From assembly GCA_003528115.1 (NCBI GenBank), contig DOGZ01000014.1, positions 66,466 to 130,465 of the forward strand: a DNA stretch of 64,000 nucleotides, in the 5' to 3' direction. Shown here piece after piece: positions 1-64,000 of the stretch. Within the stretch, counting starts at the first letter, position 1, and every line of letters starts with the position of its first letter. Origin of the DNA: Candidatus Omnitrophota bacterium (lineage in GTDB: Bacteria; Omnitrophota; Gorgyraeia; Zapsychrales; Zapsychraceae). Below the pieces are notes generated by a model. The model worked only from the letters and a program-made list of their open reading frames with translations. It ran no database searches and was not told where the DNA came from. The position numbers and the translations under genes are program-made.

Positions 1-150
1 TCCATGCAAGCGAATATTCAGTATTTTAAGCAACGGATAAATCCATAATTTCTTTTCTAAGAAATCATCATTAAGATCCTAACTATATAGGATTATTATA
101 TTTATAATAATAAACATGATAAGAAAATCGCCGTTTTTTTATTATTTTGT

Positions 151-179
151 TTGACCAAAAAAAAATTCTTTGGTATATT
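151..179 (+). promoter_or_regulatory. sigma70-type promoter upstream of purB (-35 TTGACC 151-156, 17-nt spacer, -10 TATATT 174-179)
   Basis: Near-consensus hexamers with 17-bp spacing, ~125 nt upstream of the purB ATG in an AT-rich leader. Confidence 0.5.
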
Positions 180-306
180 AGGTGCGTTTAACTTCAGTAT
201 TTTCACGAGGTAACACGCCTTAAAGTAATATTTGGTTTTGTTAAAAAATAGCGGGTTTATCCCAGTGACTATTCCCTCCATTAATTAGAGAAAAGGAGTT
301 GCCAGT

Positions 307-1602
307 ATGATTGAACGTTATACTTTATCCAAAATGGGCAATATCTGGTCAGAAAAGCATAAGATGGAGATCATGCTTAAAATCGAAGTCCTTGCTTGTG
401 AAGCTATGTGCAAACTGGGCTTGATTCCGAAAAAGTCTTTGGAAAAGATTAAAAAGAACGCCAAATTCGATATTGATGAAGTCAAGAAACTGGAAGAAAA
501 GACCAAACATGACATTGTCGCTTTTATTAATAATGTCGGACATTATATCGGCCCGGAAGCCAGATATCTGCACATGGGGCTGACCTCCTCGGACTTGCTG
601 GACACCTCGCTTTCCGTACAGTGCGTGGAGGCCAGTGATATTCTGCTGGGCGACATTATAAAATTTTTAGCGGTTCTTAAATTGAAAGCGAAAAAATATA
701 AGGACACACCCTGCATTGCCCGTACGCACGGTGTTCACGCGGAACCCATGACTTTCGGGCTCAAACTGGCTGTATGGTATGACGAAATGAGACGCAACCT
801 TGAACGCATGGAGCAGGCGCGCGAGATGATGCGTTATGGGAAATTATCAGGCGCTGTCGGTACCTATGCCAATATTGATCCTTCCGTTGAAGAATTTGTG
901 TGCGAGAAACTGGAACTGAAACCTGTGAATATCGCCACCCAAATTATCCAGAGAGACCACCATTGTCAATTCGTCACAACCCTGGCGTTAATCGGTTCCA
1001 CCCTTAATAAAATAGCCACGGAAATCAGATTATTACAGAAAACTGAAGTCCTGGAAGTGGAAGAGCCTTTCTTTAAAGGACAGATTGGGTCCTCGGCCAT
1101 GCCGCACAAGCGCAATCCCATTGCCTGTGAGCGCATTTCCGGGTTGTCCCGTATTCTGCGGGCCAACTCCCAGGTGGCTTTTGAAAATATTTGTCTGTGG
1201 CATGAGCGGGACATCAGCCATTCGGCCGCTGAACGGATTATTCTGCCGGACAGCACCATCGCGCTTAATTACATGTTTCATAAATTGATCCCCATCATCG
1301 ACGGGCTGTTGGTTTATCCTAAAAATATGGTAGCCAGCCTGACTAAAACAAAGGGATTGATTTATTCTCAGAGGGTTTTATTAGAGTTGATGAAAAAAGG
1401 TCTCGCCCGGGAAGCCGCTTATGAAATCATCCAGCGTTGCGCCATGCAGGTCTGGCAGGAAACATCTAATTTCAAAGATATTCTTTATCGCGATCGGTTG
1501 GTGAGGAAATATTTGAAACCTAATGAAATTGATGGTTGCTTTGATATCAAATATTATACACGGCACACGGATCAAATTTTTAAAAGAGTGGGATTAAAAT
1601 AA
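307..1602 (+). CDS. purB: adenylosuccinate lyase
   Basis: 431 aa; fumarate-lyase signature GSSAMPHKRNP; first gene of a contiguous pur cluster. Confidence 0.9.
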   Translation: MIERYTLSKMGNIWSEKHKMEIMLKIEVLACEAMCKLGLIPKKSLEKIKKNAKFDIDEVKKLEEKTKHDIVAFINNVGHYIGPEARYLHMGLTSSDLLDTSLSVQCVEASDILLGDIIKFLAVLKLKAKKYKDTPCIARTHGVHAEPMTFGLKLAVWYDEMRRNLERMEQAREMMRYGKLSGAVGTYANIDPSVEEFVCEKLELKPVNIATQIIQRDHHCQFVTTLALIGSTLNKIATEIRLLQKTEVLEVEEPFFKGQIGSSAMPHKRNPIACERISGLSRILRANSQVAFENICLWHERDISHSAAERIILPDSTIALNYMFHKLIPIIDGLLVYPKNMVASLTKTKGLIYSQRVLLELMKKGLAREAAYEIIQRCAMQVWQETSNFKDILYRDRLVRKYLKPNEIDGCFDIKYYTRHTDQIFKRVGLK

Positions 1603-2306
1603 TGGAAAAAAGAAAACAGATTTACGAAGGCAAAGCCAAGATCATTTTCGAGACGGATCAGCCGGAGTATGTCATCCAGTATTTTAAAGATGACGCCACC
1701 GCTTTTAATGCCGCGAAGAAAGGCGTTATCGAGCAAAAAGGGATTATGAATAATAAAATTTCGACAAAGATTTTTGAATTCCTTCAGAGTCAGGGCGTTG
1801 AAACGCATTTTGTCAAGCACTTGAGTGACCGGGAAATGCTCATTAAGAAAGTGGAAATTGTTCCCCTGGAGGTGATCATCCGCAATAAAGCGGCGGGTTC
1901 TTTGTGCCGGTTATTGGGGCTCCCGGAAGGTCGGGCCTTTGAAACACCTATTTTAGAGTTTTGCTATAAAAATGACGCGTTGAATGATCCTTTGGTCAAT
2001 GAATATCATATTCGAGCCCTGAATTTCGCGACGGAGAAAGAAATCGCGTTTATAAAAGAAAGCACGTTTAAGATTAATGATTTGATGCGCAATTTTTTTT
2101 CCCGATTAAATCTGGAGCTCATCGACTTTAAACTGGAATTCGGAAGATATCAGGGAAAGATCATTCTGGCGGATGAGATTTCTCCGGACACGTGCCGCCT
2201 TTGGGAGACGGGGACAGGAAAGAAACTGGATAAGGATCGTTTCCGGCATGATTTGGGAAATATCGAAGAGGCTTATAAAGAGGTTTTGAGCCGCGTCACG
2301 AGTTAA
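1602..2306 (+). CDS. purC: SAICAR synthetase
   Basis: 234 aa; ATG overlaps the purB stop (TAATG); N-terminus typical of PurC (YEGKAKI...). Confidence 0.9.
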   Translation: MEKRKQIYEGKAKIIFETDQPEYVIQYFKDDATAFNAAKKGVIEQKGIMNNKISTKIFEFLQSQGVETHFVKHLSDREMLIKKVEIVPLEVIIRNKAAGSLCRLLGLPEGRAFETPILEFCYKNDALNDPLVNEYHIRALNFATEKEIAFIKESTFKINDLMRNFFSRLNLELIDFKLEFGRYQGKIILADEISPDTCRLWETGTGKKLDKDRFRHDLGNIEEAYKEVLSRVTS

Positions 2307-2499
2307 AAACTAATAATAAAAGATCATCAAGCAAGTGACGAAGTATTCGTAAGTTCACGAGTTACATGAGCTGCCGTGGGTAGATCATTTTTTATAAATG
2401 TACCAACGCGATAACTCGCCGACTCGCGACGACATATCTTTTCATCCTTCCTGCTGACTTCCGCTAATTGTGCGTAGGTCAATAACATGACATAATACG

Positions 2500-5427
2500 A
2501 TGTTCTGGCGCATTGAAATAAAATTAAAAGAGAATATTTTTGACGCCCTCGGTGCGGGGATCCATAGATCGGTCCTGGATTTGGGTATTCGGACGATTTC
2601 CGGAGTCAAGGTTATTCAGGTGTATACCATTGACGGACGGATCAGTGAAGTACAGGTTCAAACGGCCTGCAGGGAATTGCTGGCGGATCACATCACGCAG
2701 GATTATGCCTACGCGGCCTACGACCACGCCGGGGATAAAAAAGAAAGATCTTCTTCCCCCTTTTCAGCGACGGAGAGTGCCTTCAGCATTGAAACCGCGT
2801 ATAATCCGGGAGTCATGGATCCGGTCGAACGATCGACGATCAAAGGATTAAGAGACCTCGGGATTGAACCGGTCGATGCGGTGCGGACGGCCAAGAAATA
2901 TGTTCTGCGCGGGACGGCCTCGTCTAAAGAGCTGCATATCATCACGAACAAAGTCCTCTTGAACAAGCTGATTCAGCACGTGGTCCAGGAGCCTTGTCCT
3001 CAAAAGACGTTCGCCGCTTCACCGGCGCAGCGATCCTTCAACCTGATTTATGTGGATTTAATCAAAGCCGGTGTCCGGCAATTAAAAAAAATAAGCAAGG
3101 ACGGACAGCTTTACCTCAATCTTGACGAGATGACGGTGATCCAGAAATATTTTAGAAAGCTTAAACGGAATCCGACCGATTGTGAATTGGAGACCATTGC
3201 TCAAACCTGGAGCGAGCATTGTTATCACAAGACGTTCCGCGGTAATATCCGTTATCAATACCAAGAGAACGGTCAAAAGAAAACGAAGGTGATCCGCAAT
3301 CTGTTGAAATCCACCATCTTCAAGGCCACTCAAGAAATCAATAAGTCCTGGTGTGTTTCTGTTTTCCATGATAACGCGGGCGTCATTAAATTCGATAAAG
3401 ACAGCCATGTCTGTTTTAAGGTTGAGACGCACAATCATCCTTCGGCCCTCGAGCCTTATGGCGGCGCGAATACAGGGTTGGGCGGTGTGATCCGTGATAT
3501 CCTGGGGACGGGGCTTGGGGCCAAACCGATTTGCAGTACGGATGTTTTTTGTTTTGCCCCGCCGGATTTGCCTTTTAAGGATTTGCCGGCCGGGACATTG
3601 CACCCCAAGAGGATTATGAAAGGGGTCGTCAGCGGCGTGCGGGATTACGGCAATAAAATGGGAATTCCGACGGTCAATGGGGCGATCGTTTTTGATAAGA
3701 AATTTGTGGGCAATCCGTTGGTGTATTGCGGGAATGTCGGGCTGATTCCCAAGGACAGAGTCCGAAAGAAGGTGCATCCAGGAGATTTAATCGTTGTTGC
3801 CGGAGGAAAAACGGGGCGGGATGGAATTCATGGAGCGACATTTTCTTCCGGAGAATTGACCGAGCAATCGGAGGTGATTTCTTCGGGGGCGGTACAGATA
3901 GGCGATCCTATTGAGGAAAAAAAAGTCTTGGATGTCCTCCTGCAGGCGCGGGATTTAAATCTTTATACCGCAATCACGGACTGCGGAGCCGGCGGGCTCT
4001 CCAGCGCTGTCGGGGAAATGGCCAAAGAGTTGGGCGCGCGTGTTGACCTTGAGAAGGTGCCTTTGAAGTATGAAGGCTTAAGTTATATGGAAATTTGGAT
4101 CTCGGAGTCTCAAGAGCGGATGGTGCTGTCGGTCAATCCCAAAAATATTCAGAAGTTTTTGAACGTGTTTGCCTCCGAGAATGTCGAGGCCACCGTTATT
4201 GGCGCTTTTACGGGGAGTCAACGCCTCGAACTTTTTTATCAAGGCCGTCAGGTCTGTGATCTGGCCATGGGCTTTTTGCATGACGGGATTCCGAATTTGA
4301 CCAAGGAGGCCTGTTGGACCCAACCCCGCCAACGCTCCCTCAGGATTCCGGTCACGCGGGATTTGGCAAAGAAATTACGGGAAGTTCTGTCCCATTATAA
4401 CGTGTGTTCCAAGGAATCCGTGGTACGTCAGTATGACCATGAAGTGCAGGGGGGGAGTGTCATTAAGCCTTTGAGCGGTGTCAACGCCGACGGGCCGTCT
4501 GACGCCAGTGTCGTGAGGCCGAGGCTGGATTCCCTCAAGGGGATAGCTGTTTCCAACGGCATTAATCCGCGGTTTGGGATGATCGATCCTTTCTGGATGG
4601 CCGCCTCGTGCATTGATGAGGCCGTGAGGCAGATCATTGCCGTCGGTGGAGACATGGAGAAAATTGCCATCCTCGATAATTTCTGCTGGGGGAATCCGGA
4701 TAAACCGGACCGCCTGGGCAGTCTGGTGCGCGCGGCGCAGGGGTGTTATAAAACCGCGGTCGGTTATCAGGTGCCGTTTATTTCCGGTAAAGACAGTTTG
4801 TATAATGAATATACCCAAGGCAAGAAATCCATCGCCATTCCCGGGACGTTGCTCATTTCCGCGATCGGCATTATCGAGGATGTGACCCAATGCGTGACCA
4901 TGGATTTTAAAAAAGCCGGAAATGTCATTTATGTCGTCGGTGAGACAAAGGATGAATTGGGCGGATCGATTTTTCTGGCGACATTGGATTTGATCGGATC
5001 AACGGTTCCCCGGGTGGATACGGAAAAGGGAACACGGATATTCAAGGCCTTATCCCGCGCTGCGCGCAAAGGGTTTGTCCGTTCCATCCACGACTGTTCC
5101 GAAGGAGGAATAGCGGTGGCCCTGGCGGAAATGGCTTTTAGCGGCGGCTTGGGCGTGCGTGCGCGGTTGGACCGGCTTCCTTTTTACAGCGAGGAAAAGA
5201 GAGACGACAAACTGCTCTTTTCAGAATCCAATTCCCGTTTTATTGTTGAAGTGGACCCGGATCACCAGAAGAGCTTTGAACGGATTCTCAAAGATGTTCC
5301 TTTTGGAATGATGGGGCATGTCGAGGCGACCGAGGAATTTGTTGTTTATGGTTTAAACGGCGAGATTTGTATGAAAAGTTCCCTGAGGGATCTCAAGGAA
5401 TCCTGGCAGAGTCCGCTGCGAGGGTAA
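2500..5427 (+). CDS. purL: FGAM synthase II with N-terminal PurS-like domain (purS-purL fusion)
   Basis: 975 aa; first ~80 aa resemble PurS, followed by a linker and tandem AIRS/PurM-like PurL domains. Confidence 0.85.
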   Translation: MFWRIEIKLKENIFDALGAGIHRSVLDLGIRTISGVKVIQVYTIDGRISEVQVQTACRELLADHITQDYAYAAYDHAGDKKERSSSPFSATESAFSIETAYNPGVMDPVERSTIKGLRDLGIEPVDAVRTAKKYVLRGTASSKELHIITNKVLLNKLIQHVVQEPCPQKTFAASPAQRSFNLIYVDLIKAGVRQLKKISKDGQLYLNLDEMTVIQKYFRKLKRNPTDCELETIAQTWSEHCYHKTFRGNIRYQYQENGQKKTKVIRNLLKSTIFKATQEINKSWCVSVFHDNAGVIKFDKDSHVCFKVETHNHPSALEPYGGANTGLGGVIRDILGTGLGAKPICSTDVFCFAPPDLPFKDLPAGTLHPKRIMKGVVSGVRDYGNKMGIPTVNGAIVFDKKFVGNPLVYCGNVGLIPKDRVRKKVHPGDLIVVAGGKTGRDGIHGATFSSGELTEQSEVISSGAVQIGDPIEEKKVLDVLLQARDLNLYTAITDCGAGGLSSAVGEMAKELGARVDLEKVPLKYEGLSYMEIWISESQERMVLSVNPKNIQKFLNVFASENVEATVIGAFTGSQRLELFYQGRQVCDLAMGFLHDGIPNLTKEACWTQPRQRSLRIPVTRDLAKKLREVLSHYNVCSKESVVRQYDHEVQGGSVIKPLSGVNADGPSDASVVRPRLDSLKGIAVSNGINPRFGMIDPFWMAASCIDEAVRQIIAVGGDMEKIAILDNFCWGNPDKPDRLGSLVRAAQGCYKTAVGYQVPFISGKDSLYNEYTQGKKSIAIPGTLLISAIGIIEDVTQCVTMDFKKAGNVIYVVGETKDELGGSIFLATLDLIGSTVPRVDTEKGTRIFKALSRAARKGFVRSIHDCSEGGIAVALAEMAFSGGLGVRARLDRLPFYSEEKRDDKLLFSESNSRFIVEVDPDHQKSFERILKDVPFGMMGHVEATEEFVVYGLNGEICMKSSLRDLKESWQSPLRG

Positions 5428-5510
5428 CTTTTCCGCGCCACAATATTTTTTTACTTTTATGAAAGTCAGTCTGATTTAAGAAATACGGACTTTCGCGAAT
5501 GGGAGAAAGA

Positions 5511-6179
5511 ATGAAACCAAATCAAAAAGGGAAATTGATGGAGGACTTGAAAATGGAAGACCCATGGCGGGTATTTCGGATTATGGGCGAATTTGTCGAG
5601 GGATTTCATGAACTCGCGGAGATCGGGCCGGCGGTCAGCATCTTTGGATCGGCCAGGACCAAACGAACGAACGGTTTGCATGCGCAAGCGGTGAAGACCG
5701 CGCAGCTTTTAGCCAAAGAAGGCTACGCGATCATTACGGGCGGCGGTCCTGGGATTATGGAGGCCGGCAATAAAGGCGCGCTTAATGCCAAAGGACGCTC
5801 TATTGGTTTAAACATCGAACTGCCGTTTGAACAAAAACCCAACCGCTATATCAATAAACTCATTAATTTCCACTACTTCTTCTGCAGGAAAGTGATGTTT
5901 GTTAAATATGCCAAGGCCTTTGTGATTTTTCCCGGCGGTTTTGGGACCCTCGATGAACTCTTCGAGAGTCTGACCCTGATCCAGACAGGGCGGATGGGAA
6001 AATTCCCCGTCGTCTTGTTTGGTTCGCAATATTGGAGCGGCTTGGTGGACTGGCTCAAGAATACCGTGGTCAAAGAAAAGAATATCGATCCTCAAGATGT
6101 TGAGATTTTTCAGATTGTCGATACTCCGGAGGATGTTCTTAAAGCGATTCACAATTTCTACAACAATAAAAAGAAATGA
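5511..6179 (+). CDS. LOG-family (TIGR00730) nucleotide N-glycosidase / PpnN-like protein
   Basis: Motifs GGGPGIMEAGNKGA and PGGFGTLDELFE; RBS GGGAGAAAGA precedes the ATG at 5511 (alternative ATG at 5499). Confidence 0.75.
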   Translation: MKPNQKGKLMEDLKMEDPWRVFRIMGEFVEGFHELAEIGPAVSIFGSARTKRTNGLHAQAVKTAQLLAKEGYAIITGGGPGIMEAGNKGALNAKGRSIGLNIELPFEQKPNRYINKLINFHYFFCRKVMFVKYAKAFVIFPGGFGTLDELFESLTLIQTGRMGKFPVVLFGSQYWSGLVDWLKNTVVKEKNIDPQDVEIFQIVDTPEDVLKAIHNFYNNKKK

Positions 6180-6233
6180 AGCTTTCGACGAGGAGGGTGC
6201 CCCCACCGCAAGAGGCGGGGTATCCTAAGAGCC

Positions 6234-7097
6234 ATGAATGAGCAAGTCAAAGTCATTATTTTACGAACAGCCGGCACGAATTGTAACGAAGAAACGGCCT
6301 TCGCGTTTAGAAGTTGCGGGGCATGGGTGGATCAGGTCCACATTCATAAACTTTTTAACAGCTCCGTTCATTTAAAGGAGTATCACATCCTGGCCATTCC
6401 CGGCGGGTTTACGTATGGAGATGACATTGAGTCCGGCCGTATTTTGGCCAATGAATTGCGCCTGCGTCTGGGCGGGGACATCCGTCAATTTATTGAAGAC
6501 GGGAAACTTATGATCGGTATCTGCAACGGGTTTCAGGTATTGGTGAAAGCGGGACTTCTTCCGGGGCCTTTCAGTGAAGAAGAAAGACATCCCTCCACGT
6601 TTTCCCAACGCGCGACTTTGGTGAATAATGATTCGGGCCATTATGAAGACCGGTGGGTCTATTTGAAGGTCGACGGAAAGAGTGTCTGGACCCGAGGCAT
6701 AGAGCGGATGATCTACATCCCCGTCGCGCATGGGGAAGGAAAGTTTGTCCCTCGGGATCAAGACGTCCTTGCCCAGTTGCAAGGGAACGGTCAGGTCGCC
6801 TTTCGTTACTGCGGGCCAAACGGAGAAAAGCCGGAGTTTCCTCAAAATCCTAACGGATCCGTGGATGACATCGCCGGCATCACGGATAAGACGGGCCGTA
6901 TTTTGGGGCTGATGCCTCACCCTGAACGTCATTTTGTTTTTACCCAGCATCCCAGTTGGACACGGTTAGATAAAAAACAGCACTTGGGAGACGGGGCCAA
7001 GATTTTTGAAAATGGGGTGCAGTACGTGCGCAAGAACATTTTGAAAACGGCGCTAATCCCCCGTCTCCTCGCGGCGGGAACCGGCAAGGGGCAATAA
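6234..7097 (+). CDS. purQ: FGAM synthase I, glutamine amidotransferase subunit
   Basis: 287 aa; class-I GATase nucleophile elbow GICNGFQ; His/Glu present near the C-terminus. Confidence 0.85.
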   Translation: MNEQVKVIILRTAGTNCNEETAFAFRSCGAWVDQVHIHKLFNSSVHLKEYHILAIPGGFTYGDDIESGRILANELRLRLGGDIRQFIEDGKLMIGICNGFQVLVKAGLLPGPFSEEERHPSTFSQRATLVNNDSGHYEDRWVYLKVDGKSVWTRGIERMIYIPVAHGEGKFVPRDQDVLAQLQGNGQVAFRYCGPNGEKPEFPQNPNGSVDDIAGITDKTGRILGLMPHPERHFVFTQHPSWTRLDKKQHLGDGAKIFENGVQYVRKNILKTALIPRLLAAGTGKGQ

Positions 7098-7114
7098 GAA
7101 TAGGGAAGAGACAT

Positions 7115-8176
7115 ATGTTGAAACTCAAGAATATCCCGAGACGAGCGGAGGCACTCTCCTATAAATCCAGCGGGGTGGATATCGCTAAGGCGAATGCCTT
7201 TGTCAAGGCAATTGGCCCGGACATCGCCGGCACTTTAAACCCGTCGGTCATCCAGAGCAAGGGCGCTTTTGCCGGTTTGTTTTCCCTGGACCGGAAAAAA
7301 TACAAGAATCCCGTGCTGGTGTCCTCGACCGATGGGGTGGGGACGAAGCTGCTGGTCGCCAAGTCCATCGGGAAACATGACACGGTTGGGATAGATTTGG
7401 TGGCGATGAATGTCAATGACATCCTGTGCGTCGGCGCTCAACCTTTATTTTTTCTGGATTATATCGCGTGCGGAAAAGTGGATGTAAAGATTTTAAAGGC
7501 CGTGATCAAAGGGATTGCCGCCGGATGCCGTCAGGCCGGGTGCAGCCTGATCGGGGGAGAAACGGCTGAAATGCCCGGGCTGTACGCGCCCGATGAGTAT
7601 GATCTGGCCGGTTTCGCGGTGGGTGTTGTGGAGAGAAACCGGATCATCGACGGCGCGGAGATCAAGGCCGGGGACAGGCTGATCGGCCTTCCATCGAGCG
7701 GTCTGCATTCAAACGGGTTTTCTCTCGTCAGAAAGGTTTTTTCTTTAATCGAACAAAAGAAATTGGCTAAAGAGCTTTTGAAGCCGACAAGGATTTATGC
7801 TAAAGAAGTGACGGCGGTTGTCGATCAATTCCCTCCTCAAGGGAAGTCCTCCGCTGCGGGGGTCAAAGGGATTGCCCATATTACCGGCGGGGCGTTTTAT
7901 GAAAAATTGACGAAAATTCTTCCGGACGGAAAATGCTTTATTGTGGATAAAAAAAGCTGGCCGGTTCCGGAGATTTTTCAGAGGATTCAAGAAAAGGGGA
8001 ATGTCCGTGATGAGGAAATGTACCGGACGTTTAATATGGGAATTGGTTTGGCCTTTGTGTTTAATCAGGAAATCATTCCTTCGGTCAAGGCCTTCCTCGC
8101 TGGACAAAAAATTAAGCATTATGAAATCGGCGAAGTGGGTGAGGACGTCAAGAGAAAAATTATTTTTTCTTCATAA
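7115..8176 (+). CDS. purM: AIR synthetase
   Basis: 353 aa; AIRS N- and C-domain organisation; sits in the pur cluster. Confidence 0.9.
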   Translation: MLKLKNIPRRAEALSYKSSGVDIAKANAFVKAIGPDIAGTLNPSVIQSKGAFAGLFSLDRKKYKNPVLVSSTDGVGTKLLVAKSIGKHDTVGIDLVAMNVNDILCVGAQPLFFLDYIACGKVDVKILKAVIKGIAAGCRQAGCSLIGGETAEMPGLYAPDEYDLAGFAVGVVERNRIIDGAEIKAGDRLIGLPSSGLHSNGFSLVRKVFSLIEQKKLAKELLKPTRIYAKEVTAVVDQFPPQGKSSAAGVKGIAHITGGAFYEKLTKILPDGKCFIVDKKSWPVPEIFQRIQEKGNVRDEEMYRTFNMGIGLAFVFNQEIIPSVKAFLAGQKIKHYEIGEVGEDVKRKIIFSS

Positions 8177-8206
8177 GCGGCATGAAGGTGAACAGGAGAG
8201 AGGGAT

Positions 8207-9511
8207 ATGAAGGTTCTTATTGTGGGTTCAGGCGGACGGGAGCATGCCCTGGCGTGGAAGATTAAGCAAAGTCCCATGGTCAAAGAGCTTTACTGCGCTC
8301 CCGGTAATGGGGGGATCGCCCAGATTTCCGAGTGCGTGGACATCCCGGCAGAGGATATCCAGAGGCTTGTTCAATTCGCCAAGAAGAAAGCCATTGATTT
8401 AACCGTCGTCGGTCCTGAGGCCCCTTTGGTGGCCGGAATCGTGGATGTCTTTAAGAAAGAGGGATTAGCTATATTCGGGCCCAGTCAGCTCGCGGCCCAA
8501 CTGGAAGGGAGCAAGGTTTTTGCCAAAGAATTCATGCAGAAATATGACATCCCGACCGCCGCCTTTGAGTCCTTTGATGATATTCGGGAGGCGAGGGCGT
8601 TTTTGGCTAAAGCGGAATTTCCTTTGGTTATCAAGGCCGACGGTCTGGCCGCGGGAAAAGGGGTGATGATCTGTCAGAACATGGAAGAAGGCGAGGAAAG
8701 CCTGGTTCAGATGATGGAGGACAAGATTTTTCAGGAAGCCGGCCGCCGTGTGATCATCGAGGAATGTTTGAAAGGGGAGGAAGTTTCTATTTTGGCGATT
8801 AGCGACGGAAAGAATTATGTGCTCTTGGATTCTTCCCAGGATCACAAGAGAATTTTTGACGATGATTTGGGGCCGAATACCGGAGGGATGGGGGCTTATT
8901 CGCCGGCGCCTATTGTGGATGCCGAACTGTTGAGAAGGATTGATGAAAGCATTATTGGACCGGTAATCCGCGGGATGAAAAAAGAAGGCGCACCTTTTGA
9001 GGGTATTTTGTACGCGGGGCTCATGATCACCATTGAAGGCCCCAAGGTCCTGGAATTTAATGTGCGGTTTGGCGATCCTGAAACGCAGGTCATTTTACCG
9101 AGATGGAAGAATGATCTTCTGGAGATCATGCTGGCGTGCGGCGAGGGACGGCTGAATAAAGTCCAGTTGCAATGGGACCCGCGCCCGTGCGTGTGTGTGG
9201 TGATGAGTTCCGGCGGATATCCGTCCAAGTATGAAACCGGGAAAGAAATTCTTGGTTTAGAAAAAGTGCAGGGCAAGTTAGACACCATGATCTTTCACGC
9301 GGGAACCAAAAAAGAAGGGAAGAAAATCCTGACGGCCGGCGGCAGAGTCCTGGGGGTGACGGCGTTGGGACGCGATATCCTGGAGGCCATTGAGAGGGCT
9401 TATGAAGTGGTGGAACAAATCCAATTCGATCGTTGTTTTTTCAGACGGGATATCGGTTCCAAGGCGATGAAACATAAAGGGGTCAGGGCTCCGGCGGGAC
9501 GGCAAAACTAA
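8207..9511 (+). CDS. purD: phosphoribosylamine-glycine ligase
   Basis: 434 aa; ATP-grasp fold; N-terminus MKVLIVGSGGREHALAWK characteristic of PurD. Confidence 0.9.
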   Translation: MKVLIVGSGGREHALAWKIKQSPMVKELYCAPGNGGIAQISECVDIPAEDIQRLVQFAKKKAIDLTVVGPEAPLVAGIVDVFKKEGLAIFGPSQLAAQLEGSKVFAKEFMQKYDIPTAAFESFDDIREARAFLAKAEFPLVIKADGLAAGKGVMICQNMEEGEESLVQMMEDKIFQEAGRRVIIEECLKGEEVSILAISDGKNYVLLDSSQDHKRIFDDDLGPNTGGMGAYSPAPIVDAELLRRIDESIIGPVIRGMKKEGAPFEGILYAGLMITIEGPKVLEFNVRFGDPETQVILPRWKNDLLEIMLACGEGRLNKVQLQWDPRPCVCVVMSSGGYPSKYETGKEILGLEKVQGKLDTMIFHAGTKKEGKKILTAGGRVLGVTALGRDILEAIERAYEVVEQIQFDRCFFRRDIGSKAMKHKGVRAPAGRQN

Positions 9512-9530
9512 TGTAGGGAGAGGTCAGCGT

Positions 9531-10016
9531 ATGAATAATATCCAAATTGCTCTTATGATGGGAAGCCAGTCGGATCTGCCCGTGATGAAAGAGGCGGCCA
9601 AAATTCTGGAAGAATTTGATGTGTCGTATGAAATAAGGGTTCTTTCCGCGCACCGGACTCCAAAGGAGACGGCGGAGTATGCCGAACAGTTAAGGCTCCG
9701 GGGCGTGAAGGTGGTGATTTGCGGGGCCGGGGCTTCAGCCGCTTTGGCAGGGGTGGTGGCGGCGCATACGAGTTTGCCTGTGATTGGCGTGCCGATTGTC
9801 GCGACCCCTTTAAACGGAATGGACGCCTTGCTCTCGACTGTGCAAATGCCGCCGGGAGTTCCCGTGGGGGCGATGGCCATTGGGCCATCGGGGGCAAAAA
9901 ACGCGGCGCTCCTGGCTTTGCGGATTATCAGTCTTCAGGATAAGGACGTGGAGCGAAAATTGGCGGAATTTAAAGAAGAGCAAAGAAGAAAAATTCTTGA
10001 TACGGATCTGAATTGA
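9531..10016 (+). CDS. purE: N5-CAIR mutase
   Basis: 161 aa; MGSQSDLPVM and SAHRTP motifs. Confidence 0.9.
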   Translation: MNNIQIALMMGSQSDLPVMKEAAKILEEFDVSYEIRVLSAHRTPKETAEYAEQLRLRGVKVVICGAGASAALAGVVAAHTSLPVIGVPIVATPLNGMDALLSTVQMPPGVPVGAMAIGPSGAKNAALLALRIISLQDKDVERKLAEFKEEQRRKILDTDLN

Positions 10017-11077
10017 AAACAGAAATCGTTGAAGTCCATCCAGATTTTCCTGATTTAAAGAAAATAATTTATTGCGCCAAGATTATTCGTCAGGGCGGAT
10101 TGGTTATTTTCCCAACGGAAACTGTTTACGGAATTGCGGCGGATTTCTCGAATCCGCGGGCCATCCAAAGACTGCGGGAGGTCAAGGGCCGCTCCGAGGA
10201 CAAACCATTTTCTGTCTTGATTTCCCAGCGGGCGTTGATATCGAATTATACGACCAGTACGGATCCGGCCCTGTACAAATTAATTAACGCGTTTTGGCCT
10301 GGGCCATTGACCGTGGTGGTTCCGTCTAAAGAAGAGGGAAAGACGATCGGGATCCGCATGCCGGATCATAAAATCGCCTTAAGGTTAGTGCAGGAATCCC
10401 AATGCACCATTGCGGCGCCTTCGGCCAACCGGACGGGCGAAGAATCTCCGACGACATGCCAAGAGGCTTTAAAAAATTTGGACGGGTTGGTGGAAGTGGC
10501 GATTGACGGGGGCATCGCGAGAATCGGCAAAGGATCCTCGGTGGTTGACCTTGTTCAGGAAAAACCGACGGTTCTGAGGGAGGGCACGATCACGCAGGCG
10601 GACGTGGATCGTGTCACGCAAAAAAAAGGCGTTCTCTTTATCTGTACCGGCAATAGCTGCCGGTCGGTAATGGCGGAATATTTCTTGAAGAATTTGTTGA
10701 AGGATCGTGATGATGTGGAGGTGTTGTCGGCCGGCACAGGCGTTTTTTTGCGTTCAACAGCCAGCGCCGAGACGGTTGCGGTCTTAAAAGCGGAGGGGAT
10801 TGACGCCTCGCAGCATTTGTCCCAGCCGATCAGCACCGTCTTATTGAAGCAGGCGGATCTGATATTTGTGATGACCCGGGGCCATCGTCAGCAGGTTTTG
10901 GAACGTATCCCTGAAGTCGAGAAGCGGGTGTATCTCTTAAAGGAGTTTATTAAAACAGCGGGAGGGTATTCCTTTGACCTGGACATCCCTGACCCGATAG
11001 GCCGCCCCCGTGAGGCTTATGAGGAATGCCTGGCGATGATCAAAGAGGCGGTGCAGAGGATCGCGCAGCTTGTTTAG
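10013..11077 (+). CDS. L-threonylcarbamoyladenylate synthase (TsaC/Sua5/YrdC domain) fused to low-molecular-weight protein-tyrosine phosphatase
   Basis: TTG start overlaps the purE stop; N-terminal half is YrdC-like; C-terminal half carries the LMW-PTP P-loop CTGNSCRS (CX5R). Confidence 0.75.
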   Translation: MKTEIVEVHPDFPDLKKIIYCAKIIRQGGLVIFPTETVYGIAADFSNPRAIQRLREVKGRSEDKPFSVLISQRALISNYTTSTDPALYKLINAFWPGPLTVVVPSKEEGKTIGIRMPDHKIALRLVQESQCTIAAPSANRTGEESPTTCQEALKNLDGLVEVAIDGGIARIGKGSSVVDLVQEKPTVLREGTITQADVDRVTQKKGVLFICTGNSCRSVMAEYFLKNLLKDRDDVEVLSAGTGVFLRSTASAETVAVLKAEGIDASQHLSQPISTVLLKQADLIFVMTRGHRQQVLERIPEVEKRVYLLKEFIKTAGGYSFDLDIPDPIGRPREAYEECLAMIKEAVQRIAQLV

Positions 11078-11153
11078 TGGCCGCGTTACGGATGACCGTG
11101 GACAAATGCCTTAACGCGGGACTCGCCGACACGTTAACTTTTAAGGAGCTTTC

Positions 11154-11618
11154 ATGAAAATTTACATCGGAGCCGATCATCGCGGATATGATTATAAAGA
11201 GAAAATTATTAAAATACTCCAAGACCTGAAGTATAAAGTCACGGATTTCGGCGTTTATCATAAAGAAAAAGACTGCGATTATCCTGAAATCGCTTATCAA
11301 GTCGCGACCCACGTCGCTTCTACGAAAAATAGCCGGGGCATCCTCATTTGTATGTCGGGAATAGGCCAGGCCATGGCGGCCAACAAGGTGCGGGGGGCGT
11401 ATGCCGCCCTGTGTCATGACGCAGAGTCGGCTCTCTTGTCCCGTCAGCATAATAATGCCAATGTCCTTGTCCTGGGCGCGAAATTTGTCAAAGAAAAGGA
11501 CCTCAAAGACATTGTCCAGATATGGCTCACGACGGCGTTTGAAGGAGGAAGGCACCGTCGGAGGGTGAATAAGATTAAGAAAATCGAGAAAGGGATGGAT
11601 ATCCAATTCTGCCGATGA
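11154..11618 (+). CDS. rpiB: ribose-5-phosphate isomerase B
   Basis: 154 aa RpiB/LacAB family; N-terminus [15 protein letters not shown]. Confidence 0.85.
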
Positions 11619-11647
11619 AGACTATGGAACTGAACAAAGGAAAAACC

Positions 11648-12895
11648 ATGAAACATCTATCCGTGACCGATCCCGAGGTTTATCAGGCGATCGTTGAGGA
11701 AATAAAACGGCAACAGAATAATCTTGAATTAATCGCCTCAGAAAATATCGTCTCACAGGCCGTCCTCGAGGCCCAGGGGTGCGTGATGACCAATAAATAT
11801 GCCGAAGGCTACCCCGCGGCGCGCTGGTACGGGGGGTGTGAATACGCGGACGTCGTGGAGACCCTGGCGATTGAACGCGCCAAGAAGCTCTTCGGCGCAC
11901 AACATGTCAATGTTCAACCGCATTCCGGTTCGCAGGCGAATATGGCTGTTTATCTGGCGGCGCTCGAATACGGGGATACGGTGCTGGCCATGGATCTGGC
12001 CTGCGGCGGGCATTTAACACACGGATTTAAAATCAATTTCTCCGGTCGTTCCTACAATTTCGTCTCTTACAAGGTCGATCCAAAAACGGAGATGATTGAT
12101 TATGAGGAGGTTGAGGCCTTGGCCAAAGAGCATAAACCCAAAATGATTTTAGCCGGCGCTTCGGCGTATTCGAGGACGCTGGATTTTAAAAGATTCCGCG
12201 AAATTTGCGACAAGGTCGGCGCGGTTCTCTTTGTGGACATGGCGCACATCGCCGGACTGGTGGCGGCGGGCCTTCATCCTAACCCCGTGCCTTACGCGGA
12301 ATTTGTGACGACGACTACGCATAAAACACTCAGAGGCCCCCGGTCAGGCATGATCCTCTGCCAGGAGCGGTTCGCGAAGAAGATCGATTCCGCCATTTTT
12401 CCCGGCATCCAGGGCGGCCCGTTGATGCATGTCATCGCGGCCAAGGCCGTGGCGCTGAAAGAGGCCCTCAGTGAGGAGTTTAAACAGTATCAGCAGCAGG
12501 TCGTGAAAAACGCCAAGACCTTTGCTCAGGGGATGGCGGAGGCGGGGTACAGGATTGTCGCGGGCGGAACGGATAATCATCTTTTTATGGTGGATCTGCG
12601 TGGTAAAAATATCACGGGCAAAGAGGCGACGGAGGTGCTCGACAAAGTGCGCATCACGGTCAATAAGAATCTCATTCCGTTTGATCCGCAAAATTCGCGG
12701 GTGACCAGCGGTATCCGCGTCGGAACTCCGGCGGTCACCAGCCGCGGCATGAAAGAGCCGCAGATGAAAATAATCGCCGGATTGTGCGACCAGGCTATGA
12801 CGCATAAGGAAGATCCCGCTCTCCTGGCTAGGGTCAGAGCGGACGTTGAACAATTGACCAAGGCGTTTCCCATTTATCAGGAATTAGCGATGTAA
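11648..12895 (+). CDS. glyA: serine hydroxymethyltransferase
   Basis: Canonical SHMT; PLP-lysine region [12 protein letters not shown]; start taken at the ATG at 11648 (ORF is open from 11615). Confidence 0.9.
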
Positions 12896-12899
12896 GACC

Positions 12900-13376
12900 A
12901 TGAAGTGTCCCGCGTGCCATTACAATGAAACAAAGGTGATTGATTCCCGCCTCAATAGTGATGGAAGTTCCGTCCGCAGGCGCCGGGAGTGTCTGAAATG
13001 CGAGAAACGGTTTACGACGTACGAATATGTCGAGCAGGTGCCTTTGATGGTGGTTAAACGTGACGGTCGTCGCCAGCCGTTTGACCGCAAAAAAATCATT
13101 GCCGGCCTTGTGAAGGCTTGCGAAAAGCGGCCTGTCAGTATTGATAAAATGGAAGAGGTCACCAGTGAGATTGAGCGCGTCATTCAAAAGAAGTTTGACC
13201 GCGAGGTGCAGTCTAAAGATATCGGCGAGTTGATTATGGAGAAGCTCGCGGCCTTGGATGAGGTCGCGTATGTGCGCTTCGCCTCTGTGTACCGCCAATT
13301 TCGCGATGTCAATCAATTCATGAGCGAGTTGACTCTCATGCTCGATAAGGAAAAGGGTAAAAAAACAGATCATTAA
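12900..13376 (+). CDS. nrdR: transcriptional repressor NrdR
   Basis: Zn-ribbon CPACHYNETKVIDSR...CLKCEKRFTTYE followed by an ATP-cone. Confidence 0.95.
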   Translation: MKCPACHYNETKVIDSRLNSDGSSVRRRRECLKCEKRFTTYEYVEQVPLMVVKRDGRRQPFDRKKIIAGLVKACEKRPVSIDKMEEVTSEIERVIQKKFDREVQSKDIGELIMEKLAALDEVAYVRFASVYRQFRDVNQFMSELTLMLDKEKGKKTDH

Positions 13377-13406
13377 CAACAACGGCAGGATTTATCCGGG
13401 AAAACT

Positions 13407-13817
13407 ATGATTCAGGTAGAATTGAGTAAAATTATTATTGATGAAAAAAGACAAGATCAGCAGATCATTGTCCTAAAAGAAAAAAATGGCACCCGCCAGT
13501 TCCCTATCGTGATCGGCATCTGGGAGGCGTCCAGTATTAAAATGAAAATCGCGGATATTGTCCCTCCACGTCCCATGACGCACGATCTTTTGGCTGCCAC
13601 TATCAGCGGACTCCATGCCAAACTGGAACGGATGAGCATTGATAAAATGGTGAACAATACCTTTTACGCCAAATTGGAGCTTAAGACAAAAGACGGCGAA
13701 ACGTGTCTTATCGACGCCAGGCCATCAGATGCCATTGCCGTCGCTGTCCGGCTGGACGCGGATATTTTTGTTGCCGAAGATATCCTTAATAAGGTCGCTA
13801 TCTTTAAAAGCGAATAA
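13407..13817 (+). CDS. bifunctional nuclease family protein (DUF151/BFN)
   Basis: 136 aa; BFN-domain-like core (PIVIGIWEASSI...THDLL). Confidence 0.6.
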   Translation: MIQVELSKIIIDEKRQDQQIIVLKEKNGTRQFPIVIGIWEASSIKMKIADIVPPRPMTHDLLAATISGLHAKLERMSIDKMVNNTFYAKLELKTKDGETCLIDARPSDAIAVAVRLDADIFVAEDILNKVAIFKSE

Positions 13818-13924
13818 TTTTATAATTCGAGGCCAATTGTAAAAGACCCGCGACAACCCGGGCAGAACGTCTTTTATCGTTGGTCTTTTGTATTTTCCCA
13901 TTCAATAGATTTATTGTCACGACA

Positions 13925-15394
13925 ATGCTTATGCCGCTTCTGACAGAGTATCCTCAACTGAAAACGATCCGAGAGATGGCCCGTAAAAAAGGGGTGGCTA
14001 TTTATATCGTCGGCGGATTCTTGCGCGATTACCTCTTGGGTCAGTGCAAGACGGATTTTGATTTCGCCGTTGAACGAGACGCCCTGGGCTTGGCCCGAGT
14101 GTTTGCCAGAAAAATTAAAGGGGCGTTTGTCCTTCTGGATGAAGAGCGCGGTTGCGCCCGCGTCGCGAGGAAAGAAGGAGGGCAGATATACACCTTTGAT
14201 TTCGCCGACTTCCGGGCCAAGACGTTTAAAGGGGATTTGTCTCATCGCGATTTTACGATTAATACCTTGTTTGTTGATCTGGTTTCTTTGACAGGGACTG
14301 AGGAGGTGGGGGATGTCCTGCGGGACCCCGGGAATGGTTTGGCGGATTTGAAAAATCAGAAAATCCGAATGACATTTGCCAAGACGTTCGAGGAAGATCC
14401 TTTGCGGATGATGCGGGCCTTCAGCCTCAGGGCGAACCTGGGATTCCAAATAGAGGCCCGGACCCTAACGCGCATAAAAAAGGATAAGGAACGTATACGG
14501 GATGTTTCCTATGAAAGGATTCGCGATGAATTATTCAAGATCCTGGAGTCCAGCCGGACCGGCGATGTTTTGAAAGAAATGGACCGGGCGGGATTATTAG
14601 AGAAGATTATGCCGCAGGTGAAGGTGATGTTTCATTGCAAACAGGGGGGGTATCATCATTTGGATGTCTGGCCGCATTCGCTGGAGACCGTTGTTCAGGT
14701 TGACCGGATGTTGAAACAACCCAGCCTGCTTGAGGAAAAATTAAGTCATTCGGATGTCGGCCAGGATTTGCATAAGTACCTGGCAGATCCTCTCGGCGGT
14801 AATCGCAGCCGCAAGGCCCTCATCAAACTGGCCGCCCTTGTGCATGATATCGGAAAACCCGATACCCGTAAGAAAGAAAAAGAAAGGGTTTCTTTTCACG
14901 GTCATGAACGGGTGGGGCGGGATATTGTCCGGTGCATTGCCAAACTGCTGAAACTTTCAACGCAAGAACGCCACGCTTTGGAGGACATGGTTCTCTGGCA
15001 TCTTCGGCCGGGGTATTTGTCGGATTTTCAACAACCTTCCCAGCGGGCGGTCTATCGTTATTTCCGCGACGCCAAAGAGGAGGCGGCGGGAATTCTTTTA
15101 TTGTCCCTGGCGGATCAGCAGGCCACGCGCGGGCCGTTGACGAGTGAAGACGATCAGCGGCAACATGAAAAAATTTGTTTGCAATTAATGCAACAATTCT
15201 TTATCAAGAGAAGAGAGAAACCTTTTCAACGTATCATCAGCGGCGATGATTTGATCAAGACTTTGAAATTAAAACCGTCTCCGCTGTTCGGAAAGATATT
15301 AGGTGAAGTCGAGGAGAAACAGACATTGGGAGAAATCAAGACAAAACGGGAAGCGCTGGCGCTGGCGAAGAAGATGGCGCAGCCGACGCGTTAA
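13925..15394 (+). CDS. cca: CCA-adding tRNA nucleotidyltransferase / poly(A) polymerase family with HD domain
   Basis: PolyA_pol head (GGFLRDYLLG...DFDFAV) plus HD motif (ALVHDIGKP); start uncertain (ORF open from 13880). Confidence 0.8.
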   Translation: MLMPLLTEYPQLKTIREMARKKGVAIYIVGGFLRDYLLGQCKTDFDFAVERDALGLARVFARKIKGAFVLLDEERGCARVARKEGGQIYTFDFADFRAKTFKGDLSHRDFTINTLFVDLVSLTGTEEVGDVLRDPGNGLADLKNQKIRMTFAKTFEEDPLRMMRAFSLRANLGFQIEARTLTRIKKDKERIRDVSYERIRDELFKILESSRTGDVLKEMDRAGLLEKIMPQVKVMFHCKQGGYHHLDVWPHSLETVVQVDRMLKQPSLLEEKLSHSDVGQDLHKYLADPLGGNRSRKALIKLAALVHDIGKPDTRKKEKERVSFHGHERVGRDIVRCIAKLLKLSTQERHALEDMVLWHLRPGYLSDFQQPSQRAVYRYFRDAKEEAAGILLLSLADQQATRGPLTSEDDQRQHEKICLQLMQQFFIKRREKPFQRIISGDDLIKTLKLKPSPLFGKILGEVEEKQTLGEIKTKREALALAKKMAQPTR

Positions 15395-15400
15395 AGGGTA

Positions 15401-16339
15401 ATGAAAATCATAAATTTAGAATTAAGAATTATTAAAGGCGACATGACGGAGCTGGAGGTCGACGCCATTGTCAATCCATCGAATCGGGAATTGAAAATGG
15501 ATGCGGGGCTGGCGGGATGGATCAAACAGAAGGCCGGCGCGGCTGTGGAGGATGAGGCGAAAAAGAAAGGCCCGCTTGAACCGGGTAGCGTTATTTGGAC
15601 CGGGGCGGGGCGGCTCAAGTCAAAATATATCATTCATGCCGTGACGGTGGGTGGAGATGGAAGGGCGGATGAGATGACTATCCGCCGGGCGTGTGCCGGG
15701 GCGTTTGGGTGCGCCGGTGAATTAAATGTAAAATCCGTGGCCTTGCCGGCGTTGGGCTGCGGCGCGGGCGGTTTTCCGGTGGTGGGATCCGCGAAGATCA
15801 TGGCCCAGGAGACGCTTAAGTTCGCGCGGTTCGGCAACAGCACCGTACGGGAAGTGGTCTATTGTCTTAAGGACGATGAGACGTATCAGACATTTGAAAA
15901 ACAAATTTACGGTTATATCAATCATGTCCAGAATGATTTGGGTCTTGGCCCGTATGTGACTGTGGATATTATTATTGAATGGAACGAAGGGATCGTTCTG
16001 ATTGAACGGTCGAATCCTCCCTTTGGACTGGCTTTACCCGGCGGGTTCCTGGATTATGGGGAGAGCCTGGAGCAGGGGGCTATCCGTGAGGCCAAGGAAG
16101 AGACGAATATGGATCTCCTGGATTTGTGTCAGTTTCACACCTACTCGAGTCCTGACCGGGATCCGCGTTTTCAAACAGTTTCCACGGTCTTTGTGGCGAA
16201 GGGGCGCGGGACCCCGCGATTCGGCGACGACGCGAAGGGATTGCGGGTTGTGGCGGTTGAAGATCTTTTGAAACTGGACTATGCCTTTGACCACAAACAG
16301 GTGATTCAGGATTATCTGGCCTTGGTCAAGCGATTTTGA
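15401..16339 (+). CDS. macro domain (Appr-1''-p processing) fused to NUDIX hydrolase
   Basis: N-terminal macro motifs (IVNPSN..., GCGAGGFP); C-terminal NUDIX box GGFLDYGESLEQGAIREAKEETN. Confidence 0.75.
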   Translation: MKIINLELRIIKGDMTELEVDAIVNPSNRELKMDAGLAGWIKQKAGAAVEDEAKKKGPLEPGSVIWTGAGRLKSKYIIHAVTVGGDGRADEMTIRRACAGAFGCAGELNVKSVALPALGCGAGGFPVVGSAKIMAQETLKFARFGNSTVREVVYCLKDDETYQTFEKQIYGYINHVQNDLGLGPYVTVDIIIEWNEGIVLIERSNPPFGLALPGGFLDYGESLEQGAIREAKEETNMDLLDLCQFHTYSSPDRDPRFQTVSTVFVAKGRGTPRFGDDAKGLRVVAVEDLLKLDYAFDHKQVIQDYLALVKRF

Positions 16340-16388
16340 ATTTCGTCAGCTCCGACGGAATCGGGAATGCCGAATTCAAGGGGAAACG

Positions 16389-18704
16389 ATGAAGAGAGGG
16401 AGGAGAAAGATGTTTTACGCGCGATGGATTGGTGCCATGGTTTATCTGCTTGCTGTCGTTGGATGGGGAGTTCATTTTTCCGCAAGAACGGTCTTGGCCG
16501 AGGAAACAACAGAGATTTCATGCCCTGAAGGCGGCCTCTCCGGCGGGTGCCCTGGGACATGCGCGGAAGGTCAGCGCTGCCTGAATGCTCCTGGGCCGTG
16601 CCATAGGTGCATGGATGTCAAGCGCGTGGAGATCACGTGGATCATTATTATTATTGAAACGCCCTTGGGCCGTGTTGTGTTGGACAACCCCGATACTCGT
16701 CAGAATGGCGCGGGTGATTTTGAACCGGTGTCCTTGATGGTCCTGGCAAATGCCGATGGGAGTGTGGGGGATCTTGGAAAATCCAAGGCGCGTTTAGAAT
16801 CGATCGCCGACAGTTTTAAGGCCGGTCTTTTATCCCAAGGGACGTCGAAGGAAATTGCCGTCAAAATAAAAGAAGGTCTCGACAAGACCGATCGTCCTTA
16901 CAGCATTGGGTGTTTTGACGCGTTTGATCAGGCGGATGCTTTGAAACTGCCTCCGGCGGGAAGCGCGGACGAGGCGGCCGGGGCCTTCGGGTCAGACGTG
17001 GAGAAGGATGTTATCCATAACGGCCCGGTCCTGGCCTGCGGTAGGCAAGACGGCGTCAATGCCCTGGCCATTTTTGATGCCGGCGGGTCCCTGGTCCAGA
17101 CCATCACCAAGGAACTATTACTTCAGAACCCCGACGTAATAGAGGAGTCCCTCGCCCAGGCGGAACAGCGGAGTCGGAAATATTTTAGTCCTGAAGTTCA
17201 ACAGGGCATAACGCCGGCAATTCAGCCGCATCCCATTGTGAGCCTCCCCGCAGACGCTCAGGTTGAGGTGAATGATCCTCTGTATCATTACGTAAAGCCG
17301 AAAAAGAAAAAACTCCTGGGGATTTTAGGAAGCAGCACCAAGGCGCAGATCACCATCGGCAGCAGTTTAAGAATGGGCGGGGGTGTGCTGGGGGGAGTTT
17401 CAACGGAAACGGATAGAAGCCAGGGACCGGATATCAAAGATCAATGGGGGATAAAGAGGGTCGGTTTCTCACCTCCTTCGGATCCGTCCTCCGCGTGGAA
17501 CGTCATGGGGGTTCCAGAGAAAAATGTGGTGGTGGCGGTCATTGATTCAGGATTTGATTTCGCGCATCCTGACGCTCCAGCGTTCTCGTGGACGAATGCA
17601 AAAGAAGTGCCGGATAACGGTATCGACGATGATGCCAACGGGTATGTGGATGACGTAAGGGGATGGAATTTTGTTGACGAAAATAACGACCTAAAAGATT
17701 TAAAAGGACACGGGACTTTTGTCGCCGGCATCCTGGCGGCCAGGACCAATAACGGGCTGGGGATCGCCGGGATTAATCCGGGGGCGGTGATCCTGCCGTT
17801 GAAGGTGACGGATCCCCAAGGACGGGCCAACAGTTTGAATATCGCCAGGGCGATCCATTACGCCGTCGATCAAGGAGCCCGGGTGATCAATATCAGTCTG
17901 GGGGGCCGCGGCTTCTCCAGGTTAGAACAGCATGCCGTCAATTACGCGTTCGCGCACGGCGTTTGTGTGGTTGTGGCCAGCGGCAATACCGGAGATTATC
18001 TGGGCGATGTGGGGCCGGCATCAGCCCGCCGGGTGTTGACTGTCGGGGCGATCAATTATGACGGACAGCGTAGTACCGTCTCGAGCTGGGGACCGAACAA
18101 TGGTTTGTTGGCACCGGGAGAATTGATCGCGTCGCTTCAGTCCGGCGATGCCCCGATGGAGGGGAAGATTTATCTTGATGACAAAAAGTATCATCTTCAG
18201 TCAGGGACGTCATTTTCCACGCCGATGGTGGCCGGTACCGCGTCTCTTCTTTTGGCGAAGAATCCGCAATGGACAGCCAGTCAGATAGAGGATATTTTGA
18301 TGGGCACGGCCACGGATATGGATCAGGAAAATTGGGATGATAAAACAGGCGCCGGTCTTTTAAATGCCTCTAAGGCCCTGAGGGCTGCCGAGAGCGGATA
18401 TTTAACGCTGAAGCTGACAGAGATGCGTATCAATAAAGACAAGAAAAAGAAACTTGCATCGGTCGATGTTTATGGCACGGTACGCGGCGACGTTGATTAT
18501 TTCACCCTGGGTGTCGGAAAAGGCGCCAGGGCCAGGAAATTCAAGACCGTGGCCGGTCCATTTAAGACGCAGGCGGATCATAACTGGATAGCCCGTATCA
18601 ATGAAAAGGAACTCAAAGGCAGCAACACATGGATCATTCAACTGAACGCGTTAGACAGAAGCGGTCAATCCAAGACCGCTGAATCCGTCTTGTTGTTGAA
18701 ATGA
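16389..18704 (+). CDS. secreted subtilisin-like (S8) serine peptidase with Cys-rich N-terminal region
   Basis: Signal/TM N-terminus; catalytic triad contexts DSGFDFAHPD, HGTFVAGILAA, GTSFSTPMVAG; Cys-rich stretch CPEGGLSGGCPGTCAEGQRCLNAPGPCHRC. Confidence 0.85.
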   Translation: MKRGRRKMFYARWIGAMVYLLAVVGWGVHFSARTVLAEETTEISCPEGGLSGGCPGTCAEGQRCLNAPGPCHRCMDVKRVEITWIIIIIETPLGRVVLDNPDTRQNGAGDFEPVSLMVLANADGSVGDLGKSKARLESIADSFKAGLLSQGTSKEIAVKIKEGLDKTDRPYSIGCFDAFDQADALKLPPAGSADEAAGAFGSDVEKDVIHNGPVLACGRQDGVNALAIFDAGGSLVQTITKELLLQNPDVIEESLAQAEQRSRKYFSPEVQQGITPAIQPHPIVSLPADAQVEVNDPLYHYVKPKKKKLLGILGSSTKAQITIGSSLRMGGGVLGGVSTETDRSQGPDIKDQWGIKRVGFSPPSDPSSAWNVMGVPEKNVVVAVIDSGFDFAHPDAPAFSWTNAKEVPDNGIDDDANGYVDDVRGWNFVDENNDLKDLKGHGTFVAGILAARTNNGLGIAGINPGAVILPLKVTDPQGRANSLNIARAIHYAVDQGARVINISLGGRGFSRLEQHAVNYAFAHGVCVVVASGNTGDYLGDVGPASARRVLTVGAINYDGQRSTVSSWGPNNGLLAPGELIASLQSGDAPMEGKIYLDDKKYHLQSGTSFSTPMVAGTASLLLAKNPQWTASQIEDILMGTATDMDQENWDDKTGAGLLNASKALRAAESGYLTLKLTEMRINKDKKKKLASVDVYGTVRGDVDYFTLGVGKGARARKFKTVAGPFKTQADHNWIARINEKELKGSNTWIIQLNALDRSGQSKTAESVLLLK

Positions 18705-18730
18705 AGTTTTCTATATACCCGCGGTGAGAA

Positions 18731-19915
18731 ATGGAGCAGGCGCCCGGGAAAGGAGAATGGAGAGAAAAAATGGATATTCGAACAAAATCAGTGCATACAG
18801 GGGTCTACAAAGATAATAGTTACAATTCCGTGACAACCCCCATCTATCCGACATCCACGTTTTACTTTGACGCCCTGGGAAAGAACAAGGGGTATGATTA
18901 CACGAGAAGCGGGAATCCGACGCGCACGGCCTTGGAGGAAAATATCGCCTCTCTGGAAGGAGGGATAGGCTGTTCCGTGACAGCCACGGGCATGGCCGCT
19001 GTGACGGCGATCCTGTTTCTGTTAAAGCCCGGCGATCATGTCGTGACCGGCGATGATATTTACGGCGGAACGTACCGGTTATTTGATCAGGTCTTTACAA
19101 AGATGGGGGTCTCGTTTTCTTTTGTGTGTATGCGCAATTTGGCGGAAGTGAAAAAGGCCATTCGCCCGGAAACCAAGTTGATGTGGATCGAAACCCCGTC
19201 GAATCCTTTGCTCAATATTGTGGATTTAGGGGCGGTGATCAAAGTCGCGAAGGAGAAGGGTATAGTCACGGTGGTGGATAACACTTTTATGTCGCCGTAT
19301 TTTCAACGGCCTTTTGAATTCGGGGCCGATATGGTCATGCACTCCACGACGAAATATATCAACGGTCACAGCGATGTGGTCGGGGGAGCCATTATCTATA
19401 ATGGCAAAGAAATCGAAGAGAGGATGCGGTTTTTTATCAACGCGCTGGGAGTCGCGGAATCTCCTTTCGATGCCTGGCTTGTCCTGCGGGGGGTGAAGAC
19501 CCTGGCCCAGCGGATGGAGGCCCATCAGGCCAACGCGCTGGCGATCGCCCGCTATCTGGAACAACACAAATATATTAAAAGGGTTTATTATCCCGGCCTC
19601 ACGAGTCATCCCCAGCGCCGGCTCGTGAAAAAACAGATGAAGGGATGCGGCGGCATGCTTTCCTTTGAACTGAACACGGCTAAAGTCCCGCTTAATCAAT
19701 TCTTGGGTAAGTTAAAATATTTTTCATTGGCGGAATCTCTGGGGGGAGTCGAGTCCCTCATTGAACATCCCTGGTCGATGAGTCACGCCTCCATGGGCAA
19801 GGGGGCTTTGCAGGCTTCGGGTATTACGGAAGAAACGATCCGCGTCTCGGCAGGGATTGAGCACGTGCGGGATCTCATCGCTGATTTGGATCATGCCTTG
19901 AAGGGAAAGGCGTAA
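18731..19915 (+). CDS. Cys/Met-metabolism PLP-dependent enzyme (cystathionine gamma-synthase / beta-lyase / methionine gamma-lyase family)
   Basis: 394 aa; PLP-lysine region STTKYINGHSDVVGG typical of the family. Confidence 0.85.
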   Translation: MEQAPGKGEWREKMDIRTKSVHTGVYKDNSYNSVTTPIYPTSTFYFDALGKNKGYDYTRSGNPTRTALEENIASLEGGIGCSVTATGMAAVTAILFLLKPGDHVVTGDDIYGGTYRLFDQVFTKMGVSFSFVCMRNLAEVKKAIRPETKLMWIETPSNPLLNIVDLGAVIKVAKEKGIVTVVDNTFMSPYFQRPFEFGADMVMHSTTKYINGHSDVVGGAIIYNGKEIEERMRFFINALGVAESPFDAWLVLRGVKTLAQRMEAHQANALAIARYLEQHKYIKRVYYPGLTSHPQRRLVKKQMKGCGGMLSFELNTAKVPLNQFLGKLKYFSLAESLGGVESLIEHPWSMSHASMGKGALQASGITEETIRVSAGIEHVRDLIADLDHALKGKA

Positions 19916-20031
19916 CGGCCGTTTTTTCCTTGCCGAGATCACCTGTAAATAATTTAGGTAACGCAGGCGCAACCAAGCTTATCGACCGGACGCGAAAATC
20001 CTGAAATAAAATCATGTCTTAATCCGATCCC

Positions 20032-20634
20032 ATGAATCCATCGCCCTCGTATCTTTCCGAACCGGATGTCCAACTGATGCTGGAATTTCAGGCGGGGCGT
20101 AAAGACTCTTTTGAAACTCTGCTGCGAAAGTATTATCCCCGTTTGTTAAATTTTATTTATCGTTTTGTCGGGAACCGCGAGGCGGCCGAAGATCTCACGC
20201 AGGAGGTCTTTATCAAGGTGTACCAGGGCGCGTCTGGGTATCAGCCGCACGCTCAATTTAAAACCTGGCTTTACACCATTGCCCGGAACATAAGTCTGAA
20301 TGCGTTGAGGAAGAACAAAAACTCAGGTTTTTCCCTGGATGAGGACATTGATTGTGAAGGGGATTCTCTTAAGCGGCAACTGCCGGATACGCGAAATTTG
20401 AATCCGAAAGAAGAGTTGGTTCAAAAGGAAACCGCCCGGGTGGTTCAGGAAGCCATCCAGGCCTTACCGGAAAATCAGCGCTTGGCGGTTATCCTGCGCC
20501 GGTATGAAGAGTTTTCCTACGAAGAGATCGCGAAAACCATGAATGTGTCGGTGGAGGCCGTTAAGTCCATTTTAAACAGGGCCAAAGAGAATTTGAAAAA
20601 AAGTTTGGCAGGGTATTGTTCTCATGGTTACTGA
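20032..20634 (+). CDS. ECF (sigma-70 family group 4) RNA polymerase sigma factor
   Basis: 200 aa; region 2 (DLTQEVFIKVY) and region 4 HTH (YEEIAKTMNVSVEAVKS). Confidence 0.85.
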   Translation: MNPSPSYLSEPDVQLMLEFQAGRKDSFETLLRKYYPRLLNFIYRFVGNREAAEDLTQEVFIKVYQGASGYQPHAQFKTWLYTIARNISLNALRKNKNSGFSLDEDIDCEGDSLKRQLPDTRNLNPKEELVQKETARVVQEAIQALPENQRLAVILRRYEEFSYEEIAKTMNVSVEAVKSILNRAKENLKKSLAGYCSHGY

Positions 20635-20751
20635 CTTGTGCCTCTGAAGGATAAGATTTTATTGGTTGGGCGTAGGGCAATAAATTTAATTGAGCAAGAG
20701 TATCAAAACTTTTCGGTCGGGTGTGTGTTTAAAGAAATAGGAGGAAATGGC

Positions 20752-21258
20752 ATGGAATGCCGGGAGATCAAAGATTTTATTTTGATGTTGATTGAAGGGG
20801 AACCGCAGGATCCGCGGCTTAACGAGGTTAAGGCGCATCTGGAGGTTTGCCCGTCCTGCCGGAAAGAGGCCGAAGCCCTTCAAAAGACCTGGCTCTTGCT
20901 CGGTGAATGGAAAGACATCGCTCCTTCTTCGGGTTACGTTTCTGAATTTTGGACAAAAATAGCGCAAAAAAAACCATGGCCTGAAAGGATCGCGGAGGGT
21001 CTTAAAAAGACGCTGATCCAGAAACGCCCCGCGCCTGTTTTCATAGGCGCCGGGATTTTGATGATCGTCATCTCTCTTTTTGCTCTCCGGAACTACTTTC
21101 AAGGACAGGAAGCCGAGCAGATGGTGGCTGCTCTTAATGAAGAGGAGATGGAGGTGTTCGAAAACATGGACATTGCGGAAAATTATGAGTTGATTGAAAA
21201 CATGGATTTACTGATGGAGTTGGAAATAATAGAAAACTTAGAGGCGTTACAAACATGA
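20752..21258 (+). CDS. anti-sigma factor, zf-HC2 type, single TM
   Basis: Directly after the ECF sigma gene; AGGAGG RBS precedes the ATG; C/H-rich motif H-X3-C-X2-C and one TM helix (FIGAGILMIVISLFAL). Confidence 0.6.
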   Translation: MECREIKDFILMLIEGEPQDPRLNEVKAHLEVCPSCRKEAEALQKTWLLLGEWKDIAPSSGYVSEFWTKIAQKKPWPERIAEGLKKTLIQKRPAPVFIGAGILMIVISLFALRNYFQGQEAEQMVAALNEEEMEVFENMDIAENYELIENMDLLMELEIIENLEALQT

Positions 21259-21968
21259 AATTGAAGAAAAGATTTAACCTGAATTGCGGAGTTGTCATCG
21301 TCAGTCTCTGCCTGGGAGGCGTGGCAGGGAGCGGCGTTGTGTATGCCAGTAACGATCTGCCGGGACAAGGACAACCCGCGGGAGAATCTAAACAAGAGAT
21401 AAATGATTCGATACGTGATAACGAAAGGCGGCCGAGGGAATTTCGGAAGAAATGGCGGCAGATGACGCCGGAACAACAGGAACGCTGGAGACAACGGTTA
21501 AGACAATGGAAAAACCTGGATCCGCAAAAAAAAGCTGCCGTCAAAAGAAAATTATGGCAGTATCAACGACTCTCACCGCAGGAACGGTCAAGGATTAGAG
21601 ATAATTGGTTGAAATACAAAAATCTCAACGAGGATCAGCGCCGTGCTTTGAAAGACAAATTCGGGCGATGGCAGAAACTGGATGAAAAGCAGAGACATTA
21701 TTTGAAAGAAAAATTTAACCACCTGAGGTCTCTGCCCTCGGAGCGCCGCCGCAATGTTTTGCGCAATATGGACAAATGGAAGGGCCTGACCGATGGGGAA
21801 CGGCGGTTTTTAAAAGAAAAATATCGACAGTTTCAAGACGTGTCTCCTGAACAAAGAAAAGGGCTTTTTGAGAGAAATCAGTCCCGGCAAAATCTTTCAC
21901 CGGCAAGGAAGGAATATCTGCGTCAAAGAATGAAGAGAGGGAGAGGGGAAGGATGGGGAAATCCGTAG
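21255..21968 (+). CDS. secreted repeat protein (DUF3106-like) co-encoded with the ECF sigma/anti-sigma pair
   Basis: Signal peptide, then degenerate ~25-aa repeats rich in W/R/Q/E (RWRQRLRQWKNL..., QERSRIRDNWLKYKNL...). Confidence 0.5.
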   Translation: MKLKKRFNLNCGVVIVSLCLGGVAGSGVVYASNDLPGQGQPAGESKQEINDSIRDNERRPREFRKKWRQMTPEQQERWRQRLRQWKNLDPQKKAAVKRKLWQYQRLSPQERSRIRDNWLKYKNLNEDQRRALKDKFGRWQKLDEKQRHYLKEKFNHLRSLPSERRRNVLRNMDKWKGLTDGERRFLKEKYRQFQDVSPEQRKGLFERNQSRQNLSPARKEYLRQRMKRGRGEGWGNP

Positions 21969-22118
21969 GCGGGGAGGCGAGGATTCGCCAGATGTTATTT
22001 GTCGATCGCAAGACAGGGAATGATGGCCGCATTCAAATAGGTAGAAATAGTAAAATATTTTTGTTAATATATCCGCGCTTGAAATTCTTGACGCAATAGG
22101 GGGAAGGGTGAAGGTAGG

Positions 22119-22892
22119 GTGAAAATCAGTTTTACAAAAAAAATCCATTGGACGGGGCTCCTCCTGGTTGTTTTGGGTTTGTGCGGTTTTTCCGACGTCA
22201 CATTAACCGACATTGAAACCGCCGTTATCCGACAGGATTACCGGGAGGGCAGACGATTATCTGAAGAATTGCTGTCGCGCCAGCCGGATAAGCCAACCGC
22301 TTTGGCGGCTTCGTATTATCTTGGCTTAAGTTGTGTTCTGATGGGGCAAGGGGCTGAGGCTAAAAAGATTTTCAAGAAATTGGAGAAAGAGACGGAAGAT
22401 CAGAATCTGCGGGATAAGGTTTATTTGGGGTTATTTGATGCCTATTACATGGAGGGCCATTTTAAAAAGGCGCTTGGGATCATTCAGAAATTACAACACA
22501 CAAGCGTTCAGTCGGAGTTCATGAGTTTAATTTATTTGAAATTAGCCCGGGTGAATTTAAAATTGACGAAATGGGATAAGGCGCGGGACTATTTGAAGAA
22601 AATCATTAATAATTATCCCAACAGTTTGGAGGTCCACACGGCCAGACAACTGCTGGAAGAAAAACAATATTTTGCCGTCCAGGTAGGCGCCTTTATCGAC
22701 CGTGAACGCGCTGAGAAACTGGTTTCTGAATTAATCCAAAAGCAAGAATACGCGTACATTGTTGAGACCCTCGACAGGCATAGCCGAACATTTTATCGTG
22801 TCCGCGTCGGCCAGTTATCTTATTTAGGCGAGGCCGAGAAATTAAGAAAAAAGTTATCCAAACAGGGATATCCTACCCAGATCTACCCTTAG
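22119..22892 (+). CDS. TPR-repeat protein with C-terminal SPOR (septal peptidoglycan-binding) domain
   Basis: Signal peptide, TPR-like helical repeats, C-terminal SPOR-like ~75 aa (FAVQVGAF...YRVRVG). Confidence 0.65.
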   Translation: MKISFTKKIHWTGLLLVVLGLCGFSDVTLTDIETAVIRQDYREGRRLSEELLSRQPDKPTALAASYYLGLSCVLMGQGAEAKKIFKKLEKETEDQNLRDKVYLGLFDAYYMEGHFKKALGIIQKLQHTSVQSEFMSLIYLKLARVNLKLTKWDKARDYLKKIINNYPNSLEVHTARQLLEEKQYFAVQVGAFIDRERAEKLVSELIQKQEYAYIVETLDRHSRTFYRVRVGQLSYLGEAEKLRKKLSKQGYPTQIYP

Positions 22893-22909
22893 CCGTTCGT
22901 TACCTAATA

Positions 22910-23848
22910 GTGTGTATGCTTCTTCCTGGAATCATTTTTATCGTCGGGCCAACAGCGGTTGGGAAGTCAGATGTCGCTATTGTTCTGGCCCAACGCATTC
23001 AGGGGGAAATTATCTCCTGTGATTCGATGCAGGTTTATAGGGAAATTCATATCGCCAGCAATAAACCATCTGGGGATGAGTTAAAGAGTGTTCCGCATCA
23101 TTTAATCGATATTATTTCTGTCCGCGACGAGTTTGACGTGGCGCGATTTAATCAATTGGCCTTGACGCACATCAAGGCCATTCATAGCCGACAGCGCGTT
23201 CCTATTGTTGTCGGTGGGAGCGGGATGTATGTGCAGATCCTTTTAGACGGGATTTTTGAAGGTCGGGGCAAAGACCCTGAATTGCGCCAGGCCCTTGTCC
23301 GGCAGGCCCACGAACTGGGACCGGACGTATTATATGAGAAATTAAAACGGATGGATCCGCAGGCCGCGGCCAGGACGCATCCTAACGATTTGAAGCGGAT
23401 TATCCGGGCCCTGGAGATTGTGCTGACGGAAAATAAATCCGTCTCGGAATTGCATAAAGAGCGCAAAGGTTTGTGGGGGCAATATCCCATTGATATTTTT
23501 GGACTCAATTTAGATAGGAAGGAACTGTATAAAAAGATAGAGGCGCGGGTTGACCATATGTTTCAAGTCGGCGCGGTCGAAGAGGTCAGGGCTCTTCAGA
23601 ACATGTCGTTGAGCAAGACCGCCGAATGTATCATTGGTGTTAAAGAAATCCGGGGATATTTAAACGGCGCGTATGCAGAGGGGGAGGCCCGTGATCTGAT
23701 GAAACTCCATACCCGCCGTCTGGCTAAACGTCAGTTAACCTGGTTTAGAAAAGATAAACGCGTTTTTTGGTTGATGCTGGATTCCCCAGAAACGCCGCGG
23801 CGGGTTGCGGAGAGAATTTTAGAACAACTTCAAATCAGGGAAGGTTGA
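22910..23848 (+). CDS. miaA: tRNA dimethylallyltransferase
   Basis: P-loop GPTAVGKS; classic MiaA (IISCDSMQVYR...). Confidence 0.9.
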   Translation: MCMLLPGIIFIVGPTAVGKSDVAIVLAQRIQGEIISCDSMQVYREIHIASNKPSGDELKSVPHHLIDIISVRDEFDVARFNQLALTHIKAIHSRQRVPIVVGGSGMYVQILLDGIFEGRGKDPELRQALVRQAHELGPDVLYEKLKRMDPQAAARTHPNDLKRIIRALEIVLTENKSVSELHKERKGLWGQYPIDIFGLNLDRKELYKKIEARVDHMFQVGAVEEVRALQNMSLSKTAECIIGVKEIRGYLNGAYAEGEARDLMKLHTRRLAKRQLTWFRKDKRVFWLMLDSPETPRRVAERILEQLQIREG

Positions 23849-23856
23849 ACAAGGGT

Positions 23857-25107
23857 ATGGAAAAGAACCATAAAGAAAAAGTCTTGCTGGTCATTGTTGA
23901 GTTAAAGAAACGGAAAAGCGGCTGGTCGACAAGCGAAATCCGCGACGAAATGGAAGCGTTAGTGGTCGCCTGCGGCGGAGAAGTGGTTGGGGATGTTATT
24001 TGCCCGCTGGCCACTCCGACGGCAAGATATTATATCGGTGAGGGAAAAGTCAAGGAAATAGCCCAGGAATGTGTTCTCAAAGAAGCCGATACGGTCATAT
24101 TTAATCATGATCTCAAGGGCACGCAGCAAAGGAATTTGGAAGAAAGTTTTAAGATAAAGACGATTGATCGCACGCAGTTGATTTTAGATATTTTTGCAAG
24201 ACGGGCCACAAGCCGGGAAGGCAAGATGCAAGTGGAACTCGCGCAGTTTGAGTATTTGTTGCCGAGGCTTGTTGGAAAAGGCGTGGAACTATCCAGATTA
24301 GGCGGGGGGATCGGGACGCTGGGCCCCGGCGAGACCAAGCTTGAGATCGACCGGCGGCGTATATCCGAAAAGATTACCCGGTTGCGCCAAGATCTCAAGG
24401 AAGTGGCTTCTGAGCGCGCGCTCAAACGGAAGAAACGCCAGGAATTCGGGACCCCGTCGCTGTCTCTGGTGGGATACACGAATGCCGGAAAGTCTACGCT
24501 GTTAAACACTCTGACGCAGTCTGATCAAGAAACGAAAGACGGTTTGTTTACAACGCTGGATTCTCTTTCCCGGCAGTTGGTTTTACCAAACCATCAAAAG
24601 GCGATTTTAACAGATACCGTTGGGTTTATGCATGAGCTGCCGCACCGTCTTGTTGAGGCGTTCAAGGCCACATTGGAAGAGGTGACGCAAGCGGATATTC
24701 TGGTGCATGTCCTGGATGTGAGTCATCCTCAGTTCCGTAATTTGTATGAAGCCGTCGGCGTCGTTTTAAAGGAACTTGAGGCTCAGGATAAGCCGACGAT
24801 TGTTGTCCTAAACAAAATCGATAAGCTGGACGATAGACATTGGGTACAGCATCTTCGTGAAAATTTTGAGCACGCAGTCGGCGTTTCGGCGAAAACGGGG
24901 GAAAATGTGTCGGAATTATTGGCCATGATCAGCGCGCTCTTATCTTCACGTCTTGTTGAGATTAACATTGACGTTCCGATCAGCCGGATGGATCTCGTGA
25001 ATCTGGCCCATGAAGAAGGTCAGGTCATTTCCGTAAAATATTATACGGACACGATTAATATTCGGGCAACGGTGCCGGTCCACCTGGCCGGGAAATTCTA
25101 TAAATAG
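23857..25107 (+). CDS. hflX: GTPase HflX
   Basis: HflX N-domain plus G-domain (GYTNAGKST, DTVGF, NKID); start at ATG 23857 (ORF open from 23767, overlapping the miaA end). Confidence 0.85.
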   Translation: MEKNHKEKVLLVIVELKKRKSGWSTSEIRDEMEALVVACGGEVVGDVICPLATPTARYYIGEGKVKEIAQECVLKEADTVIFNHDLKGTQQRNLEESFKIKTIDRTQLILDIFARRATSREGKMQVELAQFEYLLPRLVGKGVELSRLGGGIGTLGPGETKLEIDRRRISEKITRLRQDLKEVASERALKRKKRQEFGTPSLSLVGYTNAGKSTLLNTLTQSDQETKDGLFTTLDSLSRQLVLPNHQKAILTDTVGFMHELPHRLVEAFKATLEEVTQADILVHVLDVSHPQFRNLYEAVGVVLKELEAQDKPTIVVLNKIDKLDDRHWVQHLRENFEHAVGVSAKTGENVSELLAMISALLSSRLVEINIDVPISRMDLVNLAHEEGQVISVKYYTDTINIRATVPVHLAGKFYK

Positions 25108-25117
25108 CCGGAGTTTC

Positions 25118-26170
25118 GTGTTTAGGATTTTTAAAAGAATGACGTTTATATTTCTTTTTATCCGCGTAGCCGTTATTTTGTTTGTCTTCCTTGGCGCCCC
25201 GAGGATACTTTGGGGGATTGTCGAGACGCCCGCCACGGAGGGGAGACTTTCTCTTGAAGAACCTTCGGTTGATTTGACGGAATTGGGGGGCACCCCTGAA
25301 TCCGGGGAAACGAAATCGAATGGTATTTACAAAGAGCTTTATGAAACCGGCGAGGTCAAGCGGCGTCTCACGTATGAGAACGGCCTTCCCAACGGGCATT
25401 TTAATACGTACTACAAAAACGGGAAATTAATGGGCGAGGGCTTATATATTAACGGTATTTTAGAGGCAAAGGCCCGAAGCTACTATCCTAATGGATTATT
25501 AAAGTTGGAAGCTCATTATGAAAGAGGGGTCATTGACGGCGCTGTTAAGTGGTTTTATCCTGACGGCACAGTCCAGCGCATAGCCCATTATGAAAACGGG
25601 ACGCTCGATGGCCTTTTGACGGAATACAGGGAAAACGGACAGCCACAGTATGAAAGGAATTATAATCATGGGAACGAAGATGGCCTCGCCAAAGAGTACG
25701 GGCCAGAGGGTTTTCTTTTGAGAACGGCTTTTTATAAGAACGGGGTCCAGCAAGGGGTCATTCGTGAATATGATGAAAGTGGAAAGTTGAACAAGGCTTT
25801 TGATGCCCACCGCGGCGTTCCACGGGGAGTCATTAAAGAGTATTACGCGACGGGAGAGTTAAAAAGTAAGGGGGTTTTGAAAAAAGGCCGATTACAGGAT
25901 GGGGTGATTACGGAATACTATAGAACCGGTGAGGTCTTTCGGGAAATTTCCCTCAAGCAGGGCCGACGGGAAGGTATTTTCCGGGAATTTTATATCGATG
26001 GCGGGCTGAAAACTTTAGGGTATTATAAAAACAATCGGCGGGAGGGGATTTTTAAGACGTATTATCCTGATGGAACTTTAAAAAATGAGCGGAGTTTTCA
26101 AAACAATACGAAAATATTTAGTAAAAATTACGATACGTATGGTAACCTTATCCTGAATGACGACTATTAA
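25118..26170 (+). CDS. secreted MORN-variant (YwqK-family) repeat protein
   Basis: N-terminal hydrophobic signal, then >10 tandem ~23-aa repeats of the Y-x-NG-x-L / G-x-W-x-x-YYxNG type. Confidence 0.6.
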   Translation: MFRIFKRMTFIFLFIRVAVILFVFLGAPRILWGIVETPATEGRLSLEEPSVDLTELGGTPESGETKSNGIYKELYETGEVKRRLTYENGLPNGHFNTYYKNGKLMGEGLYINGILEAKARSYYPNGLLKLEAHYERGVIDGAVKWFYPDGTVQRIAHYENGTLDGLLTEYRENGQPQYERNYNHGNEDGLAKEYGPEGFLLRTAFYKNGVQQGVIREYDESGKLNKAFDAHRGVPRGVIKEYYATGELKSKGVLKKGRLQDGVITEYYRTGEVFREISLKQGRREGIFREFYIDGGLKTLGYYKNNRREGIFKTYYPDGTLKNERSFQNNTKIFSKNYDTYGNLILNDDY

Positions 26171-26215
26171 AAAAGATTCAATCATCGTGGAAAGGGATTT
26201 TCGTTAATTATTAAT

Positions 26216-26887
26216 ATGGTAAGTTTGATTATTATTCTTATTATTATTCTTTTTGTTGGAGGGATTATCCTTTTAGGCGAAGCCTCTCCGTTCAAGAGAA
26301 AATCTAGGCCTGAGATCCTTCGATCTTTGGCCAAATTTCTGGATGGGCGTCTTGAACCCATCGAACAGGCGGAAAATTCTTTTAGAATCCGTTTTACGTA
26401 TGAGGGGAGAGAATTTGTTTATGAGGATTGGGAGGAACAAGGAATCCAGAACACTATTTATAAAACGTATTTAAAACTTCAAACGCCCGGTAATTTCACC
26501 TTAAATTTTACGGAAAAAAGCCGGGGAGGTTCTGTGCGAAGTGATTTGATTCTCATTTCAAAGATTGACGCCAATTCGGTCTATAAAGACTCTAAAGTTC
26601 AAATTCCCAAAGAATTACAGGACTTTAATATCCACTCGAATAACCCTGTACTTCTCAATGATCTTTTCCAAGAGCCAAAGATAATAAAGATATTTTCTGA
26701 ATTTAAGAATAGAGATAATCGTGGCCGCCCGTTTATGACCCTAAAAATTATTGAAGGTGCTATTATTTTGGAGTTTCCTTACTCAGGTTTATACTATCCA
26801 AAGCCGCTCAACCTTCAGCCAAACTTTCATTCCTTAGAAGTTTATTTAGAGCGGTTATTCTTTATATCTAAGAAACTTATATCCTAA
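26216..26887 (+). CDS. hypothetical membrane-anchored protein
   Basis: 223 aa ORF; N-terminal TM (LIIILIIILFVGGIILL); no recognised domain. Confidence 0.4.
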   Translation: MVSLIIILIIILFVGGIILLGEASPFKRKSRPEILRSLAKFLDGRLEPIEQAENSFRIRFTYEGREFVYEDWEEQGIQNTIYKTYLKLQTPGNFTLNFTEKSRGGSVRSDLILISKIDANSVYKDSKVQIPKELQDFNIHSNNPVLLNDLFQEPKIIKIFSEFKNRDNRGRPFMTLKIIEGAIILEFPYSGLYYPKPLNLQPNFHSLEVYLERLFFISKKLIS

Positions 26888-26929
26888 GAACGCCTACCGG
26901 TATGGGGGCGCCTGGGTCAGAATTGAGTG

Positions 26930-26957
26930 TTGACAACAAAGACTTTTTTGTTATAAT
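26930..26957 (+). promoter_or_regulatory. sigma70 promoter of the hrcA-grpE-dnaK-dnaJ operon (-35 TTGACA 26930-26935, -10 TATAAT 26952-26957)
   Basis: Consensus hexamers with a 16-nt spacer, immediately upstream of CIRCE. Confidence 0.6.
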
Positions 26958-26963
26958 ACCGCC

Positions 26964-26990
26964 TTAGCATTCTCCTTTAAGGAGTGCTAA
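26964..26990 (+). promoter_or_regulatory. CIRCE operator (HrcA binding site)
   Basis: TTAGCATTC-N9-GAGTGCTAA matches the CIRCE consensus TTAGCACTC-N9-GAGTGCTAA; lies between the promoter and hrcA. Confidence 0.85.
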
Positions 26991-27003
26991 ATTTTCATGG
27001 AGA

Positions 27004-27750
27004 GTGAATATGACATCACGATTAGTGGATGTTAGAGCAAGGAAAGATAAAATCCTTGGAATAACGATTGATCAGTATATTAAAACAGTTTCACCTGTTA
27101 GTTCTATGTTTTTGGCCACTGAATACAATCTGGAATTAAGCCCGGCCAGCATAAGAAATATCCTTGCTGAATTAGAAGAAGACGGTTATTTGACGCATCC
27201 CCATACTTCAGCCGGCCGAATCCCTACTCAAATGGGATACCGGTATTACGTGGATCATTTGATGGATGAAATCCAATTGCTTGAAGAGGAAAAACAGCGT
27301 ATTAAAGCGGAAGTTGATCAAAACAGCATGGAACTAGAAGAGTTGCTGGATAAGACTTCCCGTGTTTTGTCGGATACGACCCATTATACCAGCATCATTT
27401 CTGTTGATGGATGGGGCAATAAAGTATTTTGCTGCGGAACCAGCTTTATTGTGGACTATCCAGAATACCAGGACATCAAAAAGATTGGGAATATCTTGAC
27501 CGCGTTAGATGAAAAAGAACAACTGCTGGGAATTATTAATCAAGATTTGGCGAAGAAAATTAATATTTATATCGGCCATGAAATGGCCTGTTCTGAGATT
27601 AATAGCTGTTCTTTGGTTGTTTCAAGATACCGGTCCAAGGAAGGAACGACTGGCCGGTTAGCTGTGTTGGGCCCCACCCGAATGAATTATGAACACGTAG
27701 TTTCCGCCATAGATTATCTCTCCCATCATTTAATGGAAGAAATTTTATAA
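27004..27750 (+). CDS. hrcA: heat-inducible transcription repressor HrcA
   Basis: 248 aa; position ahead of grpE-dnaK-dnaJ and behind CIRCE; N-terminal wHTH. Confidence 0.8.
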   Translation: MNMTSRLVDVRARKDKILGITIDQYIKTVSPVSSMFLATEYNLELSPASIRNILAELEEDGYLTHPHTSAGRIPTQMGYRYYVDHLMDEIQLLEEEKQRIKAEVDQNSMELEELLDKTSRVLSDTTHYTSIISVDGWGNKVFCCGTSFIVDYPEYQDIKKIGNILTALDEKEQLLGIINQDLAKKINIYIGHEMACSEINSCSLVVSRYRSKEGTTGRLAVLGPTRMNYEHVVSAIDYLSHHLMEEIL

Positions 27751-27756
27751 TTTGAG

Positions 27757-28365
27757 GTGTCCAAGGAAATGCAGGAAAATCCCCAGACAGATAGTTCAAA
27801 GGAAAACAACTCGCCATCAGGAGATCATGCGGCTGAGAAAGGTTTTCTTGATGAAAAACAAGAGAAGGTGGGACAAGAGAGCGCGCCAGATCCCATGATC
27901 AAGATTAAAGAGTCGGACTATAAAAAACTTAACGAAGAGGCGGTTCAGTATAAAGACCGGTATGTCCGGTTGTACGCTGAGTTTGAGAACGCACGTAAGC
28001 GCATGGAGCGCGAAAAAATAGAGTTTATGAAATACGCGAATGAGGAGCTTATTATCGAATTTTTAGCGATATTGGATAACCTGGAACGATCCATTGAAGC
28101 CGCTAAAACAAAGCATCAGGATTATGAGGCATTTCTTAAAGGGGTGGAAATGGTGATGACGCACATTCATGAAATGCTGAAGAAGAACGGCGTTCGTCCG
28201 ATTGAAGCCAAGGGAAAGATGTTTGATCCCCATTGTCATGAAGTCTTGATGCAGGAAGAGACAGATCTTTTTGAGGATGGAATTGTTATGGAAGAATTTC
28301 AAAAGGGATATTATCTTGGCGATAAAGTTGTTCGTACCGTTAAAGCCAAGGTGGCCAAGAAATGA
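27757..28365 (+). CDS. grpE: nucleotide exchange factor GrpE
   Basis: 202 aa; GrpE coiled-coil and C-terminal motif (RYVRLYAEFENARKR). Confidence 0.9.
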   Translation: MSKEMQENPQTDSSKENNSPSGDHAAEKGFLDEKQEKVGQESAPDPMIKIKESDYKKLNEEAVQYKDRYVRLYAEFENARKRMEREKIEFMKYANEELIIEFLAILDNLERSIEAAKTKHQDYEAFLKGVEMVMTHIHEMLKKNGVRPIEAKGKMFDPHCHEVLMQEETDLFEDGIVMEEFQKGYYLGDKVVRTVKAKVAKK

Positions 28366-28409
28366 AAGACAGAATCAGCATATCGTTGTGAGGTTAAAGG
28401 AGGACCGAC

Positions 28410-30347
28410 ATGGCAAGAGCAATTGGTATTGATTTAGGAACATCGAATTCGGCGGCCGCCGTTATGGAAGGTGGACGTCCAACGATTATTCCTTCGGCTG
28501 AAGGGGCGGGTGTGGCTTCGGGAAAGGCGTTTCCGTCTTTTGTCGCTTTTACGAAGGATGGGCAGCGATTGGTGGGAGAGCCGGCTAGACGCCAGGCTCC
28601 GATCAATTCGGAAGGGACCATTTACGCGGCTAAACGTAAAATGGGGACTAATGAGACGTTTAAGGTCTTTGGAAAAGAATTCACGCCCCAACAGGTCAGC
28701 GCTTTTATTCTGCAAAAAATAAAAACGGACGCGGAGAAATTTCTCGGTGAAAAAGTGGAGGAGGCTGTGATCACCGTGCCCGCGTACTTTAATGACAATC
28801 AGCGTCAGGCCACTAAAGACGCCGGAGAAATCGCCGGGCTAAAAGTCTTAAGAATTATTAATGAGCCCACGGCCGCTTGTCTGGCCTACGGATTGGATAA
28901 GGCCGGCAAAGAACAGAAAATTATGGTCTTCGATTTCGGCGGCGGCACGCTGGATGTTACTATCCTGGAAATGGGATGGGATGAGGAGCATAAGGCGGCA
29001 ACGTTTGAAGTATTATCGACAAGCGGGGATAATCATCTCGGCGGCACCGATATGGATAATGTCTTGATTGATTATATCGTCGGTGAGTTCAAGAAAGACT
29101 CAGGAATAGATTTGAAAAATGACAAAATGGCCTTTCAGCGGTTAAGAGAGGCAGCGGAAAAAGCTAAAGTCGAACTTTCGAGCACGGTTTCCACAGATAT
29201 TAATCTGCCGTTCATCACCGCCGATGCCAGCGGACCTAAACACCTGACGTTGACGATTGACCGGGCCAAATTGGAAGATTTGATTTCTTCCATTGTTGAT
29301 CGTTGCCGTGGGCCGATTATGCAGGCCATGAAAGATGCCTCCGACAAACTCGGGGAGAAGGTTCAGGTCGAACGCGTTATTCTCGTTGGGGGGCCGACAC
29401 GCATGCCCATTGTTCAGAAATTCGTTGAGAAAGAAATTGGTCAGAAAATTGAACGCGGAGTCGATCCTATGGAGTGCGTGGCGTTAGGGGCCGCTATTCA
29501 GGCAGGGATTATTCGCGGCGAAGCCAAGGAAGTTTTGCTTTTGGACGTCACGCCATTAACCCTCGGTATTGAGACCTTAGGAGGGGTTTTTACGAAATTG
29601 ATCGATCGCAATACCACGATTCCCATCAAAAAAAGCCAGATTTTCTCAACCGCCGATGATAATCAAACAGCGGTGACTATTCGAGTTCTTCAGGGAGAAC
29701 GGCAGATGGCCAATGATAACACGGAATTAGGACGTTTTGATTTGGTCGGTATCCCGCCGGCACCAAGAGGTGTTCCGCAAGTTGAGGTTACTTTTGATAT
29801 TGATACCGACGGTATCGTTCATGTCTCCGCCAAAGATAAAGGAACGGGGAAAGAGCAATCAATCCGGATTACAGCTAAAACTAAACTCTCGGACGCGGAA
29901 ATAGAAAAAATGGTTAAAGAGGCCGAAAAATATGCCGAAGAGGATAAAAAACGAAAAGAAGAGGTGGAATTACTTAATCAGGCCAATAGCCTTCTTTATT
30001 CGACGGAAAAAGCCGTGAAAGATTACGGTGATAAAATTTCAGCCGACGATAAATCCCATATAGAGAAAGAACTTGAGACCCTGAAAGAAGCGATCAAGGG
30101 CAAGGATAAGGATAAGATCAAGCATCACATGGATTCCTTGCAGAAGGCGAGTCATAAATTGGCGGAGGAAGTCTATAAATCAACGGCCTCACAACAGGCC
30201 GGTGGTTCACAGGCGGAGGGCTCTGCTGATCATGGGACGCATTCTGGGGGGGCAGATTCTCCGCATGGGCACAAAGGAGAATCCAAATCAGACAAAAACG
30301 ATGATGTCATTGACGCGGATTTTAAGGCCGAGGATGACAAGAAATAA
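28410..30347 (+). CDS. dnaK: chaperone DnaK (Hsp70)
   Basis: 645 aa; Hsp70 signatures [27 protein letters not shown]. Confidence 0.95.
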
Positions 30348-30408
30348 GGTGTTAACAAAATAAAGAAAGTCAAGAGTGTAAATTATAGTCTTTGAATATA
30401 AATTAGAA

Positions 30409-30438
30409 GGGACGCGAAATCTCGCGTCCCTCCTTATT
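30409..30438 (+). terminator. putative intrinsic terminator/attenuator between dnaK and dnaJ
   Basis: 9-bp GC-rich stem GGGACGCGA/TCGCGTCCC with a 4-nt loop, followed by TCCTTATT. Confidence 0.45.
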
Positions 30439-30466
30439 GAATCCGCGGTTATTGAGAAGGTTTTAG

Positions 30467-31621
30467 ATGAAAAAAGATTATTACGAAATTTTAGGTGTTC
30501 CCCGGCAGTCCGCTTTGCCGGAGATAAAAAAAGCTTATAGGTCGCTGGCTCTGAAGTTTCATCCGGATCGCGTACCGGAGGGAGAAAAGAAAGAAGCTGA
30601 AGAAAAGTTTAAAGAAATATCAGAAGCTTACGGTGTCTTGTCTGATCCCCAGAAACGTTCGTTGTATGATCAATATGGCCATGCCGGGATCGATCGAAAC
30701 TATACGGCCGATGATATATTTAAGGGGGCGGATTTTAGCAGCATCTTCGGTGAAGCCGGGTTGGGGGATGTCTTTAGTCAGTTTTTTGGTGACGCGGCCT
30801 TTGACATATTCGGCGGGTCGAGCTCGGGCCAGCGGGGTTCTCGAAAACGTCATCAACGGGGACGTGATATTCAGTATGAGGTGGATGTCTCTTTGGAAGA
30901 GGCCTTCACCGGGATCAAAAAGAAAATTCAAATTCCCCGCAATGAGTATTGCACGCATTGCCAGGGTTCTGGAGCTAAAGCGGGCAGTCACATGAAAACG
31001 TGCAGCACTTGCGGTGGACGGGGCCAGGTGATGATGGCCAGTGGATTTTTCAGGATGGCTCAAACCTGTTCCGCGTGTGGGGGGCAGGGGCAGATTATTA
31101 CAGAATATTGTCCTGAGTGTCATGGAAAGGGATACCTCAGGGTGACAAGGAATATAGACGTTGGCATTCCGCCGGGGGTGGACAATAGTTCCAGACTCAG
31201 AGTCCGGGGCGAGGGCGAGATCGGGAGCGGCGGGGCTGGTGATCTTTTTCTCTATATTCACGTTCTGGATCATGAAACTTTTAAAAGAGACGGGAATGAT
31301 ATTTATATGCCTTTAGAAGTGAGTTTTATCAAAGCGGCTTTAGGCGCGGAGATGTCCGTTCCCACGCTGAATGGCCAGGTATCGATGAAGATTCCGGCTG
31401 GAACGCAAAGCGGGAAGGTTTTTCGTCTAAAAGGGAAGGGAATGCCGGATGTGCACATGGGGGCGCAGGGGGATCAATATGTTACGATTATGCTTCAAGT
31501 TCCCACAAAATTAAGCCCTGAGCAGAGGGAATTATTGGAGAAATTTGCAGAGATCAGTGGAGAGGACGTTACCCCGATGGCAAAATCTCTTAAGGAAAAG
31601 ATAAAAAAAGTTTTTAAATAA
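30467..31621 (+). CDS. dnaJ: chaperone DnaJ
   Basis: J-domain with HPD (KFHPDR), G/F region, four CxxCxGxG zinc-finger repeats. Confidence 0.95.
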
Positions 31622-31655
31622 CAATGCCGGGCGAAGAAGCAAGGGAGGTGTGAAT

Positions 31656-31934
31656 ATGCCGACATATCAATATGAATGTGACGCGTGTGGACATGAGTTG
31701 GAGGTCTTACAGACCATGCTGGACAAGAAATTAAAGAAGTGTCCGAAGTGCGGTCAGAATAAATTGCAACGGCTGATTGGAGCGGGCAGTGGAATGATTT
31801 TCAAGGGCAGTGGTTTTTATGAAACGGATTATAAAAGGAAAGAACCGGCCCAAAAAGAAACCGCCCCGAAACCGTGTGAAATGGCTAAAGCAGGGGAAAA
31901 GGTCTGTTGTCCTTGCGCGCCGGTTAAAGAATAA
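31656..31934 (+). CDS. FmdB-family zinc-ribbon protein
   Basis: MPTYQYECDACGH...CPKCG motif. Confidence 0.65.
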   Translation: MPTYQYECDACGHELEVLQTMLDKKLKKCPKCGQNKLQRLIGAGSGMIFKGSGFYETDYKRKEPAQKETAPKPCEMAKAGEKVCCPCAPVKE

Positions 31935-31955
31935 TCCGGAGGCGGAAATAGGAAA

Positions 31956-32336
31956 ATGGGCTATTTAGATATTCGGAAAATCTTGAGATTTTGGTTTCCA
32001 GTATTGGGATATTCTGGTATTATTTTTTACGTTTCTTCTATCGCCAAATTGAAGACTCCTGTCGATATTATGTATTTTGACAAGGTTTGGCACCTGTTGG
32101 AATATTTGCCGTTTGGTTTCTTGTTAGCCAGGGCTCTGGTCAATACAAGAAGTTCTCTTTCCCGAAGTTCAATGGTGGGGTTGGTTCTTTTATTGTCTTT
32201 TTTTTATGGTGTCAGTGATGAGGTTCACCAATCTTTTGTTGCCGGGAGAGAATCCGCCTTGACGGATGTTTTGGCAGATACCATTGGTGGTTTAATAGGA
32301 GGGTATGTGTACCCTTTTTTTAATAAAGGGATTTGA
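31956..32336 (+). CDS. VanZ-like membrane protein
   Basis: 126 aa, 3-4 TM helices, similar to the VanZ family. Confidence 0.45.
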   Translation: MGYLDIRKILRFWFPVLGYSGIIFYVSSIAKLKTPVDIMYFDKVWHLLEYLPFGFLLARALVNTRSSLSRSSMVGLVLLLSFFYGVSDEVHQSFVAGRESALTDVLADTIGGLIGGYVYPFFNKGI

Positions 32337-32396
32337 ACAGAGAGAGGGAAAAGGGGGATCTTTCTATTTAAAGAACTGGAGGTTAATGAAGAGATT

Positions 32397-33662
32397 ATGG
32401 CAGGCATTAAACCATTCAAAGCAGTTTATTATAACTCGAAAAAAATAAAGGACTTATCCAAAGTTGTGTGTCCGCCTTATGACGTTATCAGTCCTGAGGA
32501 GCAGGAGTATTATCATAATTTAAGTCCACAGAACTTTATTCATATAGATTTAGCCAAGGATAAACCGAGTGATAATAAGACGAATAATAAATATATCCGG
32601 GCCAGAAGGATTTATGAAGATTGGCTGAAAAAGGGCGTCTTGATGCAGGATGAGGCCCCGTGTATTTACTTTTATAAGCAGGAATATAAAATCCAGGGAC
32701 AAAATTATAGCCGATTGGGTTTCATCTCTTTGATGGAGTTGGAGGATGAAAAAGACTCCAAAATCGTTCCTCATGAAAATACGCATGCCCACGCGGTGGA
32801 AGATCGTTTGAACTTGTGTAAAAGTCTTCATTCCAATTTAAGCTGTATTTTTGTTTGTTTCTCCGATAAACAAAAGAAAGTTGAGAAAAATTTTAATAAG
32901 CATGTTATGACGAATAATCCTTTGTTTGATATTGAGGATAATGACAAAGTCCGGCATAAATTGTGGCGGGTGGATGATCCCATTCTGATAAACGAAATTA
33001 ACGCGTCGCTTTCCGATCAGCATTTATTTATCGCCGATGGACACCATCGTTATAAAGTGGCTATGGAGTACAGGCGCTTCAAGATGGGGAGAAAGAAAAC
33101 TTTAACCGGTAATGAGCCGTTCAATTACGTGATGACTTATTTTACCAATATGGATTCCAGGGACCTCCTGATATTGCCGATGCACCGGATCGTTAAACAG
33201 ATTCCTAAAGACCTGGACTTCTTAGAAGAATTTTTCCGTATCGACAGAGTGAAAAGTCGTGATGATTTGCATATCTTGCTCGCGCGAGCGGGGCATAACG
33301 AGCATGCCTTGGGATTCTACACGCGGGACGGGGCCAAACTGTTGCGATTGAAAAATAAACAGCTTATTGATGAACATGTCAAAGAAGGATCCAGCGAATA
33401 TAAAAGGTTGGACGCGACTATTCTCAAATATTTTGTTTTTGATCGGGTGGGTATTGAATCGAGCAGCGTTATTTATACCAAAGATATGAAAGAAGCCTTC
33501 TCCATGGTGGATAATTTTGAGGCAGAGGCGAGCTTTATCTTGAACCCCGTCAAGATCACACAATTAAAGACCATAGCCCTGAATGGAGAGAAAATGCCTC
33601 CGAAAACAACGTATTTCTATCCAAAGGTCCTTTCCGGTCTGACGGTTTATAAAATGGATTGA
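32397..33662 (+). CDS. DUF1015-family protein
   Basis: 421 aa; N-terminus (KPFKAVYYN...CPPYDVIS) typical of DUF1015. Confidence 0.55.
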   Translation: MAGIKPFKAVYYNSKKIKDLSKVVCPPYDVISPEEQEYYHNLSPQNFIHIDLAKDKPSDNKTNNKYIRARRIYEDWLKKGVLMQDEAPCIYFYKQEYKIQGQNYSRLGFISLMELEDEKDSKIVPHENTHAHAVEDRLNLCKSLHSNLSCIFVCFSDKQKKVEKNFNKHVMTNNPLFDIEDNDKVRHKLWRVDDPILINEINASLSDQHLFIADGHHRYKVAMEYRRFKMGRKKTLTGNEPFNYVMTYFTNMDSRDLLILPMHRIVKQIPKDLDFLEEFFRIDRVKSRDDLHILLARAGHNEHALGFYTRDGAKLLRLKNKQLIDEHVKEGSSEYKRLDATILKYFVFDRVGIESSSVIYTKDMKEAFSMVDNFEAEASFILNPVKITQLKTIALNGEKMPPKTTYFYPKVLSGLTVYKMD

Positions 33663-33713
33663 GGGGAAGTTTTTACCCCAGTCTAGAATCTATTCGTATA
33701 TGCTTTTAAAAAT

Positions 33714-34571
33714 ATGGCTCTATTTGGCAAAAAGAAATATACTCTTGTTACCGTCAAGAAAAAGGATATCCCAGCCGGCTTGTGGACAAAATGCCCTGAA
33801 TGTTCGGCCCCTACCTATAAAAAAGAATTAAGCAATAATTTTTACGTTTGTCCGAAGTGCCGGTATCATTTTACGTTAACGGCTCAGCAAAGGATCGATT
33901 TTCTTATTGATCAGGGGACGTTTCAGGAAATCGATGCCGACTTGATATCGGTTGATCCCTTGGAATTCAAAGGGCCCAAGACGTATAAGGAAAAATTAGA
34001 AAGTGATCGTCAGGCTACAGGGTTGAAAGACGCTGTGATCACAGGATATGGAAAGCTTCAGGGAAAGAAGATCGCCATCGCGGTGACGGATTCAAGATTT
34101 ATTATGGGCTCTATGGGGTCCGTTGTCGGCGAAAGGATCACGCGCGTAGTTGAGTTGGCTACGGAAAAGAAATGGCCGGTTCTTATCGTTTCAGGATCCG
34201 GGGGCGGGGCGCGGATGTACGAGGGGGTCTTCTCCTTAATGCAGATGGCCAAGACATGTGCCGCTTTGGCCAGACACCATAAGGCGGGTTTTTTGCATAT
34301 TTCGTTATTAACGAATCCCACGATGGCGGGGATTATGGCTTCATTTGCCGGCATCGGGGATATTATCATGGCCGAGCCCAAAGCCCTCATCGGTTTCACG
34401 GGACCGCGTGTTATTGAACAGACCATCCGTCAGAAACTTCCTGAAGGATTTCAGAAATCAGAATTTCTTTTGGCGCATGGGTTGTTGGATATGATTGTTG
34501 ACCGGAAAGATTTGCCACATGTCCTTGCTCAAATTATTGACTATTCACAAAACGGCAACAAAAACGAATAA
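33714..34571 (+). CDS. accD: acetyl-CoA carboxylase carboxyltransferase beta subunit
   Basis: N-terminal Zn ribbon CPECSAPTYKKEL...CPKCRYHF plus carboxyltransferase domain. Confidence 0.9.
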   Translation: MALFGKKKYTLVTVKKKDIPAGLWTKCPECSAPTYKKELSNNFYVCPKCRYHFTLTAQQRIDFLIDQGTFQEIDADLISVDPLEFKGPKTYKEKLESDRQATGLKDAVITGYGKLQGKKIAIAVTDSRFIMGSMGSVVGERITRVVELATEKKWPVLIVSGSGGGARMYEGVFSLMQMAKTCAALARHHKAGFLHISLLTNPTMAGIMASFAGIGDIIMAEPKALIGFTGPRVIEQTIRQKLPEGFQKSEFLLAHGLLDMIVDRKDLPHVLAQIIDYSQNGNKNE

Positions 34572-34620
34572 GACCCAGAACGCGTTCGGTCTTAGAAAAT
34601 CAGTTTAAAGGAAAAAATTT

Positions 34621-35724
34621 ATGGCGCAGATAAGTTTAAAAAATGTATCCAAGATTTATAAAGGTGATGTTAAGGCGGTTGACAAGGTCAACATAGGGAT
34701 CGAAAACAAAGAGTTTCTGGTCCTTGTCGGACCGTCAGGGTGCGGCAAGTCCACCACCTTAAGAATGATTGCCGGTCTTGAAGAGATTTCGGAAGGCACG
34801 ATATGGATTGGGGATAATGTGGTCAATGATGTGCCGTCGAAAGACCGTAATATCGCCATGGTCTTCCAGAATTACGCCTTGTATCCGCACATGACGGTGG
34901 CCGAGAATATGTCCTTTGGGCTGCGTTTGCGAAAATATCCCAAACATGAAATTGAACGACGCGTTAATGAAGCTACGGAGATCCTGGGAATCAAGAAGTT
35001 GATCAATCGCCGGCCCAGACAACTTTCCGGCGGTGAGCGGCAGCGCGTGGCTTTGGGCCGGGCCATTGTGCGCAAACCCATGGCTTTTTTGTTTGATGAG
35101 CCTTTAAGCAACCTGGATGCCAAAATGCGCGTCCAGATGCGCACGGAAATTCATAAACTGAGATTAAGACTTCAGACAACATTCGTGTATGTCACGCATG
35201 ATCAAACAGAGGCCCTGACACTGGGGGACCGGATTGCCGTCATGAAAGACGGACGCGTTCAACAAATCTCTGATCCCATGACGATTTATGATAAGCCGGC
35301 CAACAAATTTGTCGCAAGTTTCATCGGGACGCCCCCGATCAATTTAATGGAGGGGCGAATCATCAAGAAAGAAAGAAAATACTATTTTGATGAGGGAAAA
35401 TTTCAGGTCAGACTTGTCGAAGAAATGCATAATGTCGTAGCCCCGTATGACGGCAAACCCATTACCTTTGGAATCAGGTCTGAGGATGTTTATGATAAGT
35501 TGTTTGTTTCCCAGGCGTCCCCGGATACGACCGTCAGGGCGGTCTGTGAAGTGGTTGAGCCTCTGGGGTCGGAGGTGTATTTATATCTCAATTCAGGGAA
35601 GAATGTTTTTATTGCCCGCGTGGGAGCCCATAACCGACCAGAGGTGAACCGGGATATGGATCTTGTTTTTGATATGAGTAAGGTGCATTTCTTTGATCCG
35701 GACACTGAAAAAACAATTATTTAA
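34621..35724 (+). CDS. ABC transporter ATP-binding protein, MalK/UgpC-like with C-terminal TOBE domain (no adjacent permease/SBP)
   Basis: Walker A GPSGCGKST, signature LSGGERQRV, Walker B FLFDEP; MalK-like C-terminal extension. Confidence 0.85.
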   Translation: MAQISLKNVSKIYKGDVKAVDKVNIGIENKEFLVLVGPSGCGKSTTLRMIAGLEEISEGTIWIGDNVVNDVPSKDRNIAMVFQNYALYPHMTVAENMSFGLRLRKYPKHEIERRVNEATEILGIKKLINRRPRQLSGGERQRVALGRAIVRKPMAFLFDEPLSNLDAKMRVQMRTEIHKLRLRLQTTFVYVTHDQTEALTLGDRIAVMKDGRVQQISDPMTIYDKPANKFVASFIGTPPINLMEGRIIKKERKYYFDEGKFQVRLVEEMHNVVAPYDGKPITFGIRSEDVYDKLFVSQASPDTTVRAVCEVVEPLGSEVYLYLNSGKNVFIARVGAHNRPEVNRDMDLVFDMSKVHFFDPDTEKTII

Positions 35725-36988
35725 TTCACAATTTTTTCTTCCTTTCACGCTACTTCTTTCTTTAGTAGTTTTCTTCCTCTTTGCCAGTCTTCTTAATTCC
35801 GCTTTTTTTATTTATCTTGTCGCTGGATTGCTTATTACAATTTTTTATTTGATCCGTCTCAACGGACATTTGACCCGGTATAAGGCCGAAGCGGATTTGC
35901 AGATCCAGAATCTCTATGAGCAAAGAAATTTGCTCGATGCTGAGATGGACAAAGAGAGCGCCTCCATTCAATCCTTTCGAAAGAAGATTATTAATTATTC
36001 CCATCTCAAAGGTCTCACCGAACGGTTGAACATGTGTCTTTATACAGAGGACACCTCCAGAGCTCTTTCGGCGGAAGTCAATAAAATGTTTGGCGAGAAG
36101 GAAACTATGATTATTCTTTATCTTCTGCATTCCAAGACGGGTGAATTGGGGATTTCTATTTCCCATAAGGGACAAATGAAGATCAATATCAAATCGAAGA
36201 AAGGAGATATCTTTGATCAGTGGCTTGTCAAGAATATGCAGCCGTTGCTCATTGAAGATACCAAGAGTGATTTCCGGTTTGACCTTGACAAGGTTGTTTC
36301 AGAGGACCCGCGGGATATCCGCTCTATGATCAGTGTCCCTTTAATGATTGGGAATAAAGCCCTGGGGATTCTTCGAGTCGACAGTCCCAAGCCGGATCAG
36401 TTTGATACAGAAGACTTAAGGCTTTTGACAACGATCGGAGATTTGGGCGCCGTTGCCATTGAGAACGCGCAATTGTTTGAACGCGTCGAGCGTTTGGCTA
36501 TCAGGGATGGATTAACGGATCTCTATTTGAGAAGGTATCTGATGAGCCGCCTCCCGCAGGAGATCAATCGTCATATGCGCGGTGGAACACAGTTGTCTTT
36601 TCTAATGCTCGATTTGGATAAATTTAAACAATACAACGATCAATTTGGTCATATGGCGGGAGATATCGTCCTTCGGACCGTGGGGGTGGTTTTGGCGGAA
36701 TTTTTGGATAGGCCGGGGAATTTGGTCTGCCGCTATGGAGGGGAAGAATTTGCTGTCTTATTACCGGAATGTCCGAAGAGTAAAGCCGTTGAGATAGCTG
36801 AAGAAATCAGGGAAAGAATTTCTCAACAAACGGTTATTTTAAGAAGAGAAAAAACAAATATCACGGCATCTATTGGGGTGGCTACATTCCCAGTCGACGC
36901 TCATAGTAAGGAAGAATTGATCGATAAAGCGGATCAGGCTTTGTACAAGGCCAAGAGTGAAGGAAGGAACAGAGTGTGCGCCGCTTAA
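35693..36988 (+). CDS. membrane-anchored GAF-GGDEF diguanylate cyclase
   Basis: 2 N-terminal TM helices, GAF-like middle region, GGDEF domain with RYGGEEF active site. Confidence 0.8.
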   Translation: MIRTLKKQLFNSQFFLPFTLLLSLVVFFLFASLLNSAFFIYLVAGLLITIFYLIRLNGHLTRYKAEADLQIQNLYEQRNLLDAEMDKESASIQSFRKKIINYSHLKGLTERLNMCLYTEDTSRALSAEVNKMFGEKETMIILYLLHSKTGELGISISHKGQMKINIKSKKGDIFDQWLVKNMQPLLIEDTKSDFRFDLDKVVSEDPRDIRSMISVPLMIGNKALGILRVDSPKPDQFDTEDLRLLTTIGDLGAVAIENAQLFERVERLAIRDGLTDLYLRRYLMSRLPQEINRHMRGGTQLSFLMLDLDKFKQYNDQFGHMAGDIVLRTVGVVLAEFLDRPGNLVCRYGGEEFAVLLPECPKSKAVEIAEEIRERISQQTVILRREKTNITASIGVATFPVDAHSKEELIDKADQALYKAKSEGRNRVCAA

Positions 36989-37007
36989 AAATTACAAGGG
37001 ATAAGAA

Positions 37008-38027
37008 ATGAATTTTATCATGGTATCGGTTCTCCTGATTTACGTGATGATGGTGATTCTTTTTGCCCGGCGTTTGGTGGCGCAGATTGAGTTGAGGGGG
37101 AAATGGAGATTGGCGGAAGAGCGGCAGACCTTTCAAGGATTGCAGGCTCAGAAAAAATCCTTGAGTGAGGAAAAGATAAAACTGGAAGAAGAGGCGATCA
37201 AAATTTTTGTTTTGTATGAACTTACAAAAGAGACCACGAAAAGTGTGCATGAAGAAGAGGCCTTTGAGATTTTTAAACAGAAGCTTAAAGAACATGTGTC
37301 CTTTCGTGACTGTCGCCTCTTTGATCCCGCTTCCGAAGAGATAGAGCATTTGAAGCAGTCCGAGGAGTATTTTGTTTTTGCTCTCTGCGCCAAGAGACGG
37401 AGGATGGGCTTTCTCGCGGTGCAAGAGGTCCCGGATGAAGACAAGGAAAAGCTGATGATCCTCAGCCATCAGTTTGCCCTTGTTTTAAGACGGGTGAGAC
37501 TTTATCAGGAAATTGAGAAGATTGCCATCACAGACAGTTTAACGGAAGTCCATACCCGGCGCTACCTCCTGGAGCGTTTCAAGGAAGAAATTCAACGATC
37601 CCGGATGCGTCGAATGAAGGCCTCTTTCCTAATGATTGACGTGGATCATTTTAAGAAATTTAATGATAGTTACGGCCATTTGGCCGGAGATCTGGTTTTA
37701 AGGGAAATCGCCGGGATTATCAAAGAAAATATCCGTGAGATCGATATCGCGGGTCGTTACGGCGGAGAAGAATTTTGTGTTGTGTTGCCGGATACGGGTC
37801 GTCAAGGGGCCATCTATGCCGCTGAACGTATCAGACTGGCATCTGAGAAAACTCCGATTAAAGCGTACGACGCGAAAATCACGGCCACGGTTAGTATCGG
37901 CGTATCGACTTTTCCGGAAGACGGAGAAAAAACAGATGAATTGATTGACAAGGCCGATTGGGCTTTGTACAGGGCTAAAAAGCAAGGGCGTAACAAGGTC
38001 TGCTCTTTTGGAATTTATGAGGGCTAA
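37008..38027 (+). CDS. membrane-anchored GGDEF diguanylate cyclase
   Basis: N-terminal TM helix, coiled-coil, GGDEF domain with RYGGEEF. Confidence 0.8.
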   Translation: MNFIMVSVLLIYVMMVILFARRLVAQIELRGKWRLAEERQTFQGLQAQKKSLSEEKIKLEEEAIKIFVLYELTKETTKSVHEEEAFEIFKQKLKEHVSFRDCRLFDPASEEIEHLKQSEEYFVFALCAKRRRMGFLAVQEVPDEDKEKLMILSHQFALVLRRVRLYQEIEKIAITDSLTEVHTRRYLLERFKEEIQRSRMRRMKASFLMIDVDHFKKFNDSYGHLAGDLVLREIAGIIKENIREIDIAGRYGGEEFCVVLPDTGRQGAIYAAERIRLASEKTPIKAYDAKITATVSIGVSTFPEDGEKTDELIDKADWALYRAKKQGRNKVCSFGIYEG

Positions 38028-38264
38028 ATCATCTCAAATTATCCAAAATTAACAAAAATTAACTAAAATACCCGTTGAATCGCCGGGATTCATCGTGTAA
38101 GATGTGTCCGTCTTAAGGGGTATCCGGCTGTTGAATGGTCCAAGACGAGATGAGAAAATATTTTTTGTTGATAGCCGGTCGGTTCCCGCCCAGTTTATAG
38201 ACCCCTTTTTATCCGATTAAGATTCAAACTTTAATAATTTCTAAGTGATAAATTCAAGATCAAT

Positions 38265-39200
38265 ATGAAGAACTTGACTATAGGTGTCGATGTCGGCGGG
38301 ACCAATATTAAATTGGGGCTAGTGGATTCATCCGGCAAAATTCGGGACAGGTCTTTTTTGGAGACGAAGAGTTATTCGTCGGACAAAGGAAAGTTGATTT
38401 CCGCGCTCGCGGATGCGGTTTTAAACCTCCTGGGAAAAAACAAATTAACCCAAGCGGATGTTTTAGGGGTGGGGTTAGGGTTACCGGGTCTGATTGATCC
38501 CGTGCGAGGGATTGTCCACGTGCTTCCTAATATCCCGGGATGGCACAATGTCCCGATTAAAGCCCTTCTGGAAAAAAAGACCGGGATCCCCACGTTTATT
38601 GAGAACGATGTCAATTTAATTACATTAGGGGAATGGAAATTCGGGATCGGGCAGGGATGTCAAAATCTTGTGTGTATCACGTTGGGTACGGGTGTCGGCG
38701 GGGGACTGATATTGAATAACGCCTTGTACAGAGGCGAAGGCTTTGTGGCCGGAGAGATCGGGCATATGCCTCTCAATGAAAAAGGACCTGTTTGCCCCTG
38801 CGGCGGATGGGGGTGTTTTGAACGGTACGTCGGAAATCAAACGTTGTTGGCAAAGGCGAGAAAGACTTTTAAAAATAAGAATATGGGAATCCAGGATGTC
38901 TTTGCCTTGGCAAACCAAGGCCATTCGCAGGCCCTGGCGTTCTGGGAGGAGACGGCCACGCGTATCGGTAACGCCCTGGTGGGTGTGGTCAATCTTTTAA
39001 ATCCGCGCATGATTATCATCGGAGGGGGAGTTGCCAACAACTTTAAATATATGGGTAAGACGATTGAAAAGATTATTCAACAGCGCGCGATGAAGGTGCA
39101 GGCGAAGATGGTTAAGATCGTTCAGGCCAGATTAATAGACGATGCCGGCCTCATCGGAGCGCAGGTGCTTGTGCAGGAAGCGCTCGGGATAAAATCATAA
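38265..39200 (+). CDS. ROK-family glucokinase
   Basis: ATP motif GVDVGGTNIKLGLVD and the ROK zinc motif CPCGGWGCFE. Confidence 0.85.
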   Translation: MKNLTIGVDVGGTNIKLGLVDSSGKIRDRSFLETKSYSSDKGKLISALADAVLNLLGKNKLTQADVLGVGLGLPGLIDPVRGIVHVLPNIPGWHNVPIKALLEKKTGIPTFIENDVNLITLGEWKFGIGQGCQNLVCITLGTGVGGGLILNNALYRGEGFVAGEIGHMPLNEKGPVCPCGGWGCFERYVGNQTLLAKARKTFKNKNMGIQDVFALANQGHSQALAFWEETATRIGNALVGVVNLLNPRMIIIGGGVANNFKYMGKTIEKIIQQRAMKVQAKMVKIVQARLIDDAGLIGAQVLVQEALGIKS

Positions 39201-39214
39201 GAGATACGACCTAG

Positions 39215-41506
39215 ATGGTGAGAAATATTTCATTCCTTATAGGACTTTCGCGTTTGGCGATCTGCTTCGTTGCAACCTTCTGTGCTTGCTCAGCGTACGG
39301 ACACTGTACGCCGCGCGGAGTTTATCCCGAGCTTTTCTCGGGACTCCTCGGTTGCGCCTCGAATTTCATCCAAACGCGAAAGTCCTACCTTAGAACGATA
39401 TCCGTTTTTTTCTTCGGTTTATCAATTTTTTTGTCGATTTTCCTGACGGGACACGCGTGGGCCCAATCTCCTAAAGAGTCTGTTGAATTAAACGGCGATA
39501 CGGTCGAATATTCGGTCGACGGCAATAAGGTAACGGCACAAGGAAACGTGGAGGTTGTTTATCAAGAGGTGCGGCTTATGTGTGATAGCGTGGAATTCTC
39601 CCGAGACACAAAGATGGCGTATGCCCAAGGCAATGTCCGTTTGGTGACAGGCCAGGGAGAGATCTCCGGCGATCGCATGGTCTTTAATTTTGAAACCATG
39701 AGCGGTGATTTTAACGGGGCGAAGATTTTTTCCAAGCCTTATTTCGGGCAAGCTAAAAAGATTTCTAAAAAGGAAGGCAACGAGATTGATCTGATTGAGG
39801 GCCATATGACCACCTGCGACCATGATAAACCGCATTTTAAAATGGTTTCCCGCAAAATAGAGATTTATCCGGGAGAAAAGATGGTTGCCCGTCGCAGCAA
39901 ACTGGTGTTAGGTAAGGTCCCGTTATTGTACCTCCCTAGGTTAACTCAGCGATTGGACGGAAAAAAGCCCCTGGTTGTTTTTACGCCGGGGTACAATAAA
40001 GAATGGGGGATGTTTGTTCTCTCCAAGACGTTTTTTCACATTAATGATAACCTCAAGGGATTTATCCGCGTCGATGCCAGGGAAAAAAGAGATGTGGCGG
40101 AAGGATTGGATCTTGAATATAAATCACCGAAGACGGGAAGCGGCCTTATCCGGACATACTACATGAATGAACGCAGGATCTCCGCCAAACGTTTTTATAA
40201 GGAACGCCCCACTCCGACCATCGAGAGGGAACGATTTAAAGCCGAATGGCGTCATAAGTGGAAGATCGATGACAATACCAATGCCATTTTACAGTATTAT
40301 AAATTAAGTGATAAAACACTTTTGAAGGAATATTTTGAAAGAGAGTTTGAGAAAGACAGCGCCCCGCAAACGTACTTTTTGTTAACGAGAAATTTGCCCA
40401 AAGGGACGTTCAGTTTCAGGACGGATGCCAGGGTTAACCGTTTTGAATCGGCGGTCGAGCGCCTCCCGGAAGTGCGCTACGATCTTTCAAATGAGAAAAT
40501 AGGGGAAACGGGGTTATATGTTAAAGATACGACGACCTTTTCTAATTTAACCTCCAAGACAGCCTCTCCCAGCGAAATCCGCAAAAAGACCCTGCGTCTT
40601 GACACGGAAAATGAGATTTCGTACCCCTTTAAGTTAGGATTTGTCGAATTGAAACCTTTTGTCGGGGGCCGAGAGACGTTTTACAGCAGGACGATCGATC
40701 CGGCGGAATACAACTCGATCCGTGGGATCTTCCGGACGGGATCAAGCCTGAGTACGAAATTTTACCGCCTTTGGGAAACCGAAACAGATGTCTGGGGCAT
40801 GGATATTCATCGTTTAAGACACATCGTGACGCCGACGGTATCGTATGTTTTTCAGGGGGACCCCACGATTCCGTCCTCCCATTTGGATTCCTTCGACAGT
40901 ATAGATTCTTTAAGTAATCAGCACTTCATTAATTTTTCTATTGAAAATAAATTGCAGACAAAAAGAGGGGGCGAGACGGTGGAATTGCTGCGCGCCATCC
41001 TAGGCACAGATTTCCATCTGAAGGAAGAGTCTACCAAGGGAGGTTTTGGAACCATAACTTCTGATATTGATTTCCGGCCCAAGGATTGGCTGACCTTGTA
41101 TTTTGACGCGGGTTATGATACAACAACGGATCGTTTAAGCACGGCCAACTTCGATTTGTATATTAACGGCAAAGACGACCGCTGGTCTTATGGCGTGGGG
41201 AAGAGGTTCAACTCAAATGCCGACGATCAACTGACCCAGGAATTAAAGTGGAAGATTAATCCCAAGTGGGCTTTGCGATGGTATCAGAGGTTTGATGTGG
41301 AGGCGGGTATTTTAAAAGAACAGGAATACACGATCCGACGCGATCTGCATGAATGGTTGATGGATATCAGCTTTAATGAAACGCGGGATGAGGGAGACGA
41401 AATCTGGATTATCTTTACACTCAAAGCTTTCCCGGATATCGCGCTGGACGTGGGCTCAGGGTTTAATGAACGCAAAGCGGGATCCCAGAGTGAAGATCGA
41501 CCGTAG
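39215..41506 (+). CDS. lptD: LPS-assembly protein LptD (OstA family); 5' end/start uncertain
   Basis: ~760 aa OstA-like organisation (N-terminal OstA domain plus large beta-barrel); the ORF's first ~60 codons are encoded by the MITE copy, so the true start is probably downstream, after ~39390. Confidence 0.7.
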   Translation: MVRNISFLIGLSRLAICFVATFCACSAYGHCTPRGVYPELFSGLLGCASNFIQTRKSYLRTISVFFFGLSIFLSIFLTGHAWAQSPKESVELNGDTVEYSVDGNKVTAQGNVEVVYQEVRLMCDSVEFSRDTKMAYAQGNVRLVTGQGEISGDRMVFNFETMSGDFNGAKIFSKPYFGQAKKISKKEGNEIDLIEGHMTTCDHDKPHFKMVSRKIEIYPGEKMVARRSKLVLGKVPLLYLPRLTQRLDGKKPLVVFTPGYNKEWGMFVLSKTFFHINDNLKGFIRVDAREKRDVAEGLDLEYKSPKTGSGLIRTYYMNERRISAKRFYKERPTPTIERERFKAEWRHKWKIDDNTNAILQYYKLSDKTLLKEYFEREFEKDSAPQTYFLLTRNLPKGTFSFRTDARVNRFESAVERLPEVRYDLSNEKIGETGLYVKDTTTFSNLTSKTASPSEIRKKTLRLDTENEISYPFKLGFVELKPFVGGRETFYSRTIDPAEYNSIRGIFRTGSSLSTKFYRLWETETDVWGMDIHRLRHIVTPTVSYVFQGDPTIPSSHLDSFDSIDSLSNQHFINFSIENKLQTKRGGETVELLRAILGTDFHLKEESTKGGFGTITSDIDFRPKDWLTLYFDAGYDTTTDRLSTANFDLYINGKDDRWSYGVGKRFNSNADDQLTQELKWKINPKWALRWYQRFDVEAGILKEQEYTIRRDLHEWLMDISFNETRDEGDEIWIIFTLKAFPDIALDVGSGFNERKAGSQSEDRP
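39240..39387 (+). repeat. MITE-like inverted-repeat element, copy A (terminal IR AGGACTTTCGCGTTTGG / CCAAACGCGAAAGTCCT)
   Basis: Near-identical second copy at 54780-54903; flanked by T...A; contains nested palindromes; copy A carries an extra ~24-bp hairpin insert. Confidence 0.75.
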
Positions 41507-41528
41507 TGTTGGAAAGAGGAAGGTTACA

Positions 41529-42851
41529 ATGGATATTGCTATTATAGGTTCGGGATATGTGGGGCTGGTGACCGGCGTCTGTCTGGCGCACATCGGCCAT
41601 CGGGTTATCTGTGTGGATAATAACCAGGAAAAGATCAAGAGATTAAGACAGGCTAAAATCCCTATTTATGAGCCGGGGTTGGATGAGTTGGTTAAGAAAT
41701 ATTTGAAGAGTAAGAGGCTTTCTTTTTCGACTTCCATCAAAGAGGCTACCCGAAAGGCGACGGTTATTTTTATAGCCGTGGGGACCCCCGCGCGGCAAAA
41801 TGGAGAAGCGGATTTAACGTACGTTGAGAATGTCGCCCGCGAGATCGCCCTGAATATGGATTCTTATAAGTTGATTGTCGAGAAATCGACCGTGCCCGCG
41901 GAGACAGGCAAACGCATTGAGCGCACCATAAAGTTGAATTTATCCAAGAAGTTCAGAAAAGGGAATAAAATCACCTTAGATTTCGACGTGGCCTCCAATC
42001 CCGAATTCCTGCGCGAGGGGTCCGCGATTCATGATTTTATGCATCCGGATCGAGTCGTGATCGGTGTGGAATCCAAAAAGGCGGAACAAATTTTCCGGGA
42101 GATCTATAAACCTTTAAAAACGCACATGATCGTCACGAATATCAGTTCCGCCGAGCTGATCAAACACGCCTCCAATTCGTTCCTTGCCACCAAAATTTCG
42201 TTTATTAATTCGATCGCCCAAATTTGTGATCACGTGGGGGCGGATGTCTTGAAAGTGGCTGAAGGGATGGGATTTGATAAACGCATCGGACGCCAATTCC
42301 TCGACGCGGGTATAGGTTACGGCGGCAGTTGTTTTCCCAAAGATGTGGAGGCCTTTATCCGCCTGAGCGAAAAAAGCGGGTATCATTTCAGCCTCCTCAA
42401 TGAAGTCAGGAATGTGAATGAATGCCAGAGAATTTCTTTTGTTAAACTTATCGAAGATAAATTATGGATTATTAAAGGGAAAAAAATCGGGATCCTGGGG
42501 CTGGCCTTTAAACCTAACACCGATGATATGCGCAATGCCCCTTCCATTGATTTAATCAATATGCTTCAAAATGAGGGGGCCCTCATTAAGGCGTATGATC
42601 CCAAGGCCATGCCCAATACAAAAAAGTGCCTAACAAAAGTGACGTACTGCAAGGATCCTTACGAATTGGCCAAAGGATGTGATTGTTTATTATTGGTCAC
42701 GGAGTGGGATGAATTCAAAGATTTGGATTTCAAGATGATCCGGCGGTTGATGAAGCAGCCTCTTGTATTCGACGGACGAAACTTGTATCATGACAAAAAT
42801 TTGAAAGAACTCGGTTTCGAGTATTATGGGATCGGACGTGGACAGATTTGA
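41529..42851 (+). CDS. ugd: UDP-glucose 6-dehydrogenase
   Basis: MDIAIIGSGYVGLV NAD motif; catalytic Cys region GYGGSCFPKD; start at ATG 41529 (ORF open from 41376, overlapping lptD). Confidence 0.85.
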   Translation: MDIAIIGSGYVGLVTGVCLAHIGHRVICVDNNQEKIKRLRQAKIPIYEPGLDELVKKYLKSKRLSFSTSIKEATRKATVIFIAVGTPARQNGEADLTYVENVAREIALNMDSYKLIVEKSTVPAETGKRIERTIKLNLSKKFRKGNKITLDFDVASNPEFLREGSAIHDFMHPDRVVIGVESKKAEQIFREIYKPLKTHMIVTNISSAELIKHASNSFLATKISFINSIAQICDHVGADVLKVAEGMGFDKRIGRQFLDAGIGYGGSCFPKDVEAFIRLSEKSGYHFSLLNEVRNVNECQRISFVKLIEDKLWIIKGKKIGILGLAFKPNTDDMRNAPSIDLINMLQNEGALIKAYDPKAMPNTKKCLTKVTYCKDPYELAKGCDCLLLVTEWDEFKDLDFKMIRRLMKQPLVFDGRNLYHDKNLKELGFEYYGIGRGQI

Positions 42852-42892
42852 ATCTTGAATCGCGCGTATAAATAATAAAAGAATAAAACGTT

Positions 42893-44194
42893 ATGTCACT
42901 GGCCCTGAAAAGAAAAATTCTGGAAAAAAAGGCGCGGATTGCCGTGATAGGCCTGGGTTATGTGGGATTGCCTTTGGCGGTGAATTTTGCCAAGGCCGGG
43001 TTTAAGGTTTTTGGCGTCGACACGGACACCGATCGCATTGAAAAGATCCGTCAGAAGAAGAGTTATATTCTCGATGTCCCGCAAGCGGATATCGTCCGCG
43101 TGGTTCAGCAAGGAACGTTCGAGGCTATGACGGAATTCGAAATATTGAAGACGGTCGATGTCATTATCATTTGCGTCCCGACGCCCTTGAAACGGAAATA
43201 CACCCCGGATATCACCTATATCCTTAGCGCCGTGCGGTCTATCCGGAAATATTATAAAAAAGACACCTTGATTATCCTGGAAAGCACCACGTATCCTGGG
43301 ACAACGGAAGAGTTGATTTTGCCTGAACTGCAGAAGAGCGGTTATCAATTGGACAAGGATTTCTATCTCTCTTTTTCGCCGGAGCGCATTGACCCGGGGA
43401 ACAAGAGATATGATGTGACAAGGATTCCCAAAATTGTCGGCGGCATGACGCCCAAGAGCGGCGCTTTGACCCAACAGCTTTATGAGAATATTATCGGGAA
43501 GGTGCATCTGGTCTCCTCGGCTAAGGCCGCGGAAATGACCAAGCTCTTGGAGAATACGTTTCGTATTATCAACATCGGTTGGGTGAATGAAGTGGCGATG
43601 ATGTGCCATAAACTCGACATCGACGTCTGGGAGGTGATTGACGCGGCCAAGACTAAGCCGTTTGGTTTTATGCCGTTTTATCCCGGTTTGGGCGTCGGCG
43701 GACATTGTATCCCGGATGATCCGCTGTACCTTTACTGGAAGGCCAAACATCACGGTTTCAGCTCAAAGTTTATAAAAATTTCCGCGGATATTAATTCCCA
43801 TATGCCTTTTTACGCGGTGGACCGGTTGAAGGAAGTTTTGGGGAAGAACAACAAGCAACTCAAAGGGGCTCACGTGTTGGTCATTGGGGTGACGTATAAA
43901 AAGGATGTCAAGGATTTACGCAAGTCTCCTTCCGTAAAATTAATCGAAATCCTTCAAGGACAGCATTGTCGCGTGGATTACTTCGATCCCATCATCCCGT
44001 ATCTGTCCCTCGGCGCCATTCAGGCCGTTTCGGTGAAGTTGACGAAAGAGGAGTTAAGAAAATATGATTGTGTCGTGATAGCCACCGATCACACGGGGAT
44101 CGATTATCCTTTGATTCGGAAGCACGCGCGTCTCATTTTTGATATCCGCAATGTTTATGGAGAGACGCGGGATAAAAAAATTGTTAAATTTTAA
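42893..44194 (+). CDS. nucleotide-sugar dehydrogenase (UDP-N-acetyl-D-mannosamine / UDP-GlcNAc 6-dehydrogenase family)
   Basis: IAVIGLGYVGLPLA NAD motif; catalytic region GVGGHCIPDD. Confidence 0.8.
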   Translation: MSLALKRKILEKKARIAVIGLGYVGLPLAVNFAKAGFKVFGVDTDTDRIEKIRQKKSYILDVPQADIVRVVQQGTFEAMTEFEILKTVDVIIICVPTPLKRKYTPDITYILSAVRSIRKYYKKDTLIILESTTYPGTTEELILPELQKSGYQLDKDFYLSFSPERIDPGNKRYDVTRIPKIVGGMTPKSGALTQQLYENIIGKVHLVSSAKAAEMTKLLENTFRIINIGWVNEVAMMCHKLDIDVWEVIDAAKTKPFGFMPFYPGLGVGGHCIPDDPLYLYWKAKHHGFSSKFIKISADINSHMPFYAVDRLKEVLGKNNKQLKGAHVLVIGVTYKKDVKDLRKSPSVKLIEILQGQHCRVDYFDPIIPYLSLGAIQAVSVKLTKEELRKYDCVVIATDHTGIDYPLIRKHARLIFDIRNVYGETRDKKIVKF

Positions 44195-44227
44195 CGCAAG
44201 AATTTTCTAAACGCGAAGGGCGCAGAT

Positions 44228-45181
44228 ATGGCACGAAAAAAAGTGGTCATGATAACCGGCGGGGCCGGTTTCTTGGGAAGTCATTTGTGTGACTGGTTTA
44301 TGAAGAAAGGGCTCAAAGTCATTTGTGTGGATAATCTCATCACAGGAAGCCTGGAGAACATCCGGCAGCATGCCAAAGACAAGAATTTTGAATTCATTAA
44401 ACATGATATCTCCAAAGAACTGCGTGTGGAAGGGCCGGTGGATTATGTCCTTCATTTTGCCTCTCCGGCAAGCCCTGTGGATTATTTGAATTTCCCAATC
44501 CCGACGCTGAAGGTCGGTTCTTTGGGTTCGCACAATATGCTGGGATTGGCCAAACTGAAGAAGGCCCGGTATCTTGTCGCCTCAACGTCTGAAGTTTACG
44601 GAGACCCGGAAGTCCATCCTCAGAAAGAGACCTATTGGGGGCACGTTAATCCTATCGGTCCGCGCGGGGTTTACGACGAAGCCAAGCGTTTTGCCGAGGC
44701 GATCACCATGGCGTATCATCGTTACCACAAGGTCGACACCAAGATCGTGCGTATTTTCAACACGTACGGCCCGCGGATGCGCATCCATGATGGACGGGTT
44801 GTTCCCAATTTTATTTTTCAGTCATTACGGAATCAACCCTTGACGGTTTATGGACGGGGAGAACAGACCCGGTCGTTTTGTTATTATTCCGATCTAATCG
44901 ACGGTATTACCCGTCTTCTGTATTCCGATATCCCGGGGCCGGTGAATATCGGCAATCCCGTTGAGTTTAAGATCATCGACTTCGCGAAGTTGGTAATTAA
45001 GCTTTCCGGGACCCGGAGCAAGATTGTTTACCGACCGTTGCCTGTCGATGACCCCAAACAGCGCAAACCGGACATCACCCTTGCCAGGAAGGTCTTGAAG
45101 TGGTCTCCCGACGTCAAATTGAGAGACGGCCTGGAGCAAACTATTCTGTGGTTCAAGAGCCATCTCCCCGCAGAACGCTGA
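44228..45181 (+). CDS. UDP-glucuronate decarboxylase (UDP-xylose synthase) family SDR
   Basis: [13 protein letters not shown] Rossmann motif, YDEAKR catalytic motif; follows ugd. Confidence 0.8.
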
Positions 45182-45246
45182 TTCCCCGGGTCCCCGTGAA
45201 CCGGCGTTTGCGCCGTTAAGGAAAACCATGCAAAGAGTGCGTCCAA

Positions 45247-46227
45247 ATGATGCGTTCCGGTAATATTCCCTCAGACAAATTATTAGCAATGTATGCCTCG
45301 CTGCTCAAGATCCGCCGGGTCCAACTCAAGATCGAGGAACATTATCATGAAAACGCAATGAAGACCCCCGTGCACCTTTGCCTGGGGCAGGAGGCGGTTT
45401 CCGTCGGCGTATGCGCGAACTTAAAGACACGAGATATGATCTTCAGCAATCACCGCAGCCACGGCCATTATTTGGCCAAGGGCGGAGATTTAAAAGCCAT
45501 GATGGCGGAACTTTATTGTAAAGAGACGGGGTGCGCGAAAGGCCGCGGGGGATCGATGCATCTGATTGATAAATCCGTCGGACATTTTGGATCATCCGCG
45601 ATTGTCGGCGGCGGCATCCCTCACGCGGTGGGGGCCGCGTTCGCCTTTAAGATGCGCAAAGAAGATCTTGTGGCCGTGACATTTTTCGGCGACGCGGCTT
45701 CGGAACAGGGCGTTTTTTATGAGAGCATGAATTGGGCGGCCCTCAAGAAACTGCCCGTCATTTTTGTCTGCGAGAATAATCATTATTCCGTGTGTTCGCA
45801 TATTGATGTCCGTCAGGCGAATTATGATATTTCCATGAGGGCCAGGGCTTTTGATATTCCCTCGATGAGGGTCGATGGGATGAATCTCCTGGAGGTGTGT
45901 GAGAAATCCCAGGCGGCTATTGAAATGGCCAGGGCTGGGAATGGGCCGTATCTCTTGGAGTGTGTCGTGCAGCGATGGCGGGCCCACGCCGGAGCCGGAG
46001 ATCCCCAAAAAGAACAGTATCGCAAGACGGAAGACATGGATGAATCCCGAAGGCGGGACCCTTTAAAGGATTTTACCGCTTATCTTCTGGATCATCGCGC
46101 GGCCGGCCAAGATCAGCTTGACGTCGTAGACCGGCAGATTGATCAGGAGATTGAAGCGGCGTTTCGTTTCGCCCGCGAAAGCCCCCTGCCGGATCCGGCG
46201 GGATTAGAGAAGTATTTATATTGCTGA
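45247..46227 (+). CDS. TPP-dependent dehydrogenase E1 component alpha subunit (acetoin/pyruvate dehydrogenase E1-alpha-like)
   Basis: TPP-binding motif GDAASEQG...CENNHYS. Confidence 0.8.
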   Translation: MMRSGNIPSDKLLAMYASLLKIRRVQLKIEEHYHENAMKTPVHLCLGQEAVSVGVCANLKTRDMIFSNHRSHGHYLAKGGDLKAMMAELYCKETGCAKGRGGSMHLIDKSVGHFGSSAIVGGGIPHAVGAAFAFKMRKEDLVAVTFFGDAASEQGVFYESMNWAALKKLPVIFVCENNHYSVCSHIDVRQANYDISMRARAFDIPSMRVDGMNLLEVCEKSQAAIEMARAGNGPYLLECVVQRWRAHAGAGDPQKEQYRKTEDMDESRRRDPLKDFTAYLLDHRAAGQDQLDVVDRQIDQEIEAAFRFARESPLPDPAGLEKYLYC

Positions 46228-46396
46228 ATTCCGGACTCCCGGAGTGTTCCATTATTTTTGCGCAAGTCAGGCCACTGTAACAGAAAGTATTGATTAAGTT
46301 TGTACCCTTCTTTAATCCTCCCCGCCGTGGGGGAGGAAGGGTGGGGGGTGAAAAAAATTAGGTTACAATGCAATAGAGTGCGCAGGTCAATAAAAA

Positions 46397-47440
46397 ATGC
46401 CTTGGACCAAAATACAAGTCGAAAAACAGGAACCTGTCTTTGACGCCAGTGAAGGGCAGAATGTCCGCAAATTAAGTTACGGCGAGGCCATCCGCGAGGC
46501 CTTGGATCAGGCCCTGGAACGCGATCCCCGGGTCTATGTGATGGGGCAGGGGATCAATGATCCCGGGGGCATGTTTGGATCTACCGACGGTCTTTATAAA
46601 AAGTACGGTCTGGAGAGGGTCTTTGATACGCCGCTTTCCGAGGAGGGCATCCTGGGGATGGCCATCGGATCAGCCATGGCCGGCTTGCGTCCGGTTTCCA
46701 TCCATAACCGGCCGGACTTTCTTTTAATGGGGATGGACCAGATCGTCAATCACGCGGCCAAATGGAGTTATATGTTTGCCGGTCAAGTTCCGATCCCTCT
46801 GGTGATCCGTGCCTGTATCGGACGCGGATGGGGATCGGCGGCCCAGCATTCGCAGGCCTTGCAGTCCCTTTTTGTTCACATCCCCGGCCTCAAAGTGGTG
46901 ATGCCCTCGACGGCTTATGACGCGAAAGGATTATTGATCACCAGTATCGCCGATAATAACCCTGTTCTGTATTTTGAACAGCGCTGGGTGTACAAACATC
47001 AAGGGTATGTGCCTGAGGATGTTTATTCGATTCCCTTCGGGGAAGGGGTCATCAAAAGAGAAGGGACGGATGTTACGATCGTTGCCGTTTCTCACATGGT
47101 GATTGAATCCCTGCGCGCCGCAGAGGAATTGGAAAAAAAAGGCATCAGCGTTGAGATTATCGATCCACGCTCTTTAAAGCCTTTGGATGATCAGTTGATC
47201 CTTAAGTCTGTGGCCAAGACCGGCCGGCTGCTGGTCTCTGATTTGAGCTGGAAGACCGGCGGGTTCAGCGCTGAAGTCATCGCGACGGTCGTCGAGAAAG
47301 GATTTCACTTTCTTAAGAAAGCCCCTGTCCGCGTGGCCTTTCCGGATATCCCCACGCCCGCGGGCCATGTGCTGGAAGAGGCCTTTTATCCGGGGGTCGA
47401 GGATATTATTGAAGCCGTCCGGAAATTGATGGGAAAATGA
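46397..47440 (+). CDS. TPP-dependent dehydrogenase E1 component beta subunit (transketolase-like)
   Basis: 347 aa E1-beta architecture; paired with the E1-alpha upstream. Confidence 0.8.
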   Translation: MPWTKIQVEKQEPVFDASEGQNVRKLSYGEAIREALDQALERDPRVYVMGQGINDPGGMFGSTDGLYKKYGLERVFDTPLSEEGILGMAIGSAMAGLRPVSIHNRPDFLLMGMDQIVNHAAKWSYMFAGQVPIPLVIRACIGRGWGSAAQHSQALQSLFVHIPGLKVVMPSTAYDAKGLLITSIADNNPVLYFEQRWVYKHQGYVPEDVYSIPFGEGVIKREGTDVTIVAVSHMVIESLRAAEELEKKGISVEIIDPRSLKPLDDQLILKSVAKTGRLLVSDLSWKTGGFSAEVIATVVEKGFHFLKKAPVRVAFPDIPTPAGHVLEEAFYPGVEDIIEAVRKLMGK

Positions 47441-48390
47441 TGCGAAGACATTCGAAGATCCTGATCGTCGGGCACGACGACATCGTGGAAAACGCGTTGG
47501 TGGAACACTTTCAGTCGAAGGGGTTCAGCCGTGTCTTTTCTTCCTCCGCGATGGCCATGGACACCACCATTCAAACATCGGTTTATGATTTCTTTTCTCA
47601 GCATCGTCCCGAGTATGTGTTTTTAGGATCCACCCGTTCGGGCGGGATTGAAGCGAATCGGACAAGGGGCGCCGAATTTATTTATCATAACCTCGAGAGC
47701 CAAAATAACATTCTTTACGCGGCGCATAAGTTTGGTGTTGAGAAATTGCTTTTCCTGGCGAGTTCCTGTGTCTACCCCAAAGATTGCCCGCAGCCGATAC
47801 GGGAAGAGTCACTTTTAACCGGGGAGCTGGAGAAGACCAGTGAGCCCTACGCCGTGGCCAAGATCGCCGGCATCAAACTCTGTCAGGCGTTTCGACGGCA
47901 ATACGGACTTAAAACGGTGGTGATGATCCCTGCGACGATTTACGGACCGGGAAGTGATATGGATATCCAGACCGCTCATGTCATCGGCGCTTTGATCGGA
48001 AAGTTTGAATCGGCGGTAAGCCATCATGAAAAACAAGTGACGGTCTGGGGGACAGGCACGCCTCGAAGAGAGTTTATCTATGTGGAGGATTTTGTTCAGG
48101 CCTGTCTTTTCTTAATGGAGCATTATGATCAGGAAGAGATCGTGAATGCGGGGTGCGGATACGATGTCACCATTAAAGAACTGTCCGAGATGGTCGCTGA
48201 GGCGGTTGGATACAAAGGAGATATCATTTTTGACAGTTCCAAACCTGATGGAACGGCCAAGAAATTATTGCATAACAGCCGGATCACAAAACTAGGCTGG
48301 CGGCCCAGGGTTTCTTTAAAAGAAGGCGTTGAGAAAACAGTCGCGTGGTTTAAAGAGGAAGTCAAACATCAGAAGCGTGAATTTTTATAA
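47437..48390 (+). CDS. fcl: GDP-L-fucose synthase (GDP-4-keto-6-deoxymannose 3,5-epimerase/4-reductase)-like, with degenerate N-terminal Rossmann motif
   Basis: Recalled resemblance to E. coli Fcl (e.g. LLFLASSCVYPK...EPYAVAKIAGIKLCQAF); ATG overlaps the E1-beta stop (ATGA). Confidence 0.75.
   Translation: MMRRHSKILIVGHDDIVENALVEHFQSKGFSRVFSSSAMAMDTTIQTSVYDFFSQHRPEYVFLGSTRSGGIEANRTRGAEFIYHNLESQNNILYAAHKFGVEKLLFLASSCVYPKDCPQPIREESLLTGELEKTSEPYAVAKIAGIKLCQAFRRQYGLKTVVMIPATIYGPGSDMDIQTAHVIGALIGKFESAVSHHEKQVTVWGTGTPRREFIYVEDFVQACLFLMEHYDQEEIVNAGCGYDVTIKELSEMVAEAVGYKGDIIFDSSKPDGTAKKLLHNSRITKLGWRPRVSLKEGVEKTVAWFKEEVKHQKREFL
48298..48378 (+). repeat. direct repeat copy 1 (native 3' end of fcl)
   Basis: ~80 bp repeated at 49654-49733 (1 mismatch) and, more diverged, at 51412-51469. 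Confidence 0.85.
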
Positions 48391-48465
48391 CAGTGTATTT
48401 TATTGGCGCTTTTTATTATTTAATCAGACTTCTTCAAGGGATTTAGAATTAAAAAAGGATGTGAA

Positions 48466-48711
48466 ATGCGTATCCCCCCTAATAAACAATTATTTTGGTT
48501 TCTTAAAGATACTGTCTCTTTAGATCTGTCTAAAACTTCAGACCTGGAGCTGTATGTACAACAGGTACTATCCAGAGGAAACCAAGAGGACGTCAAAGCC
48601 CTCTTAACTGCGGTTGATTTTGAACAATTTAAGCAAGTATTCTCAAGAATTAAACGATTTTTTCCCTGGGAGGTTCGGGCTTTTTGGGAGGATTTCATTG
48701 AAAATTATTAA
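48466..48711 (+). CDS. small hypothetical protein, candidate antitoxin of the downstream AbiEii-like gene
   Basis: 81-aa ORF whose stop overlaps the likely TTG start (~48695) of the nucleotidyltransferase gene; no recognised domain. Confidence 0.3.
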   Translation: MRIPPNKQLFWFLKDTVSLDLSKTSDLELYVQQVLSRGNQEDVKALLTAVDFEQFKQVFSRIKRFFPWEVRAFWEDFIENY

Positions 48712-49378
48712 CTCGGTTCAAGAAAAAATTCTCAAAAGTTTCGGCGACATTAAAGACAGTGACCAGTTTTATTTAACTGGAGGTACCGCCCTGTCTTATT
48801 TTTATTTAAAACATAGACAGAGCAATGATCTGGACTTTTTTACTTCTACAGAAGAAATTGTCGGCTCATTCAGCCATCAACTTGAGGATCATTTAAAAGC
48901 TAATGGATTTAAGTGTCAGCGGCAAAGGGGGCTCCATTCATTTGTAGAACTGATTGTGACATTGGATAATGAAACAACGCTAATTCATCTTGCCGTAGAT
49001 GCTGCTTTTCGCTTCGAACCAACGAAAGAATTTCCTGCTTTCCTTCATCTGAAGGTTGATAACTTAACTGATATTGCGTCAAATAAATTATTGGCACTAT
49101 TTGGAAGAGCCACTTTAAGGGATTTCATTGACGTTTATTTTCTGATTAAAAAAGAGGGATTTTCAAAAGAACAATTAATTGATACTGCCAAGAAAAAAGA
49201 CCCGGGATTTGATTTGTATTGGCTCGGCGTGGCTTTTGAACGGATTAATACCTTTGACTCAAAATCTACGGATATCTTTATGCTCGTTAAGCCTTTACCA
49301 ATCGAAGAATTAAAAACGTTTTTCAACCAATGGCGTAAAGAAATTGCCGGCGAATTAAAACCTTTTAAAGGACAATAG
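48695..49378 (+). CDS. AbiEii/AbiGii-family (DUF1814) nucleotidyltransferase, putative type IV TA/abortive-infection toxin
   Basis: Motifs LTGGTALSYFYL, HRQSNDLDFF and RDFIDVYFL match recalled DUF1814 family motifs; AT-rich relative to neighbours; the ORF is open from 48614 but the probable start is TTG at ~48695. Confidence 0.6.
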   Translation, partial: SLKIINSVQEKILKSFGDIKDSDQFYLTGGTALSYFYLKHRQSNDLDFFTSTEEIVGSFSHQLEDHLKANGFKCQRQRGLHSFVELIVTLDNETTLIHLAVDAAFRFEPTKEFPAFLHLKVDNLTDIASNKLLALFGRATLRDFIDVYFLIKKEGFSKEQLIDTAKKKDPGFDLYWLGVAFERINTFDSKSTDIFMLVKPLPIEELKTFFNQWRKEIAGELKPFKGQ

Positions 49379-49381
49379 GTC

Positions 49382-49515
49382 CCTAACTCCTAATTAGGAA
49401 TTTCTATTCTCCTCGAGAGCTCATCGATATCCATTTTGCACCCATTGGGTGAAAAAACTAGCTCGTCGAAATATCGAGGGAGCCATGATTCTCTAATTAG
49501 GAGTTGAGGATAGGT
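49382..49515. repeat. short inverted-repeat-bounded element (CTAACTCCTAATTAGGA ... TCTAATTAGGAGTTGAG)
   Basis: 15-17 bp imperfect inverted repeats around a perfect 10-bp palindrome CCTAATTAGG, spaced ~100 bp apart in non-coding DNA. Confidence 0.4.
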
Positions 49516-49614
49516 GTTCCCATAGCGGCAAATGAGGTTCAAGCAAAGGATGAGGCGAAGGACAACGCCTTGACGTTATGTCGTCAAGGTCGGCCACCGG
49601 CGTGAGGTGTGAGG

Positions 49615-49733
49615 TTGCAATTGTCGCCCGCGGGAGAGAATTGTAGTGTAAAAGGCGGCCCAGGATTTCTTTAAAAGAAGGCGTTGAGAAAACAGTCGCG
49701 TGGTTTAAAGAGGAAGTCAAACATCAGAAGCGT
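49615..49733 (+). repeat. direct repeat copy 2 (junction module plus fcl 3'-end duplicate)
   Basis: 49654-49733 is ~99% identical to 48299-48378; 49615-49658 is similar to 51367-51410. Confidence 0.85.
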
Positions 49734-50047
49734 CCTGGTGCTTATTAAAAAAGGCGGTGGCATAGCGTTTATCGACGTCCGCACAAGTAATAGAATGCAT
49801 CCCTTTGGCAAAAGGACGTCGTTATACTGACTACTAGCACATTCTATTTCTTTTACAGAAGTCAGTAATTTACTTTGCAAGAAAAGAAATAAGAAATTTT
49901 TTTCTTGAGCTGTCGTTATTATGAAAAATAAAGTCTACATTCAGACATGGGGCTGGGCGATGAACGCGTTATAGGATGAGAATGGAGAGGACAGCTAAAC
50001 CATAGTAAATAATAAGTTGTAACAGAAATCATCTTTCTCTTAAAATT

Positions 50048-51007
50048 ATGCACGACAAAAATCTTCATTTATGGCAACATGCGCACACCTTTGGACAGGA
50101 GCATAAACGCTCCGGGGAACGCCGTACGACTCTTGTTATTGTCATTACGGCTGCAATGATGGCGGTTGAGATTGTTACCGGCATCCTCTTCGGCTCTATG
50201 GCCTTACTTGCCGATGGTCTGCACATGGCCTCTCATACAATTGCCCTTTTAATCAACGTTTTTGCCTACATCTATGCCCGACGTCATTCCCATGATACGC
50301 GGTACAGTTTCGGTACGGGAAAGGTCAACGCTCTGGGAGGATTCACCGGAGCAGTCCTACTCGCCGTTTTTGCTCTTATGATGGCGTGGGGGAGTATGGA
50401 GCGCCTTATGCATCCTGTTTCTATTGCCTTTAATCAAGCTATCTTTGTGGCCATCATCGGATTGATTATTAATGGAGTTTCGGTCTTTATCCTTGGGCAC
50501 GAAGAAGATAATCATGACGCGCATGAACATTCCGACCATCACCACGATGACCGCCACGACCACAATTTAAAATCAGCCTATTTTCATGTTTTAGCCGATG
50601 CCCTGACATCCATTCTGGCGATTATCGCTCTCTTGACAGCAAAATACTTTGGCCTCATTTGGATGGATCCTCTGATGGGCATTGTCGGTGCCATTTTGGT
50701 ATGCCAATGGTCGTTGGGACTTTTACGAACAACGAGCTCCATCTTGCTTGATAGACAGGGATCGGACGAACTCAAAACAAAGATCAAGGAAAGCATTGAA
50801 AGTGTTGGTGATAGTCGGGTCGCTGACCTGCATCTCTGGGTGTTGGGTCCGAATATCTACGGTGTCATCATTTCGGTGGTTACTCATAATCCCGAATCGC
50901 CGGAGTACTATAAAAAATTACTTCCTCTTCATTTGGGCCTTGCGCACGTGACAGTTGAGGTTTATCCGTGTCCCAACAAGGAAGAAACCAAAGTGTCGAA
51001 TCGATGA
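50048..51007 (+). CDS. czcD: cation diffusion facilitator (CzcD/ZitB-type) divalent metal efflux transporter
   Basis: 6 TM helices, His-rich cytoplasmic loop HEEDNHDAHEHSDHHHDDRHDHN, C-terminal CDF domain. Confidence 0.85.
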   Translation: MHDKNLHLWQHAHTFGQEHKRSGERRTTLVIVITAAMMAVEIVTGILFGSMALLADGLHMASHTIALLINVFAYIYARRHSHDTRYSFGTGKVNALGGFTGAVLLAVFALMMAWGSMERLMHPVSIAFNQAIFVAIIGLIINGVSVFILGHEEDNHDAHEHSDHHHDDRHDHNLKSAYFHVLADALTSILAIIALLTAKYFGLIWMDPLMGIVGAILVCQWSLGLLRTTSSILLDRQGSDELKTKIKESIESVGDSRVADLHLWVLGPNIYGVIISVVTHNPESPEYYKKLLPLHLGLAHVTVEVYPCPNKEETKVSNR

Positions 51008-51015
51008 AGTAAAGA

Positions 51016-51222
51016 AACAAAAGACCGCGCGGTACGAAAACCGAGATTGTCGAAGCCGCTATCGCTTCCTTTAAAAAGGAATTCGCGATTTCCGATCTCG
51101 AAAAAGCCTGCCCGGGAGTAAGCCGGGACATGATCCGCATTGTGATGAACCGCTTAAGGAAAGAGGGGCGGTTAAAAATCCTGGGCCGTGGCCGCGATGC
51201 ACGGTGGGCAAAACTCAAATAG
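51016..51222 (+). pseudogene. gene remnant: C-terminal winged-helix-like fragment without a start codon
   Basis: Frame open from a TAA stop at ~51013 with no usable start; translation ...ISDLEKACPGVSRDMIRIVMNRLRKEGRLKILGRGRDARWAKLK resembles C-terminal wHTH tails (e.g. of Fic/AbiEi-type proteins). Confidence 0.35.
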
Positions 51223-51366
51223 ACAATAGCACATCTTAACGTGGTAATGAATGTGGTAATATCAAGGGGTGCCGGAGAAGACCGTTGCCTGCCCTGAGTG
51301 AACGAAGTATGTCGATGGGGTACAATCCTAATGAAGGAGGGTGTCCTGGGAATTCTGGGAATGAGT

Positions 51367-51469
51367 TTGCAATTGTCGCCCGCGGAAGAGAATTGCAGAG
51401 TAAAATGCGGCGAGGTTTCTGTAAAAGAAGGCGTTGAGAAAACAGTCGCGTGGTTTAAAGAGAAAGTCA
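51367..51469 (+). repeat. direct repeat copy 3 (junction module plus diverged fcl 3'-end remnant) upstream of the epimerase gene
   Basis: TTGCAATTGTCGCCCGCGG... shared with copy 2; TAAAAGAAGGCGTTGAGAAAACAGTCGCGTGGTTTAAAGAG shared with the fcl 3' end. Confidence 0.8.
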
Positions 51470-51487
51470 ACAGACAGGAGAGTGTTC

Positions 51488-52420
51488 ATGAAGATATTAG
51501 TCACCGGAGGCGCGGGTTATTTAGGCGCTGTTATCGTTCCTGTATTACTGAAAGAAGGCCACCAGGTCTCGGTGGTTGACAATTTTATGTATAATCAAAC
51601 CCCTTTGCTGGATTGCTGCCATCATCGCGACTTAACGATTATCCGGGGGGATGCCCGGGATAAATCCCTTATTGCCAGGGAATTAAAAACCGCCGATGCC
51701 ATTTTCCCGCTGGCCTGTTTGACCGGCGCGCCTTTGTGCGCGAAAGATCCCCAGGCCGCGGAATCCATCATCGTCGAGTCCATAAAGATGATTTTGAGCT
51801 TGCGGAGCCCGGCCCAGAAAATTATTTATCCAACGACGAACAGCGGTTACGGTGTCGGCGAGAAGGGGAAGCATTGTACCGAAAAGACTCCTTTAAGACC
51901 GGTCTCTGTTTACGGCCGGCTGAAGGTCAAGGCGGAAGAGGAACTATTAAATGCCAAAGGAGCGATAACCTTGCGTTTGGCGACGGCTTTTGGGGTGAGC
52001 CCCCGGATGCGGCTGGATCTTCTGGTCAACGACTTTACGTACCGGGCGGTGAATGACCGTTTTGTGGTGTTGTTTGAAGCCCATTTTAAACGGAACTATA
52101 TTCATGTGCGCGACGTGGCCAAGGCCTTTGTACATTCTTTGAATCGTTTTGACAAAATGAAGGACGAACCATATAATGTAGGCCTGAGTGACGCCAATTT
52201 AAGCAAGTTGGAACTCTGCGCGGAGATCAAGAAACACGTTTCTGAATTCTATTTTGTCGAATCGGCGATCGGTCAGGATCCTGATAAAAGAGATTACATC
52301 GTCAGCAATGAAAAAATTGAGGAAACAGGATTCAAACCCGATGTCTCTCTCTCGGAAGGTATAAGCGAGCTTGTCAAGGGATACCAAATTATCAAGAGAA
52401 ATCAATACACAAATGTCTAA
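51488..52420 (+). CDS. NAD-dependent nucleotide-sugar epimerase/dehydratase (SDR)
   Basis: MKILVTGGAGYLGAV Rossmann motif and catalytic YGRLK (YxxxK); start at ATG 51488 (the ORF upstream of it is out-of-context repeat sequence). Confidence 0.8.
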   Translation: MKILVTGGAGYLGAVIVPVLLKEGHQVSVVDNFMYNQTPLLDCCHHRDLTIIRGDARDKSLIARELKTADAIFPLACLTGAPLCAKDPQAAESIIVESIKMILSLRSPAQKIIYPTTNSGYGVGEKGKHCTEKTPLRPVSVYGRLKVKAEEELLNAKGAITLRLATAFGVSPRMRLDLLVNDFTYRAVNDRFVVLFEAHFKRNYIHVRDVAKAFVHSLNRFDKMKDEPYNVGLSDANLSKLELCAEIKKHVSEFYFVESAIGQDPDKRDYIVSNEKIEETGFKPDVSLSEGISELVKGYQIIKRNQYTNV

Positions 52421-52534
52421 GGTTGAACGCGTCGGCGAATTCACGGGTGTCGTGGGTGTCATCAATTCTTGGAATGCCCTTAACGCGCGGCTTGCTGAGC
52501 TCGAGTCTCCCATCAACTCTCTCTTTTTAAGTCC

Positions 52535-53995
52535 ATGGATATAGTCTTCATCAAAGCGAATAATCAAAAGAAAATCTATCAGGACCTCAGTAAAGATTTT
52601 ACGGGCATTGAACCTCCTTTATGGCTGGCCTTGACGGCCGCTTATATCAGAGAATACGGTTTCTCTGTGGCTGTGATTGACGCAGAGGCTGAAAATCTCG
52701 ATACCCAGGAAACGGTCGATCGGATCAAAGAATTCAATCCACGATTAGCCTCGGTGGTTGTCTCGGGGACGAACCCTTCCGCGTCCACTTTGAATATGCC
52801 CGGCGCGGGCGAAGTCCTAAGAGAGATGAAAAAGAAATGTCCGGGTATTCCAACGGTCATCTCCGGTCTTCATCCTTCAGCCTTGCCCGAGCGAACGGTG
52901 AAGGAAGAAACGGCCGATTTTGTTATGGAAGGGGAAGGGTTATCGACGCATTTAGAACTTCTTCAGGCCTTAAAATCAGGGAAGACGCTGGATGAAGAAT
53001 TTGCCCTGGACGGTCTTTGGTATAAAAGAGACGGCCGAATTATTTCCCATCCCAGGGCGGTCAATGTGAATGATTTGGGGATCCTGCCGATGCCGGCGTG
53101 GGATCTGCTGCCCATGGAGCAGTACCGGGCGCATAACTGGCATTGTTTTGGCCATGTCGATGAACGCCAGCCGTACGCCGTCATTTATACAAGTTTGGGG
53201 TGTCCGTTCAACTGCAGTTTTTGTTGCATCAATGTCACCTTCGGAGGATCAGGGATCCGGTATCGTCCTCCGGTCAAGGTCGTCGAAGAAATCGATTTTC
53301 TTGTGAAAAATTACGGCGTGAAGAATATCAAGGTCCTCGATGAACTGTTTGCCATGAAACAAACTCATGTGGAGGAATTATGTGATCGTCTGATTGCCCG
53401 CGGGTATGATCTGAATTTCTGGGTGTACGGCCGGATTGACACGGTCAAAGAATCCATGCTGGCCAAGATGAAGAAGGCGGGGATCAACTGGATTGCCTAC
53501 GGGATCGAGGCCGGCAGTAAAAGGGTGCGTGATGGAGTTTCCAAAGGGAGGTTCGATCAGGAACAGATTCGAAAGGTCGTTAAAATGACTCAGGCGGCCG
53601 GCATTTATGTCGTCGGTAATTTTATTTTCGGACTTCCTGAAGATGATCTTCAGACCATGCAGGAAACCTTGGATTTAGCCAAGGGATTAAATTGCGAGTA
53701 CGCCAACTTTTACTGTGCCATGGCGTATCCGGGTTCCAAGCTTTATGACGATGCCCTGGCGCAGGGGATCGCGCTTCCCCGGACATGGACCGGATACGCG
53801 CAATTTAGTGAAGAGACATTCCCCTTGGCGACGAAATATATCTCGGGCGCGGATGTCCTGCGGTTTCGCGATAAAGCCTTTGATGAATATTACGGCAGTC
53901 CGGTTTATTTAAATATGATTGAAGAAAAGTTCGGAGTGAGGACCGTTGAACATATCAAGGAAATGTGTTCCGTGAAGTTGAAAAGAAAATATTAG
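52535..53995 (+). CDS. B12-binding domain radical SAM enzyme
   Basis: N-terminal cobalamin-binding-like domain; radical SAM cluster motif CPFNCSFC (CxxxCxxC). Confidence 0.8.
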   Translation: MDIVFIKANNQKKIYQDLSKDFTGIEPPLWLALTAAYIREYGFSVAVIDAEAENLDTQETVDRIKEFNPRLASVVVSGTNPSASTLNMPGAGEVLREMKKKCPGIPTVISGLHPSALPERTVKEETADFVMEGEGLSTHLELLQALKSGKTLDEEFALDGLWYKRDGRIISHPRAVNVNDLGILPMPAWDLLPMEQYRAHNWHCFGHVDERQPYAVIYTSLGCPFNCSFCCINVTFGGSGIRYRPPVKVVEEIDFLVKNYGVKNIKVLDELFAMKQTHVEELCDRLIARGYDLNFWVYGRIDTVKESMLAKMKKAGINWIAYGIEAGSKRVRDGVSKGRFDQEQIRKVVKMTQAAGIYVVGNFIFGLPEDDLQTMQETLDLAKGLNCEYANFYCAMAYPGSKLYDDALAQGIALPRTWTGYAQFSEETFPLATKYISGADVLRFRDKAFDEYYGSPVYLNMIEEKFGVRTVEHIKEMCSVKLKRKY

Positions 53996-54029
53996 ACGGC
54001 GGGAAAGAGGGGAAAACGAGAGGGGATTT

Positions 54030-54767
54030 TTGAATTTAGAAAATGTTGATGCCGTTGTCCTCTGCGGGGGGCTTGGGAAAAGATTAAGAAGTGTTACCGG
54101 AGACAATCCAAAGGTTATGGCCGCGGTCGAGGGCAGGCCTTTTCTGGATGTCCTCATGGAGTATTTAGCGCGGCAGGGATTCAAACGGGTCATATTATGC
54201 ACCGGTTATCAAGCCGATCAGATTGAAGCGTATTACCGGCAAAACACCCACGGACTGCGTTTTGAGTTCTCCAGAGAAGAAGAACCTTTGGGGACGGGAG
54301 GGGCGGTAAGAAACGCCCGATGTTTGATTCAAAGTAGTCCTTTCGTTGTTTTAAATGGGGATTCATTTTGCGCGGTGAATTACCGCGCTCTGGGGGAGTT
54401 TCATCAATCCCGAAAAGCCCTGGCTTCTGTGGTTGTCTCGAAGGCCGAGGATCATAGGGATTACGGGGGCATTGTCCTTGATGAAACCGGCAGGATTGTC
54501 CGTTTCCTCGAGAAGAATAACCCGGTTCTGTCCGGCGGAAAGAAGACAGCGGACGAGGTCTCCTGCGTCAATGCCGGGATTTATTGTTTTAATGACGAAA
54601 TTTTTTCCTTCATGCCCAAAGCACGGACCTTTTCTTTGGAATATGATTTTTTCCCAGGTCTTGTACGACATCTTTTTTTTGGTTTTCTGGTGGAGGAGGC
54701 CTTCTTGGACATTGGCACGCCGGAAAGATATCAGCAGGCCTTGGCAAAAATGAAAAGACCGGTTTAA
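54030..54767 (+). CDS. sugar-1-phosphate nucleotidyltransferase (HddC / GDP-heptose-type)
   Basis: TTG start; nucleotide-binding motif VVLCGGLGKRLRSVTGDNPKVM typical of the NTP_transferase family. Confidence 0.75.
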   Translation: MNLENVDAVVLCGGLGKRLRSVTGDNPKVMAAVEGRPFLDVLMEYLARQGFKRVILCTGYQADQIEAYYRQNTHGLRFEFSREEEPLGTGGAVRNARCLIQSSPFVVLNGDSFCAVNYRALGEFHQSRKALASVVVSKAEDHRDYGGIVLDETGRIVRFLEKNNPVLSGGKKTADEVSCVNAGIYCFNDEIFSFMPKARTFSLEYDFFPGLVRHLFFGFLVEEAFLDIGTPERYQQALAKMKRPV

Positions 54768-54779
54768 AATAAATTAAAG

Positions 54780-54903
54780 TAGGATTTTCGCGTTTGGCGA
54801 TCTGCTTCGTTGCAACCTTCTGTGCTTGCTCAGCGTACACAACAGTACGCCTCGCTTCGCTCCTCGGTTGCGCCTCGCATTTCATCCAAACGTGAAAGTC
54901 CTA
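54780..54903 (+). repeat. MITE-like inverted-repeat element, copy B
   Basis: ~90% identical to 39240-39387 apart from a ~24-bp indel; same orientation; intergenic, immediately 5' of the GT2 gene. Confidence 0.75.
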
Positions 54904-54916
54904 TAAAAAAAAGGAA

Positions 54917-55714
54917 ATGGTTTTGCGTTCTCAGCAGGAGAAACAACGCGTGGAAGATATTATCGTCAGGAACAAGATGACGGCTTACAGTCTTTCGGTG
55001 GTGATTCCGGTTTATAATGAAGAAGACTGTATTGAAGAGACGCTGGCGAAGATTCAGGAGTTCTTGAACGTCCGTTTCCAGGATTATGAGATCCTTGTCG
55101 TGGATGACGGCAGTGATGACGGGACGTATTTAAAAGTCAAAGCCTTGGCCGAGAAAAACAAACGCATCCAATTGTTCAAGAACGATAGAAACAGCGGTAA
55201 GGGATTTAGCGTCAAAAGGGGCATGCTGGCGGCCACGTCGGACTTTGTTTTGTTCATGGACGCGGACTGCTCAACCCCGGTTGAAGAAATTATGAAATTT
55301 GTGCCGTATTTCTCCCAAGACATCGATATCCTGCTGGGTTCCAGAGTCTTGAAAGAGTCTAACGTCCTTAAGAGGCAAGGGGTTATCCGCAGGAGCTTGG
55401 GTCGGTTGTTTAATTGCCTTATTCAGATATTTTTATTCCAAGGCGTCCAGGATACGCAATGCGGGTTTAAGTGTTTTAAAAGACAGGCCGCCCAGAAATT
55501 ATTTAAACTCCAAACGATTCAGCGGTATTGTTTTGACGCCGAGATTCTTTTCTTGGCCAGAAAACGGAACTGTACCATTAAAGAAATTCCGATCACCTGG
55601 GTCAACAGAAAGAATTCAAGATTGGGAATTATAAAAGACGCCCCGAAAATGCTTTCCGATTTATTAAAGATCCGGTGGAATGATTGGAAGGGTATATATG
55701 CGGATTCCCGCTAA
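54917..55714 (+). CDS. family 2 glycosyltransferase (polyprenol-phosphate sugar transferase, DPM1/ArnC-like)
   Basis: SVVIPVYNEEDCI...VVDDGSDDGT GT2 signature with DAD motif (FMDADCS). Confidence 0.8.
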   Translation: MVLRSQQEKQRVEDIIVRNKMTAYSLSVVIPVYNEEDCIEETLAKIQEFLNVRFQDYEILVVDDGSDDGTYLKVKALAEKNKRIQLFKNDRNSGKGFSVKRGMLAATSDFVLFMDADCSTPVEEIMKFVPYFSQDIDILLGSRVLKESNVLKRQGVIRRSLGRLFNCLIQIFLFQGVQDTQCGFKCFKRQAAQKLFKLQTIQRYCFDAEILFLARKRNCTIKEIPITWVNRKNSRLGIIKDAPKMLSDLLKIRWNDWKGIYADSR

Positions 55715-55736
55715 TATGTCCATCAAGGGTGGAGAA

Positions 55737-56891
55737 ATGCGAAAGACATTTAAAGTTCCCTTCGGGACGGTTTCTATCACGCCGGAGGCGCGTCAGCTCA
55801 TTGACCGGATCCTTGAGTCCACGTGGGTGACCAAGGGGAAATATGTGCAAGAGTTCGAGAAGAAATTCGCGGAGCTTTTCGGCGTCAAGGAGGCCGTGGC
55901 GGTCAGCAGCGGCACGGATGCCGATGCCCTGGCCTGCGCGGTCCTTTATGACTTTGGGGCGCGGCGCGGGGATGAAATTATCGTCCCGGCCCTTTCTTTC
56001 GTCGCTACGGGCAATGCCGTCTTTCAGGCGGGATTTGTTCCTGTCTTTGTGGATGTCCAGAGGGAGACATTAAATATCAATCCGGCGAAGATCGAAGAAG
56101 TGATCACGCCCAAGACCCGGGCTATCATGCCGGTGCATTTGATGGGGAAGCCGGCCGCGATGGATCAGATCCAAGAGATCGCCCGGCGACACAAGCTTTT
56201 TGTGATTGAAGATGCCGCCGAGGCTCATGGCGCGCAATACCGGGGGGAAAAAATCGGGGCTATCGGAGATATGGCGGCCTTCAGCCTTTACGCGGCGCAT
56301 ATTGTGACAACGATTGAAGGCGGGATCATGACGACCAATAATCCCGCGATGGCGGAGGCCATGCGGTCGTTGCGCAATCATGGCATGGTGAACAAATTCA
56401 CTTTCCAGCGCATCGGCTTTTCCGCCAAGATGAATGAAATTGAGGCGGCGGTCGGTCTGGGGAATATCCAAATATTCTCGACCATCCTGGAGAAACGCCG
56501 AAGAAATTTGATTTATCTTATTGACAAATTCAGGAGATTCGAAGATTATTTTATAACCCTCAAAGAGGAGCCGTACGAAAAAATAGGGCCGCACGCCTTT
56601 TCGATCATTCTGCGGGAAAAGGTGGGCTTTACCAAGGACGAATTTGTTTCTTACATCGAAGCCAAGGGAATCGATTCGCGGAATCTCTTTTATTCCATGC
56701 CGACCCAAACGGCCAGTTACGCCTTTTTAGGCCATAAGCTCGGGGATTTTCCCGAGGCGGAGTATTGTTCAGATCAGGGGACACACATCGGCATCCATCA
56801 AGACATTTCTTCGGAAGACCTGGATTATATCGCGGAGGTCGTTCAGACGTTTCTCCAATCAAAAAGATTAAGGGTTCGCTCATGCACATAG
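55737..56891 (+). CDS. DegT/DnrJ/EryC1/StrS-family PLP-dependent sugar aminotransferase
   Basis: Family architecture; PLP-lysine region; ORF is open from 55680, overlapping the GT2 end. Confidence 0.8.
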   Translation: MRKTFKVPFGTVSITPEARQLIDRILESTWVTKGKYVQEFEKKFAELFGVKEAVAVSSGTDADALACAVLYDFGARRGDEIIVPALSFVATGNAVFQAGFVPVFVDVQRETLNINPAKIEEVITPKTRAIMPVHLMGKPAAMDQIQEIARRHKLFVIEDAAEAHGAQYRGEKIGAIGDMAAFSLYAAHIVTTIEGGIMTTNNPAMAEAMRSLRNHGMVNKFTFQRIGFSAKMNEIEAAVGLGNIQIFSTILEKRRRNLIYLIDKFRRFEDYFITLKEEPYEKIGPHAFSIILREKVGFTKDEFVSYIEAKGIDSRNLFYSMPTQTASYAFLGHKLGDFPEAEYCSDQGTHIGIHQDISSEDLDYIAEVVQTFLQSKRLRVRSCT

Positions 56892-57997
56892 CCATCAATT
56901 GCCGGTCGTTTATAAAAAAGAAATATACGGGAATTGGAAGGTATACCTACCATTTAGTTAAAAGCCTGAGCGAGATCGACACGCAGAATGAATATCAGTT
57001 ATACGCGAAAAAAGGCATTCTGAATCTCAACAAGCGCCTGCCGCATTTCGGCGTCAAGAATTTTATTATCAAGACGGATCGATTTAACAGAGGCATCGAA
57101 AAGTCTTTGGGAAAAGTCGATATTTACCATTCCCCCAGCCCTGATTCCCTGAATGTCAATAATGGAGCCAGAATCGTTGTGACGGTCCATGATCTGATTT
57201 TTAAAGCCTTTCCGCAGGGACACACGCAGAGAACGCTGGATGAGACAGAAAAACAGTTTACGAACATAGGGAAAATCGCCTCAAAGATTATTTGTTGTTC
57301 TCAAAATACGATTAACGATCTCAAGAAATATTTTCAAGTCCCTGAGGACAAAATCGCTTTAGTTTACCAGGGCGTCGACAAAAATTTGTTTTATCGTGTC
57401 GGCAAAGACGAAGAGCCGACAGCCGCTAAAATGATCAGGGCCAGAGGCCTGAAAGAGCCGTTTGTTTTGTCCGTCGGGACTATTGAGCCGCGGAAGAACC
57501 TGGAAAATCTTCTTCATGCCTTTGACAAATTAAGGACGAGAAATCAATTTAAGGGAAAATTGGTTGTGATCGGCATGAAGGGATGGATGAGCGACGGGAT
57601 TGAAGGCCTCATCCGTAAGCTTGAGTTGAAGAATCATGTGATCTTTTTAGGATATCTCTCGGACCAGGAACTGCGGTATTTTTATAACAAGGCGGAGGCT
57701 TTTGTCTTTCCGTCTTTTTACGAGGGATTCGGGTTCCCTATTGTAGAGGCCTTTGCCTGCGGGGCACCCGTGGTCACTTCGAACGTTTCTTCCTGCCCCG
57801 AGGTCGCTCGGGACGCCGCCCTGATCGTCGATCCTTACCGGCCCGAAGATATTGCCGGGGCCATTGCCCGGATCGTGAAAGATTCTTCCCTTCGACAGAC
57901 TTTAAGGCAAAAAGGGTTTAAAAGAGCGCAAGATTTCAATTTCCGCAAGACAGCCGAGGAGACATTGAAAGTTTATCAAGAGGTTTACCGGACGTGA
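56882..57997 (+). CDS. family 4 glycosyltransferase (GT-B)
   Basis: C-terminal GT4 motif EGFGFPIVEAFACGAPVV. Confidence 0.8.
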   Translation: MHIAINCRSFIKKKYTGIGRYTYHLVKSLSEIDTQNEYQLYAKKGILNLNKRLPHFGVKNFIIKTDRFNRGIEKSLGKVDIYHSPSPDSLNVNNGARIVVTVHDLIFKAFPQGHTQRTLDETEKQFTNIGKIASKIICCSQNTINDLKKYFQVPEDKIALVYQGVDKNLFYRVGKDEEPTAAKMIRARGLKEPFVLSVGTIEPRKNLENLLHAFDKLRTRNQFKGKLVVIGMKGWMSDGIEGLIRKLELKNHVIFLGYLSDQELRYFYNKAEAFVFPSFYEGFGFPIVEAFACGAPVVTSNVSSCPEVARDAALIVDPYRPEDIAGAIARIVKDSSLRQTLRQKGFKRAQDFNFRKTAEETLKVYQEVYRT

Positions 57998-58040
57998 AAG
58001 TCCTGAGATTAAGAGTAAAGGGCTGAAGCACGGACTGACC

Positions 58041-58883
58041 ATGAAAATAAGCGGTTGTACCATTGCGCGCAATGTGATCAAATATAATTATCCTGTCCTG
58101 GAATCCATACAATCGATCCTGCCGATCTGTGATGAGTTTGTTGTTAACGTCGGTGATTCTCAAGACGAGACGCTGGCCTTAATTAAGTCGATTAAAAGCG
58201 ATAAAATACGCATCATTCAAAATGTCTGGGATTTTTCGCAAAAAGCAGAAGTCCTTTCCCACCAGACCAATCTGGCCTTGCGCGCATGTCGCGGGGACTG
58301 GACGTTTTATCTTCAATCCGATGAGGTGATCCATGAAGAGGATCTTCCCGTGCTGGAGAGGATGATGCGCCGGTATCTGGAGGACAAAGAGGTGGAGGCT
58401 TTAAGATTTAAATGGTTTCATTTTTACGGGAGTTATTTCCGGTACAGGATTGATCGCGGCTGGTACCAGAAGCAAGACAGAATTATCCGTAATAACGGGG
58501 AGATTGAATCGTATGGGGACGCGTACGGTTTTCGGCGCAAGGACGCTCAGCCCTTAAAAAGAAAGAACACCGGGTGCTTTCTGTATCATTATGGTTGGGT
58601 TCAGCCCGAGGATGTGATGAAACAGAGACGGATCAACGCCGAGAAAATTGGATTTGTCACACTGCAGGAAGGGGAGCGAAGGCAAGAATATAGTTATAGT
58701 GATTTAAACCGATTTCCGATCTATTGGGGAACTCATCCTCAGGGGATGGGGAGGAGGATCCGGGAACACCGGTTGAGTCAAAAGGATTTAAAGGAGATCA
58801 ACAAGAAATACTGGTGGCATCCGTTCAAATGGCTGAAGGTCAGGTATAAAACATTTAAGAGAATCTCCCATAAAATTGAATAA
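58041..58883 (+). CDS. putative glycosyltransferase (GT2-like LPS biosynthesis family)
   Basis: 280 aa; N-terminal region resembles small GT2-like LPS proteins; assignment tentative. Confidence 0.45.
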   Translation: MKISGCTIARNVIKYNYPVLESIQSILPICDEFVVNVGDSQDETLALIKSIKSDKIRIIQNVWDFSQKAEVLSHQTNLALRACRGDWTFYLQSDEVIHEEDLPVLERMMRRYLEDKEVEALRFKWFHFYGSYFRYRIDRGWYQKQDRIIRNNGEIESYGDAYGFRRKDAQPLKRKNTGCFLYHYGWVQPEDVMKQRRINAEKIGFVTLQEGERRQEYSYSDLNRFPIYWGTHPQGMGRRIREHRLSQKDLKEINKKYWWHPFKWLKVRYKTFKRISHKIE

Positions 58884-59958
58884 GGAACGTGGTATGAGCG
58901 TCGACAAGGATGTCTATGCGGTTGTCTTGGCCGGCGGGTCCGGAACGCGTTTTTGGCCCATGAGCCGGGAATCCCGGCCGAAGCAATTCTTGAATATTGT
59001 GGGCGCGGCATCGCTTTTCCAGGACACGCTCAAGCGGATCAAGCCAAAGATAGCCGGGGCGAACATATTTATTGTGACGAATGCTGTTTACCGAAAACAG
59101 GTCGGACAGCAAACCGCCGCGTATCAGATCCCCAAGACCAATATATTGCTGGAACCTCAAGGGAAGAATACCGCGCCGGCGATCTGCTGGGCCGCTTGGA
59201 AAATCCATCAGATCAATCCCGACGCTGTTCTGGCGGTATTTCCCTCGGATCACCTGATTCTCCATCAAGGCAATTTCCTCAAAGTTTTGGAGGAAGCTCT
59301 GGTCTTGGCGCGACGGGAATACCTTGTCACGCTGGGCATAGTCCCCACAAGACCGGAGACGGGATACGGGTATTTGAAAATCAGGAAGACGACTTCGCGG
59401 GGCCGGAAGGTCGTCAAGGTCGAGAAGTTCATCGAGAAACCTTCGCTGGAAAAGGCCAGGCAGTTTGTCCGGCAGAAGAGGTATTTGTGGAACAGCGGCA
59501 TGTTTATCTGGAAGAGCGCCGTTGTGCTAAAAGAGTTTGAAAGACATCTGCCGGAGATGTGCCGCGTATTGCGCGGGAGGACCGCGCTCGCCCAGATTCG
59601 TAAAATTTGGCCGCAGCTTCCCAACATTTCCATTGATTACGGTATTTTGGAGAAGGCGGATAACGTGGCGGCCGTTCCGGCCAAAGATATCGGCTGGTCG
59701 GACGTCGGGAGTTGGGAGGCGTTGGCGGATGTTCTTCCGAAAGATAAAAACAGGAATTATTTTAAAGGCGATGTGATCTCCCTGGATTGCGCGGGCAGTT
59801 TCGTGTGGGGAGAAAAGAGGCTGATTGCCGCGGTAGGACTCGAAGATCTGATTGTTATTGATACACCGGAGGCGGTGTTGGTTTGTAAAAAAGATATGTC
59901 TCAACGGATTAGAGAAATCGTTTCAGCCCTGAAAAAAAATCAAAGGACGGAGATTTAA
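58876..59958 (+). CDS. manC: mannose-1-phosphate guanylyltransferase
   Basis: N-terminal motif VVLAGGSGTRFWPMSRESRPKQFL and ManC fold; alternative start at 58894. Confidence 0.8.
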   Translation: MNKERGMSVDKDVYAVVLAGGSGTRFWPMSRESRPKQFLNIVGAASLFQDTLKRIKPKIAGANIFIVTNAVYRKQVGQQTAAYQIPKTNILLEPQGKNTAPAICWAAWKIHQINPDAVLAVFPSDHLILHQGNFLKVLEEALVLARREYLVTLGIVPTRPETGYGYLKIRKTTSRGRKVVKVEKFIEKPSLEKARQFVRQKRYLWNSGMFIWKSAVVLKEFERHLPEMCRVLRGRTALAQIRKIWPQLPNISIDYGILEKADNVAAVPAKDIGWSDVGSWEALADVLPKDKNRNYFKGDVISLDCAGSFVWGEKRLIAAVGLEDLIVIDTPEAVLVCKKDMSQRIREIVSALKKNQRTEI

Positions 59959-59964
59959 TGCCCC

Positions 59965-61050
59965 ATGAGCGCGTTGCCCCAGCCGTTAAAGAGAGTTTTG
60001 ATTATTAACATTTTCGGTATCGGCGATGTCCTTTTTACCACTCCCCTGATCCGCAATTTGAAATCCTCTTTCCCTGATATTTTTATTGGGTATCTCTGCA
60101 ATCAACGGGCCCGCCCGGTGCTTGAAAATAATCCTCACGTGGACAAAATTTTTGTTTATGAACGCGATGACTTTAAGAAGATTTATGATCAGTCCAGGAT
60201 TCTCTATTTAAAGAAATTAAACGCGTTTATGAAGGATATCCGCCGGGAGGGATTTGAGGTTGTCCTGGATGTCTCCTTAAACAGTTTCACGGGTTTTCTG
60301 GCGTGGTGGGCGGGCATTAAACACCGGGTGGGGTTTGATTATAAGAACAGAGGTTTTTTTCTGAATCATAAGATTTTCTTGAAAGGGTATGAAGAGAAGC
60401 ATGTGGTTGAGTATTATTTGAAGCTCTTAGAGGAAGTCGATGTTCCTGTTGTGAGCAAAACCCTTGAATTTCATGTCCGCCGTGAGGACGCGGAGTGGGC
60501 GGGGCATTTTCTCAAGAGTCAGGGGGTTTCTCCGGACAGTTTGCTGATTGGCCTGGTGCCGGGGGGCGGGGCCAGTTGGGGGAAGGACGCTTTCTACAAG
60601 CGATGGCCCGCGGAGAAATACGCGAAATTAGCCGATAAATTATTTGAAAAATATTCCGCGGATATTATACTGTTGGGTGATTCAAAAGAATTGGGCGTAT
60701 CCGCGGAGGTCGCTCGCCTGATGCGCCATCCCGCCGTATTGGCTACGGGTCTGACAACCATCGGTCAATTCGCGGCGTTGACACAGAAATGCTCTTTCAA
60801 TATTCTCAACGATGGCGGTCCGTTGCATGTGGCTGTAGCCGCCGGGGCAAAAACAGTTTCTATCTTCGGGCCTGTGGATGAACGTGTTTACGGCCCTTAT
60901 CCACGATCGGATCATCATAAAGTTGTCACCAAGCAGCTCGCCTGCCGGCCGTGCTATCGGCGTTTTCGAAGGGCCAGTTGTGACCATATAAGTTGTCTCC
61001 ATCAAATAACTGTGGACGATGTCCTCCAAGAGGCGGCGGAGATTATTTGA
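59965..61050 (+). CDS. family 9 glycosyltransferase (ADP-heptose:LPS heptosyltransferase-like)
   Basis: RVLIINIFGIGDVLFTTPLIRNLK N-terminus and GT9 architecture. Confidence 0.75.
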   Translation: MSALPQPLKRVLIINIFGIGDVLFTTPLIRNLKSSFPDIFIGYLCNQRARPVLENNPHVDKIFVYERDDFKKIYDQSRILYLKKLNAFMKDIRREGFEVVLDVSLNSFTGFLAWWAGIKHRVGFDYKNRGFFLNHKIFLKGYEEKHVVEYYLKLLEEVDVPVVSKTLEFHVRREDAEWAGHFLKSQGVSPDSLLIGLVPGGGASWGKDAFYKRWPAEKYAKLADKLFEKYSADIILLGDSKELGVSAEVARLMRHPAVLATGLTTIGQFAALTQKCSFNILNDGGPLHVAVAAGAKTVSIFGPVDERVYGPYPRSDHHKVVTKQLACRPCYRRFRRASCDHISCLHQITVDDVLQEAAEII

Positions 61051-61102
61051 CCATAGATTCCAATTTCCCAGGCGCCTGGAAAATTGGGGGAAACAAGAAG
61101 GG

Positions 61103-62239
61103 ATGAAGGGCATGAGTGTTCCATTTATCGATTTTAGCCAGCAATATCACGCCATTAAGGACCGGATTGACGTCGGGCTTAAAAGGGTTTTTGAAAAGGG
61201 GAATTTTATTTTGGGTGAGGAGGAGAAGGTCTTTGAGACGGATTTTGCCAAATATTGTGACGCGGCGTACGCGGTGGGGGTGAATTCCGGAACCGACGCG
61301 TTATATTTAGCGTTGGCGGCTCTGGACATAGGGCCCGGGGATGAGGTGGTCCTTCCGACTTTTTCTTTTATCGCCACAGCCCTGTGCGTTTCGTACACCG
61401 GCGCCAGGCCTGTCTTTGTCGATATCCAGGAAGACACGTATAATATTGATCCACAGAAACTTAAAAAGGCCATCACGCATAAAACCAAGGCGATCCTTCC
61501 TGTCCATATTTACGGTCAGCCGGCGGATATCAACGAGATTGCAGAGATTGCCCGAGGGCATAATATCCCTGTTGTTGAAGACGCGGCCCAGGCGCATGGG
61601 GCCCTCTATCAGGGGAGAAAAGTCGGATCCCTGGGGGAAAGCGCCTGTTTCAGTTTTTACCCGACTAAAAGTCTTGGGGCGTTCGGCGACGGCGGGATGG
61701 TCGTGACCAGTAATAAAAAAATCTATGAGAAGGTGATGATGCTGAGGGATTACGGCCGGAGTGATCGCTATGATCACAAGATTAAGGGATTTAATTCGCG
61801 GCTGGACACCGTCCAGGCGGTTGTTTTATCGGCCAAATTGAACCATCTCGATGAATGGAACAAGATGCGTTTGGATAACGCGGCCTATTATTGTCAAGTG
61901 CTCAAGGAGGCGGAGGGCATCATCACGCCGGTCATGAAACAGGACAGGACCCATGTCTTTCAAACATTTGCCGTGCGTTTGAAAAACCGTGACGCGGTCT
62001 GCGACCGGATGAAGAACAAAGGGATCGGGGTCTTGATTCATTATCCTATTCCCATACATCTTCAGGAGGCGTATGCCGATTTAGGATATAAAAGAGGTGA
62101 TTTCCCCGTCTCAGAACGGGTGGCCGGAGAGATTCTGTCTTTGCCGATGTTCCCGCATATGCGTAGAGAGCAGATTCAATACGTCTGTGAATCCCTAAAA
62201 GAATTCATCACCTGCGGGGGGTTGAAAGGAAAACAATGA
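61103..62239 (+). CDS. DegT/DnrJ/EryC1-family PLP-dependent sugar aminotransferase (second copy)
   Basis: Second DegT-family gene in the locus; PLP-lysine region (FSFYPTKSLG). Confidence 0.8.
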   Translation: MKGMSVPFIDFSQQYHAIKDRIDVGLKRVFEKGNFILGEEEKVFETDFAKYCDAAYAVGVNSGTDALYLALAALDIGPGDEVVLPTFSFIATALCVSYTGARPVFVDIQEDTYNIDPQKLKKAITHKTKAILPVHIYGQPADINEIAEIARGHNIPVVEDAAQAHGALYQGRKVGSLGESACFSFYPTKSLGAFGDGGMVVTSNKKIYEKVMMLRDYGRSDRYDHKIKGFNSRLDTVQAVVLSAKLNHLDEWNKMRLDNAAYYCQVLKEAEGIITPVMKQDRTHVFQTFAVRLKNRDAVCDRMKNKGIGVLIHYPIPIHLQEAYADLGYKRGDFPVSERVAGEILSLPMFPHMRREQIQYVCESLKEFITCGGLKGKQ

Positions 62240-63000
62240 GCCAGTTGCCGCTGTCCGTGGTTGTGATTACAAAGAATGAGGAGAATAATATCAGCGAATG
62301 CCTGGGAAGTGTGCGTCACTGGGCGGATGAAATTATCATCGTCGATGATGAAAGCCAAGACCGCACGGTGGAAGTCGCCGAGAAATACGCCGATAAAATC
62401 TTCCATCGGCGGATGGATAATGAGGGCAAGCACAGAAACTGGGCGTACGCGCAGGCTAAAAATGAATGGGTGTTAAGCCTGGACGCGGACGAATACGTCA
62501 GTGACGAGTTGAAACAGGAAATCAGCCGCGTCCTTCCGGATACAAAATTCCATGCCTTTTCTATTCCTTTAAAGAATTACATTGGAGGCTACTGGGTCCG
62601 GTATTCGGGTTGGTATCCGGCCGGGAAATTGCGCCTTTTCATGAAAAGCCGTTTCAAGTACGAAGAAGTGGAAGTCCATCCCCGTGTTTTTCTCGATGGA
62701 GAAACAGGCCATTTAACCAAAGATATTGTTCATAAAGGGTATCCGGATTTTGAACATTTTCTGGCCAGCCTGAATCGTCAGACGACGCTGGAGGCCAGAA
62801 AATGGATCCACACGGGCAGGCACATGTCTTTGGGCCGGGCGGTGTGGCGTACGCTGGATCGTTTCCCCCGTTCTTTTGTCGGGAAACAGGGATACAAAGA
62901 CGGTTTTATAGGTTTTATGGTCGCTTTCTTCGCCTCGCTTTATCAGATTATCAGTTACGCGAAATATTGGGAAATGAAGAAGAAGCAACCCAAGAAATAA
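62236..63000 (+). CDS. family 2 glycosyltransferase (LPS core-type)
   Basis: LSVVVITKNEENNISECL...IIIVDDESQDRT GT2 motif. Confidence 0.75.
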   Translation: MSQLPLSVVVITKNEENNISECLGSVRHWADEIIIVDDESQDRTVEVAEKYADKIFHRRMDNEGKHRNWAYAQAKNEWVLSLDADEYVSDELKQEISRVLPDTKFHAFSIPLKNYIGGYWVRYSGWYPAGKLRLFMKSRFKYEEVEVHPRVFLDGETGHLTKDIVHKGYPDFEHFLASLNRQTTLEARKWIHTGRHMSLGRAVWRTLDRFPRSFVGKQGYKDGFIGFMVAFFASLYQIISYAKYWEMKKKQPKK

Positions 63001-63069
63001 GGTCGGGATTCAAACCCGAGGACTTTGGTTATGGTGGAATCCCGGATCAATCGAAAGGGAGATGGAGGA

Positions 63070-63627
63070 ATGAAGGTTGTATTTCTCGATAGAGATGGTG
63101 TGATCAATGAGTTCCCGGGCAACGGCAATTATGTCACCTTGCTCAAGGAGTTTCATTTTATTCCCGGGGCTTTGGAGGCCTTGCGAAAATTGACCGAGGA
63201 AGAATATTCCATATTTGTTATTTCCAACCAGGCGGGTGTGGGCAAGGGGATTTATACCCAAGAAAAGCTCAATCATATTACCCGCACCATGCTCCAAAAG
63301 GTCAAAAAGGCCGGCGGGAAAATCAAGAAGGTTTTTTATTGCACGCATAAGTCCGGCGTTGGTTGCGATTGCCGGAAACCGGAAATAGGTTCTGTCCGTC
63401 GGGCCCTGGGGTTAATGAATAAAACAATCCACGCGGCGAAAAAGGCTTTTTTTGTCGGGGATACGCAGGTGGATATCCTGGCTGGACATAATGCCGGCTG
63501 TAAGACGATCTTTGTCTTATCCGGTCGCGAAGACCGCCGGCACATGCGCAGTTGGGAAGTCAAGCCGGATTTTATCGCCAAAGACCTTCTGGAGGCGACA
63601 CAAATCATAACCCAGGATGTCGCCTAG
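63070..63627 (+). CDS. gmhB: D-glycero-D-manno-heptose 1,7-bisphosphate phosphatase (HAD)
   Basis: HAD motif I FLDRDGVIN and GmhB zinc-binding Cys cluster CTHKSGVGCDCRKP. Confidence 0.8.
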   Translation: MKVVFLDRDGVINEFPGNGNYVTLLKEFHFIPGALEALRKLTEEEYSIFVISNQAGVGKGIYTQEKLNHITRTMLQKVKKAGGKIKKVFYCTHKSGVGCDCRKPEIGSVRRALGLMNKTIHAAKKAFFVGDTQVDILAGHNAGCKTIFVLSGREDRRHMRSWEVKPDFIAKDLLEATQIITQDVA

Positions 63628-63696
63628 GCCCCTTCTCCAACGACGATATAAATCGAATAAGAATTCTATCCTTTCGCGCTCAGCAGAGAGTCTATT

Positions 63697-64000
63697 ATGA
63701 AAATCCTCGTTATTCACGCCTCGGCCGGGGCGGGACATCTGAAAGCCGCCGAAGCCATTTATCAGGGTCTCATCCGCGACTCCCGGCATCACGTCGTTCT
63801 CGTGGACGCTCTGGACTATACGAGTCCGTTTTCCAAGAAACTTTACCGGGAGGCGTACGCTTTTGTGATCTCCAGGATGCCTCGGCTCTGGGGGTTCCTG
63901 TTTTCTCTTCTGGATGTGAATGTCCTTCAGCCTTTTGTCAGGAAGGTGAGAAGGGCGCATAACGCCCTTAGCGCCGGGAAGTTACACCGTTTCTTGCGGG
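63697..64000 (+). CDS. MGDG-synthase/MurG-like (GT28) glycosyltransferase, 5' partial (runs off the window)
   Basis: N-terminus MKILVIHASAGAGHLKAAEAI typical of diacylglycerol glycosyltransferases. Confidence 0.5.
   Translation, partial: MKILVIHASAGAGHLKAAEAIYQGLIRDSRHHVVLVDALDYTSPFSKKLYREAYAFVISRMPRLWGFLFSLLDVNVLQPFVRKVRRAHNALSAGKLHRFLR

Follow-up and report, generated by a model that had tools for sequence, protein, structure and literature searches.

The two-subunit E1 enzyme described in this work, encoded at 45247-47440 of a 64-kb window (the whole stretch of Omnitrophota DNA that was analysed, 64,000 nucleotides long), is assigned by us, with moderate confidence, as an E2-independent ThDP carboligase of a GDP-heptose tailoring cassette, which would serve a cell-surface glycan. 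Comparison of related loci indicates a dedicated glycan enzyme rather than a stray pyruvate dehydrogenase (PDH). So far, about 120 actinomycete antibiotic clusters are the only known source of E1-type ThDP sugar branching; one such enzyme has been tested in vitro and none has a solved structure. Branched sugars of the cell wall have until now been ascribed to the YerE type. More tentatively, the pair may mark undescribed and very widespread envelope sugars, namely C-branched or C2-extended heptoses of at least nine carbons, possibly C-methylated by a B12-binding radical SAM enzyme (B12-rSAM). The enzymes responsible would be E2-independent E1 carboligases forming a dedicated clade (beta H-x-R-x-D-F, at least a dozen bacterial phyla), and sister pairs of CPR and DPANN would make related branched amino sugars. 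If the cassette works as proposed, E1-type carboligases are a common envelope-glycan tool across mostly uncultured phyla, and a new sugar family, branched heptoses of higher carbon number, is predicted.

The E1 pair and its active site

The E1-alpha gene (45247..46227, + strand) codes for the ThDP/Mg-binding subunit of 326 aa (Pfam E1_dh PF00676, E = 2.5e-71), in which the ThDP motif G148-D-A-A-S-E-Q-G...E176-N-N is intact. E1-beta (46397..47440, + strand, 347 aa) is composed of PF02779 Transket_pyr (2.1e-33) and PF02780 Transketolase_C (2.1e-38). The open reading frames and the TPP motif are those named in the sequence-only reading of this DNA. The closest solved structure to E1-alpha is human PDH E1-alpha (3e-57), and those closest to E1-beta are the PDH E1-beta of Pyrobaculum (4e-78) and Geobacillus (9e-76). 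E1-alpha stays below the PDH equivalog threshold of TIGR03182 (335.5 vs the cut-off of 393.85) and also below that of TIGR03181 (216 vs 411); the only subfamily model passed is NF006667 for PDH E1-beta, by E1-beta (330.7 vs 321).

When aligned to 1w85_B/3duf_B and E2-linked pairs, E1-beta has Glu82 and His151 at Geobacillus beta-E59 and beta-H128, and His247 of E1-alpha aligns with the catalytic alpha-His (Geobacillus alpha-H271). E1-beta carries the signature H103-x-R105-x-D-F108, in which, on alignment to Geobacillus E1p, R105 takes the position of beta-F82 and F108 keeps beta-F85. In true PDH E1, beta-F82 packs on the catalytic H128-beta (PMC2663715). The hydrophobic nest formed by beta-F82/beta-F85 around beta-H128 in the lipoyl channel is incomplete in the window enzyme, F82 being replaced and F85 kept. 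The beta-F82 position beside the catalytic His is occupied by Arg in all 81 E2-less pairs and by Phe in all six E2-linked ones. The beta Phe82-to-Arg change would provide a simple sequence marker to tell the E1 of dehydrogenase complexes from carboligase E1 in genome annotation, where the carboligase type is at present mislabelled as pyruvate or acetoin dehydrogenase.

The two genes are separated by a structured intersubunit spacer of 169 nt (46228..46396, no strand; MFE -55.3 kcal/mol, z = -2.84) with a unique hairpin 20-mer, for which an Rfam search gave no match; it is the longest alpha-beta gap among 73 related pairs (median 6 nt). At the other end, the expected ATGA overlap is present between the beta stop (TGA, 47438-47440) and the start of the Fcl-like ORF (ATG, 47437-47439), which is translationally coupled to E1-beta in this way.

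Absence of E2/E3 and relatives of the pair

Pfam scans of large ORFs found neither E2 nor E3 in the 64-kb window, and tblastn of E. coli AceF and Lpd against it gave at best E = 0.3, so the earlier remark that neither component lies nearby extends to the whole window. As a comparison set we used 80 related genome loci (43-68% identity), with neighbours counted within +/-10 kb. E1-alpha is followed by E1-beta in 78 of them and sugar-type genes stand beside the pair in 68; within this distance E3 occurs in 0/80 and an E2 homologue in a single locus, adjoining a different, second E1 pair. In the control pairs from plasmids (n=4), E2 is directly downstream in 4/4 and E3 is present too in 3/4.

The phylogeny proposed earlier as a check, against bona fide PDH-type pairs, was run on concatenated alpha and beta subunits. 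In this NJ tree, which is distance-based and has an E2-linked outgroup of only six pairs, the window pair falls inside a 45-pair clade (bootstrap 99/100), apart from the E2-linked pairs (100/100). The clade covers at least 12 phyla. E2-less pairs occur also in CPR and DPANN genomes, where the more distant ones adjoin Lys-type DegT aminotransferases.

These results bear on one alternative, an ordinary pyruvate or acetoin dehydrogenase E1 with E2/E3 encoded elsewhere and a merely coincidental sugar-gene setting. The full-length E1 architecture, the conserved catalytic His and Glu, the NF006667 cut-off passed by E1-beta and 39-44% identity to genuine E2-linked pairs would all agree with it. We nevertheless find it highly improbable, given the lack of E2/E3 in the window and in 79 of the 80 related loci, sugar-gene synteny kept over at least 12 phyla including a plasmid glycan island, the clade apart from E2-linked pairs, the occurrence in CPR and DPANN genomes, an E1-alpha under the PDH equivalog cut-off, and an active site with Phe changed to Arg and an inner loop three residues longer.

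The Streptomyces plasmid pSGRIFU1 carries another pair (47% identical), which adjoins a condensation-domain protein, an ACP and a PPTase, without sugar genes; E2-less pairs therefore serve more than one use. This neighbourhood, together with the Lys-type DegT aminotransferases beside the distant CPR/DPANN pairs, would suit an enzyme that yields an acyl group and no C-branch, its hydroxyethyl-ThDP being oxidised or transferred so that an amino sugar, a carrier protein or some other acceptor receives acetyl or a similar group. For the window pair we regard this as very unlikely. Its cassette lacks a carrier protein, a condensation domain and an oxidant partner, and the cassette DegT protein is of dehydratase type, so that no amino group is introduced by the conserved genes; the tree also places the Streptomyces pair outside the heptose clade of 45 pairs.

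Genes of the sugar cassette

Most members of the 45-pair clade that includes the window pair carry a cassette of C4-dehydrogenase, GHMP kinase, nucleotidyltransferase, DegT protein with His in place of Lys, B12-rSAM and Fcl-like protein. Among the 80 related loci, an HddA-like kinase (30% identical to C. jejuni HddA) is found in 28, GmhA-like SIS genes in 11 and a B12-rSAM orthologue (at least 40% identity) in 19. The same sugar-gene synteny includes a plasmid glycan island, and cultured, tractable carriers are Solidesulfovibrio magneticus RS-1 (plasmid pDMC1) and strain NaphS2. The window, which ends at 64000, contains no HddA or GmhA homologue and no cupin C3/C5-epimerase.

The C4-dehydrogenase is an SDR of Cj1427 type (51488..52420, + strand; PDB 6vo6/6vo8, 2.5e-121), 56% identical over 308 residues to C. 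jejuni Cj1427. Its ORF is listed from TTG 51434, and the homologues begin at MKILVTGG, 51488. The 6vo6 chain was checked by C. jejuni gene neighbourhood and is the 313-aa SDR of the hddC-gmhA-hddA cluster. Cj1427 uses 2-oxoglutarate to make GDP-4-keto-heptose, which the C3-dehydratase of C. jejuni HS:5 turns into GDP-3-deoxy-4-keto-heptose (PMC10680097). As the cassette SDR is a Cj1427 orthologue, the scaffold is probably GDP-D-glycero-D-manno-heptose, and not the NDP-4-keto-6-deoxyhexose that had been suggested as substrate. In several loci a gene for L-2-hydroxyglutarate oxidase or a DAO-family protein adjoins the cassette, which fits recycling of the Cj1427 by-product. The HddC-like sugar-1-phosphate nucleotidyltransferase (54030..54767, + strand), probably for GDP, is 34% identical to C. 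jejuni HddC and scores below cut-off with both the HddC model NF049965 (154 bits) and the Man-1-P guanylyltransferase model (156 bits).

Two DegT aminotransferases had been expected in the locus, and one of them is better described otherwise. The protein at 55680..56891 (+ strand) has His for the Schiff-base Lys, its LYAAH aligning on FFGNK of GDP-perosamine synthase, and the same replacement is found in 23/23 cassette DegT orthologues and in nine members of a second DegT lineage within the same cassette. Its top NCBIfam match is RfbH, and overall it scores better against GDP-perosamine synthase (241 bits) than against ColD (162) or E1 (176). We predict from these features a PMP-dependent C3-dehydratase (ColD/E1 type) and no aminotransferase. 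The second DegT (61019..62239, + strand; PF01041, 2.6e-124) keeps the catalytic Lys in YPTK and is a candidate for a genuine sugar aminotransferase; it lies outside the conserved cassette, and the earlier proposal of an amino sugar thus rests on this gene only.

The Fcl-like SDR (47437..48390, + strand) reaches 378 bits with NF047922, below the equivalog cut-off of 500, and shares 32% identity with the Cj1428-type C4-reductase of C. jejuni. The dinucleotide-binding motif GxxGxxG is degenerate (VGHDDIVENA, with glycine motif G-H-D-D-I-V-E), and the Ser/Tyr/Lys triad and the Cys of the epimerase pair are retained. In E. coli GFS this pair is Cys109/His179, and the Fcl-like protein has Gly at His179. 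With the degenerate motif and the missing His, and a score below the cut-off, the protein is no canonical GDP-L-fucose synthase; it is probably an atypical keto-reductase. The sequence-only reading had placed the pair between UDP-xylose synthase and fcl, which applies to the upstream side and, downstream, to an Fcl-like gene only.

The B12-rSAM enzyme (52535..53995, + strand; PF02310 and PF04055) matches HpnJ, BchE and AprD4 only weakly; its best solved relative, again weakly, is the diol-dehydratase AprD4 (70.7 bits; NF033070 89.6 bits). It may act in C-methylation or in a radical rearrangement/dehydration.

Flanking genes and insertion

The B12-rSAM gene had been called adjacent to the pair. 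It does belong to the locus, but an insertion of about 3 kb (48391..51487, no strand) intervenes and splits the cassette between the fcl-like gene and the rest. Pfam identifies in it ORFs for an AbiEii toxin (48614-49378) and a CDF cation-efflux protein (50048-51007), each bracketed by direct repeats of the fcl 3' end (48299-48378, 49654-49733 with 99% and 51404-51483 with 80%). The GC content at 48-50 kb is 40%, and the insertion is missing from relatives L001 and L006.

Upstream of the pair, on the + strand, lie a UDP-glucose 6-dehydrogenase homologue (41376..42851) with the N, central and C domains of UDPG_MGDP_dh in Pfam and 574 bits to TuaD in NCBIfam, which probably starts only after the LptD stop at 41506; a second NDP-sugar 6-dehydrogenase, similar to UDP-ManNAc/GlcNAc dehydrogenase (42893..44194; TIGR03026, 440 bits); and a UDP-glucuronate decarboxylase (UXS) homologue (44228..45181; 358 bits to human UXS1 structures). 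The last does not belong to the widely conserved cassette, and the juxtaposition of UGDH/UXS with the pair is confined to Omnitrophota loci. Downstream, also on the + strand, follow a GT2 glycosyltransferase (54917..55714; PF00535, 1.1e-32), part of the locus context, and genes of GT4, GT2, ManC-like guanylyltransferase and GT9 heptosyltransferase family (56765..61050; Pfam, TIGR01479 349 bits), which form an LPS/glycan assembly context. A GmhB-like heptose 1,7-bisphosphate phosphatase (63025..63627, + strand) is below the cut-off of NF006506 (147 bits, cut-off 178) and above that of TIGR01656 (120 bits, cut-off 84).

Proposed pathway

A part for the TPP enzyme in yersiniose-like branching of a nucleotide sugar had been suggested before. 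Its setting agrees with this, through synteny in 68/80 loci, the lack of an own E2/E3, the separate clade and partner enzymes for 4-keto and 3-deoxy formation; carboligation itself we infer. Heptose-1-phosphate would be activated by the HddC-like transferase, with participation of the HddA-like kinase in relatives, and oxidised at C4 by the Cj1427-type SDR with 2-oxoglutarate as oxidant. The His-variant DegT would take off the 3-OH, giving GDP-3-deoxy-4-keto-heptose. E1-alpha/beta would then decarboxylate pyruvate to hydroxyethylidene-ThDP and pass the C2 unit onto the sugar carbonyl, producing a 4-C-acetyl branch. Such a route would follow the logic of yersiniose, the E1 pair standing in for YerE. 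The sugar could be finished by the Fcl-like SDR (reduction) and B12-rSAM (methylation or other radical step), and installed by glycosyltransferases of the locus. Carboligase E1s of this kind would be candidate biocatalysts for tertiary alcohols.

Several points speak against this scheme. The Streptomyces pair shows a use of E2-less pairs away from sugar genes, and the 3-dehydratase is missing from some cassette variants. The cassette of the window is disrupted, by the 3-kb insertion, the missing HddA-like kinase and GmhA, and the degenerate NAD(P) motif of the Fcl-like protein; moreover, C4 as a tertiary alcohol leaves a C4-reductase-like enzyme without an obvious ring substrate. The latter would make more sense if C4 remained a ketone, as it might within the same glycan pathway if the ThDP chemistry were other than proposed: the C2 unit may go onto an aldehyde (e.g. 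one made by the rSAM from the heptose C6-C7 diol) or onto a carbonyl other than C4, or come from another 2-oxo acid or hydroxypyruvate. The usual ThDP acceptors are aldehydes, and AprD4, a diol-dehydratase, is the best if weak solved relative of the B12-rSAM. Some cassette variants (L006, L079, L097) retain the pair and lack the 3-dehydratase, and a split transketolase is added in several loci, which would point to multiple C2 transfers. We consider this variant rather unlikely, as all characterised sugar-pathway E1 pairs put a pyruvate-derived acetyl on a ring ketone (PMC12247030), the tight link to 4-keto-forming and 3-deoxygenating enzymes reproduces the yersiniose substrate, and the match of the rSAM to AprD4 is far under the family cut-off.

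Comparison with known systems

The E1 of 2-oxoacid dehydrogenase complexes (Geobacillus stearothermophilus E1p, human PDH E1, AcoA/AcoB) has the same fold, domain order and ThDP/Mg motif as the window pair, in which the equivalents of Geobacillus beta-E59, beta-H128, alpha-H271 and beta-F85 are kept. The window pair differs in beta-F82 to Arg, beta-I80 to His and beta-E28/D29 to Gln/Gly, in the absence of E2/E3 and in the longer alpha inner active-site loop, which lacks the His-Ser-x-Ser-Asp pattern.

The capsular heptose pathway of C. jejuni (HddC, GmhA, HddA, Cj1427, Cj1430, Cj1428; HS:5 C3-dehydratase) is matched here by the Cj1427 orthologue (56%), the HddC-like (34%) and Fcl-like (32%) proteins and, in relatives, the HddA-like kinase (30%) (PMC10680097), and a PLP/PMP enzyme of C3-dehydratase type, predicted here, is common to both. 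Unlike the window cassette, it has no ThDP enzyme or B12-rSAM and yields heptose epimers or deoxyheptoses that carry no branch, whereas the window is without its cupin C3/C5-epimerase, HddA and GmhA. The predicted dehydratase at 55680-56891 shares with ColD and with E1, the CDP-4-keto-6-deoxyglucose-3-dehydrase, the DegT fold and the change of the internal-aldimine Lys to His.

The logic proposed here is that of yersiniose A (DdhC/E1 3-dehydrase, YerE, YerF; erwiniose and caryophyllose variants): 4-keto formation, PMP-dependent 3-deoxygenation, a ThDP-dependent acyl branch at C4 and reduction (PMC9306805). YerE, however, is a single-chain, FAD-containing member of the decarboxylase/acetolactate-synthase superfamily, and the window enzyme is of E1 heterotetramer type; no YerE-type enzyme was found in the locus, the sole ThDP enzyme of which is of E1 type. 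In the yersiniose route a CDP-3,6-dideoxyhexose is the substrate; here it is probably a GDP-heptose, with C6-OH and C7-OH kept.

A precedent is given by actinomycete antibiotics, in which E1 alpha/beta pairs install pyruvate-derived acetyl branches on keto-sugars, as shown in vitro for KbDH (PMC12247030, PMC4753412). These alphaKADH2 pairs (AviB1/AviB2 of avilamycin, Pau11/Pau12 of paulomycin, AlmDI/DII of aldgamycin and KbDH-alpha/beta of kibdelomycin) are split E1 enzymes without E2/E3 and lie among NDP-keto-sugar genes, as the window pair does, a likeness by description and gene setting. Transfer of C2 from pyruvate to a sugar ketone is proposed for them generally and shown for KbDH (PMC12247030, PMC4753412). 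A 2025 review assigns the alphaKADH2 superfamily to specialised metabolites and the YerE type to LPS. The alphaKADH2 pairs serve 2,6- or 3,6-dideoxyhexoses of Actinomycetota secondary metabolites; the window pair would serve a probable GDP-heptose, and pairs of its type are found, with a B12-rSAM partner, in envelope glycan loci of Omnitrophota, Planctomycetota, Desulfobacterota and others.

The E1 pair and its surroundings

The TPP-dependent pair that the sequence-only reading had placed between a UDP-xylose synthase gene and fcl is present as read. E1-alpha (45247-46227, forward strand, 326 aa) matches the E1_dh family (PF00676, 2.5e-71) and carries the ThDP/Mg motif GDAASEQG...ENN, and E1-beta (46397-47440, forward strand, 347 aa) matches the Pfam transketolase-type pyrimidine-binding (2.1e-33) and C-terminal (2.1e-38) domains. 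A UDP-glucuronate decarboxylase homologue lies upstream (358 bits to human UXS1) and an Fcl-like gene downstream (47437-48390; 378 bits, cut-off 500); as claimed, the E1-beta stop and the start of this next ORF share nucleotides in ATGA at 47437-47440. The top solved relative of E1-alpha is human PDH E1-alpha (3e-57), and those of E1-beta are the PDH E1-beta subunits of Pyrobaculum (4e-78) and Geobacillus (9e-76). On the PDH equivalog model E1-alpha scores 335.5 bits, under the cut-off of 393.85, and E1-beta narrowly passes the cut-off of its subfamily model (330.7 vs 321). Percent identity was considered as a functional criterion and rejected: E2-linked pairs (those with an E2 gene of their own) reach 44% to the window's E1-alpha, and E2-less pairs begin at 43%.

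The observation that no E2 or E3 gene is nearby could be extended to the whole 64-kb window. Pfam scans of its large ORFs, which comprise purine synthesis, chaperone, LptD and glycan genes, found no 2-oxoacid_dh, lipoyl or pyridine-nucleotide disulfide oxidoreductase protein, and E. coli AceF and Lpd searched against all six frames (tblastn) gave a best E of 0.3. Four plasmid-borne pairs, 39-44% identical to the window's E1-alpha, served as controls; E2 follows directly downstream in all four, and E3 as well in three.

Phylogeny and active-site substitutions

In a distance-based neighbour-joining tree with few outgroups (concatenated alpha and beta sequences, 87 pairs, 651 columns, 100 bootstrap replicates), the window's pair falls inside a clade of 45 pairs, here called the heptose clade, split from all others in 99/100 replicates, and the E2-linked pairs group by themselves in 100/100. 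Phylogeny against both genuine dehydrogenases and sugar-pathway enzymes had been named as a check in the sequence-only reading; its first half was carried out, with E2-linked and E2-less pairs separated, in a tree without AviB, KbDH and AlmD. Members of the heptose clade come from Omnitrophota, Planctomycetota, Desulfobacterota (including the cultured NaphS2 and Desulfovibrio/Solidesulfovibrio), Chloroflexota, Elusimicrobiota, Caldisericota, Nitrospinota, Firestonebacteria, Auribacterota, Kiritimatiellae, Bacteroidota and Bacillota. The E2-less pairs more remote from the window's, those of CPR bacteria, Woesearchaeota, Nanoarchaeota, Bathyarchaeota and Firmicutes, adjoin genes of Lys-type DegT aminotransferases, other SDRs, ManC-like proteins and glycosyltransferases. 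Such pairs of DPANN and other archaea and of CPR bacteria, with Lys-type DegT, SDR and glycosyltransferase genes alongside, were seen in the surveyed loci L031, L032, L046, L052, L061, L063, L067, L071 and L076.

In the E1p of G. stearothermophilus, P125, T124, F85 and F82 of the beta subunit form a hydrophobic nest around the catalytic H128-beta (PMC2663715). HMMER alignment to 1w85_B places Arg105 of the window's E1-beta at F82 and Phe108 at F85. The F82 column holds Arg in 81/81 E2-less pairs against Phe in 6/6 E2-linked ones, and around it E-(I/L/F)-(Q/M)-F-x-D-F gives way to x-H-x-R-x-D-F; in the window, H-x-R-x-D-F is encoded at 46703-46720 (E1-beta residues 103-108), in place of the E-I-Q-F-x-x-F of E1-beta subunits that form complexes, with Arg105 beside the catalytic His. 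Equivalents of beta-E28/D29 are Gln/Gly in the heptose clade, and the inner loop of E1-alpha, the gate for lipoyl-domain entry, has three extra residues and lacks the G-H-S-x-S-D pattern. The Phe-to-Arg and neighbouring changes would fit an altered second substrate, and the beta motif H-x-R-x-D-F could possibly be used as an annotation marker; no structure exists of a ketone-accepting E1 pair (PMC12247030). Judged by E2 partner, equivalog score and lipoyl-channel residue, the pair appears to stand outside the dehydrogenase-complex E1 family.

Survey of related loci

The nearest homologues of the pair (56-73% identity) belong chiefly to Candidatus Omnitrophota and Planctomycetota. Six neighbourhoods display one gene string, E1-alpha, E1-beta, in some an Fcl-like gene, a 310-aa SDR, a B12-radical SAM enzyme, a GHMP kinase, a small nucleotidyltransferase and a DegT protein, and none of the six contains E2 or E3. 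For a broader survey one genome per species was scanned and 80 loci with 43-68% identity were retained, their ORFs being labelled by the best BLASTP match to a small reference set that included E. coli AceF and Lpd. Within 10 kb on either side, E1-beta follows E1-alpha in 78/80 loci; an E2 homologue appears in 1/80 (L085, where it adjoins a second E1 pair) and an E3 homologue in 0/80. At least one sugar-type gene is found in 68/80, and 5 of the 12 loci without a labelled one are short contigs (<11 kb). The 310-aa SDR (at least 50% identity) is found in 30/80 loci, the GHMP kinase in 28/80, the nucleotidyltransferase in 26/80, the Fcl-like gene in 25/80 and the B12-radical SAM gene in 19/80.

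That UXS might feed a UDP-4-keto-pentose to the pair was also considered. We rejected it as the keto-sugar source because UGDH-UXS neighbours are limited to Omnitrophota loci, while the SDR, of Cj1427 type, accompanies the pair across phyla.

Partner enzymes

The window's 310-aa SDR matches PDB 6vo6/6vo8 at 2.5e-121, entries which we take to be Cj1427 of C. jejuni. With the 6vo6 chain as query, a 313-aa C. jejuni protein was retrieved (a 96% identical cluster representative) whose gene stands in the Cj1423-Cj1430 arrangement, next to genes for a 345-aa Fcl-like SDR, a dTDP_sugar_isom epimerase, a GHMP kinase, a SIS isomerase and a nucleotidyltransferase; on this neighbourhood we equate 6VO6 with Cj1427. 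Identity to the 313-aa protein is 56% for the window's SDR and 65% for the Solidesulfovibrio magneticus copy. The window's gene is best taken as 51488-52420, with the ATG at 51488 where the homologues start; the listed start, a TTG at 51434, lies inside the third copy of a local repeat (51434-51487 precede the ATG) and was probably set too far upstream. The cassette's kinase and transferase most resemble HddA and HddC, weakly (30-36% identity, below NCBIfam cut-offs), and NCBIfam gave no above-threshold assignment for SDR, radical SAM enzyme, kinase or transferase.

Cj1427 forms GDP-4-keto-heptose with the help of 2-oxoglutarate (PMC10680097). In keeping with this, an lhgO gene, for L-2-hydroxyglutarate oxidase, is part of the plasmid cassette of S. 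magneticus RS-1, and LhgO-like or DAO-family genes stand beside the SDR in L020, L021, L058, L095, L096 and L097. Two of these loci, L095 and L096 from Bacillota, combine Cj1427 homologues (67% identical), a DAO/LhgO-like gene and a GHMP kinase with no E1 pair, from which we read the ThDP step as a putative optional add-on to a widespread module of GDP-heptose C4-oxidation.

Two DegT aminotransferases had been counted in the locus. Both proteins are there, and the catalytic Lys is kept by the one at 61019-62239 (forward strand), as in 20 more Lys-type homologues; the other (55680-56891, forward strand), aligned to GDP-perosamine synthase, has His (LYAAH) at the internal-aldimine Lys (FFGNK). 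The same His occupies this position in 23/23 cassette orthologues and in 9 members of a second DegT lineage that substitutes for it in other cassettes. Replacement of this Lys by His is the hallmark of ColD and of CDP-4-keto-6-deoxyglucose 3-dehydrase. In C. jejuni HS:5 a C3-dehydratase of the same type takes the Cj1427 product on to GDP-3-deoxy-4-keto-heptose (PMC10680097). On the combined evidence, the enzymes conserved alongside the E1 pair would be a maker of a 4-keto sugar and a remover of its 3-hydroxyl.

Proposed pathway and its alternatives

We regard the pair as very probably an enzyme of a glycan pathway and not a dehydrogenase-complex component. That it is the E1 of an ordinary PDH or acetoin dehydrogenase, with E2/E3 encoded at a distance, is scarcely credible, being contradicted by the absence of E2/E3 from the window and from 79 of the 80 related loci, the synteny with a sugar cassette, the clade, the partner enzymes and the residue changes.

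In yersiniose synthesis YerE transfers acetyl from pyruvate to a 3-deoxy-4-keto nucleotide sugar (PMC9306805), and in actinomycete antibiotic pathways E2-less E1 pairs do the same job: AviB1/B2, Pau11/12, the aldgamycin pair and KbDH-alpha/beta, for the last of which branching was demonstrated in vitro (PMC4753412, PMC12247030). With these precedents and the predicted 4-keto/3-deoxy partners, addition of a C2 unit by the window's pair offers the best explanation, and we give this specific mechanism somewhat better than an even chance. The pair would decarboxylate pyruvate and add the C2 unit to the carbonyl of a GDP-(3-deoxy-)4-keto-heptose; the Fcl-like SDR and the B12-radical SAM enzyme would then complete the sugar, and glycosyltransferases of the locus would attach it. 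Family assignments, synteny, the structure of the clade, the lack of E2/E3 and the diagnostic substitutions are shown by the sequences; donor, acceptor, position and order of steps, as well as the roles of the latter two enzymes, we infer.

Different ThDP chemistry in the same pathway, such as extension of an aldehyde by C2, or the use of a different donor or carbonyl, seems to us a good deal less probable; we keep it in consideration because cassette variants without the dehydratase exist (L006, L079, L097), a split transketolase is added in several loci, and the nearest solved relative of the radical SAM enzyme is, weakly, the diol dehydratase AprD4. Variant cassettes (L006, L015, L064, L079, L097) join the E1 genes with split transketolase, adh_short reductase, SPASM radical SAM, PHP-domain and further radical SAM/C-methyltransferase genes, a content that suggests more elaborated sugars and more than one ThDP step.

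An acyl-generating role is improbable. An E2-less pair (alpha 47% identical) on plasmid pSGRIFU1 of Streptomyces griseofuscus (L089, record 137.1-139.1 kb) lies beside genes for a condensation-domain protein, ACP, PPTase and ketosynthases, with no sugar genes, and points to a possible further E2-independent use of the E1 fold; however, it branches outside the heptose clade, and the cassette contains no carrier protein.

State of the locus

In the window the cassette is rearranged. About 3 kb separate the Fcl-like gene from the Cj1427-type SDR, against only a short gap in the related loci L001 and L006, and hold an AbiEii toxin ORF (48614-49378) and a CDF cation-efflux ORF (50048-51007). The final ~80 nt of the Fcl-like gene (48299-48378) recur as direct repeats at 49654-49733 (99%) and 51404-51483 (80%), the second and third copies running to ~125 nt; the repeats flank both inserted units, and GC falls to 40% in this region. 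Two cassettes seem to have been inserted here, one after the other, at a single junction. The HddA-like GHMP kinase gene, which in L001, L003 and L005 separates the radical SAM gene from the transferase gene, is cleanly missing at 53995-54030, and no kinase or GmhA homologue was found in the 64-kb window. A GmhB-like phosphatase gene (63025-63627) lies close to the window's end, and a GT2 gene stands between the transferase and His-type DegT genes.

The Fcl-like protein retains the Ser/Tyr/Lys triad and Cys, with a degenerate dinucleotide-binding motif (VGHDDIVENA, expected AGHxGxVGSA) that is common to the Omnitrophota orthologues of L001, L006 and L013; orthologues from other phyla have the canonical form. 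A Gly is found at the position of the epimerase His179 of E. coli GFS. The protein may differ from an ordinary NADPH-dependent reductase.

The spacer between E1-alpha and E1-beta (46228-46396) is, at 169 nt, the longest among 73 related pairs (median 6 nt) and folds stably (-55.3 kcal/mol, z = -2.84) around the hairpin CCTCCCCGCCGTGGGGGAGG. No repeat of this 20-mer was found elsewhere in the window and no Rfam match, riboswitch or other RNA, between 44 and 52 kb including the spacer; counts in a promoter/terminator scan were near background. The listed UGDH ORF (start 41376) overlaps the LptD gene by 131 nt (to 41506), its Pfam domain begins at residue 52, and the listed start is probably too far upstream.

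A full cassette in a cultured organism was found on the 58.7-kb plasmid pDMC1 of S. magneticus RS-1 (L088, record 22.5-39.7 kb), in company with the lhgO gene, a SIS/GmhA gene, a NUDIX gene, two GT2 genes and a PMT/ArnT-like glycosyltransferase gene, with IS66 elements adjoining; the alpha and beta subunits of S. magneticus RS-1 are WP_043602384 and WP_012750632.

Comparison with known systems

ThDP-dependent C-branching of keto-sugars, oxidation of Cj1427 type and 3-deoxygenation of ColD type are already known. Our literature search found no description of an E1-type carboligase clade whose genes belong to a cassette for GDP-heptose tailoring that also encodes a B12-radical SAM enzyme. The combination occurs in loci for envelope glycans across a dozen phyla, most of them uncultured, and also on a plasmid carried by a cultured, magnetotactic sulfate reducer. 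In a 2025 review, branching enzymes of E1 type are allotted to secondary metabolism and those of YerE type to LPS (PMC12247030); it is plausible that the window's pair belongs with this characterised sugar-branching E1 group, although, unlike the actinomycete enzymes of the review, its clade resides in envelope-glycan loci. As with YerE of the yersiniose pathway, the proposed acceptor would be a 3-deoxy-4-keto nucleotide sugar (PMC9306805), and in common with C. jejuni the cassette has a Cj1427-type SDR (56%) and a His-type DegT, the type of the HS:5 C3-dehydratase (PMC10680097).

Follow-up and report, generated by a model that had tools for sequence, protein, structure and literature searches.

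Two small integrase-less cassettes stacked at the 3' end of an fcl-like gene in an uncultured Omnitrophota bacterium

Introduction

The accretion of cis-mobilizable elements (CIMEs) at the end of a target gene has been described for the ICESt1/ICESt3 family of Streptococcus thermophilus (PMC5704250). In that system, direct repeats hold the 3' end of the target gene and an element-supplied end keeps this gene intact, the integration and transfer genes are gone while attL and attR are kept, and the entry of a second element into the att site of a first one leaves three att-type repeats in a row. In Dehalococcoides, direct repeats of the 3' end of a single gene, ssrA, flank each of the tandem islands; every repeat is immediately preceded by a conserved motif carried by the element, and 15 islands without an integration module have been interpreted as cis-mobilizable (PMC3146451). 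This motif does not align with the intact gene; the target is a tmRNA gene, the repeat measures 20 bp and many of the islands carry the serine recombinase DsiB. Finally, in the C-terminal displacement arrays of Rhs, CDI and T6SS loci, insertions push the old 3' end of a gene downstream, a process for which homology-facilitated illegitimate recombination has been proposed (PMC5361080). There, the displaced ends encode different toxin domains, a diversity that is the very purpose of these arrays.

Here, we describe a locus in which two small, horizontally acquired cassettes without integrase are stacked in tandem at the 3' end of an fcl-like gene. Their layout can be likened to that of CIMEs on each of the points listed above. 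However, no integrase-bearing relative element is known here, the cassettes reach just 1.3–1.75 kb, and the host is an uncultured groundwater bacterium (Omnitrophota) in which the target is an SDR sugar-nucleotide gene of an LPS/glycan operon. Compared with the Dehalococcoides islands, the target is protein-coding, the repeat consists of an 80-nt tail with a core of 41 nt, and a candidate recombinase is missing; a non-coding module (module B) behaves like their upstream motif. As in displacement arrays, orphaned 3' fragments are strung downstream of a conserved gene, but these fragments hardly differ from one another and have no function, the cargo bears no relation to fcl, and each relic follows a common non-genic module.

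Results

The window analysed comprises 64,000 nucleotides, and the features of the locus are collected in Table 1. Among 17 relatives, drawn from Omnitrophota and a few other phyla, the fcl homologue adjoins the same epimerase gene in 14, at a distance of −4 to 157 nt, and the stop and start codons of the two genes overlap (ATGA/TTGA) in six of these. The 3.1 kb found here between both genes is therefore an insertion, which split a formerly contiguous and probably translationally coupled pair. No tail repeats occur in the relatives with contiguous genes, and other insertions at this junction, in the relatives L009, L011 and L022, are also devoid of repeats. The target itself deserves the name fcl-like rather than fcl, as originally assigned, since its product matches Pfam Epimerase (2e-51) and reaches 378 bits against NCBIfam Fcl, under the equivalog cutoff of 500.

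Table 1. Features of the locus between the fcl-like gene and the epimerase gene (window coordinates)
Feature	Position	Strand	Description
fcl-like SDR gene (GDP-fucose-synthase family), target	47437..48390	+	intact ORF, 317 aa
Tail copy 1 (attL-like)	48299..48378	+	last 80 nt of fcl ahead of its final 4 codons; core 48317-48357
Cassette 1	48379..49733	+	1355 nt; fcl end (EFL*), TA pair, MITE, spacer, module B, tail copy 2
Putative antitoxin/partner of AbiEii	48466..48711	+	81-aa ORF; overlaps toxin start by 14 nt
AbiEii/DUF1814 nucleotidyltransferase toxin	48698..49378	+	226 aa; Pfam PF08843, 6.6e-17
MITE	49381..49509	.	129 nt; 17-nt terminal inverted repeats; 6-bp target duplication ATAGGT
Module B, copy 1	49610..49653	+	non-coding, 44 nt, directly 5' of tail copy 2
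Tail copy 2 (hybrid att-like)	49654..49733	+	79/80 (99%) as copy 1, one mismatch; core 49672-49712
Cassette 2	49734..51483	+	1750 nt; leader, DmeF unit, Fic remnant, spacer, module B', tail copy 3
DmeF unit	50003..51016	+	CDF Co(II)/Ni(II) exporter gene 50048-51007 and about 45 nt upstream
Fic/Fido 3' remnant	51013..51222	+	69 codons, no start; C-terminal winged-helix domain
Module B', copy 2	51362..51403	+	90% identical to first copy; precedes tail copy 3
Tail copy 3 (attR-like)	51404..51487	+	displaced ancestral fcl 3' end; core 51422-51462
Next sugar gene (SDR epimerase/dehydratase)	51488..52420	+	310 aa; directly 3' of fcl in relatives

The three predicted copies of the fcl tail are all present, and the window contains exactly three instances of a 40-mer taken from the tail, against 0 expected. 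Copy 3 (51404–51483) is 80% identical to copy 1, and the longest block identical across all three tails is the 41-nt core; none of the 13 positions at which copies 1 and 3 differ falls within it (P about 0.0007 for random placement). Copy 3 retains the end ...GTTCATGA, where a TGA overlaps the epimerase ATG, one frame off, and it still carries a GGAG ribosome-binding site. Because this type of stop/start-overlap junction is kept, copy 3 represents the displaced ancestral fcl 3' end; it is a relic, as had been proposed, though not one of an fcl paralogue. To the right of copies 1 and 2, an in-frame stop follows within 4–5 codons: cassette 1 provides the final codons of fcl together with their stop (EFL*), and copy 2 runs into its own in-frame stop (PGAY*). 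Either cassette could consequently complete fcl and leave it intact.

A second shared module had been predicted before copies 2 and 3, and it is indeed found there, with aligned spans at 49610–49659 and 51362–51411 (90% identity) and these two occurrences only in the window; together with their modules, tails 2 and 3 align over 111 nt at 91%. Module B, which holds a 6–7 bp hairpin (GCAATT...AATTGY), is absent before copy 1, where the fcl coding sequence runs on. Alignment revealed no other sequence common to both cassettes: upstream of module B, with the MITE removed, the score is 18 against a shuffled mean of 18.0, and the left arms have nothing in common and display no arm-type repeated motifs. 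The likeness suspected between 49495–49525 and 51320–51345 is no better than chance, and 49493–49509 is the inverted-repeat end of the MITE. Module B plus tail was not found in viral contigs, plasmids, phages or 24 related loci, and in the metagenome collection it was found in the same organism only.

The start-to-start spacing of the tail copies defines two cassettes, so that the single island originally proposed holds as an insertion but consists of two tandem units. Cassette 1 has a GC content of 0.389 and cassette 2 of 0.458, versus 0.476 for the window. The GC3 of the toxin–antitoxin (TA) pair (0.32–0.34) lies under that of host genes (0.51–0.62, about 0.56), which marks this cargo as foreign. 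Its second gene (GC 0.36, GC3 0.32) is confirmed as AbiEii by PADLOC (4.5e-13) besides Pfam. As in described AbiE and DUF1814 (MenT-type) toxin–antitoxin modules (PMC3985639, PMC11375011), the two genes form a bicistronic overlapping pair, the second encoding a DUF1814 nucleotidyltransferase with catalytic motifs (GG..R...DLD and KLLALFGR). Unlike in AbiE, the upstream partner is an all-helical protein without detectable relation to the two-domain AbiEi antitoxin; it matched no family or PDB entry, and its five-helix predicted fold (pLDDT 78.7) found no match in a fold search. The pair (81 aa and 222 aa) is kept in L046–L049, and its other insertions left no repeats behind. The MITE, whose target duplication lies at 49375–49380 and 49510–49515, is present or absent depending on the strain, with a clean empty site (GGACAATAGGTGTTCCC) in L037, L038 and L039. 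A second MITE family also occurs within the window.

In cassette 2, the transporter formerly called CzcD-type is an exporter, more precisely a DmeF Co/Ni exporter (NCBIfam DmeF equivalog, 399.8 bits versus a cutoff of 250), preceded by a promoter-like site at 50017–50046. Over exactly 50003–51016, the DmeF unit shows 81–87% nucleotide identity to three unrelated loci, and it behaves as an independently mobile block in unrelated contexts, once beside an IS transposase. Since DmeF is 83–89% identical to homologues elsewhere, versus 69% for the best relative of fcl, it also qualifies as foreign cargo, and the insert is a mosaic. The startless fragment recognised earlier proved to be the C-terminal end of a Fic/Fido protein, its C-terminal 65 residues matching residues 300–364 of 366 of PDB 8uqu_A (E 1.3e-14). 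No integrase, recombinase or transposase was found in either cassette or elsewhere in the window.

The locus has the same sequence in at least seven assemblies and is reproduced at 99.9–100% identity by independent assemblies from different samples and assemblers. Identical contigs span all three copies (ENA k141_3045047, 119 kb; JGI Ga0209211_10000166, 144 kb; NCBI MHFX01000014.1, 366 kb), and L038 spans copies 1 and 2. In a diverged strain, identity over the locus is mosaic (95% then 98.4%), which indicates that recombination is active there.

Discussion

The attL/hybrid/attR layout could be explained by a tandem accretion of decayed integrative elements at the gene 3' end, a reading to which we give about an even chance (probability of roughly 0.5). 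The DNA arriving for each cassette would have carried an attP-like site, made of module B and a mimic of the fcl 3' end; its crossover with the fcl tail of the chromosome would have fallen within the 41-nt core. Copy 1 would be attL, where fcl is joined to an element-supplied end and stop codon, copy 2 a hybrid site with module B, the core and the left arm of cassette 2, and copy 3 attR, where module B' and the core lead into the original chromosomal end, which remains attached to the start of the epimerase gene. Cassette 2 would have come first with its Fic gene, overwritten later by the DmeF unit; cassette 1 with the AbiEii pair would have followed at the fcl-proximal site, and the MITE would have landed in it last. 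The cassettes would now resemble cis-mobilizable elements, i.e. decayed integrative elements keeping their att sites, on which any recombinase would have to act in trans, and excised circles would carry the junction module B-tail-GAATTTTTATAA or module B'-tail-CCTGGTGC.

Accretion is favoured by the identical core in three tails with diverged flanks, by the same junction position of module B before copies 2 and 3 but not copy 1, by the cassette-supplied stops that leave fcl intact, by the insertion between two otherwise adjoining genes and by the foreign cargo, and such accretion has precedents (PMC5704250, PMC3146451). It is disfavoured by the recombinase-free window, the lack of shared left arms or arm-type repeats, the failure to find module B plus tail outside this organism in the collections searched, and a cassette size far below that typical of decayed integrative elements. 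Strains with an empty site or a single cassette were not encountered either, nor were circular junctions. Moreover, the left flank of copy 2 resembles chromosomal fcl and not the P-arm version found in copy 3, which under a fixed crossover would be explicable solely by later gene conversion.

A homologous, RecA-dependent route without dedicated recombinase is a close rival, if a less probable one. One ancient homology-facilitated illegitimate event, with fcl as homologous anchor, would have created the junction between foreign DNA ending in module B and the old fcl tail; cargo would have turned over between tails; an unequal crossover, or the Campbell-type integration of a circle, between the 80-nt tails of different strains would have set two versions in tandem; and gene conversion would have held copies 1 and 2 identical. 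Besides the missing recombinase and the flank of copy 2, this route fits the identity of copies 1 and 2 over the full 80 nt (one mismatch), with edges sharp where homology stops as expected, as well as the active recombination revealed by the diverged strain, and for T6SS and Rhs loci, events of this kind have been put forward to explain how displaced 3' gene ends accumulate behind an intact gene (PMC5361080). However, independent illegitimate joins should differ in position, whereas both relics start at the same base and follow the same 44-nt module B, 10% diverged. In addition, a perfect core in a copy 3 otherwise diverged by roughly 16% is non-random, a stretch of 41 nt is short for RecA to exchange efficiently, and neither the insertions in L009, L011 and L022 nor those of the TA pair elsewhere bear repeats. 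We would favour accretion by a site-specific enzyme over RecA.

It is unlikely that the module B–tail unit was duplicated locally, by slippage or unequal sister-chromatid exchange, and then received unrelated cargo by transposition or illegitimate recombination. Small transposable elements are indeed active (the polymorphic MITE and the second MITE family) and the DmeF unit moves by itself, but such a duplication leaves unexplained why module B is missing at copy 1 and why cargo starts exactly at the tail end and supplies the fcl stop. The cargo blocks also lack terminal inverted repeats and target duplications, and module B copies 10% apart, versus 1% for tails 1 and 2, are inconsistent with a single recent duplication. 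Very improbable is an integron-like array without integrase (CALIN), in which module B plus tail would be attC-type folded sites: insertion on the promoter side, cassettes all on one strand and a repeat unit of about 111–125 nt at each cassette 3' end recall such arrays, but on neither strand does the unit fold better than its shuffled versions (z −0.3 to −2.2), with just the module B hairpin, which largely refutes this reading; R'/R'' (GTTRRRY) boxes were not seen by eye, intI is absent within 64 kb, cassette 1 comprises a pair of genes, and cassette 2 combines a pseudogene with a gene that has a promoter-like site of its own. Finally, an assembly artefact at the 80-nt repeats, either a chimera or a collapse, is hinted at by several assemblies breaking inside the island (at 49383/49507, 50904, 50998, 51042, 51282 and 51404) and by one IDBA scaffold that is interrupted by 10 N where module B' meets tail 3 and in which DmeF is internally duplicated, but it retains next to no likelihood, since the independent assemblies agree, the k-mers used (127, 141) exceed the repeats in length and the 49383/49507 break is the real MITE polymorphism.

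To conclude, our results support the original prediction of a cargo island formed by repeated recombination at a conserved gene-end junction, and both refutations proposed for it, namely related genomes with the same gene order and repeats or an assembly artefact, failed when tested. The stacked cassettes provide a clean yet fairly ordinary case of the uptake of islands by bacterial genomes.

Three copies of an fcl 3' end and a second shared module

Two tandem cassettes lie between an fcl-like gene and a downstream epimerase gene, and three direct copies of the 80-nt end of the fcl-like gene (tails 1 to 3) are found at their borders. Tail 2 differs from tail 1 by one mismatch and tail 3 is 80% identical to it; a 40-mer taken from the tail has exactly three occurrences in the 64-kb window and none in shuffled sequences. 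The longest block common to the three copies, named the core, is 41 nt long, and the 13 differences between copies 1 and 3 all fall outside it (P ∼0.0007 under random placement). The peptide KEGVEKTVAWFKE is common to the tails, and a stop follows within four to five codons on the right side of copy 1 as well as of copy 2. Besides, tails 2 and 3 are preceded by a non-coding element (module B, TTGCAATTGTCGCCCGCGG, and its second copy, module B') with only two occurrences in the window, while the fcl reading frame continues upstream of tail 1 without it. Copies 2 and 3 therefore have a common unit of ∼111 nt at 91% identity. The original prediction had noticed both the recurrence of the fcl end and a second module before copies 2 and 3, and both are borne out. 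It had also proposed a resemblance between 49495-49525 and 51320-51345, which fails: its left-hand stretch is one inverted-repeat end of a miniature transposable element (MITE) and, once this element is taken out, the sequence upstream of module B aligns no better than shuffled sequence.

The left arms of the two cassettes have no common similarity, and the one short motif that they have in common, an A-rich 11-mer, is only marginally significant. Neither an Rfam search at gathering thresholds nor a tRNA/tmRNA scan gave a match in the whole window, with no tRNA-type target, group II intron or riboswitch. Module B and the tail had no match in viral contigs and no significant one among 24 related loci, and a codon-degenerate tail pattern retrieved only a fragment of the same organism from the metagenome collection. 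Finally, the plasmid search matched only the coding part of dmeF and the phage search gave no match.

Features of the fcl–epimerase region and their counterparts (window positions, or comparison locus as L-number:positions)
Feature	Position	Strand	Description
fcl-like gene	47437-48390	+	Fcl family; intact ORF
Tail copy 1	48299-48378 (core from 48317)	+	80 nt of the fcl-like gene preceding its final four codons
Cassette 1	48379-49733	+	1355 nt; fcl end, orf81, AbiEii, MITE, 94-nt spacer, module B, tail 2
orf81-AbiEii module	48466-49378; L046/L047:3368-4268; L048:4280-5180; L049:3833-4733		
MITE 1	49381-49509		129 nt, no ORF; 17-nt terminal inverted repeats CCCTAACTCCTAATTAG / CTAATTAGGAGTTGAGG
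Module B	49610-49653	+	90% identical to module B'; 44 nt, non-coding; directly upstream of tail 2
Tail copy 2	49654-49733 (core from 49672)	+	
Cassette 2	49734-51483	+	1750 nt; fcl-frame end, 270-nt leader, DmeF, Fic remnant, 139-nt spacer, module B', tail 3
dmeF unit	50003-51016; L050:5965-6958; L051:106-1086; L052:3388-4371		
Module B'	51362-51403	+	Directly upstream of tail 3
Tail copy 3	51404-51483 (core from 51422)	+	
Epimerase gene	start 51488	+	Tail 3 leads straight into its ribosome-binding site and ATG
MITE family 2	39240-39387 (148 nt); 54780-54903 (124 nt)		Blocks 95-98% identical

The fcl–epimerase junction in related genomes

The protein encoded by the fcl-like gene scores 378 bits against the GDP-L-fucose synthase Fcl equivalog NF047922, below its cutoff of 500, and the gene is best called fcl-like rather than fcl. 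A search of 5.8 billion proteins gave a closest homologue with 69% identity, and all members of its 90% cluster have the same C-terminus, with no C-terminal variant. It belongs to a conserved gene set (45247-56891 in the window, also in L010-L025, L030 and L032) comprising a TPP-dependent E1 alpha/beta dehydrogenase, the fcl-like SDR, a second SDR epimerase, a B12-binding radical SAM enzyme, an NTP-transferase and a DegT aminotransferase. This TPP-E1/fcl-like/DegT set recurs across Omnitrophota and is also present in Dehalococcoidia and other MAGs. Since the fcl-like protein falls below the equivalog cutoff, the set has the look of an uncharacterised pathway for a modified sugar, and not of simple GDP-fucose synthesis.

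We compared 24 loci encoding fcl relatives (39-73% identity) from species-representative genomes. A homologue of the 51488 epimerase follows fcl in 17 of them, with a gap of -4 to 157 nt in 14 of these 17, and the fcl stop overlaps the epimerase start (ATGA or TTGA) in six loci. None of the related loci contains the cassettes or the tail repeats. This comparison upholds the original prediction of an inserted island, the material between fcl and epimerase being an insertion. In the window, where all genes of the region are on the + strand, copy 3 ends in ...CAGGAGAGTGTTCATGAAG and shows the stop/start-overlap architecture of the relatives, its TGA lying one frame off the fcl frame of the relic. 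Because this overlap with the epimerase matches the relatives, copy 3 is best read as the original fcl 3' end, shifted by 3.1 kb and slightly decayed.

Three of the related loci have other, unrelated insertions at the same junction: a 367-aa membrane-anchored ORF (L009:4800-5903), two ORFs of ∼116 aa (L011:8933-9661) and a 521-aa protease/TPR-like protein (L022:3459-5024), none with flanking repeats. The fcl–epimerase junction is thus a recurrent insertion point. It tolerates insertions, the repeat-bounded structure being specific to the lineage of the window.

Cassette 1 carries an AbiEii toxin pair

Cassette 1 opens by supplying the last fcl codons (EFL*). It then encodes an 81-aa protein (orf81), whose gene overlaps by 14 nt that of an AbiEii/DUF1814 nucleotidyltransferase toxin (PF08843, 6.6e-17; PADLOC AbiEii match). 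The toxin sequence displays GG(28-29)...R40...D44-L-D46 and KLLALFGR, according to the published definitions of motifs I-III (PMC3985639); by family and motifs, it is a bona fide DUF1814 toxin. Its partner is predicted to be a five-helix protein, with no match in Pfam, NCBIfam, PADLOC or PDB, nor in a fold search. The 81-aa size and the absence of a family match rule out an AbiEi antitoxin, which combines an N-terminal winged helix with a C-terminal domain (COG5340). The pair thus resembles the AbiE type IV toxin–antitoxin system by its nucleotidyltransferase with motifs I-III, but differs from it by a small non-AbiEi partner.

The toxin–antitoxin pair is compositionally foreign, with a GC3 of 0.32-0.34 versus 0.51-0.62 in neighbouring host genes. 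The toxin has more than 1000 homologues, and the overlapping pair of orf81 and a ∼222-aa AbiEii is conserved at 60-79% identity in other groundwater genomes, wedged tightly and on the same strand inside unrelated operons. No flanking repeats were found at these other insertions (L047-L049).

Cassette 2 combines a DmeF unit and a Fic remnant

Cassette 2 starts with a short in-frame end (PGAY*) and encodes a Co/Ni exporter of the CDF family, DmeF (NF033827 equivalog, 399.8 bits versus a cutoff of 250), with a promoter-like site just upstream of the gene. A startless 69-codon fragment aligns with the C-terminal 65 residues of a Fido/Fic protein of solved structure (E 1.3e-14). The ORF downstream of DmeF in L051 was considered as a counterpart of this remnant and rejected as unrelated.

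DmeF homologues reach 83-89% protein identity, versus 69% for the closest fcl relative. At the nucleotide level, an identity of 81-87% is confined to dmeF and ∼45 nt upstream and is found in three different contexts, with an AbiEii-like gene, an ApeA HEPN gene or an IS (rve) transposase as neighbours, which suggests that dmeF moves among these groundwater bacteria as a small unit. With identity limited to the DmeF unit across unrelated contexts, cassette 2 is a mosaic in which this unit overwrote most of a Fic gene. The Rifle aquifer is metal-contaminated and, from what is generally known of the site, a Co/Ni exporter would plausibly be useful there.

MITEs, assemblies and strains

The 49381-49509 element is a MITE: it has inverted repeats, no ORF, a 6-bp target duplication (ATAGGT at 49375-49380 and 49510-49515) and a presence/absence polymorphism. 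It is inserted 2 nt past the AbiEii stop, and the clean empty site (GGACAATAGGTGTTCCC) in three independent assemblies (L037, L038 and L039) indicates that it is polymorphic and was recently active. This polymorphism explains a contig break at 49383/49507. The repeat at 39240 and 54780 was considered as a second gene-fragment duplication and turned out to be a second family of MITEs, whose 18-nt inverted repeats are perfect (TAGGACTTTCGCGTTTGG / CCAAACGCGAAAGTCCTA). One member is upstream of lptD, whose ORF as called (start at 39215) runs through the MITE and probably begins too early; the other separates the NTP-transferase from a GT2 gene. For annotators, the 80-nt repeats and the two MITE families account for the recurrent contig breaks in this MAG.

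The same sequence is found at 99.9-100% identity in independent ENA, JGI, Logan and NCBI assemblies, among which contigs of 119, 144 and 366 kb span all three tail copies. The matching NCBI contig (MHFX01000014.1) is from Omnitrophica WOR_2 bacterium GWA2_45_18 (GCA_001804395.1) of the Rifle aquifer. An assembly artefact, named at the outset as what might undo the case, is hardly credible given this reproduction of the repeats, and contig breaks inside the island are partly due to real MITE polymorphism.

A more diverged strain scaffold (L053, ANAN16-1 scaffold_159302, 1-2451; 95% then 98.4% identity to the window) has the order module B–tail 2–DmeF–module B'–tail 3–epimerase, so cassette 2 predates that strain split. 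Its dmeF seems to contain an internal duplication of 239 nt, which makes the product 394 aa long, and a gap of 10 Ns falls exactly on the boundary of module B' and tail 3. It is either a chimeric scaffold or a recombinant strain and, gapped and unreliable in detail, it was discarded for fine mapping. Neither an empty fcl–epimerase site nor a single-cassette strain was found among contigs on record.

Discussion

The reading that we favour, with a probability of about 0.5, is site-specific accretion by two successive integrations into the 3' end of fcl. Incoming DNA would have carried an attP-like site made of module B and a mimic of the fcl tail, and exchange would have taken place inside the 41-nt core. 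Copy 1 would then represent attL, with a chromosomal left side and a right side from the element, copy 2 a hybrid of the right arm of cassette 1 and the left arm of cassette 2, and copy 3 attR, joining the right arm of cassette 2 to the chromosomal right side. Such a scheme accounts for the presence of module B before copies 2 and 3 only, for the stop codon completing fcl at the opening of both cassettes, for the ancestral junction kept by copy 3 alone and for the three-copy identity limited to the core.

Several findings count against a dedicated recombinase. No recombinase, integrase or intI gene is present in the cassettes or in the 64-kb window, no arm-type motifs were found in the cassettes, and the sets searched contain no further copy of module B. 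Moreover, on its left flank copy 2 agrees with chromosomal fcl and not with the version of copy 3, so that accretion needs a later gene conversion. The main rival is a recombinase-independent route, which we consider possible, though with odds well short of even: one old illegitimate join would have come first, and the 80-nt tails would then have served RecA for unequal exchange or for the integration of circles. This route accounts for the sharp-edged 80-nt identity of copies 1 and 2 and has been put forward for T6SS and Rhs arrays with displaced gene ends (PMC5361080), but the identical junction position and the common module B fit it less well. A local duplication accompanied by unrelated insertions is unlikely. 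An integron-like array (CALIN) is very improbable: module B plus tail gives folding z-scores of -0.3 to -2.2 over both strands with only a 6-7 bp hairpin, and attC-like sites, which are long-hairpin imperfect palindromes with R''/L''-L'/R' boxes, were rejected as the unit does not fold. The absence of an integrase in the window speaks against it as well, and also dismisses a complete integron (intI, attI, Pc).

Among known systems, the layout agrees with the accretion model for decayed integrative elements and cis-mobilizable elements (CIMEs), which keep their att sites (PMC5704250). Indeed, direct repeats contain the 3' end of the target gene, with three copies sharing an identical core; the fcl ORF stays intact through an element-supplied 3' end, the ancestral end having moved to the epimerase side; and the cassettes, which contain only orf81, AbiEii, the MITE, DmeF and the Fic remnant, are devoid of integration or transfer genes. 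Similarly, in the ssrA islands of Dehalococcoides, each direct repeat has a conserved motif of the element immediately ahead of it, the place taken by module B here, and many islands have no integration module (PMC3146451). By its architecture, the locus behaves like tandem CIMEs at the 3' end of a gene. In Rhs, CDI and T6SS displacement arrays, the displaced 3' fragments encode alternative C-terminal domains with immunity genes, whereas the tails here encode one peptide and the cargo is unrelated to fcl; a polymorphic-toxin array was therefore rejected. What is unusual is the tiny size of the cassettes, the protein-coding sugar-gene target within an LPS/glycan operon and the lack of a recombinase candidate.

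A bolder proposal is that module B and the fcl tail form the recombination site of an undescribed family of very small integrase-less cassettes, which a putative recombinase would capture in trans and stack at the 3' end of a conserved sugar-nucleotide gene in Omnitrophota. Resting on a single locus, it is doubtful. The layout gives precise junctions with which existing Rifle read sets can be screened for movement and for a site-specific versus a homologous route: fcl...core...AAAGTCAACAGACAGGAGAGTGTTCATG for the empty site, module B-tail-GAATTTTTATAACAG for a circle of cassette 1 and module B'-tail-CCTGGTGCTTATT for a circle of cassette 2. If the proposal were true, the locus would be a non-integron, gene-end-targeting cassette platform loading defence and metal-resistance genes into a cell-envelope operon.

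To conclude, a tidy case of known genome dynamics in a poorly studied phylum is the well-supported view of this locus. To our knowledge, very little has been described of the mobile elements of Omnitrophota, an uncultured phylum. The island offers a worked example of how their small genomes may gain accessory genes, here a toxin–antitoxin/abortive-infection pair and a Co/Ni exporter, by insertion behind a conserved gene of an operon, which preserves this gene and leaves its ancestral end as a dated relic.

Follow-up and report, generated by a model that had tools for sequence, protein, structure and literature searches.

DUF1814 (AbiEii/MenT) toxins are among the most abundant phage-defence and toxin–antitoxin (TA) families. 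All characterized DUF1814 members act as the toxin partner of their systems (PMC10435456, PMC11375011, PMC3985639). The AbiE systems of Streptococcus agalactiae and Lactococcus are bicistronic and carried on mobile DNA, with the antitoxin gene first and an overlapping toxin gene, of family PF08843/DUF1814 and bearing nucleotidyltransferase (NTase) motifs I-IV, second; the locus described here resembles them in each of these respects. In S. agalactiae the overlap is 4 nt, as against 14 nt and a TTG start here (PMC3985639). [quoted passage not shown] MenA1, the antitoxin of MenT1, has 68 aa and is likewise without a DNA-binding domain (PMC10435456). It neutralizes MenT1 by binding it and inducing its auto-phosphorylation (PMC10435456, PMC11375011), and current work argues that the unrelated antitoxins AbiEi/MenA3 and MenA1 act alike through auto-phosphorylation of the toxin.

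The window, meaning the whole 64,000-nt stretch of DNA that was analysed, carries a two-gene locus (Table 1) between an NAD-epimerase gene upstream and a CDF transporter gene downstream. The pair quite probably constitutes a bicistronic, horizontally mobile TA-type module made up of a toxin and its cognate 81-aa neutralizer. The first-pass annotation had proposed a partner that is a short overlapping upstream ORF rather than AbiEi, and this description stands: the upstream gene has no AbiEi match in Pfam, NCBIfam or PADLOC, and inspection by eye of the ORFs of at least 130-200 aa elsewhere in the 64-kb window found neither an AbiEi-like gene nor a recombinase. In GenBank the two products are OGW96644.1 (81 aa, labelled "hypothetical protein") and OGW96643.1 (226 aa). 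Rfam returned nothing on the whole window, nor under permissive settings on positions 48300-51600.

Table 1. Features of the module and its boundaries (window coordinates)
Feature	Position	Strand	Basis or role
Direct-repeat copy A, 80 nt	48299..48378	+	Marks the left edge of the TA-bearing insertion
AGGA ribosome-binding site, 6 nt 5' of the small ORF ATG	48456..48459	+	Direct sequence reading
81-aa candidate antitoxin gene	48466..48711	+	ORF list, homologues, dN/dS, AF2 model, synteny
GGAGG Shine-Dalgarno of the toxin gene, 6 nt 5' of the TTG	48687..48691	+	Sequence
Predicted 226-aa AbiEii/DUF1814 (MenT-like) nucleotidyltransferase toxin gene, TTG start	48698..49378	+	PF08843, PADLOC AbiEii
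Long imperfect hairpin directly 3' of the toxin stop	49376..49515	+	18-nt inverted arms 49380-49397, 49493-49510
28-nt imperfect palindrome 49616-49643, then direct-repeat copy B 49654-49733	49616..49733	+	Right boundary of the TA-bearing insertion
Second palindrome 51368-51397, then direct-repeat copy C 51404-51483	51368..51483	+	Repeat/palindrome comparison

Judged by its sequence, the larger gene encodes a genuine nucleotidyltransferase of the AbiEii/DUF1814 family, as had been supposed from its motifs. The 226-aa protein matches PF08843 with 62.7-63.3 bits (E ~5e-17; gathering score 22.5) over HMM positions 2-185 of 238, and 22 AbiEii models of PADLOC also match, the best at 4.5e-13; NCBIfam has no model for it. 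The three motifs on which the original assignment relied are all present, GGTAL at residues 28-32, HRQSNDLDF (quoted as HRxSxDLDF) at 39-47 and RDFIDVYFL at 141-149 in the 226-aa numbering. The protein also has the NTase motifs I-II (G28-G29...D44-L-D46), III (K130-L-L-A-L-F-G-R137) and IV (R141-D-F-I-D145), which match the definitions hG[G/S]...DhD, KLxAaxxR-like and +DxxD, respectively, and whose mutation abolishes the toxicity of AbiEii (PMC3985639). Among the 12 homologues of alignment A3, residues G29, S42, D44, K130, R137, R141, D142 and D145 are invariant, and G28 and D46 are at least 90% conserved. The invariant S42 lies two residues ahead of the first catalytic Asp, a placement like that of the phospho-acceptors T39/D41 of MenT1 and S78 of MenT3 (PMC11375011). 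The description of these toxins as GTP-specific is overstated: it goes back to data from 2014 (PMC3985639), and pyrimidine transfer to tRNA 3' ends has been reported since (PMC10435456).

By sequence profile, the closest solved structure is 4o8s/4ok0 (E 8e-5), aligned over motifs I-IV at low overall similarity and deposited as "Putative". We take this entry to be JHP933 of Helicobacter pylori, a DUF1814 NTase. The same profile retrieved no MenT structure, a single-sequence structure model of the toxin reached a pLDDT of 45, and a search of viral contigs for relatives of the toxin found none.

The toxin had been given a size of 230-254 aa. The upper figure is that of the stop-to-stop frame in the ORF list (254 aa, 48614-49378, +) and is correct as such; the product is smaller, at 226 aa from the TTG at 48698. 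This codon is taken as the real start because the toxins of all 11 homologous loci align from residue 1, begin at the same +232 offset and use TTG, because independent gene callers also predict 226 aa, and because a GGAGG Shine-Dalgarno precedes it. The gene that begins there overlaps the small ORF, which ends with TAA at 48709-48711, by 14 nt, and the GGAGG falls within the small ORF's codons for W74, E75 and D76, all three invariant in alignment A1. The arrangement is thus that of a generic TA operon, with adjacent co-oriented genes, the small one first, an overlap, and a Shine-Dalgarno inside the upstream gene. Directly 3' of the toxin stop, the hairpin folds as RNA at -52.7 kcal/mol (z = -5.3). 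It is without an Rfam match and is not conserved in the homologous loci, and may be a terminator, an mRNA stabilizer or a small inserted element.

Conservation of the 81-aa ORF goes far beyond chance, with 42 close homologues and ~100 relatives in total, counted as cluster representatives, and 59 representatives among 1.84 billion proteins. The small gene evolves under purifying selection (dN/dS 0.03-0.18 in 15 pairs), and the lack of conservation and coding signature that would have told against it was not seen. A tblastn search of plasmids with the 81-aa protein found nothing. AlphaFold2 predicts a compact four-helix domain with a pLDDT of 94.3, in which an N-terminal extended segment is followed by helices at residues 24-37, 40-49, 52-65 and 68-80. 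The earlier view that the ORF has no recognizable fold is therefore contradicted by a confident model (pLDDT 94); its true part is that no solved structure in the PDB matches the fold specifically, and a sequence search there with the small family likewise gave only spurious helical or designed-protein matches.

The small ORF occupies the position of abiEi and is far shorter than AbiEi, which had raised the possibility that it is what decay has left of a canonical AbiEi. Such decay is refuted by the conservation data, and its probability is close to nil: length is held at ~81 aa across the 42 close homologues, the dN/dS values are those of a strongly constrained gene, the predicted fold is compact and confident, no AbiEi signal appears in Pfam or PADLOC, and the same architecture is kept in relatives down to 27% identity. 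A wHTH fragment nearby (first reported at 51016-51222, here 51001-51222) had been suggested as a displaced AbiEi C-terminus. This was rejected, since the fragment has no AbiEi match and the wHTH of AbiEi is N-terminal (PMC10435456, PMC3985639); it gave only sub-threshold DsrD and DIP2311-like matches.

The small family reaches no Pfam or NCBIfam model above threshold, and no literature on it was found. Weak similarity to DUF6922 (PF21956) extends over the first two helices, at 14.7 bits for the 81-aa protein and 23.6 for the best family member; 11 of 38 members match at E <0.1. Membership was rejected, as all of these scores lie below the gathering score of 27. DUF6922, a domain of unknown function, is itself mentioned by no paper found.

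Beyond the window, 11 further independent loci have a homologue of the small gene directly 5' of a toxin gene from the same subclade. The co-occurrence with DUF1814 genes and the TA-like layout both recur, with the +232 offset conserved and a TTG toxin start in 12 of 12 loci; these Omnitrophota-type loci were collected by searching with the small protein, and toxin-only loci could not appear among them. Carriers include Omnitrophota and metagenome-assembled genomes labelled Planctomycetota, Deltaproteobacteria and Margulisiibacteriota. Between loci, DNA similarity does not extend past the two ORFs, and every locus inspected has flanks of its own: glgA/coaE, glmS, a WYL-Cas3 island or a polysaccharide cluster. 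The identities of the two partners co-vary (Spearman 0.85). Across the 12 loci, the pair is thus inherited and moves as a unit, with a patchy distribution and in unrelated contexts. In one locus (L015) the module stands in tandem with a pair composed of an Rv0078B(MenA1)-like protein and AbiEii. Two relatives speak against the TA reading: the gene following the small one is a HEAT-repeat gene rather than AbiEii in L014 and a DUF6036-like NTase gene in L019, whose small gene is a degenerate relative.

In the window, the pair sits inside a core chromosomal polysaccharide gene cluster without an evident promoter of its own, as might befit a housekeeping NTase that modifies RNA, takes its specificity from a small subunit and has no part in addiction or defence. 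This is improbable given the patchy distribution, flanks that differ by genome, similarity confined to the two ORFs, the association with defence islands, plasmids and mobilizable elements, the frequency of toxin pseudogenes, and the direct repeats on either side of the insertion that holds the window copy. Three loci keep an intact small gene beside a toxin lost by deletion (L006) or damaged by a frameshift (L020) or truncation (L018), an asymmetry that is biased because it was by the small gene that these loci were found. The orphan small gene of L006 remains under purifying selection (dN/dS 0.034 against L005).

The antitoxin of type VII HEPN-MNT modules is the NTase, and by that precedent the roles could be reversed here, with the NTase modifying a small toxic protein. 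So reversed an arrangement is very improbable, as the characterized DUF1814 members are all toxins and the small gene lies upstream, the usual position of an antitoxin; its constrained persistence in L006 without an NTase gene would also be unexpected for a toxin in need of neutralization. The 81-aa protein is probably the antitoxin of an AbiEii/MenT-family toxin, a role assigned from its conserved linkage, the gene order and its survival where the toxin has been lost.

The TA module and the neighbouring cation-efflux gene are each flanked by direct repeats of the 3' end of the upstream gene. Copy A lies at the 3' end of the upstream epimerase CDS (47437-48390) and stops 12 nt before the end of its stop codon. 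Copies B and C are 99% and 80% identical to copy A, respectively. Copy C adjoins the next epimerase gene at its start. It forms the far end of a second insertion, which holds the CDF transporter gene and the wHTH gene fragment. The palindrome at the end of the putative cassette has a dif-like 11-6-11 organization, GCAATTGTCGC-CCGCGG-GAGAGAATTGT. More speculatively, a mini-cassette without a recombinase may carry the module as cargo and insert at the 3' end of a gene, next to this dif-like palindrome. An empty insertion site was sought, and all six assemblies carrying the epimerase protein had the identical layout; a 17-mer of the palindrome searched against metagenomes gave chance matches with no similarity in their flanks among the 119 matches listed.

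The 81-aa family has longer relatives. Proteins of 105-150 aa encoded upstream of AbiEii on actinobacterial plasmids align with it by hhalign at a probability of 95.4% (E 1.9e-8), and are homologous over ~64 C-terminal residues that include a ...VRxxWE..F C-terminal motif. They differ in having ~30-45 additional N-terminal residues, and their genes, like the 81-aa gene, lie directly upstream of an AbiEii gene or overlap it. The adjacent toxins are 25-31% identical to the 226-aa toxin. A longer-family partner was directly upstream in six of the nine related plasmid AbiEii genes examined, a set that is the only one sampled toxin first and that is more distant than the Omnitrophota-type loci. The same pairing recurs in three more chromosomal or mobile-element contexts. 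Carriers of the longer form are plasmids and mobilizable elements such as Cutibacterium pTZC1, and include a Cutibacterium acnes resistance plasmid.

RefSeq names these longer relatives "transcriptional regulator" or "hypothetical protein", and NCBIfam has a model for neither partner family. The former label on homologues of 105-118 aa, together with an N-terminal MazE/AbrB antitoxin-type DNA-binding domain in one relative (P0097, the protein of L014), would suit a small protein whose main role is transcriptional regulation, or one that serves as an accessory or sensor subunit of the NTase, with control of the toxin lying elsewhere. We consider this unlikely; the regulator name is supported by no HMM.

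If the 81-aa protein is a neutralizer, the module may work as follows. By homology, the toxin would add nucleotides at tRNA 3'-CCA ends and so arrest translation. Its synthesis would be coupled to that of the small protein through the GGAGG in the last codons of the small gene and the conserved weak TTG, features that would hold the antitoxin in excess. By analogy, neutralization would most likely occur through direct binding of the NTase by the small protein. The binding might cause the toxin to auto-phosphorylate at Ser42, the invariant serine of the catalytic S-x-D loop, a mechanism shown for MenA1-MenT1, MenA3-MenT3 and AbiEi-AbiEii. The 81-aa protein would then represent the minimal form, of 77-92 aa among the ~100 relatives, in an uncharacterized superfamily of AbiEii partners.

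Tentatively, the 81-aa and 105-150-aa proteins may together make up a third class of DUF1814/MenT/AbiEii antitoxins, distinct in structure and fairly widespread: compact four-helix proteins with neither kinase motifs nor a DNA-binding domain that force auto-phosphorylation of the S-x-D serine. An unrelated partner family that is both small and well folded would cleanly test the generality of auto-phosphorylation and, if the class is real, provide an independent test of this modification as a universal control in the NTase superfamily. Both partner families are now annotated as "hypothetical protein" or, without support, as "transcriptional regulator". AbiE rules that require AbiEi miss both, and defence and TA finders consequently under-call such systems.

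Among described systems, MenAT1 of Mycobacterium tuberculosis is the best functional analogue of the module, a judgement drawn by analogy. Both couple a DUF1814 NTase toxin to a very short upstream antitoxin or candidate antitoxin without a DNA-binding domain, and where MenA1 sequesters MenT1 and induces phosphorylation of its T-x-D loop, an S-x-D is invariant in the present toxin. MenT1 and the present toxin are only distantly related. The partners also differ in shape, MenA1 being a partly disordered two-helix "V" (PMC10435456) and the 81-aa protein a predicted compact four-helix domain. Homology of the 81-aa family to MenA1/Rv0078B was considered and rejected (hhalign probability 0.2% against an Rv0078B-like protein; PF18993 in 0 of 38 members). 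The first-pass annotation had proposed a new minimal antitoxin class. The part that survives is a family without a curated model or literature; the novelty of the class is overstated, given the 68-aa MenA1 and the existence of the 105-150-aa relatives. Since short non-AbiEi antitoxins such as MenA1 are already known for DUF1814 toxins, the module varies a known theme and is not a new kind of system.

The candidate pair described in the first-pass annotation is real and its position correct. The larger gene lies within a stop-to-stop frame of the ORF list (48614-49378, +), and its start is assigned to the TTG at 48698 because TTG is the start codon in 11 of 11 homologous toxins, all with residue 1 encoded at +232 nt relative to the ATG of the small gene, because independent gene callers also give the 226-aa product, and because a GGAGG lies 6 nt before this TTG, within the small gene's invariant Trp-Glu-Asp codons. 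With this start the two genes overlap by 14 nt. Translational coupling and the conserved TTG would hold the toxin at sub-stoichiometric levels. The larger product is an AbiEii/DUF1814 nucleotidyltransferase, as initially proposed from its motifs: it scores 62.7-63.3 bits against Pfam AbiEii (PF08843; gathering score 22.5) and matches 22 PADLOC AbiEii models. By sequence profile, the nearest solved structure is 4o8s/4ok0 (E 8e-5), which we take to be H. pylori JHP933. The motifs first quoted do occur in the protein, and the residues conserved across 12 toxin homologues comprise G28-G29, S42-x-D44-x-D46, K130...R137 and R141-D142-x-x-D145, with G28 and D46 at least 90% conserved and the other key residues invariant. 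These correspond to motifs I-IV of AbiEii, mutation of which abolishes toxicity (PMC3985639).

Features of the probable toxin-antitoxin module and its surroundings in the window
Feature	Position	Strand or orientation	Remarks
Repeat copy A, 80 nt	48299-48378	direct	3' end of upstream epimerase CDS, whose last 12 nt lie outside the repeat
Small ORF, 81 aa	48466-48711	+	from ORF list; identical to GenBank OGW96644.1, annotated 'hypothetical protein'
Toxin gene, 226 aa	48698-49378	+	TTG start; identical to GenBank OGW96643.1, annotated 'hypothetical protein'
Rod-like hairpin, 140 nt	49376-49515		directly 3' of toxin stop; -52.7 kcal/mol, z = -5.3; 18-nt inverted arms
28-nt imperfect palindromes, 11-6-11 layout	49616-49643, 51368-51397		just before copies B and C
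Repeat copy B	49654-49733	direct	99% identical to copy A
CDF cation-efflux gene	50048-51007		His-rich loop; second insertion
wHTH fragment	51001-51222		start-less, C-terminal; after CDF gene; reads ...RPRGTKTEIVEAAIASFKKEFAISDLEKACPGVSRDMIRIVMNRLRKEGRLKILGRGRDARWAKLK*, also given as ...GRGRDARWAKLK*
Repeat copy C	51404-51483	direct	80% identical to copy A; abuts next epimerase gene

The 81-aa ORF had been proposed to be either a new minimal antitoxin class or the remnant of a degraded AbiEi. The latter origin is refuted, because the small protein is conserved, its dN/dS is low and its predicted fold is confident. Its 42 close homologues (60-100% identity) are nearly all exactly 81 aa, profile searches recovered 59 cluster representatives of the family among 1.84 billion and 99 representatives from a 5.8-billion set, and dN/dS was 0.03-0.18 in 15 pairwise comparisons, indicative of purifying selection. 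AlphaFold2 with the family alignment predicts a compact fold (pLDDT 94.3, pTM 0.82) of four helices with an extended N-terminal segment packed on them; the original remark that the ORF has no recognisable fold thus holds only insofar as this fold has no specific solved relative. The protein reaches no Pfam family, with DUF6922 sub-threshold at 14.7 bits (family best 23.6) against 27, and has no match in NCBIfam or PADLOC; DUF6922 is mentioned in no paper found by literature search. The protein encoded in the window is mildly acidic (net charge -1, pI 5.3), and its close family is near neutral. Two members have unusual architectures: P0076 (158 aa) consists of two tandem copies of the domain, and P0097 (locus L014, 2585-3109) fuses an N-terminal MazE/AbrB antitoxin-type DNA-binding domain to it, the downstream gene there encoding a HEAT-repeat protein and not AbiEii. 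The small protein is conserved, uncharacterised and most likely serves as the antitoxin.

Co-occurrence with DUF1814 genes was confirmed at 11 further independent loci, at each of which an intact orthologue of the toxin (52-78% identity) comes after the small gene and overlaps it in an identical register, in genomes labelled Omnitrophota, Planctomycetota or Deltaproteobacteria, or in unlabelled metagenome contigs. Nucleotide similarity between loci runs from a few bases 5' of the small gene's ATG to the toxin stop, and the flanks are unlike in every locus inspected (glgA/coaE, glmS, a WYL-RNase T-Cas3 island and, in the window, a polysaccharide cluster). Partner identities co-vary (Spearman 0.85) across loci that are not phylogenetically independent. 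In incomplete pairs the toxin is always the missing or broken partner, among loci found via the small gene, toxin-only loci lying outside the reach of this sampling. The toxin is split by frameshifts at L020, reduced to its first 52 residues at L018, and deleted early at L006, after ~18 nt or about codon 11; the orphan small gene at L006 (3001-3246) has stayed intact, and purifying selection still acts on it (dN/dS 0.034 vs L005). This orphan adjoins a HicB-like antitoxin gene. L015 (2081-3898), and also L016, carry two unlike short-antitoxin/AbiEii modules in tandem, the first an Rv0078B(MenA1)-like 74-aa gene with a 168-aa AbiEii and the second a 92-aa member of the small-protein family with a 221-aa AbiEii; they adjoin WYL, RNase T-like and Cas3 genes in what looks like a defence island. 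At L019 (106-1230), a degenerate member (P0100) precedes 106-aa and 183-aa genes, the product of the latter weakly resembling the DUF6036 nucleotidyltransferase family; from this locus, the small domain may also partner other nucleotidyltransferase families.

A toxin-first tblastn search of plasmids returned 16 AbiEii relatives (25-31% identity), nine of which were inspected. In six, all actinobacterial (Cutibacterium pTZC1, Pseudarthrobacter, Curtobacterium, Paenarthrobacter, Frondihabitans and Rhodococcus), the upstream gene, which abuts or overlaps that of the toxin, belongs to a single family (hmmsearch E 8e-58 to 4e-11), with products of 104-149 aa in five and, in the unannotated Rhodococcus record, a match within a 403-codon open frame only. 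RefSeq names these partners 'transcriptional regulator' or 'hypothetical protein', and no model in Pfam or NCBIfam backs the former name. Their profile (79 cluster representatives found, 29 aligned) matches that of the 81-aa family with an hhalign probability of 95.4% (E 1.9e-8, 64 columns), the C-terminal VRxxWE..F motif included, and three more partners of this type lie directly upstream of AbiEii, adjoined by relaxase, MobC and integrase genes. As judged by profile comparison, these partners and the window protein belong to one superfamily, of which the latter is the minimal form. The toxins of Rhizobium and Campylobacter are paired instead with unrelated proteins of ~110 aa, and the sole candidate partner in Bacillus is a VbhA-like 76-aa gene 430 nt upstream. 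Taken with the six shared partners, these indicate that short, non-AbiEi partners are the rule in the window toxin's branch of DUF1814. On pTZC1 (L141) and in L146, L147 and L148, a small 'recombinase family protein' gene recurs after the pair, suggesting that on actinobacterial plasmids the three genes form a unit for mobility or stabilisation; the pTZC1 pair adjoins erm(50).

In the window, two insertions bounded by direct repeats of the upstream epimerase gene's 3' end (copies A, B and C) sit between two epimerase genes of the polysaccharide cluster. The first interval holds the toxin-antitoxin pair and the rod-like hairpin, which has no Rfam match and is absent from homologous loci, and the second holds the CDF gene and the wHTH fragment. 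The same palindrome, GCAATTGTCGC-CCGCGG-GAGAGAATTGT, precedes copies B and C; a metagenome scan for it gave chance matches only, among the matches listed. The repeat and insertion layout recurs in six independent assemblies, and no recombinase was seen by eye among the window's larger ORFs. This arrangement is compatible with small non-autonomous elements having inserted site-specifically, twice in succession and in tandem, each carrying a replacement 3' end of the target gene. The suggestion that the wHTH fragment might be a displaced AbiEi C-terminus was not borne out: it has no AbiEi similarity, only sub-threshold DsrD and DIP2311-like matches, and represents what is left of the C-terminal part of a different gene.

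By homology, the toxin would extend tRNA 3' ends with added nucleotides and so stop translation, an activity demonstrated for MenT1, MenT3 and MenT4 (PMC10435456, PMC11375011); the S. agalactiae AbiEii is reported to have pyrimidine-specific nucleotidyltransferase activity (2026 preprint, bioRxiv 10.64898/2026.01.19.700257). The small protein is without any DNA-binding domain and would most likely act by binding the toxin directly. In MenT1 (T39) and MenT3 (S78), the S/T-x-D residue is auto-phosphorylated on antitoxin binding (PMC11375011), and the toxin's invariant Ser42 sits at this position; by analogy, antitoxin-induced auto-phosphorylation of Ser42 (type VII-like), alone or with sequestration, is therefore plausible. 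The main value of the system would be as an independent test of this model and in exposing an omission from the rules by which AbiE is currently annotated.

Although the toxin belongs to AbiEii/DUF1814, the system lacks the AbiEi (COG5340) partner that defines AbiE. The proposed new minimal antitoxin class stands as an uncharacterised, non-AbiEi family, but not as a wholly new kind, since very short and diverse DUF1814 antitoxins are established and the family has longer plasmid relatives. The best functional analogue is MenAT1, whose 68-aa antitoxin, MenA1, likewise has no DNA-binding domain. Homology of the small protein to MenA1 (Rv0078B-like) was ruled out by an hhalign probability of 0.2%, and MenA1 forms a partly disordered two-helix 'V' (PMC10435456), in contrast to the four-helix model predicted for the window protein.
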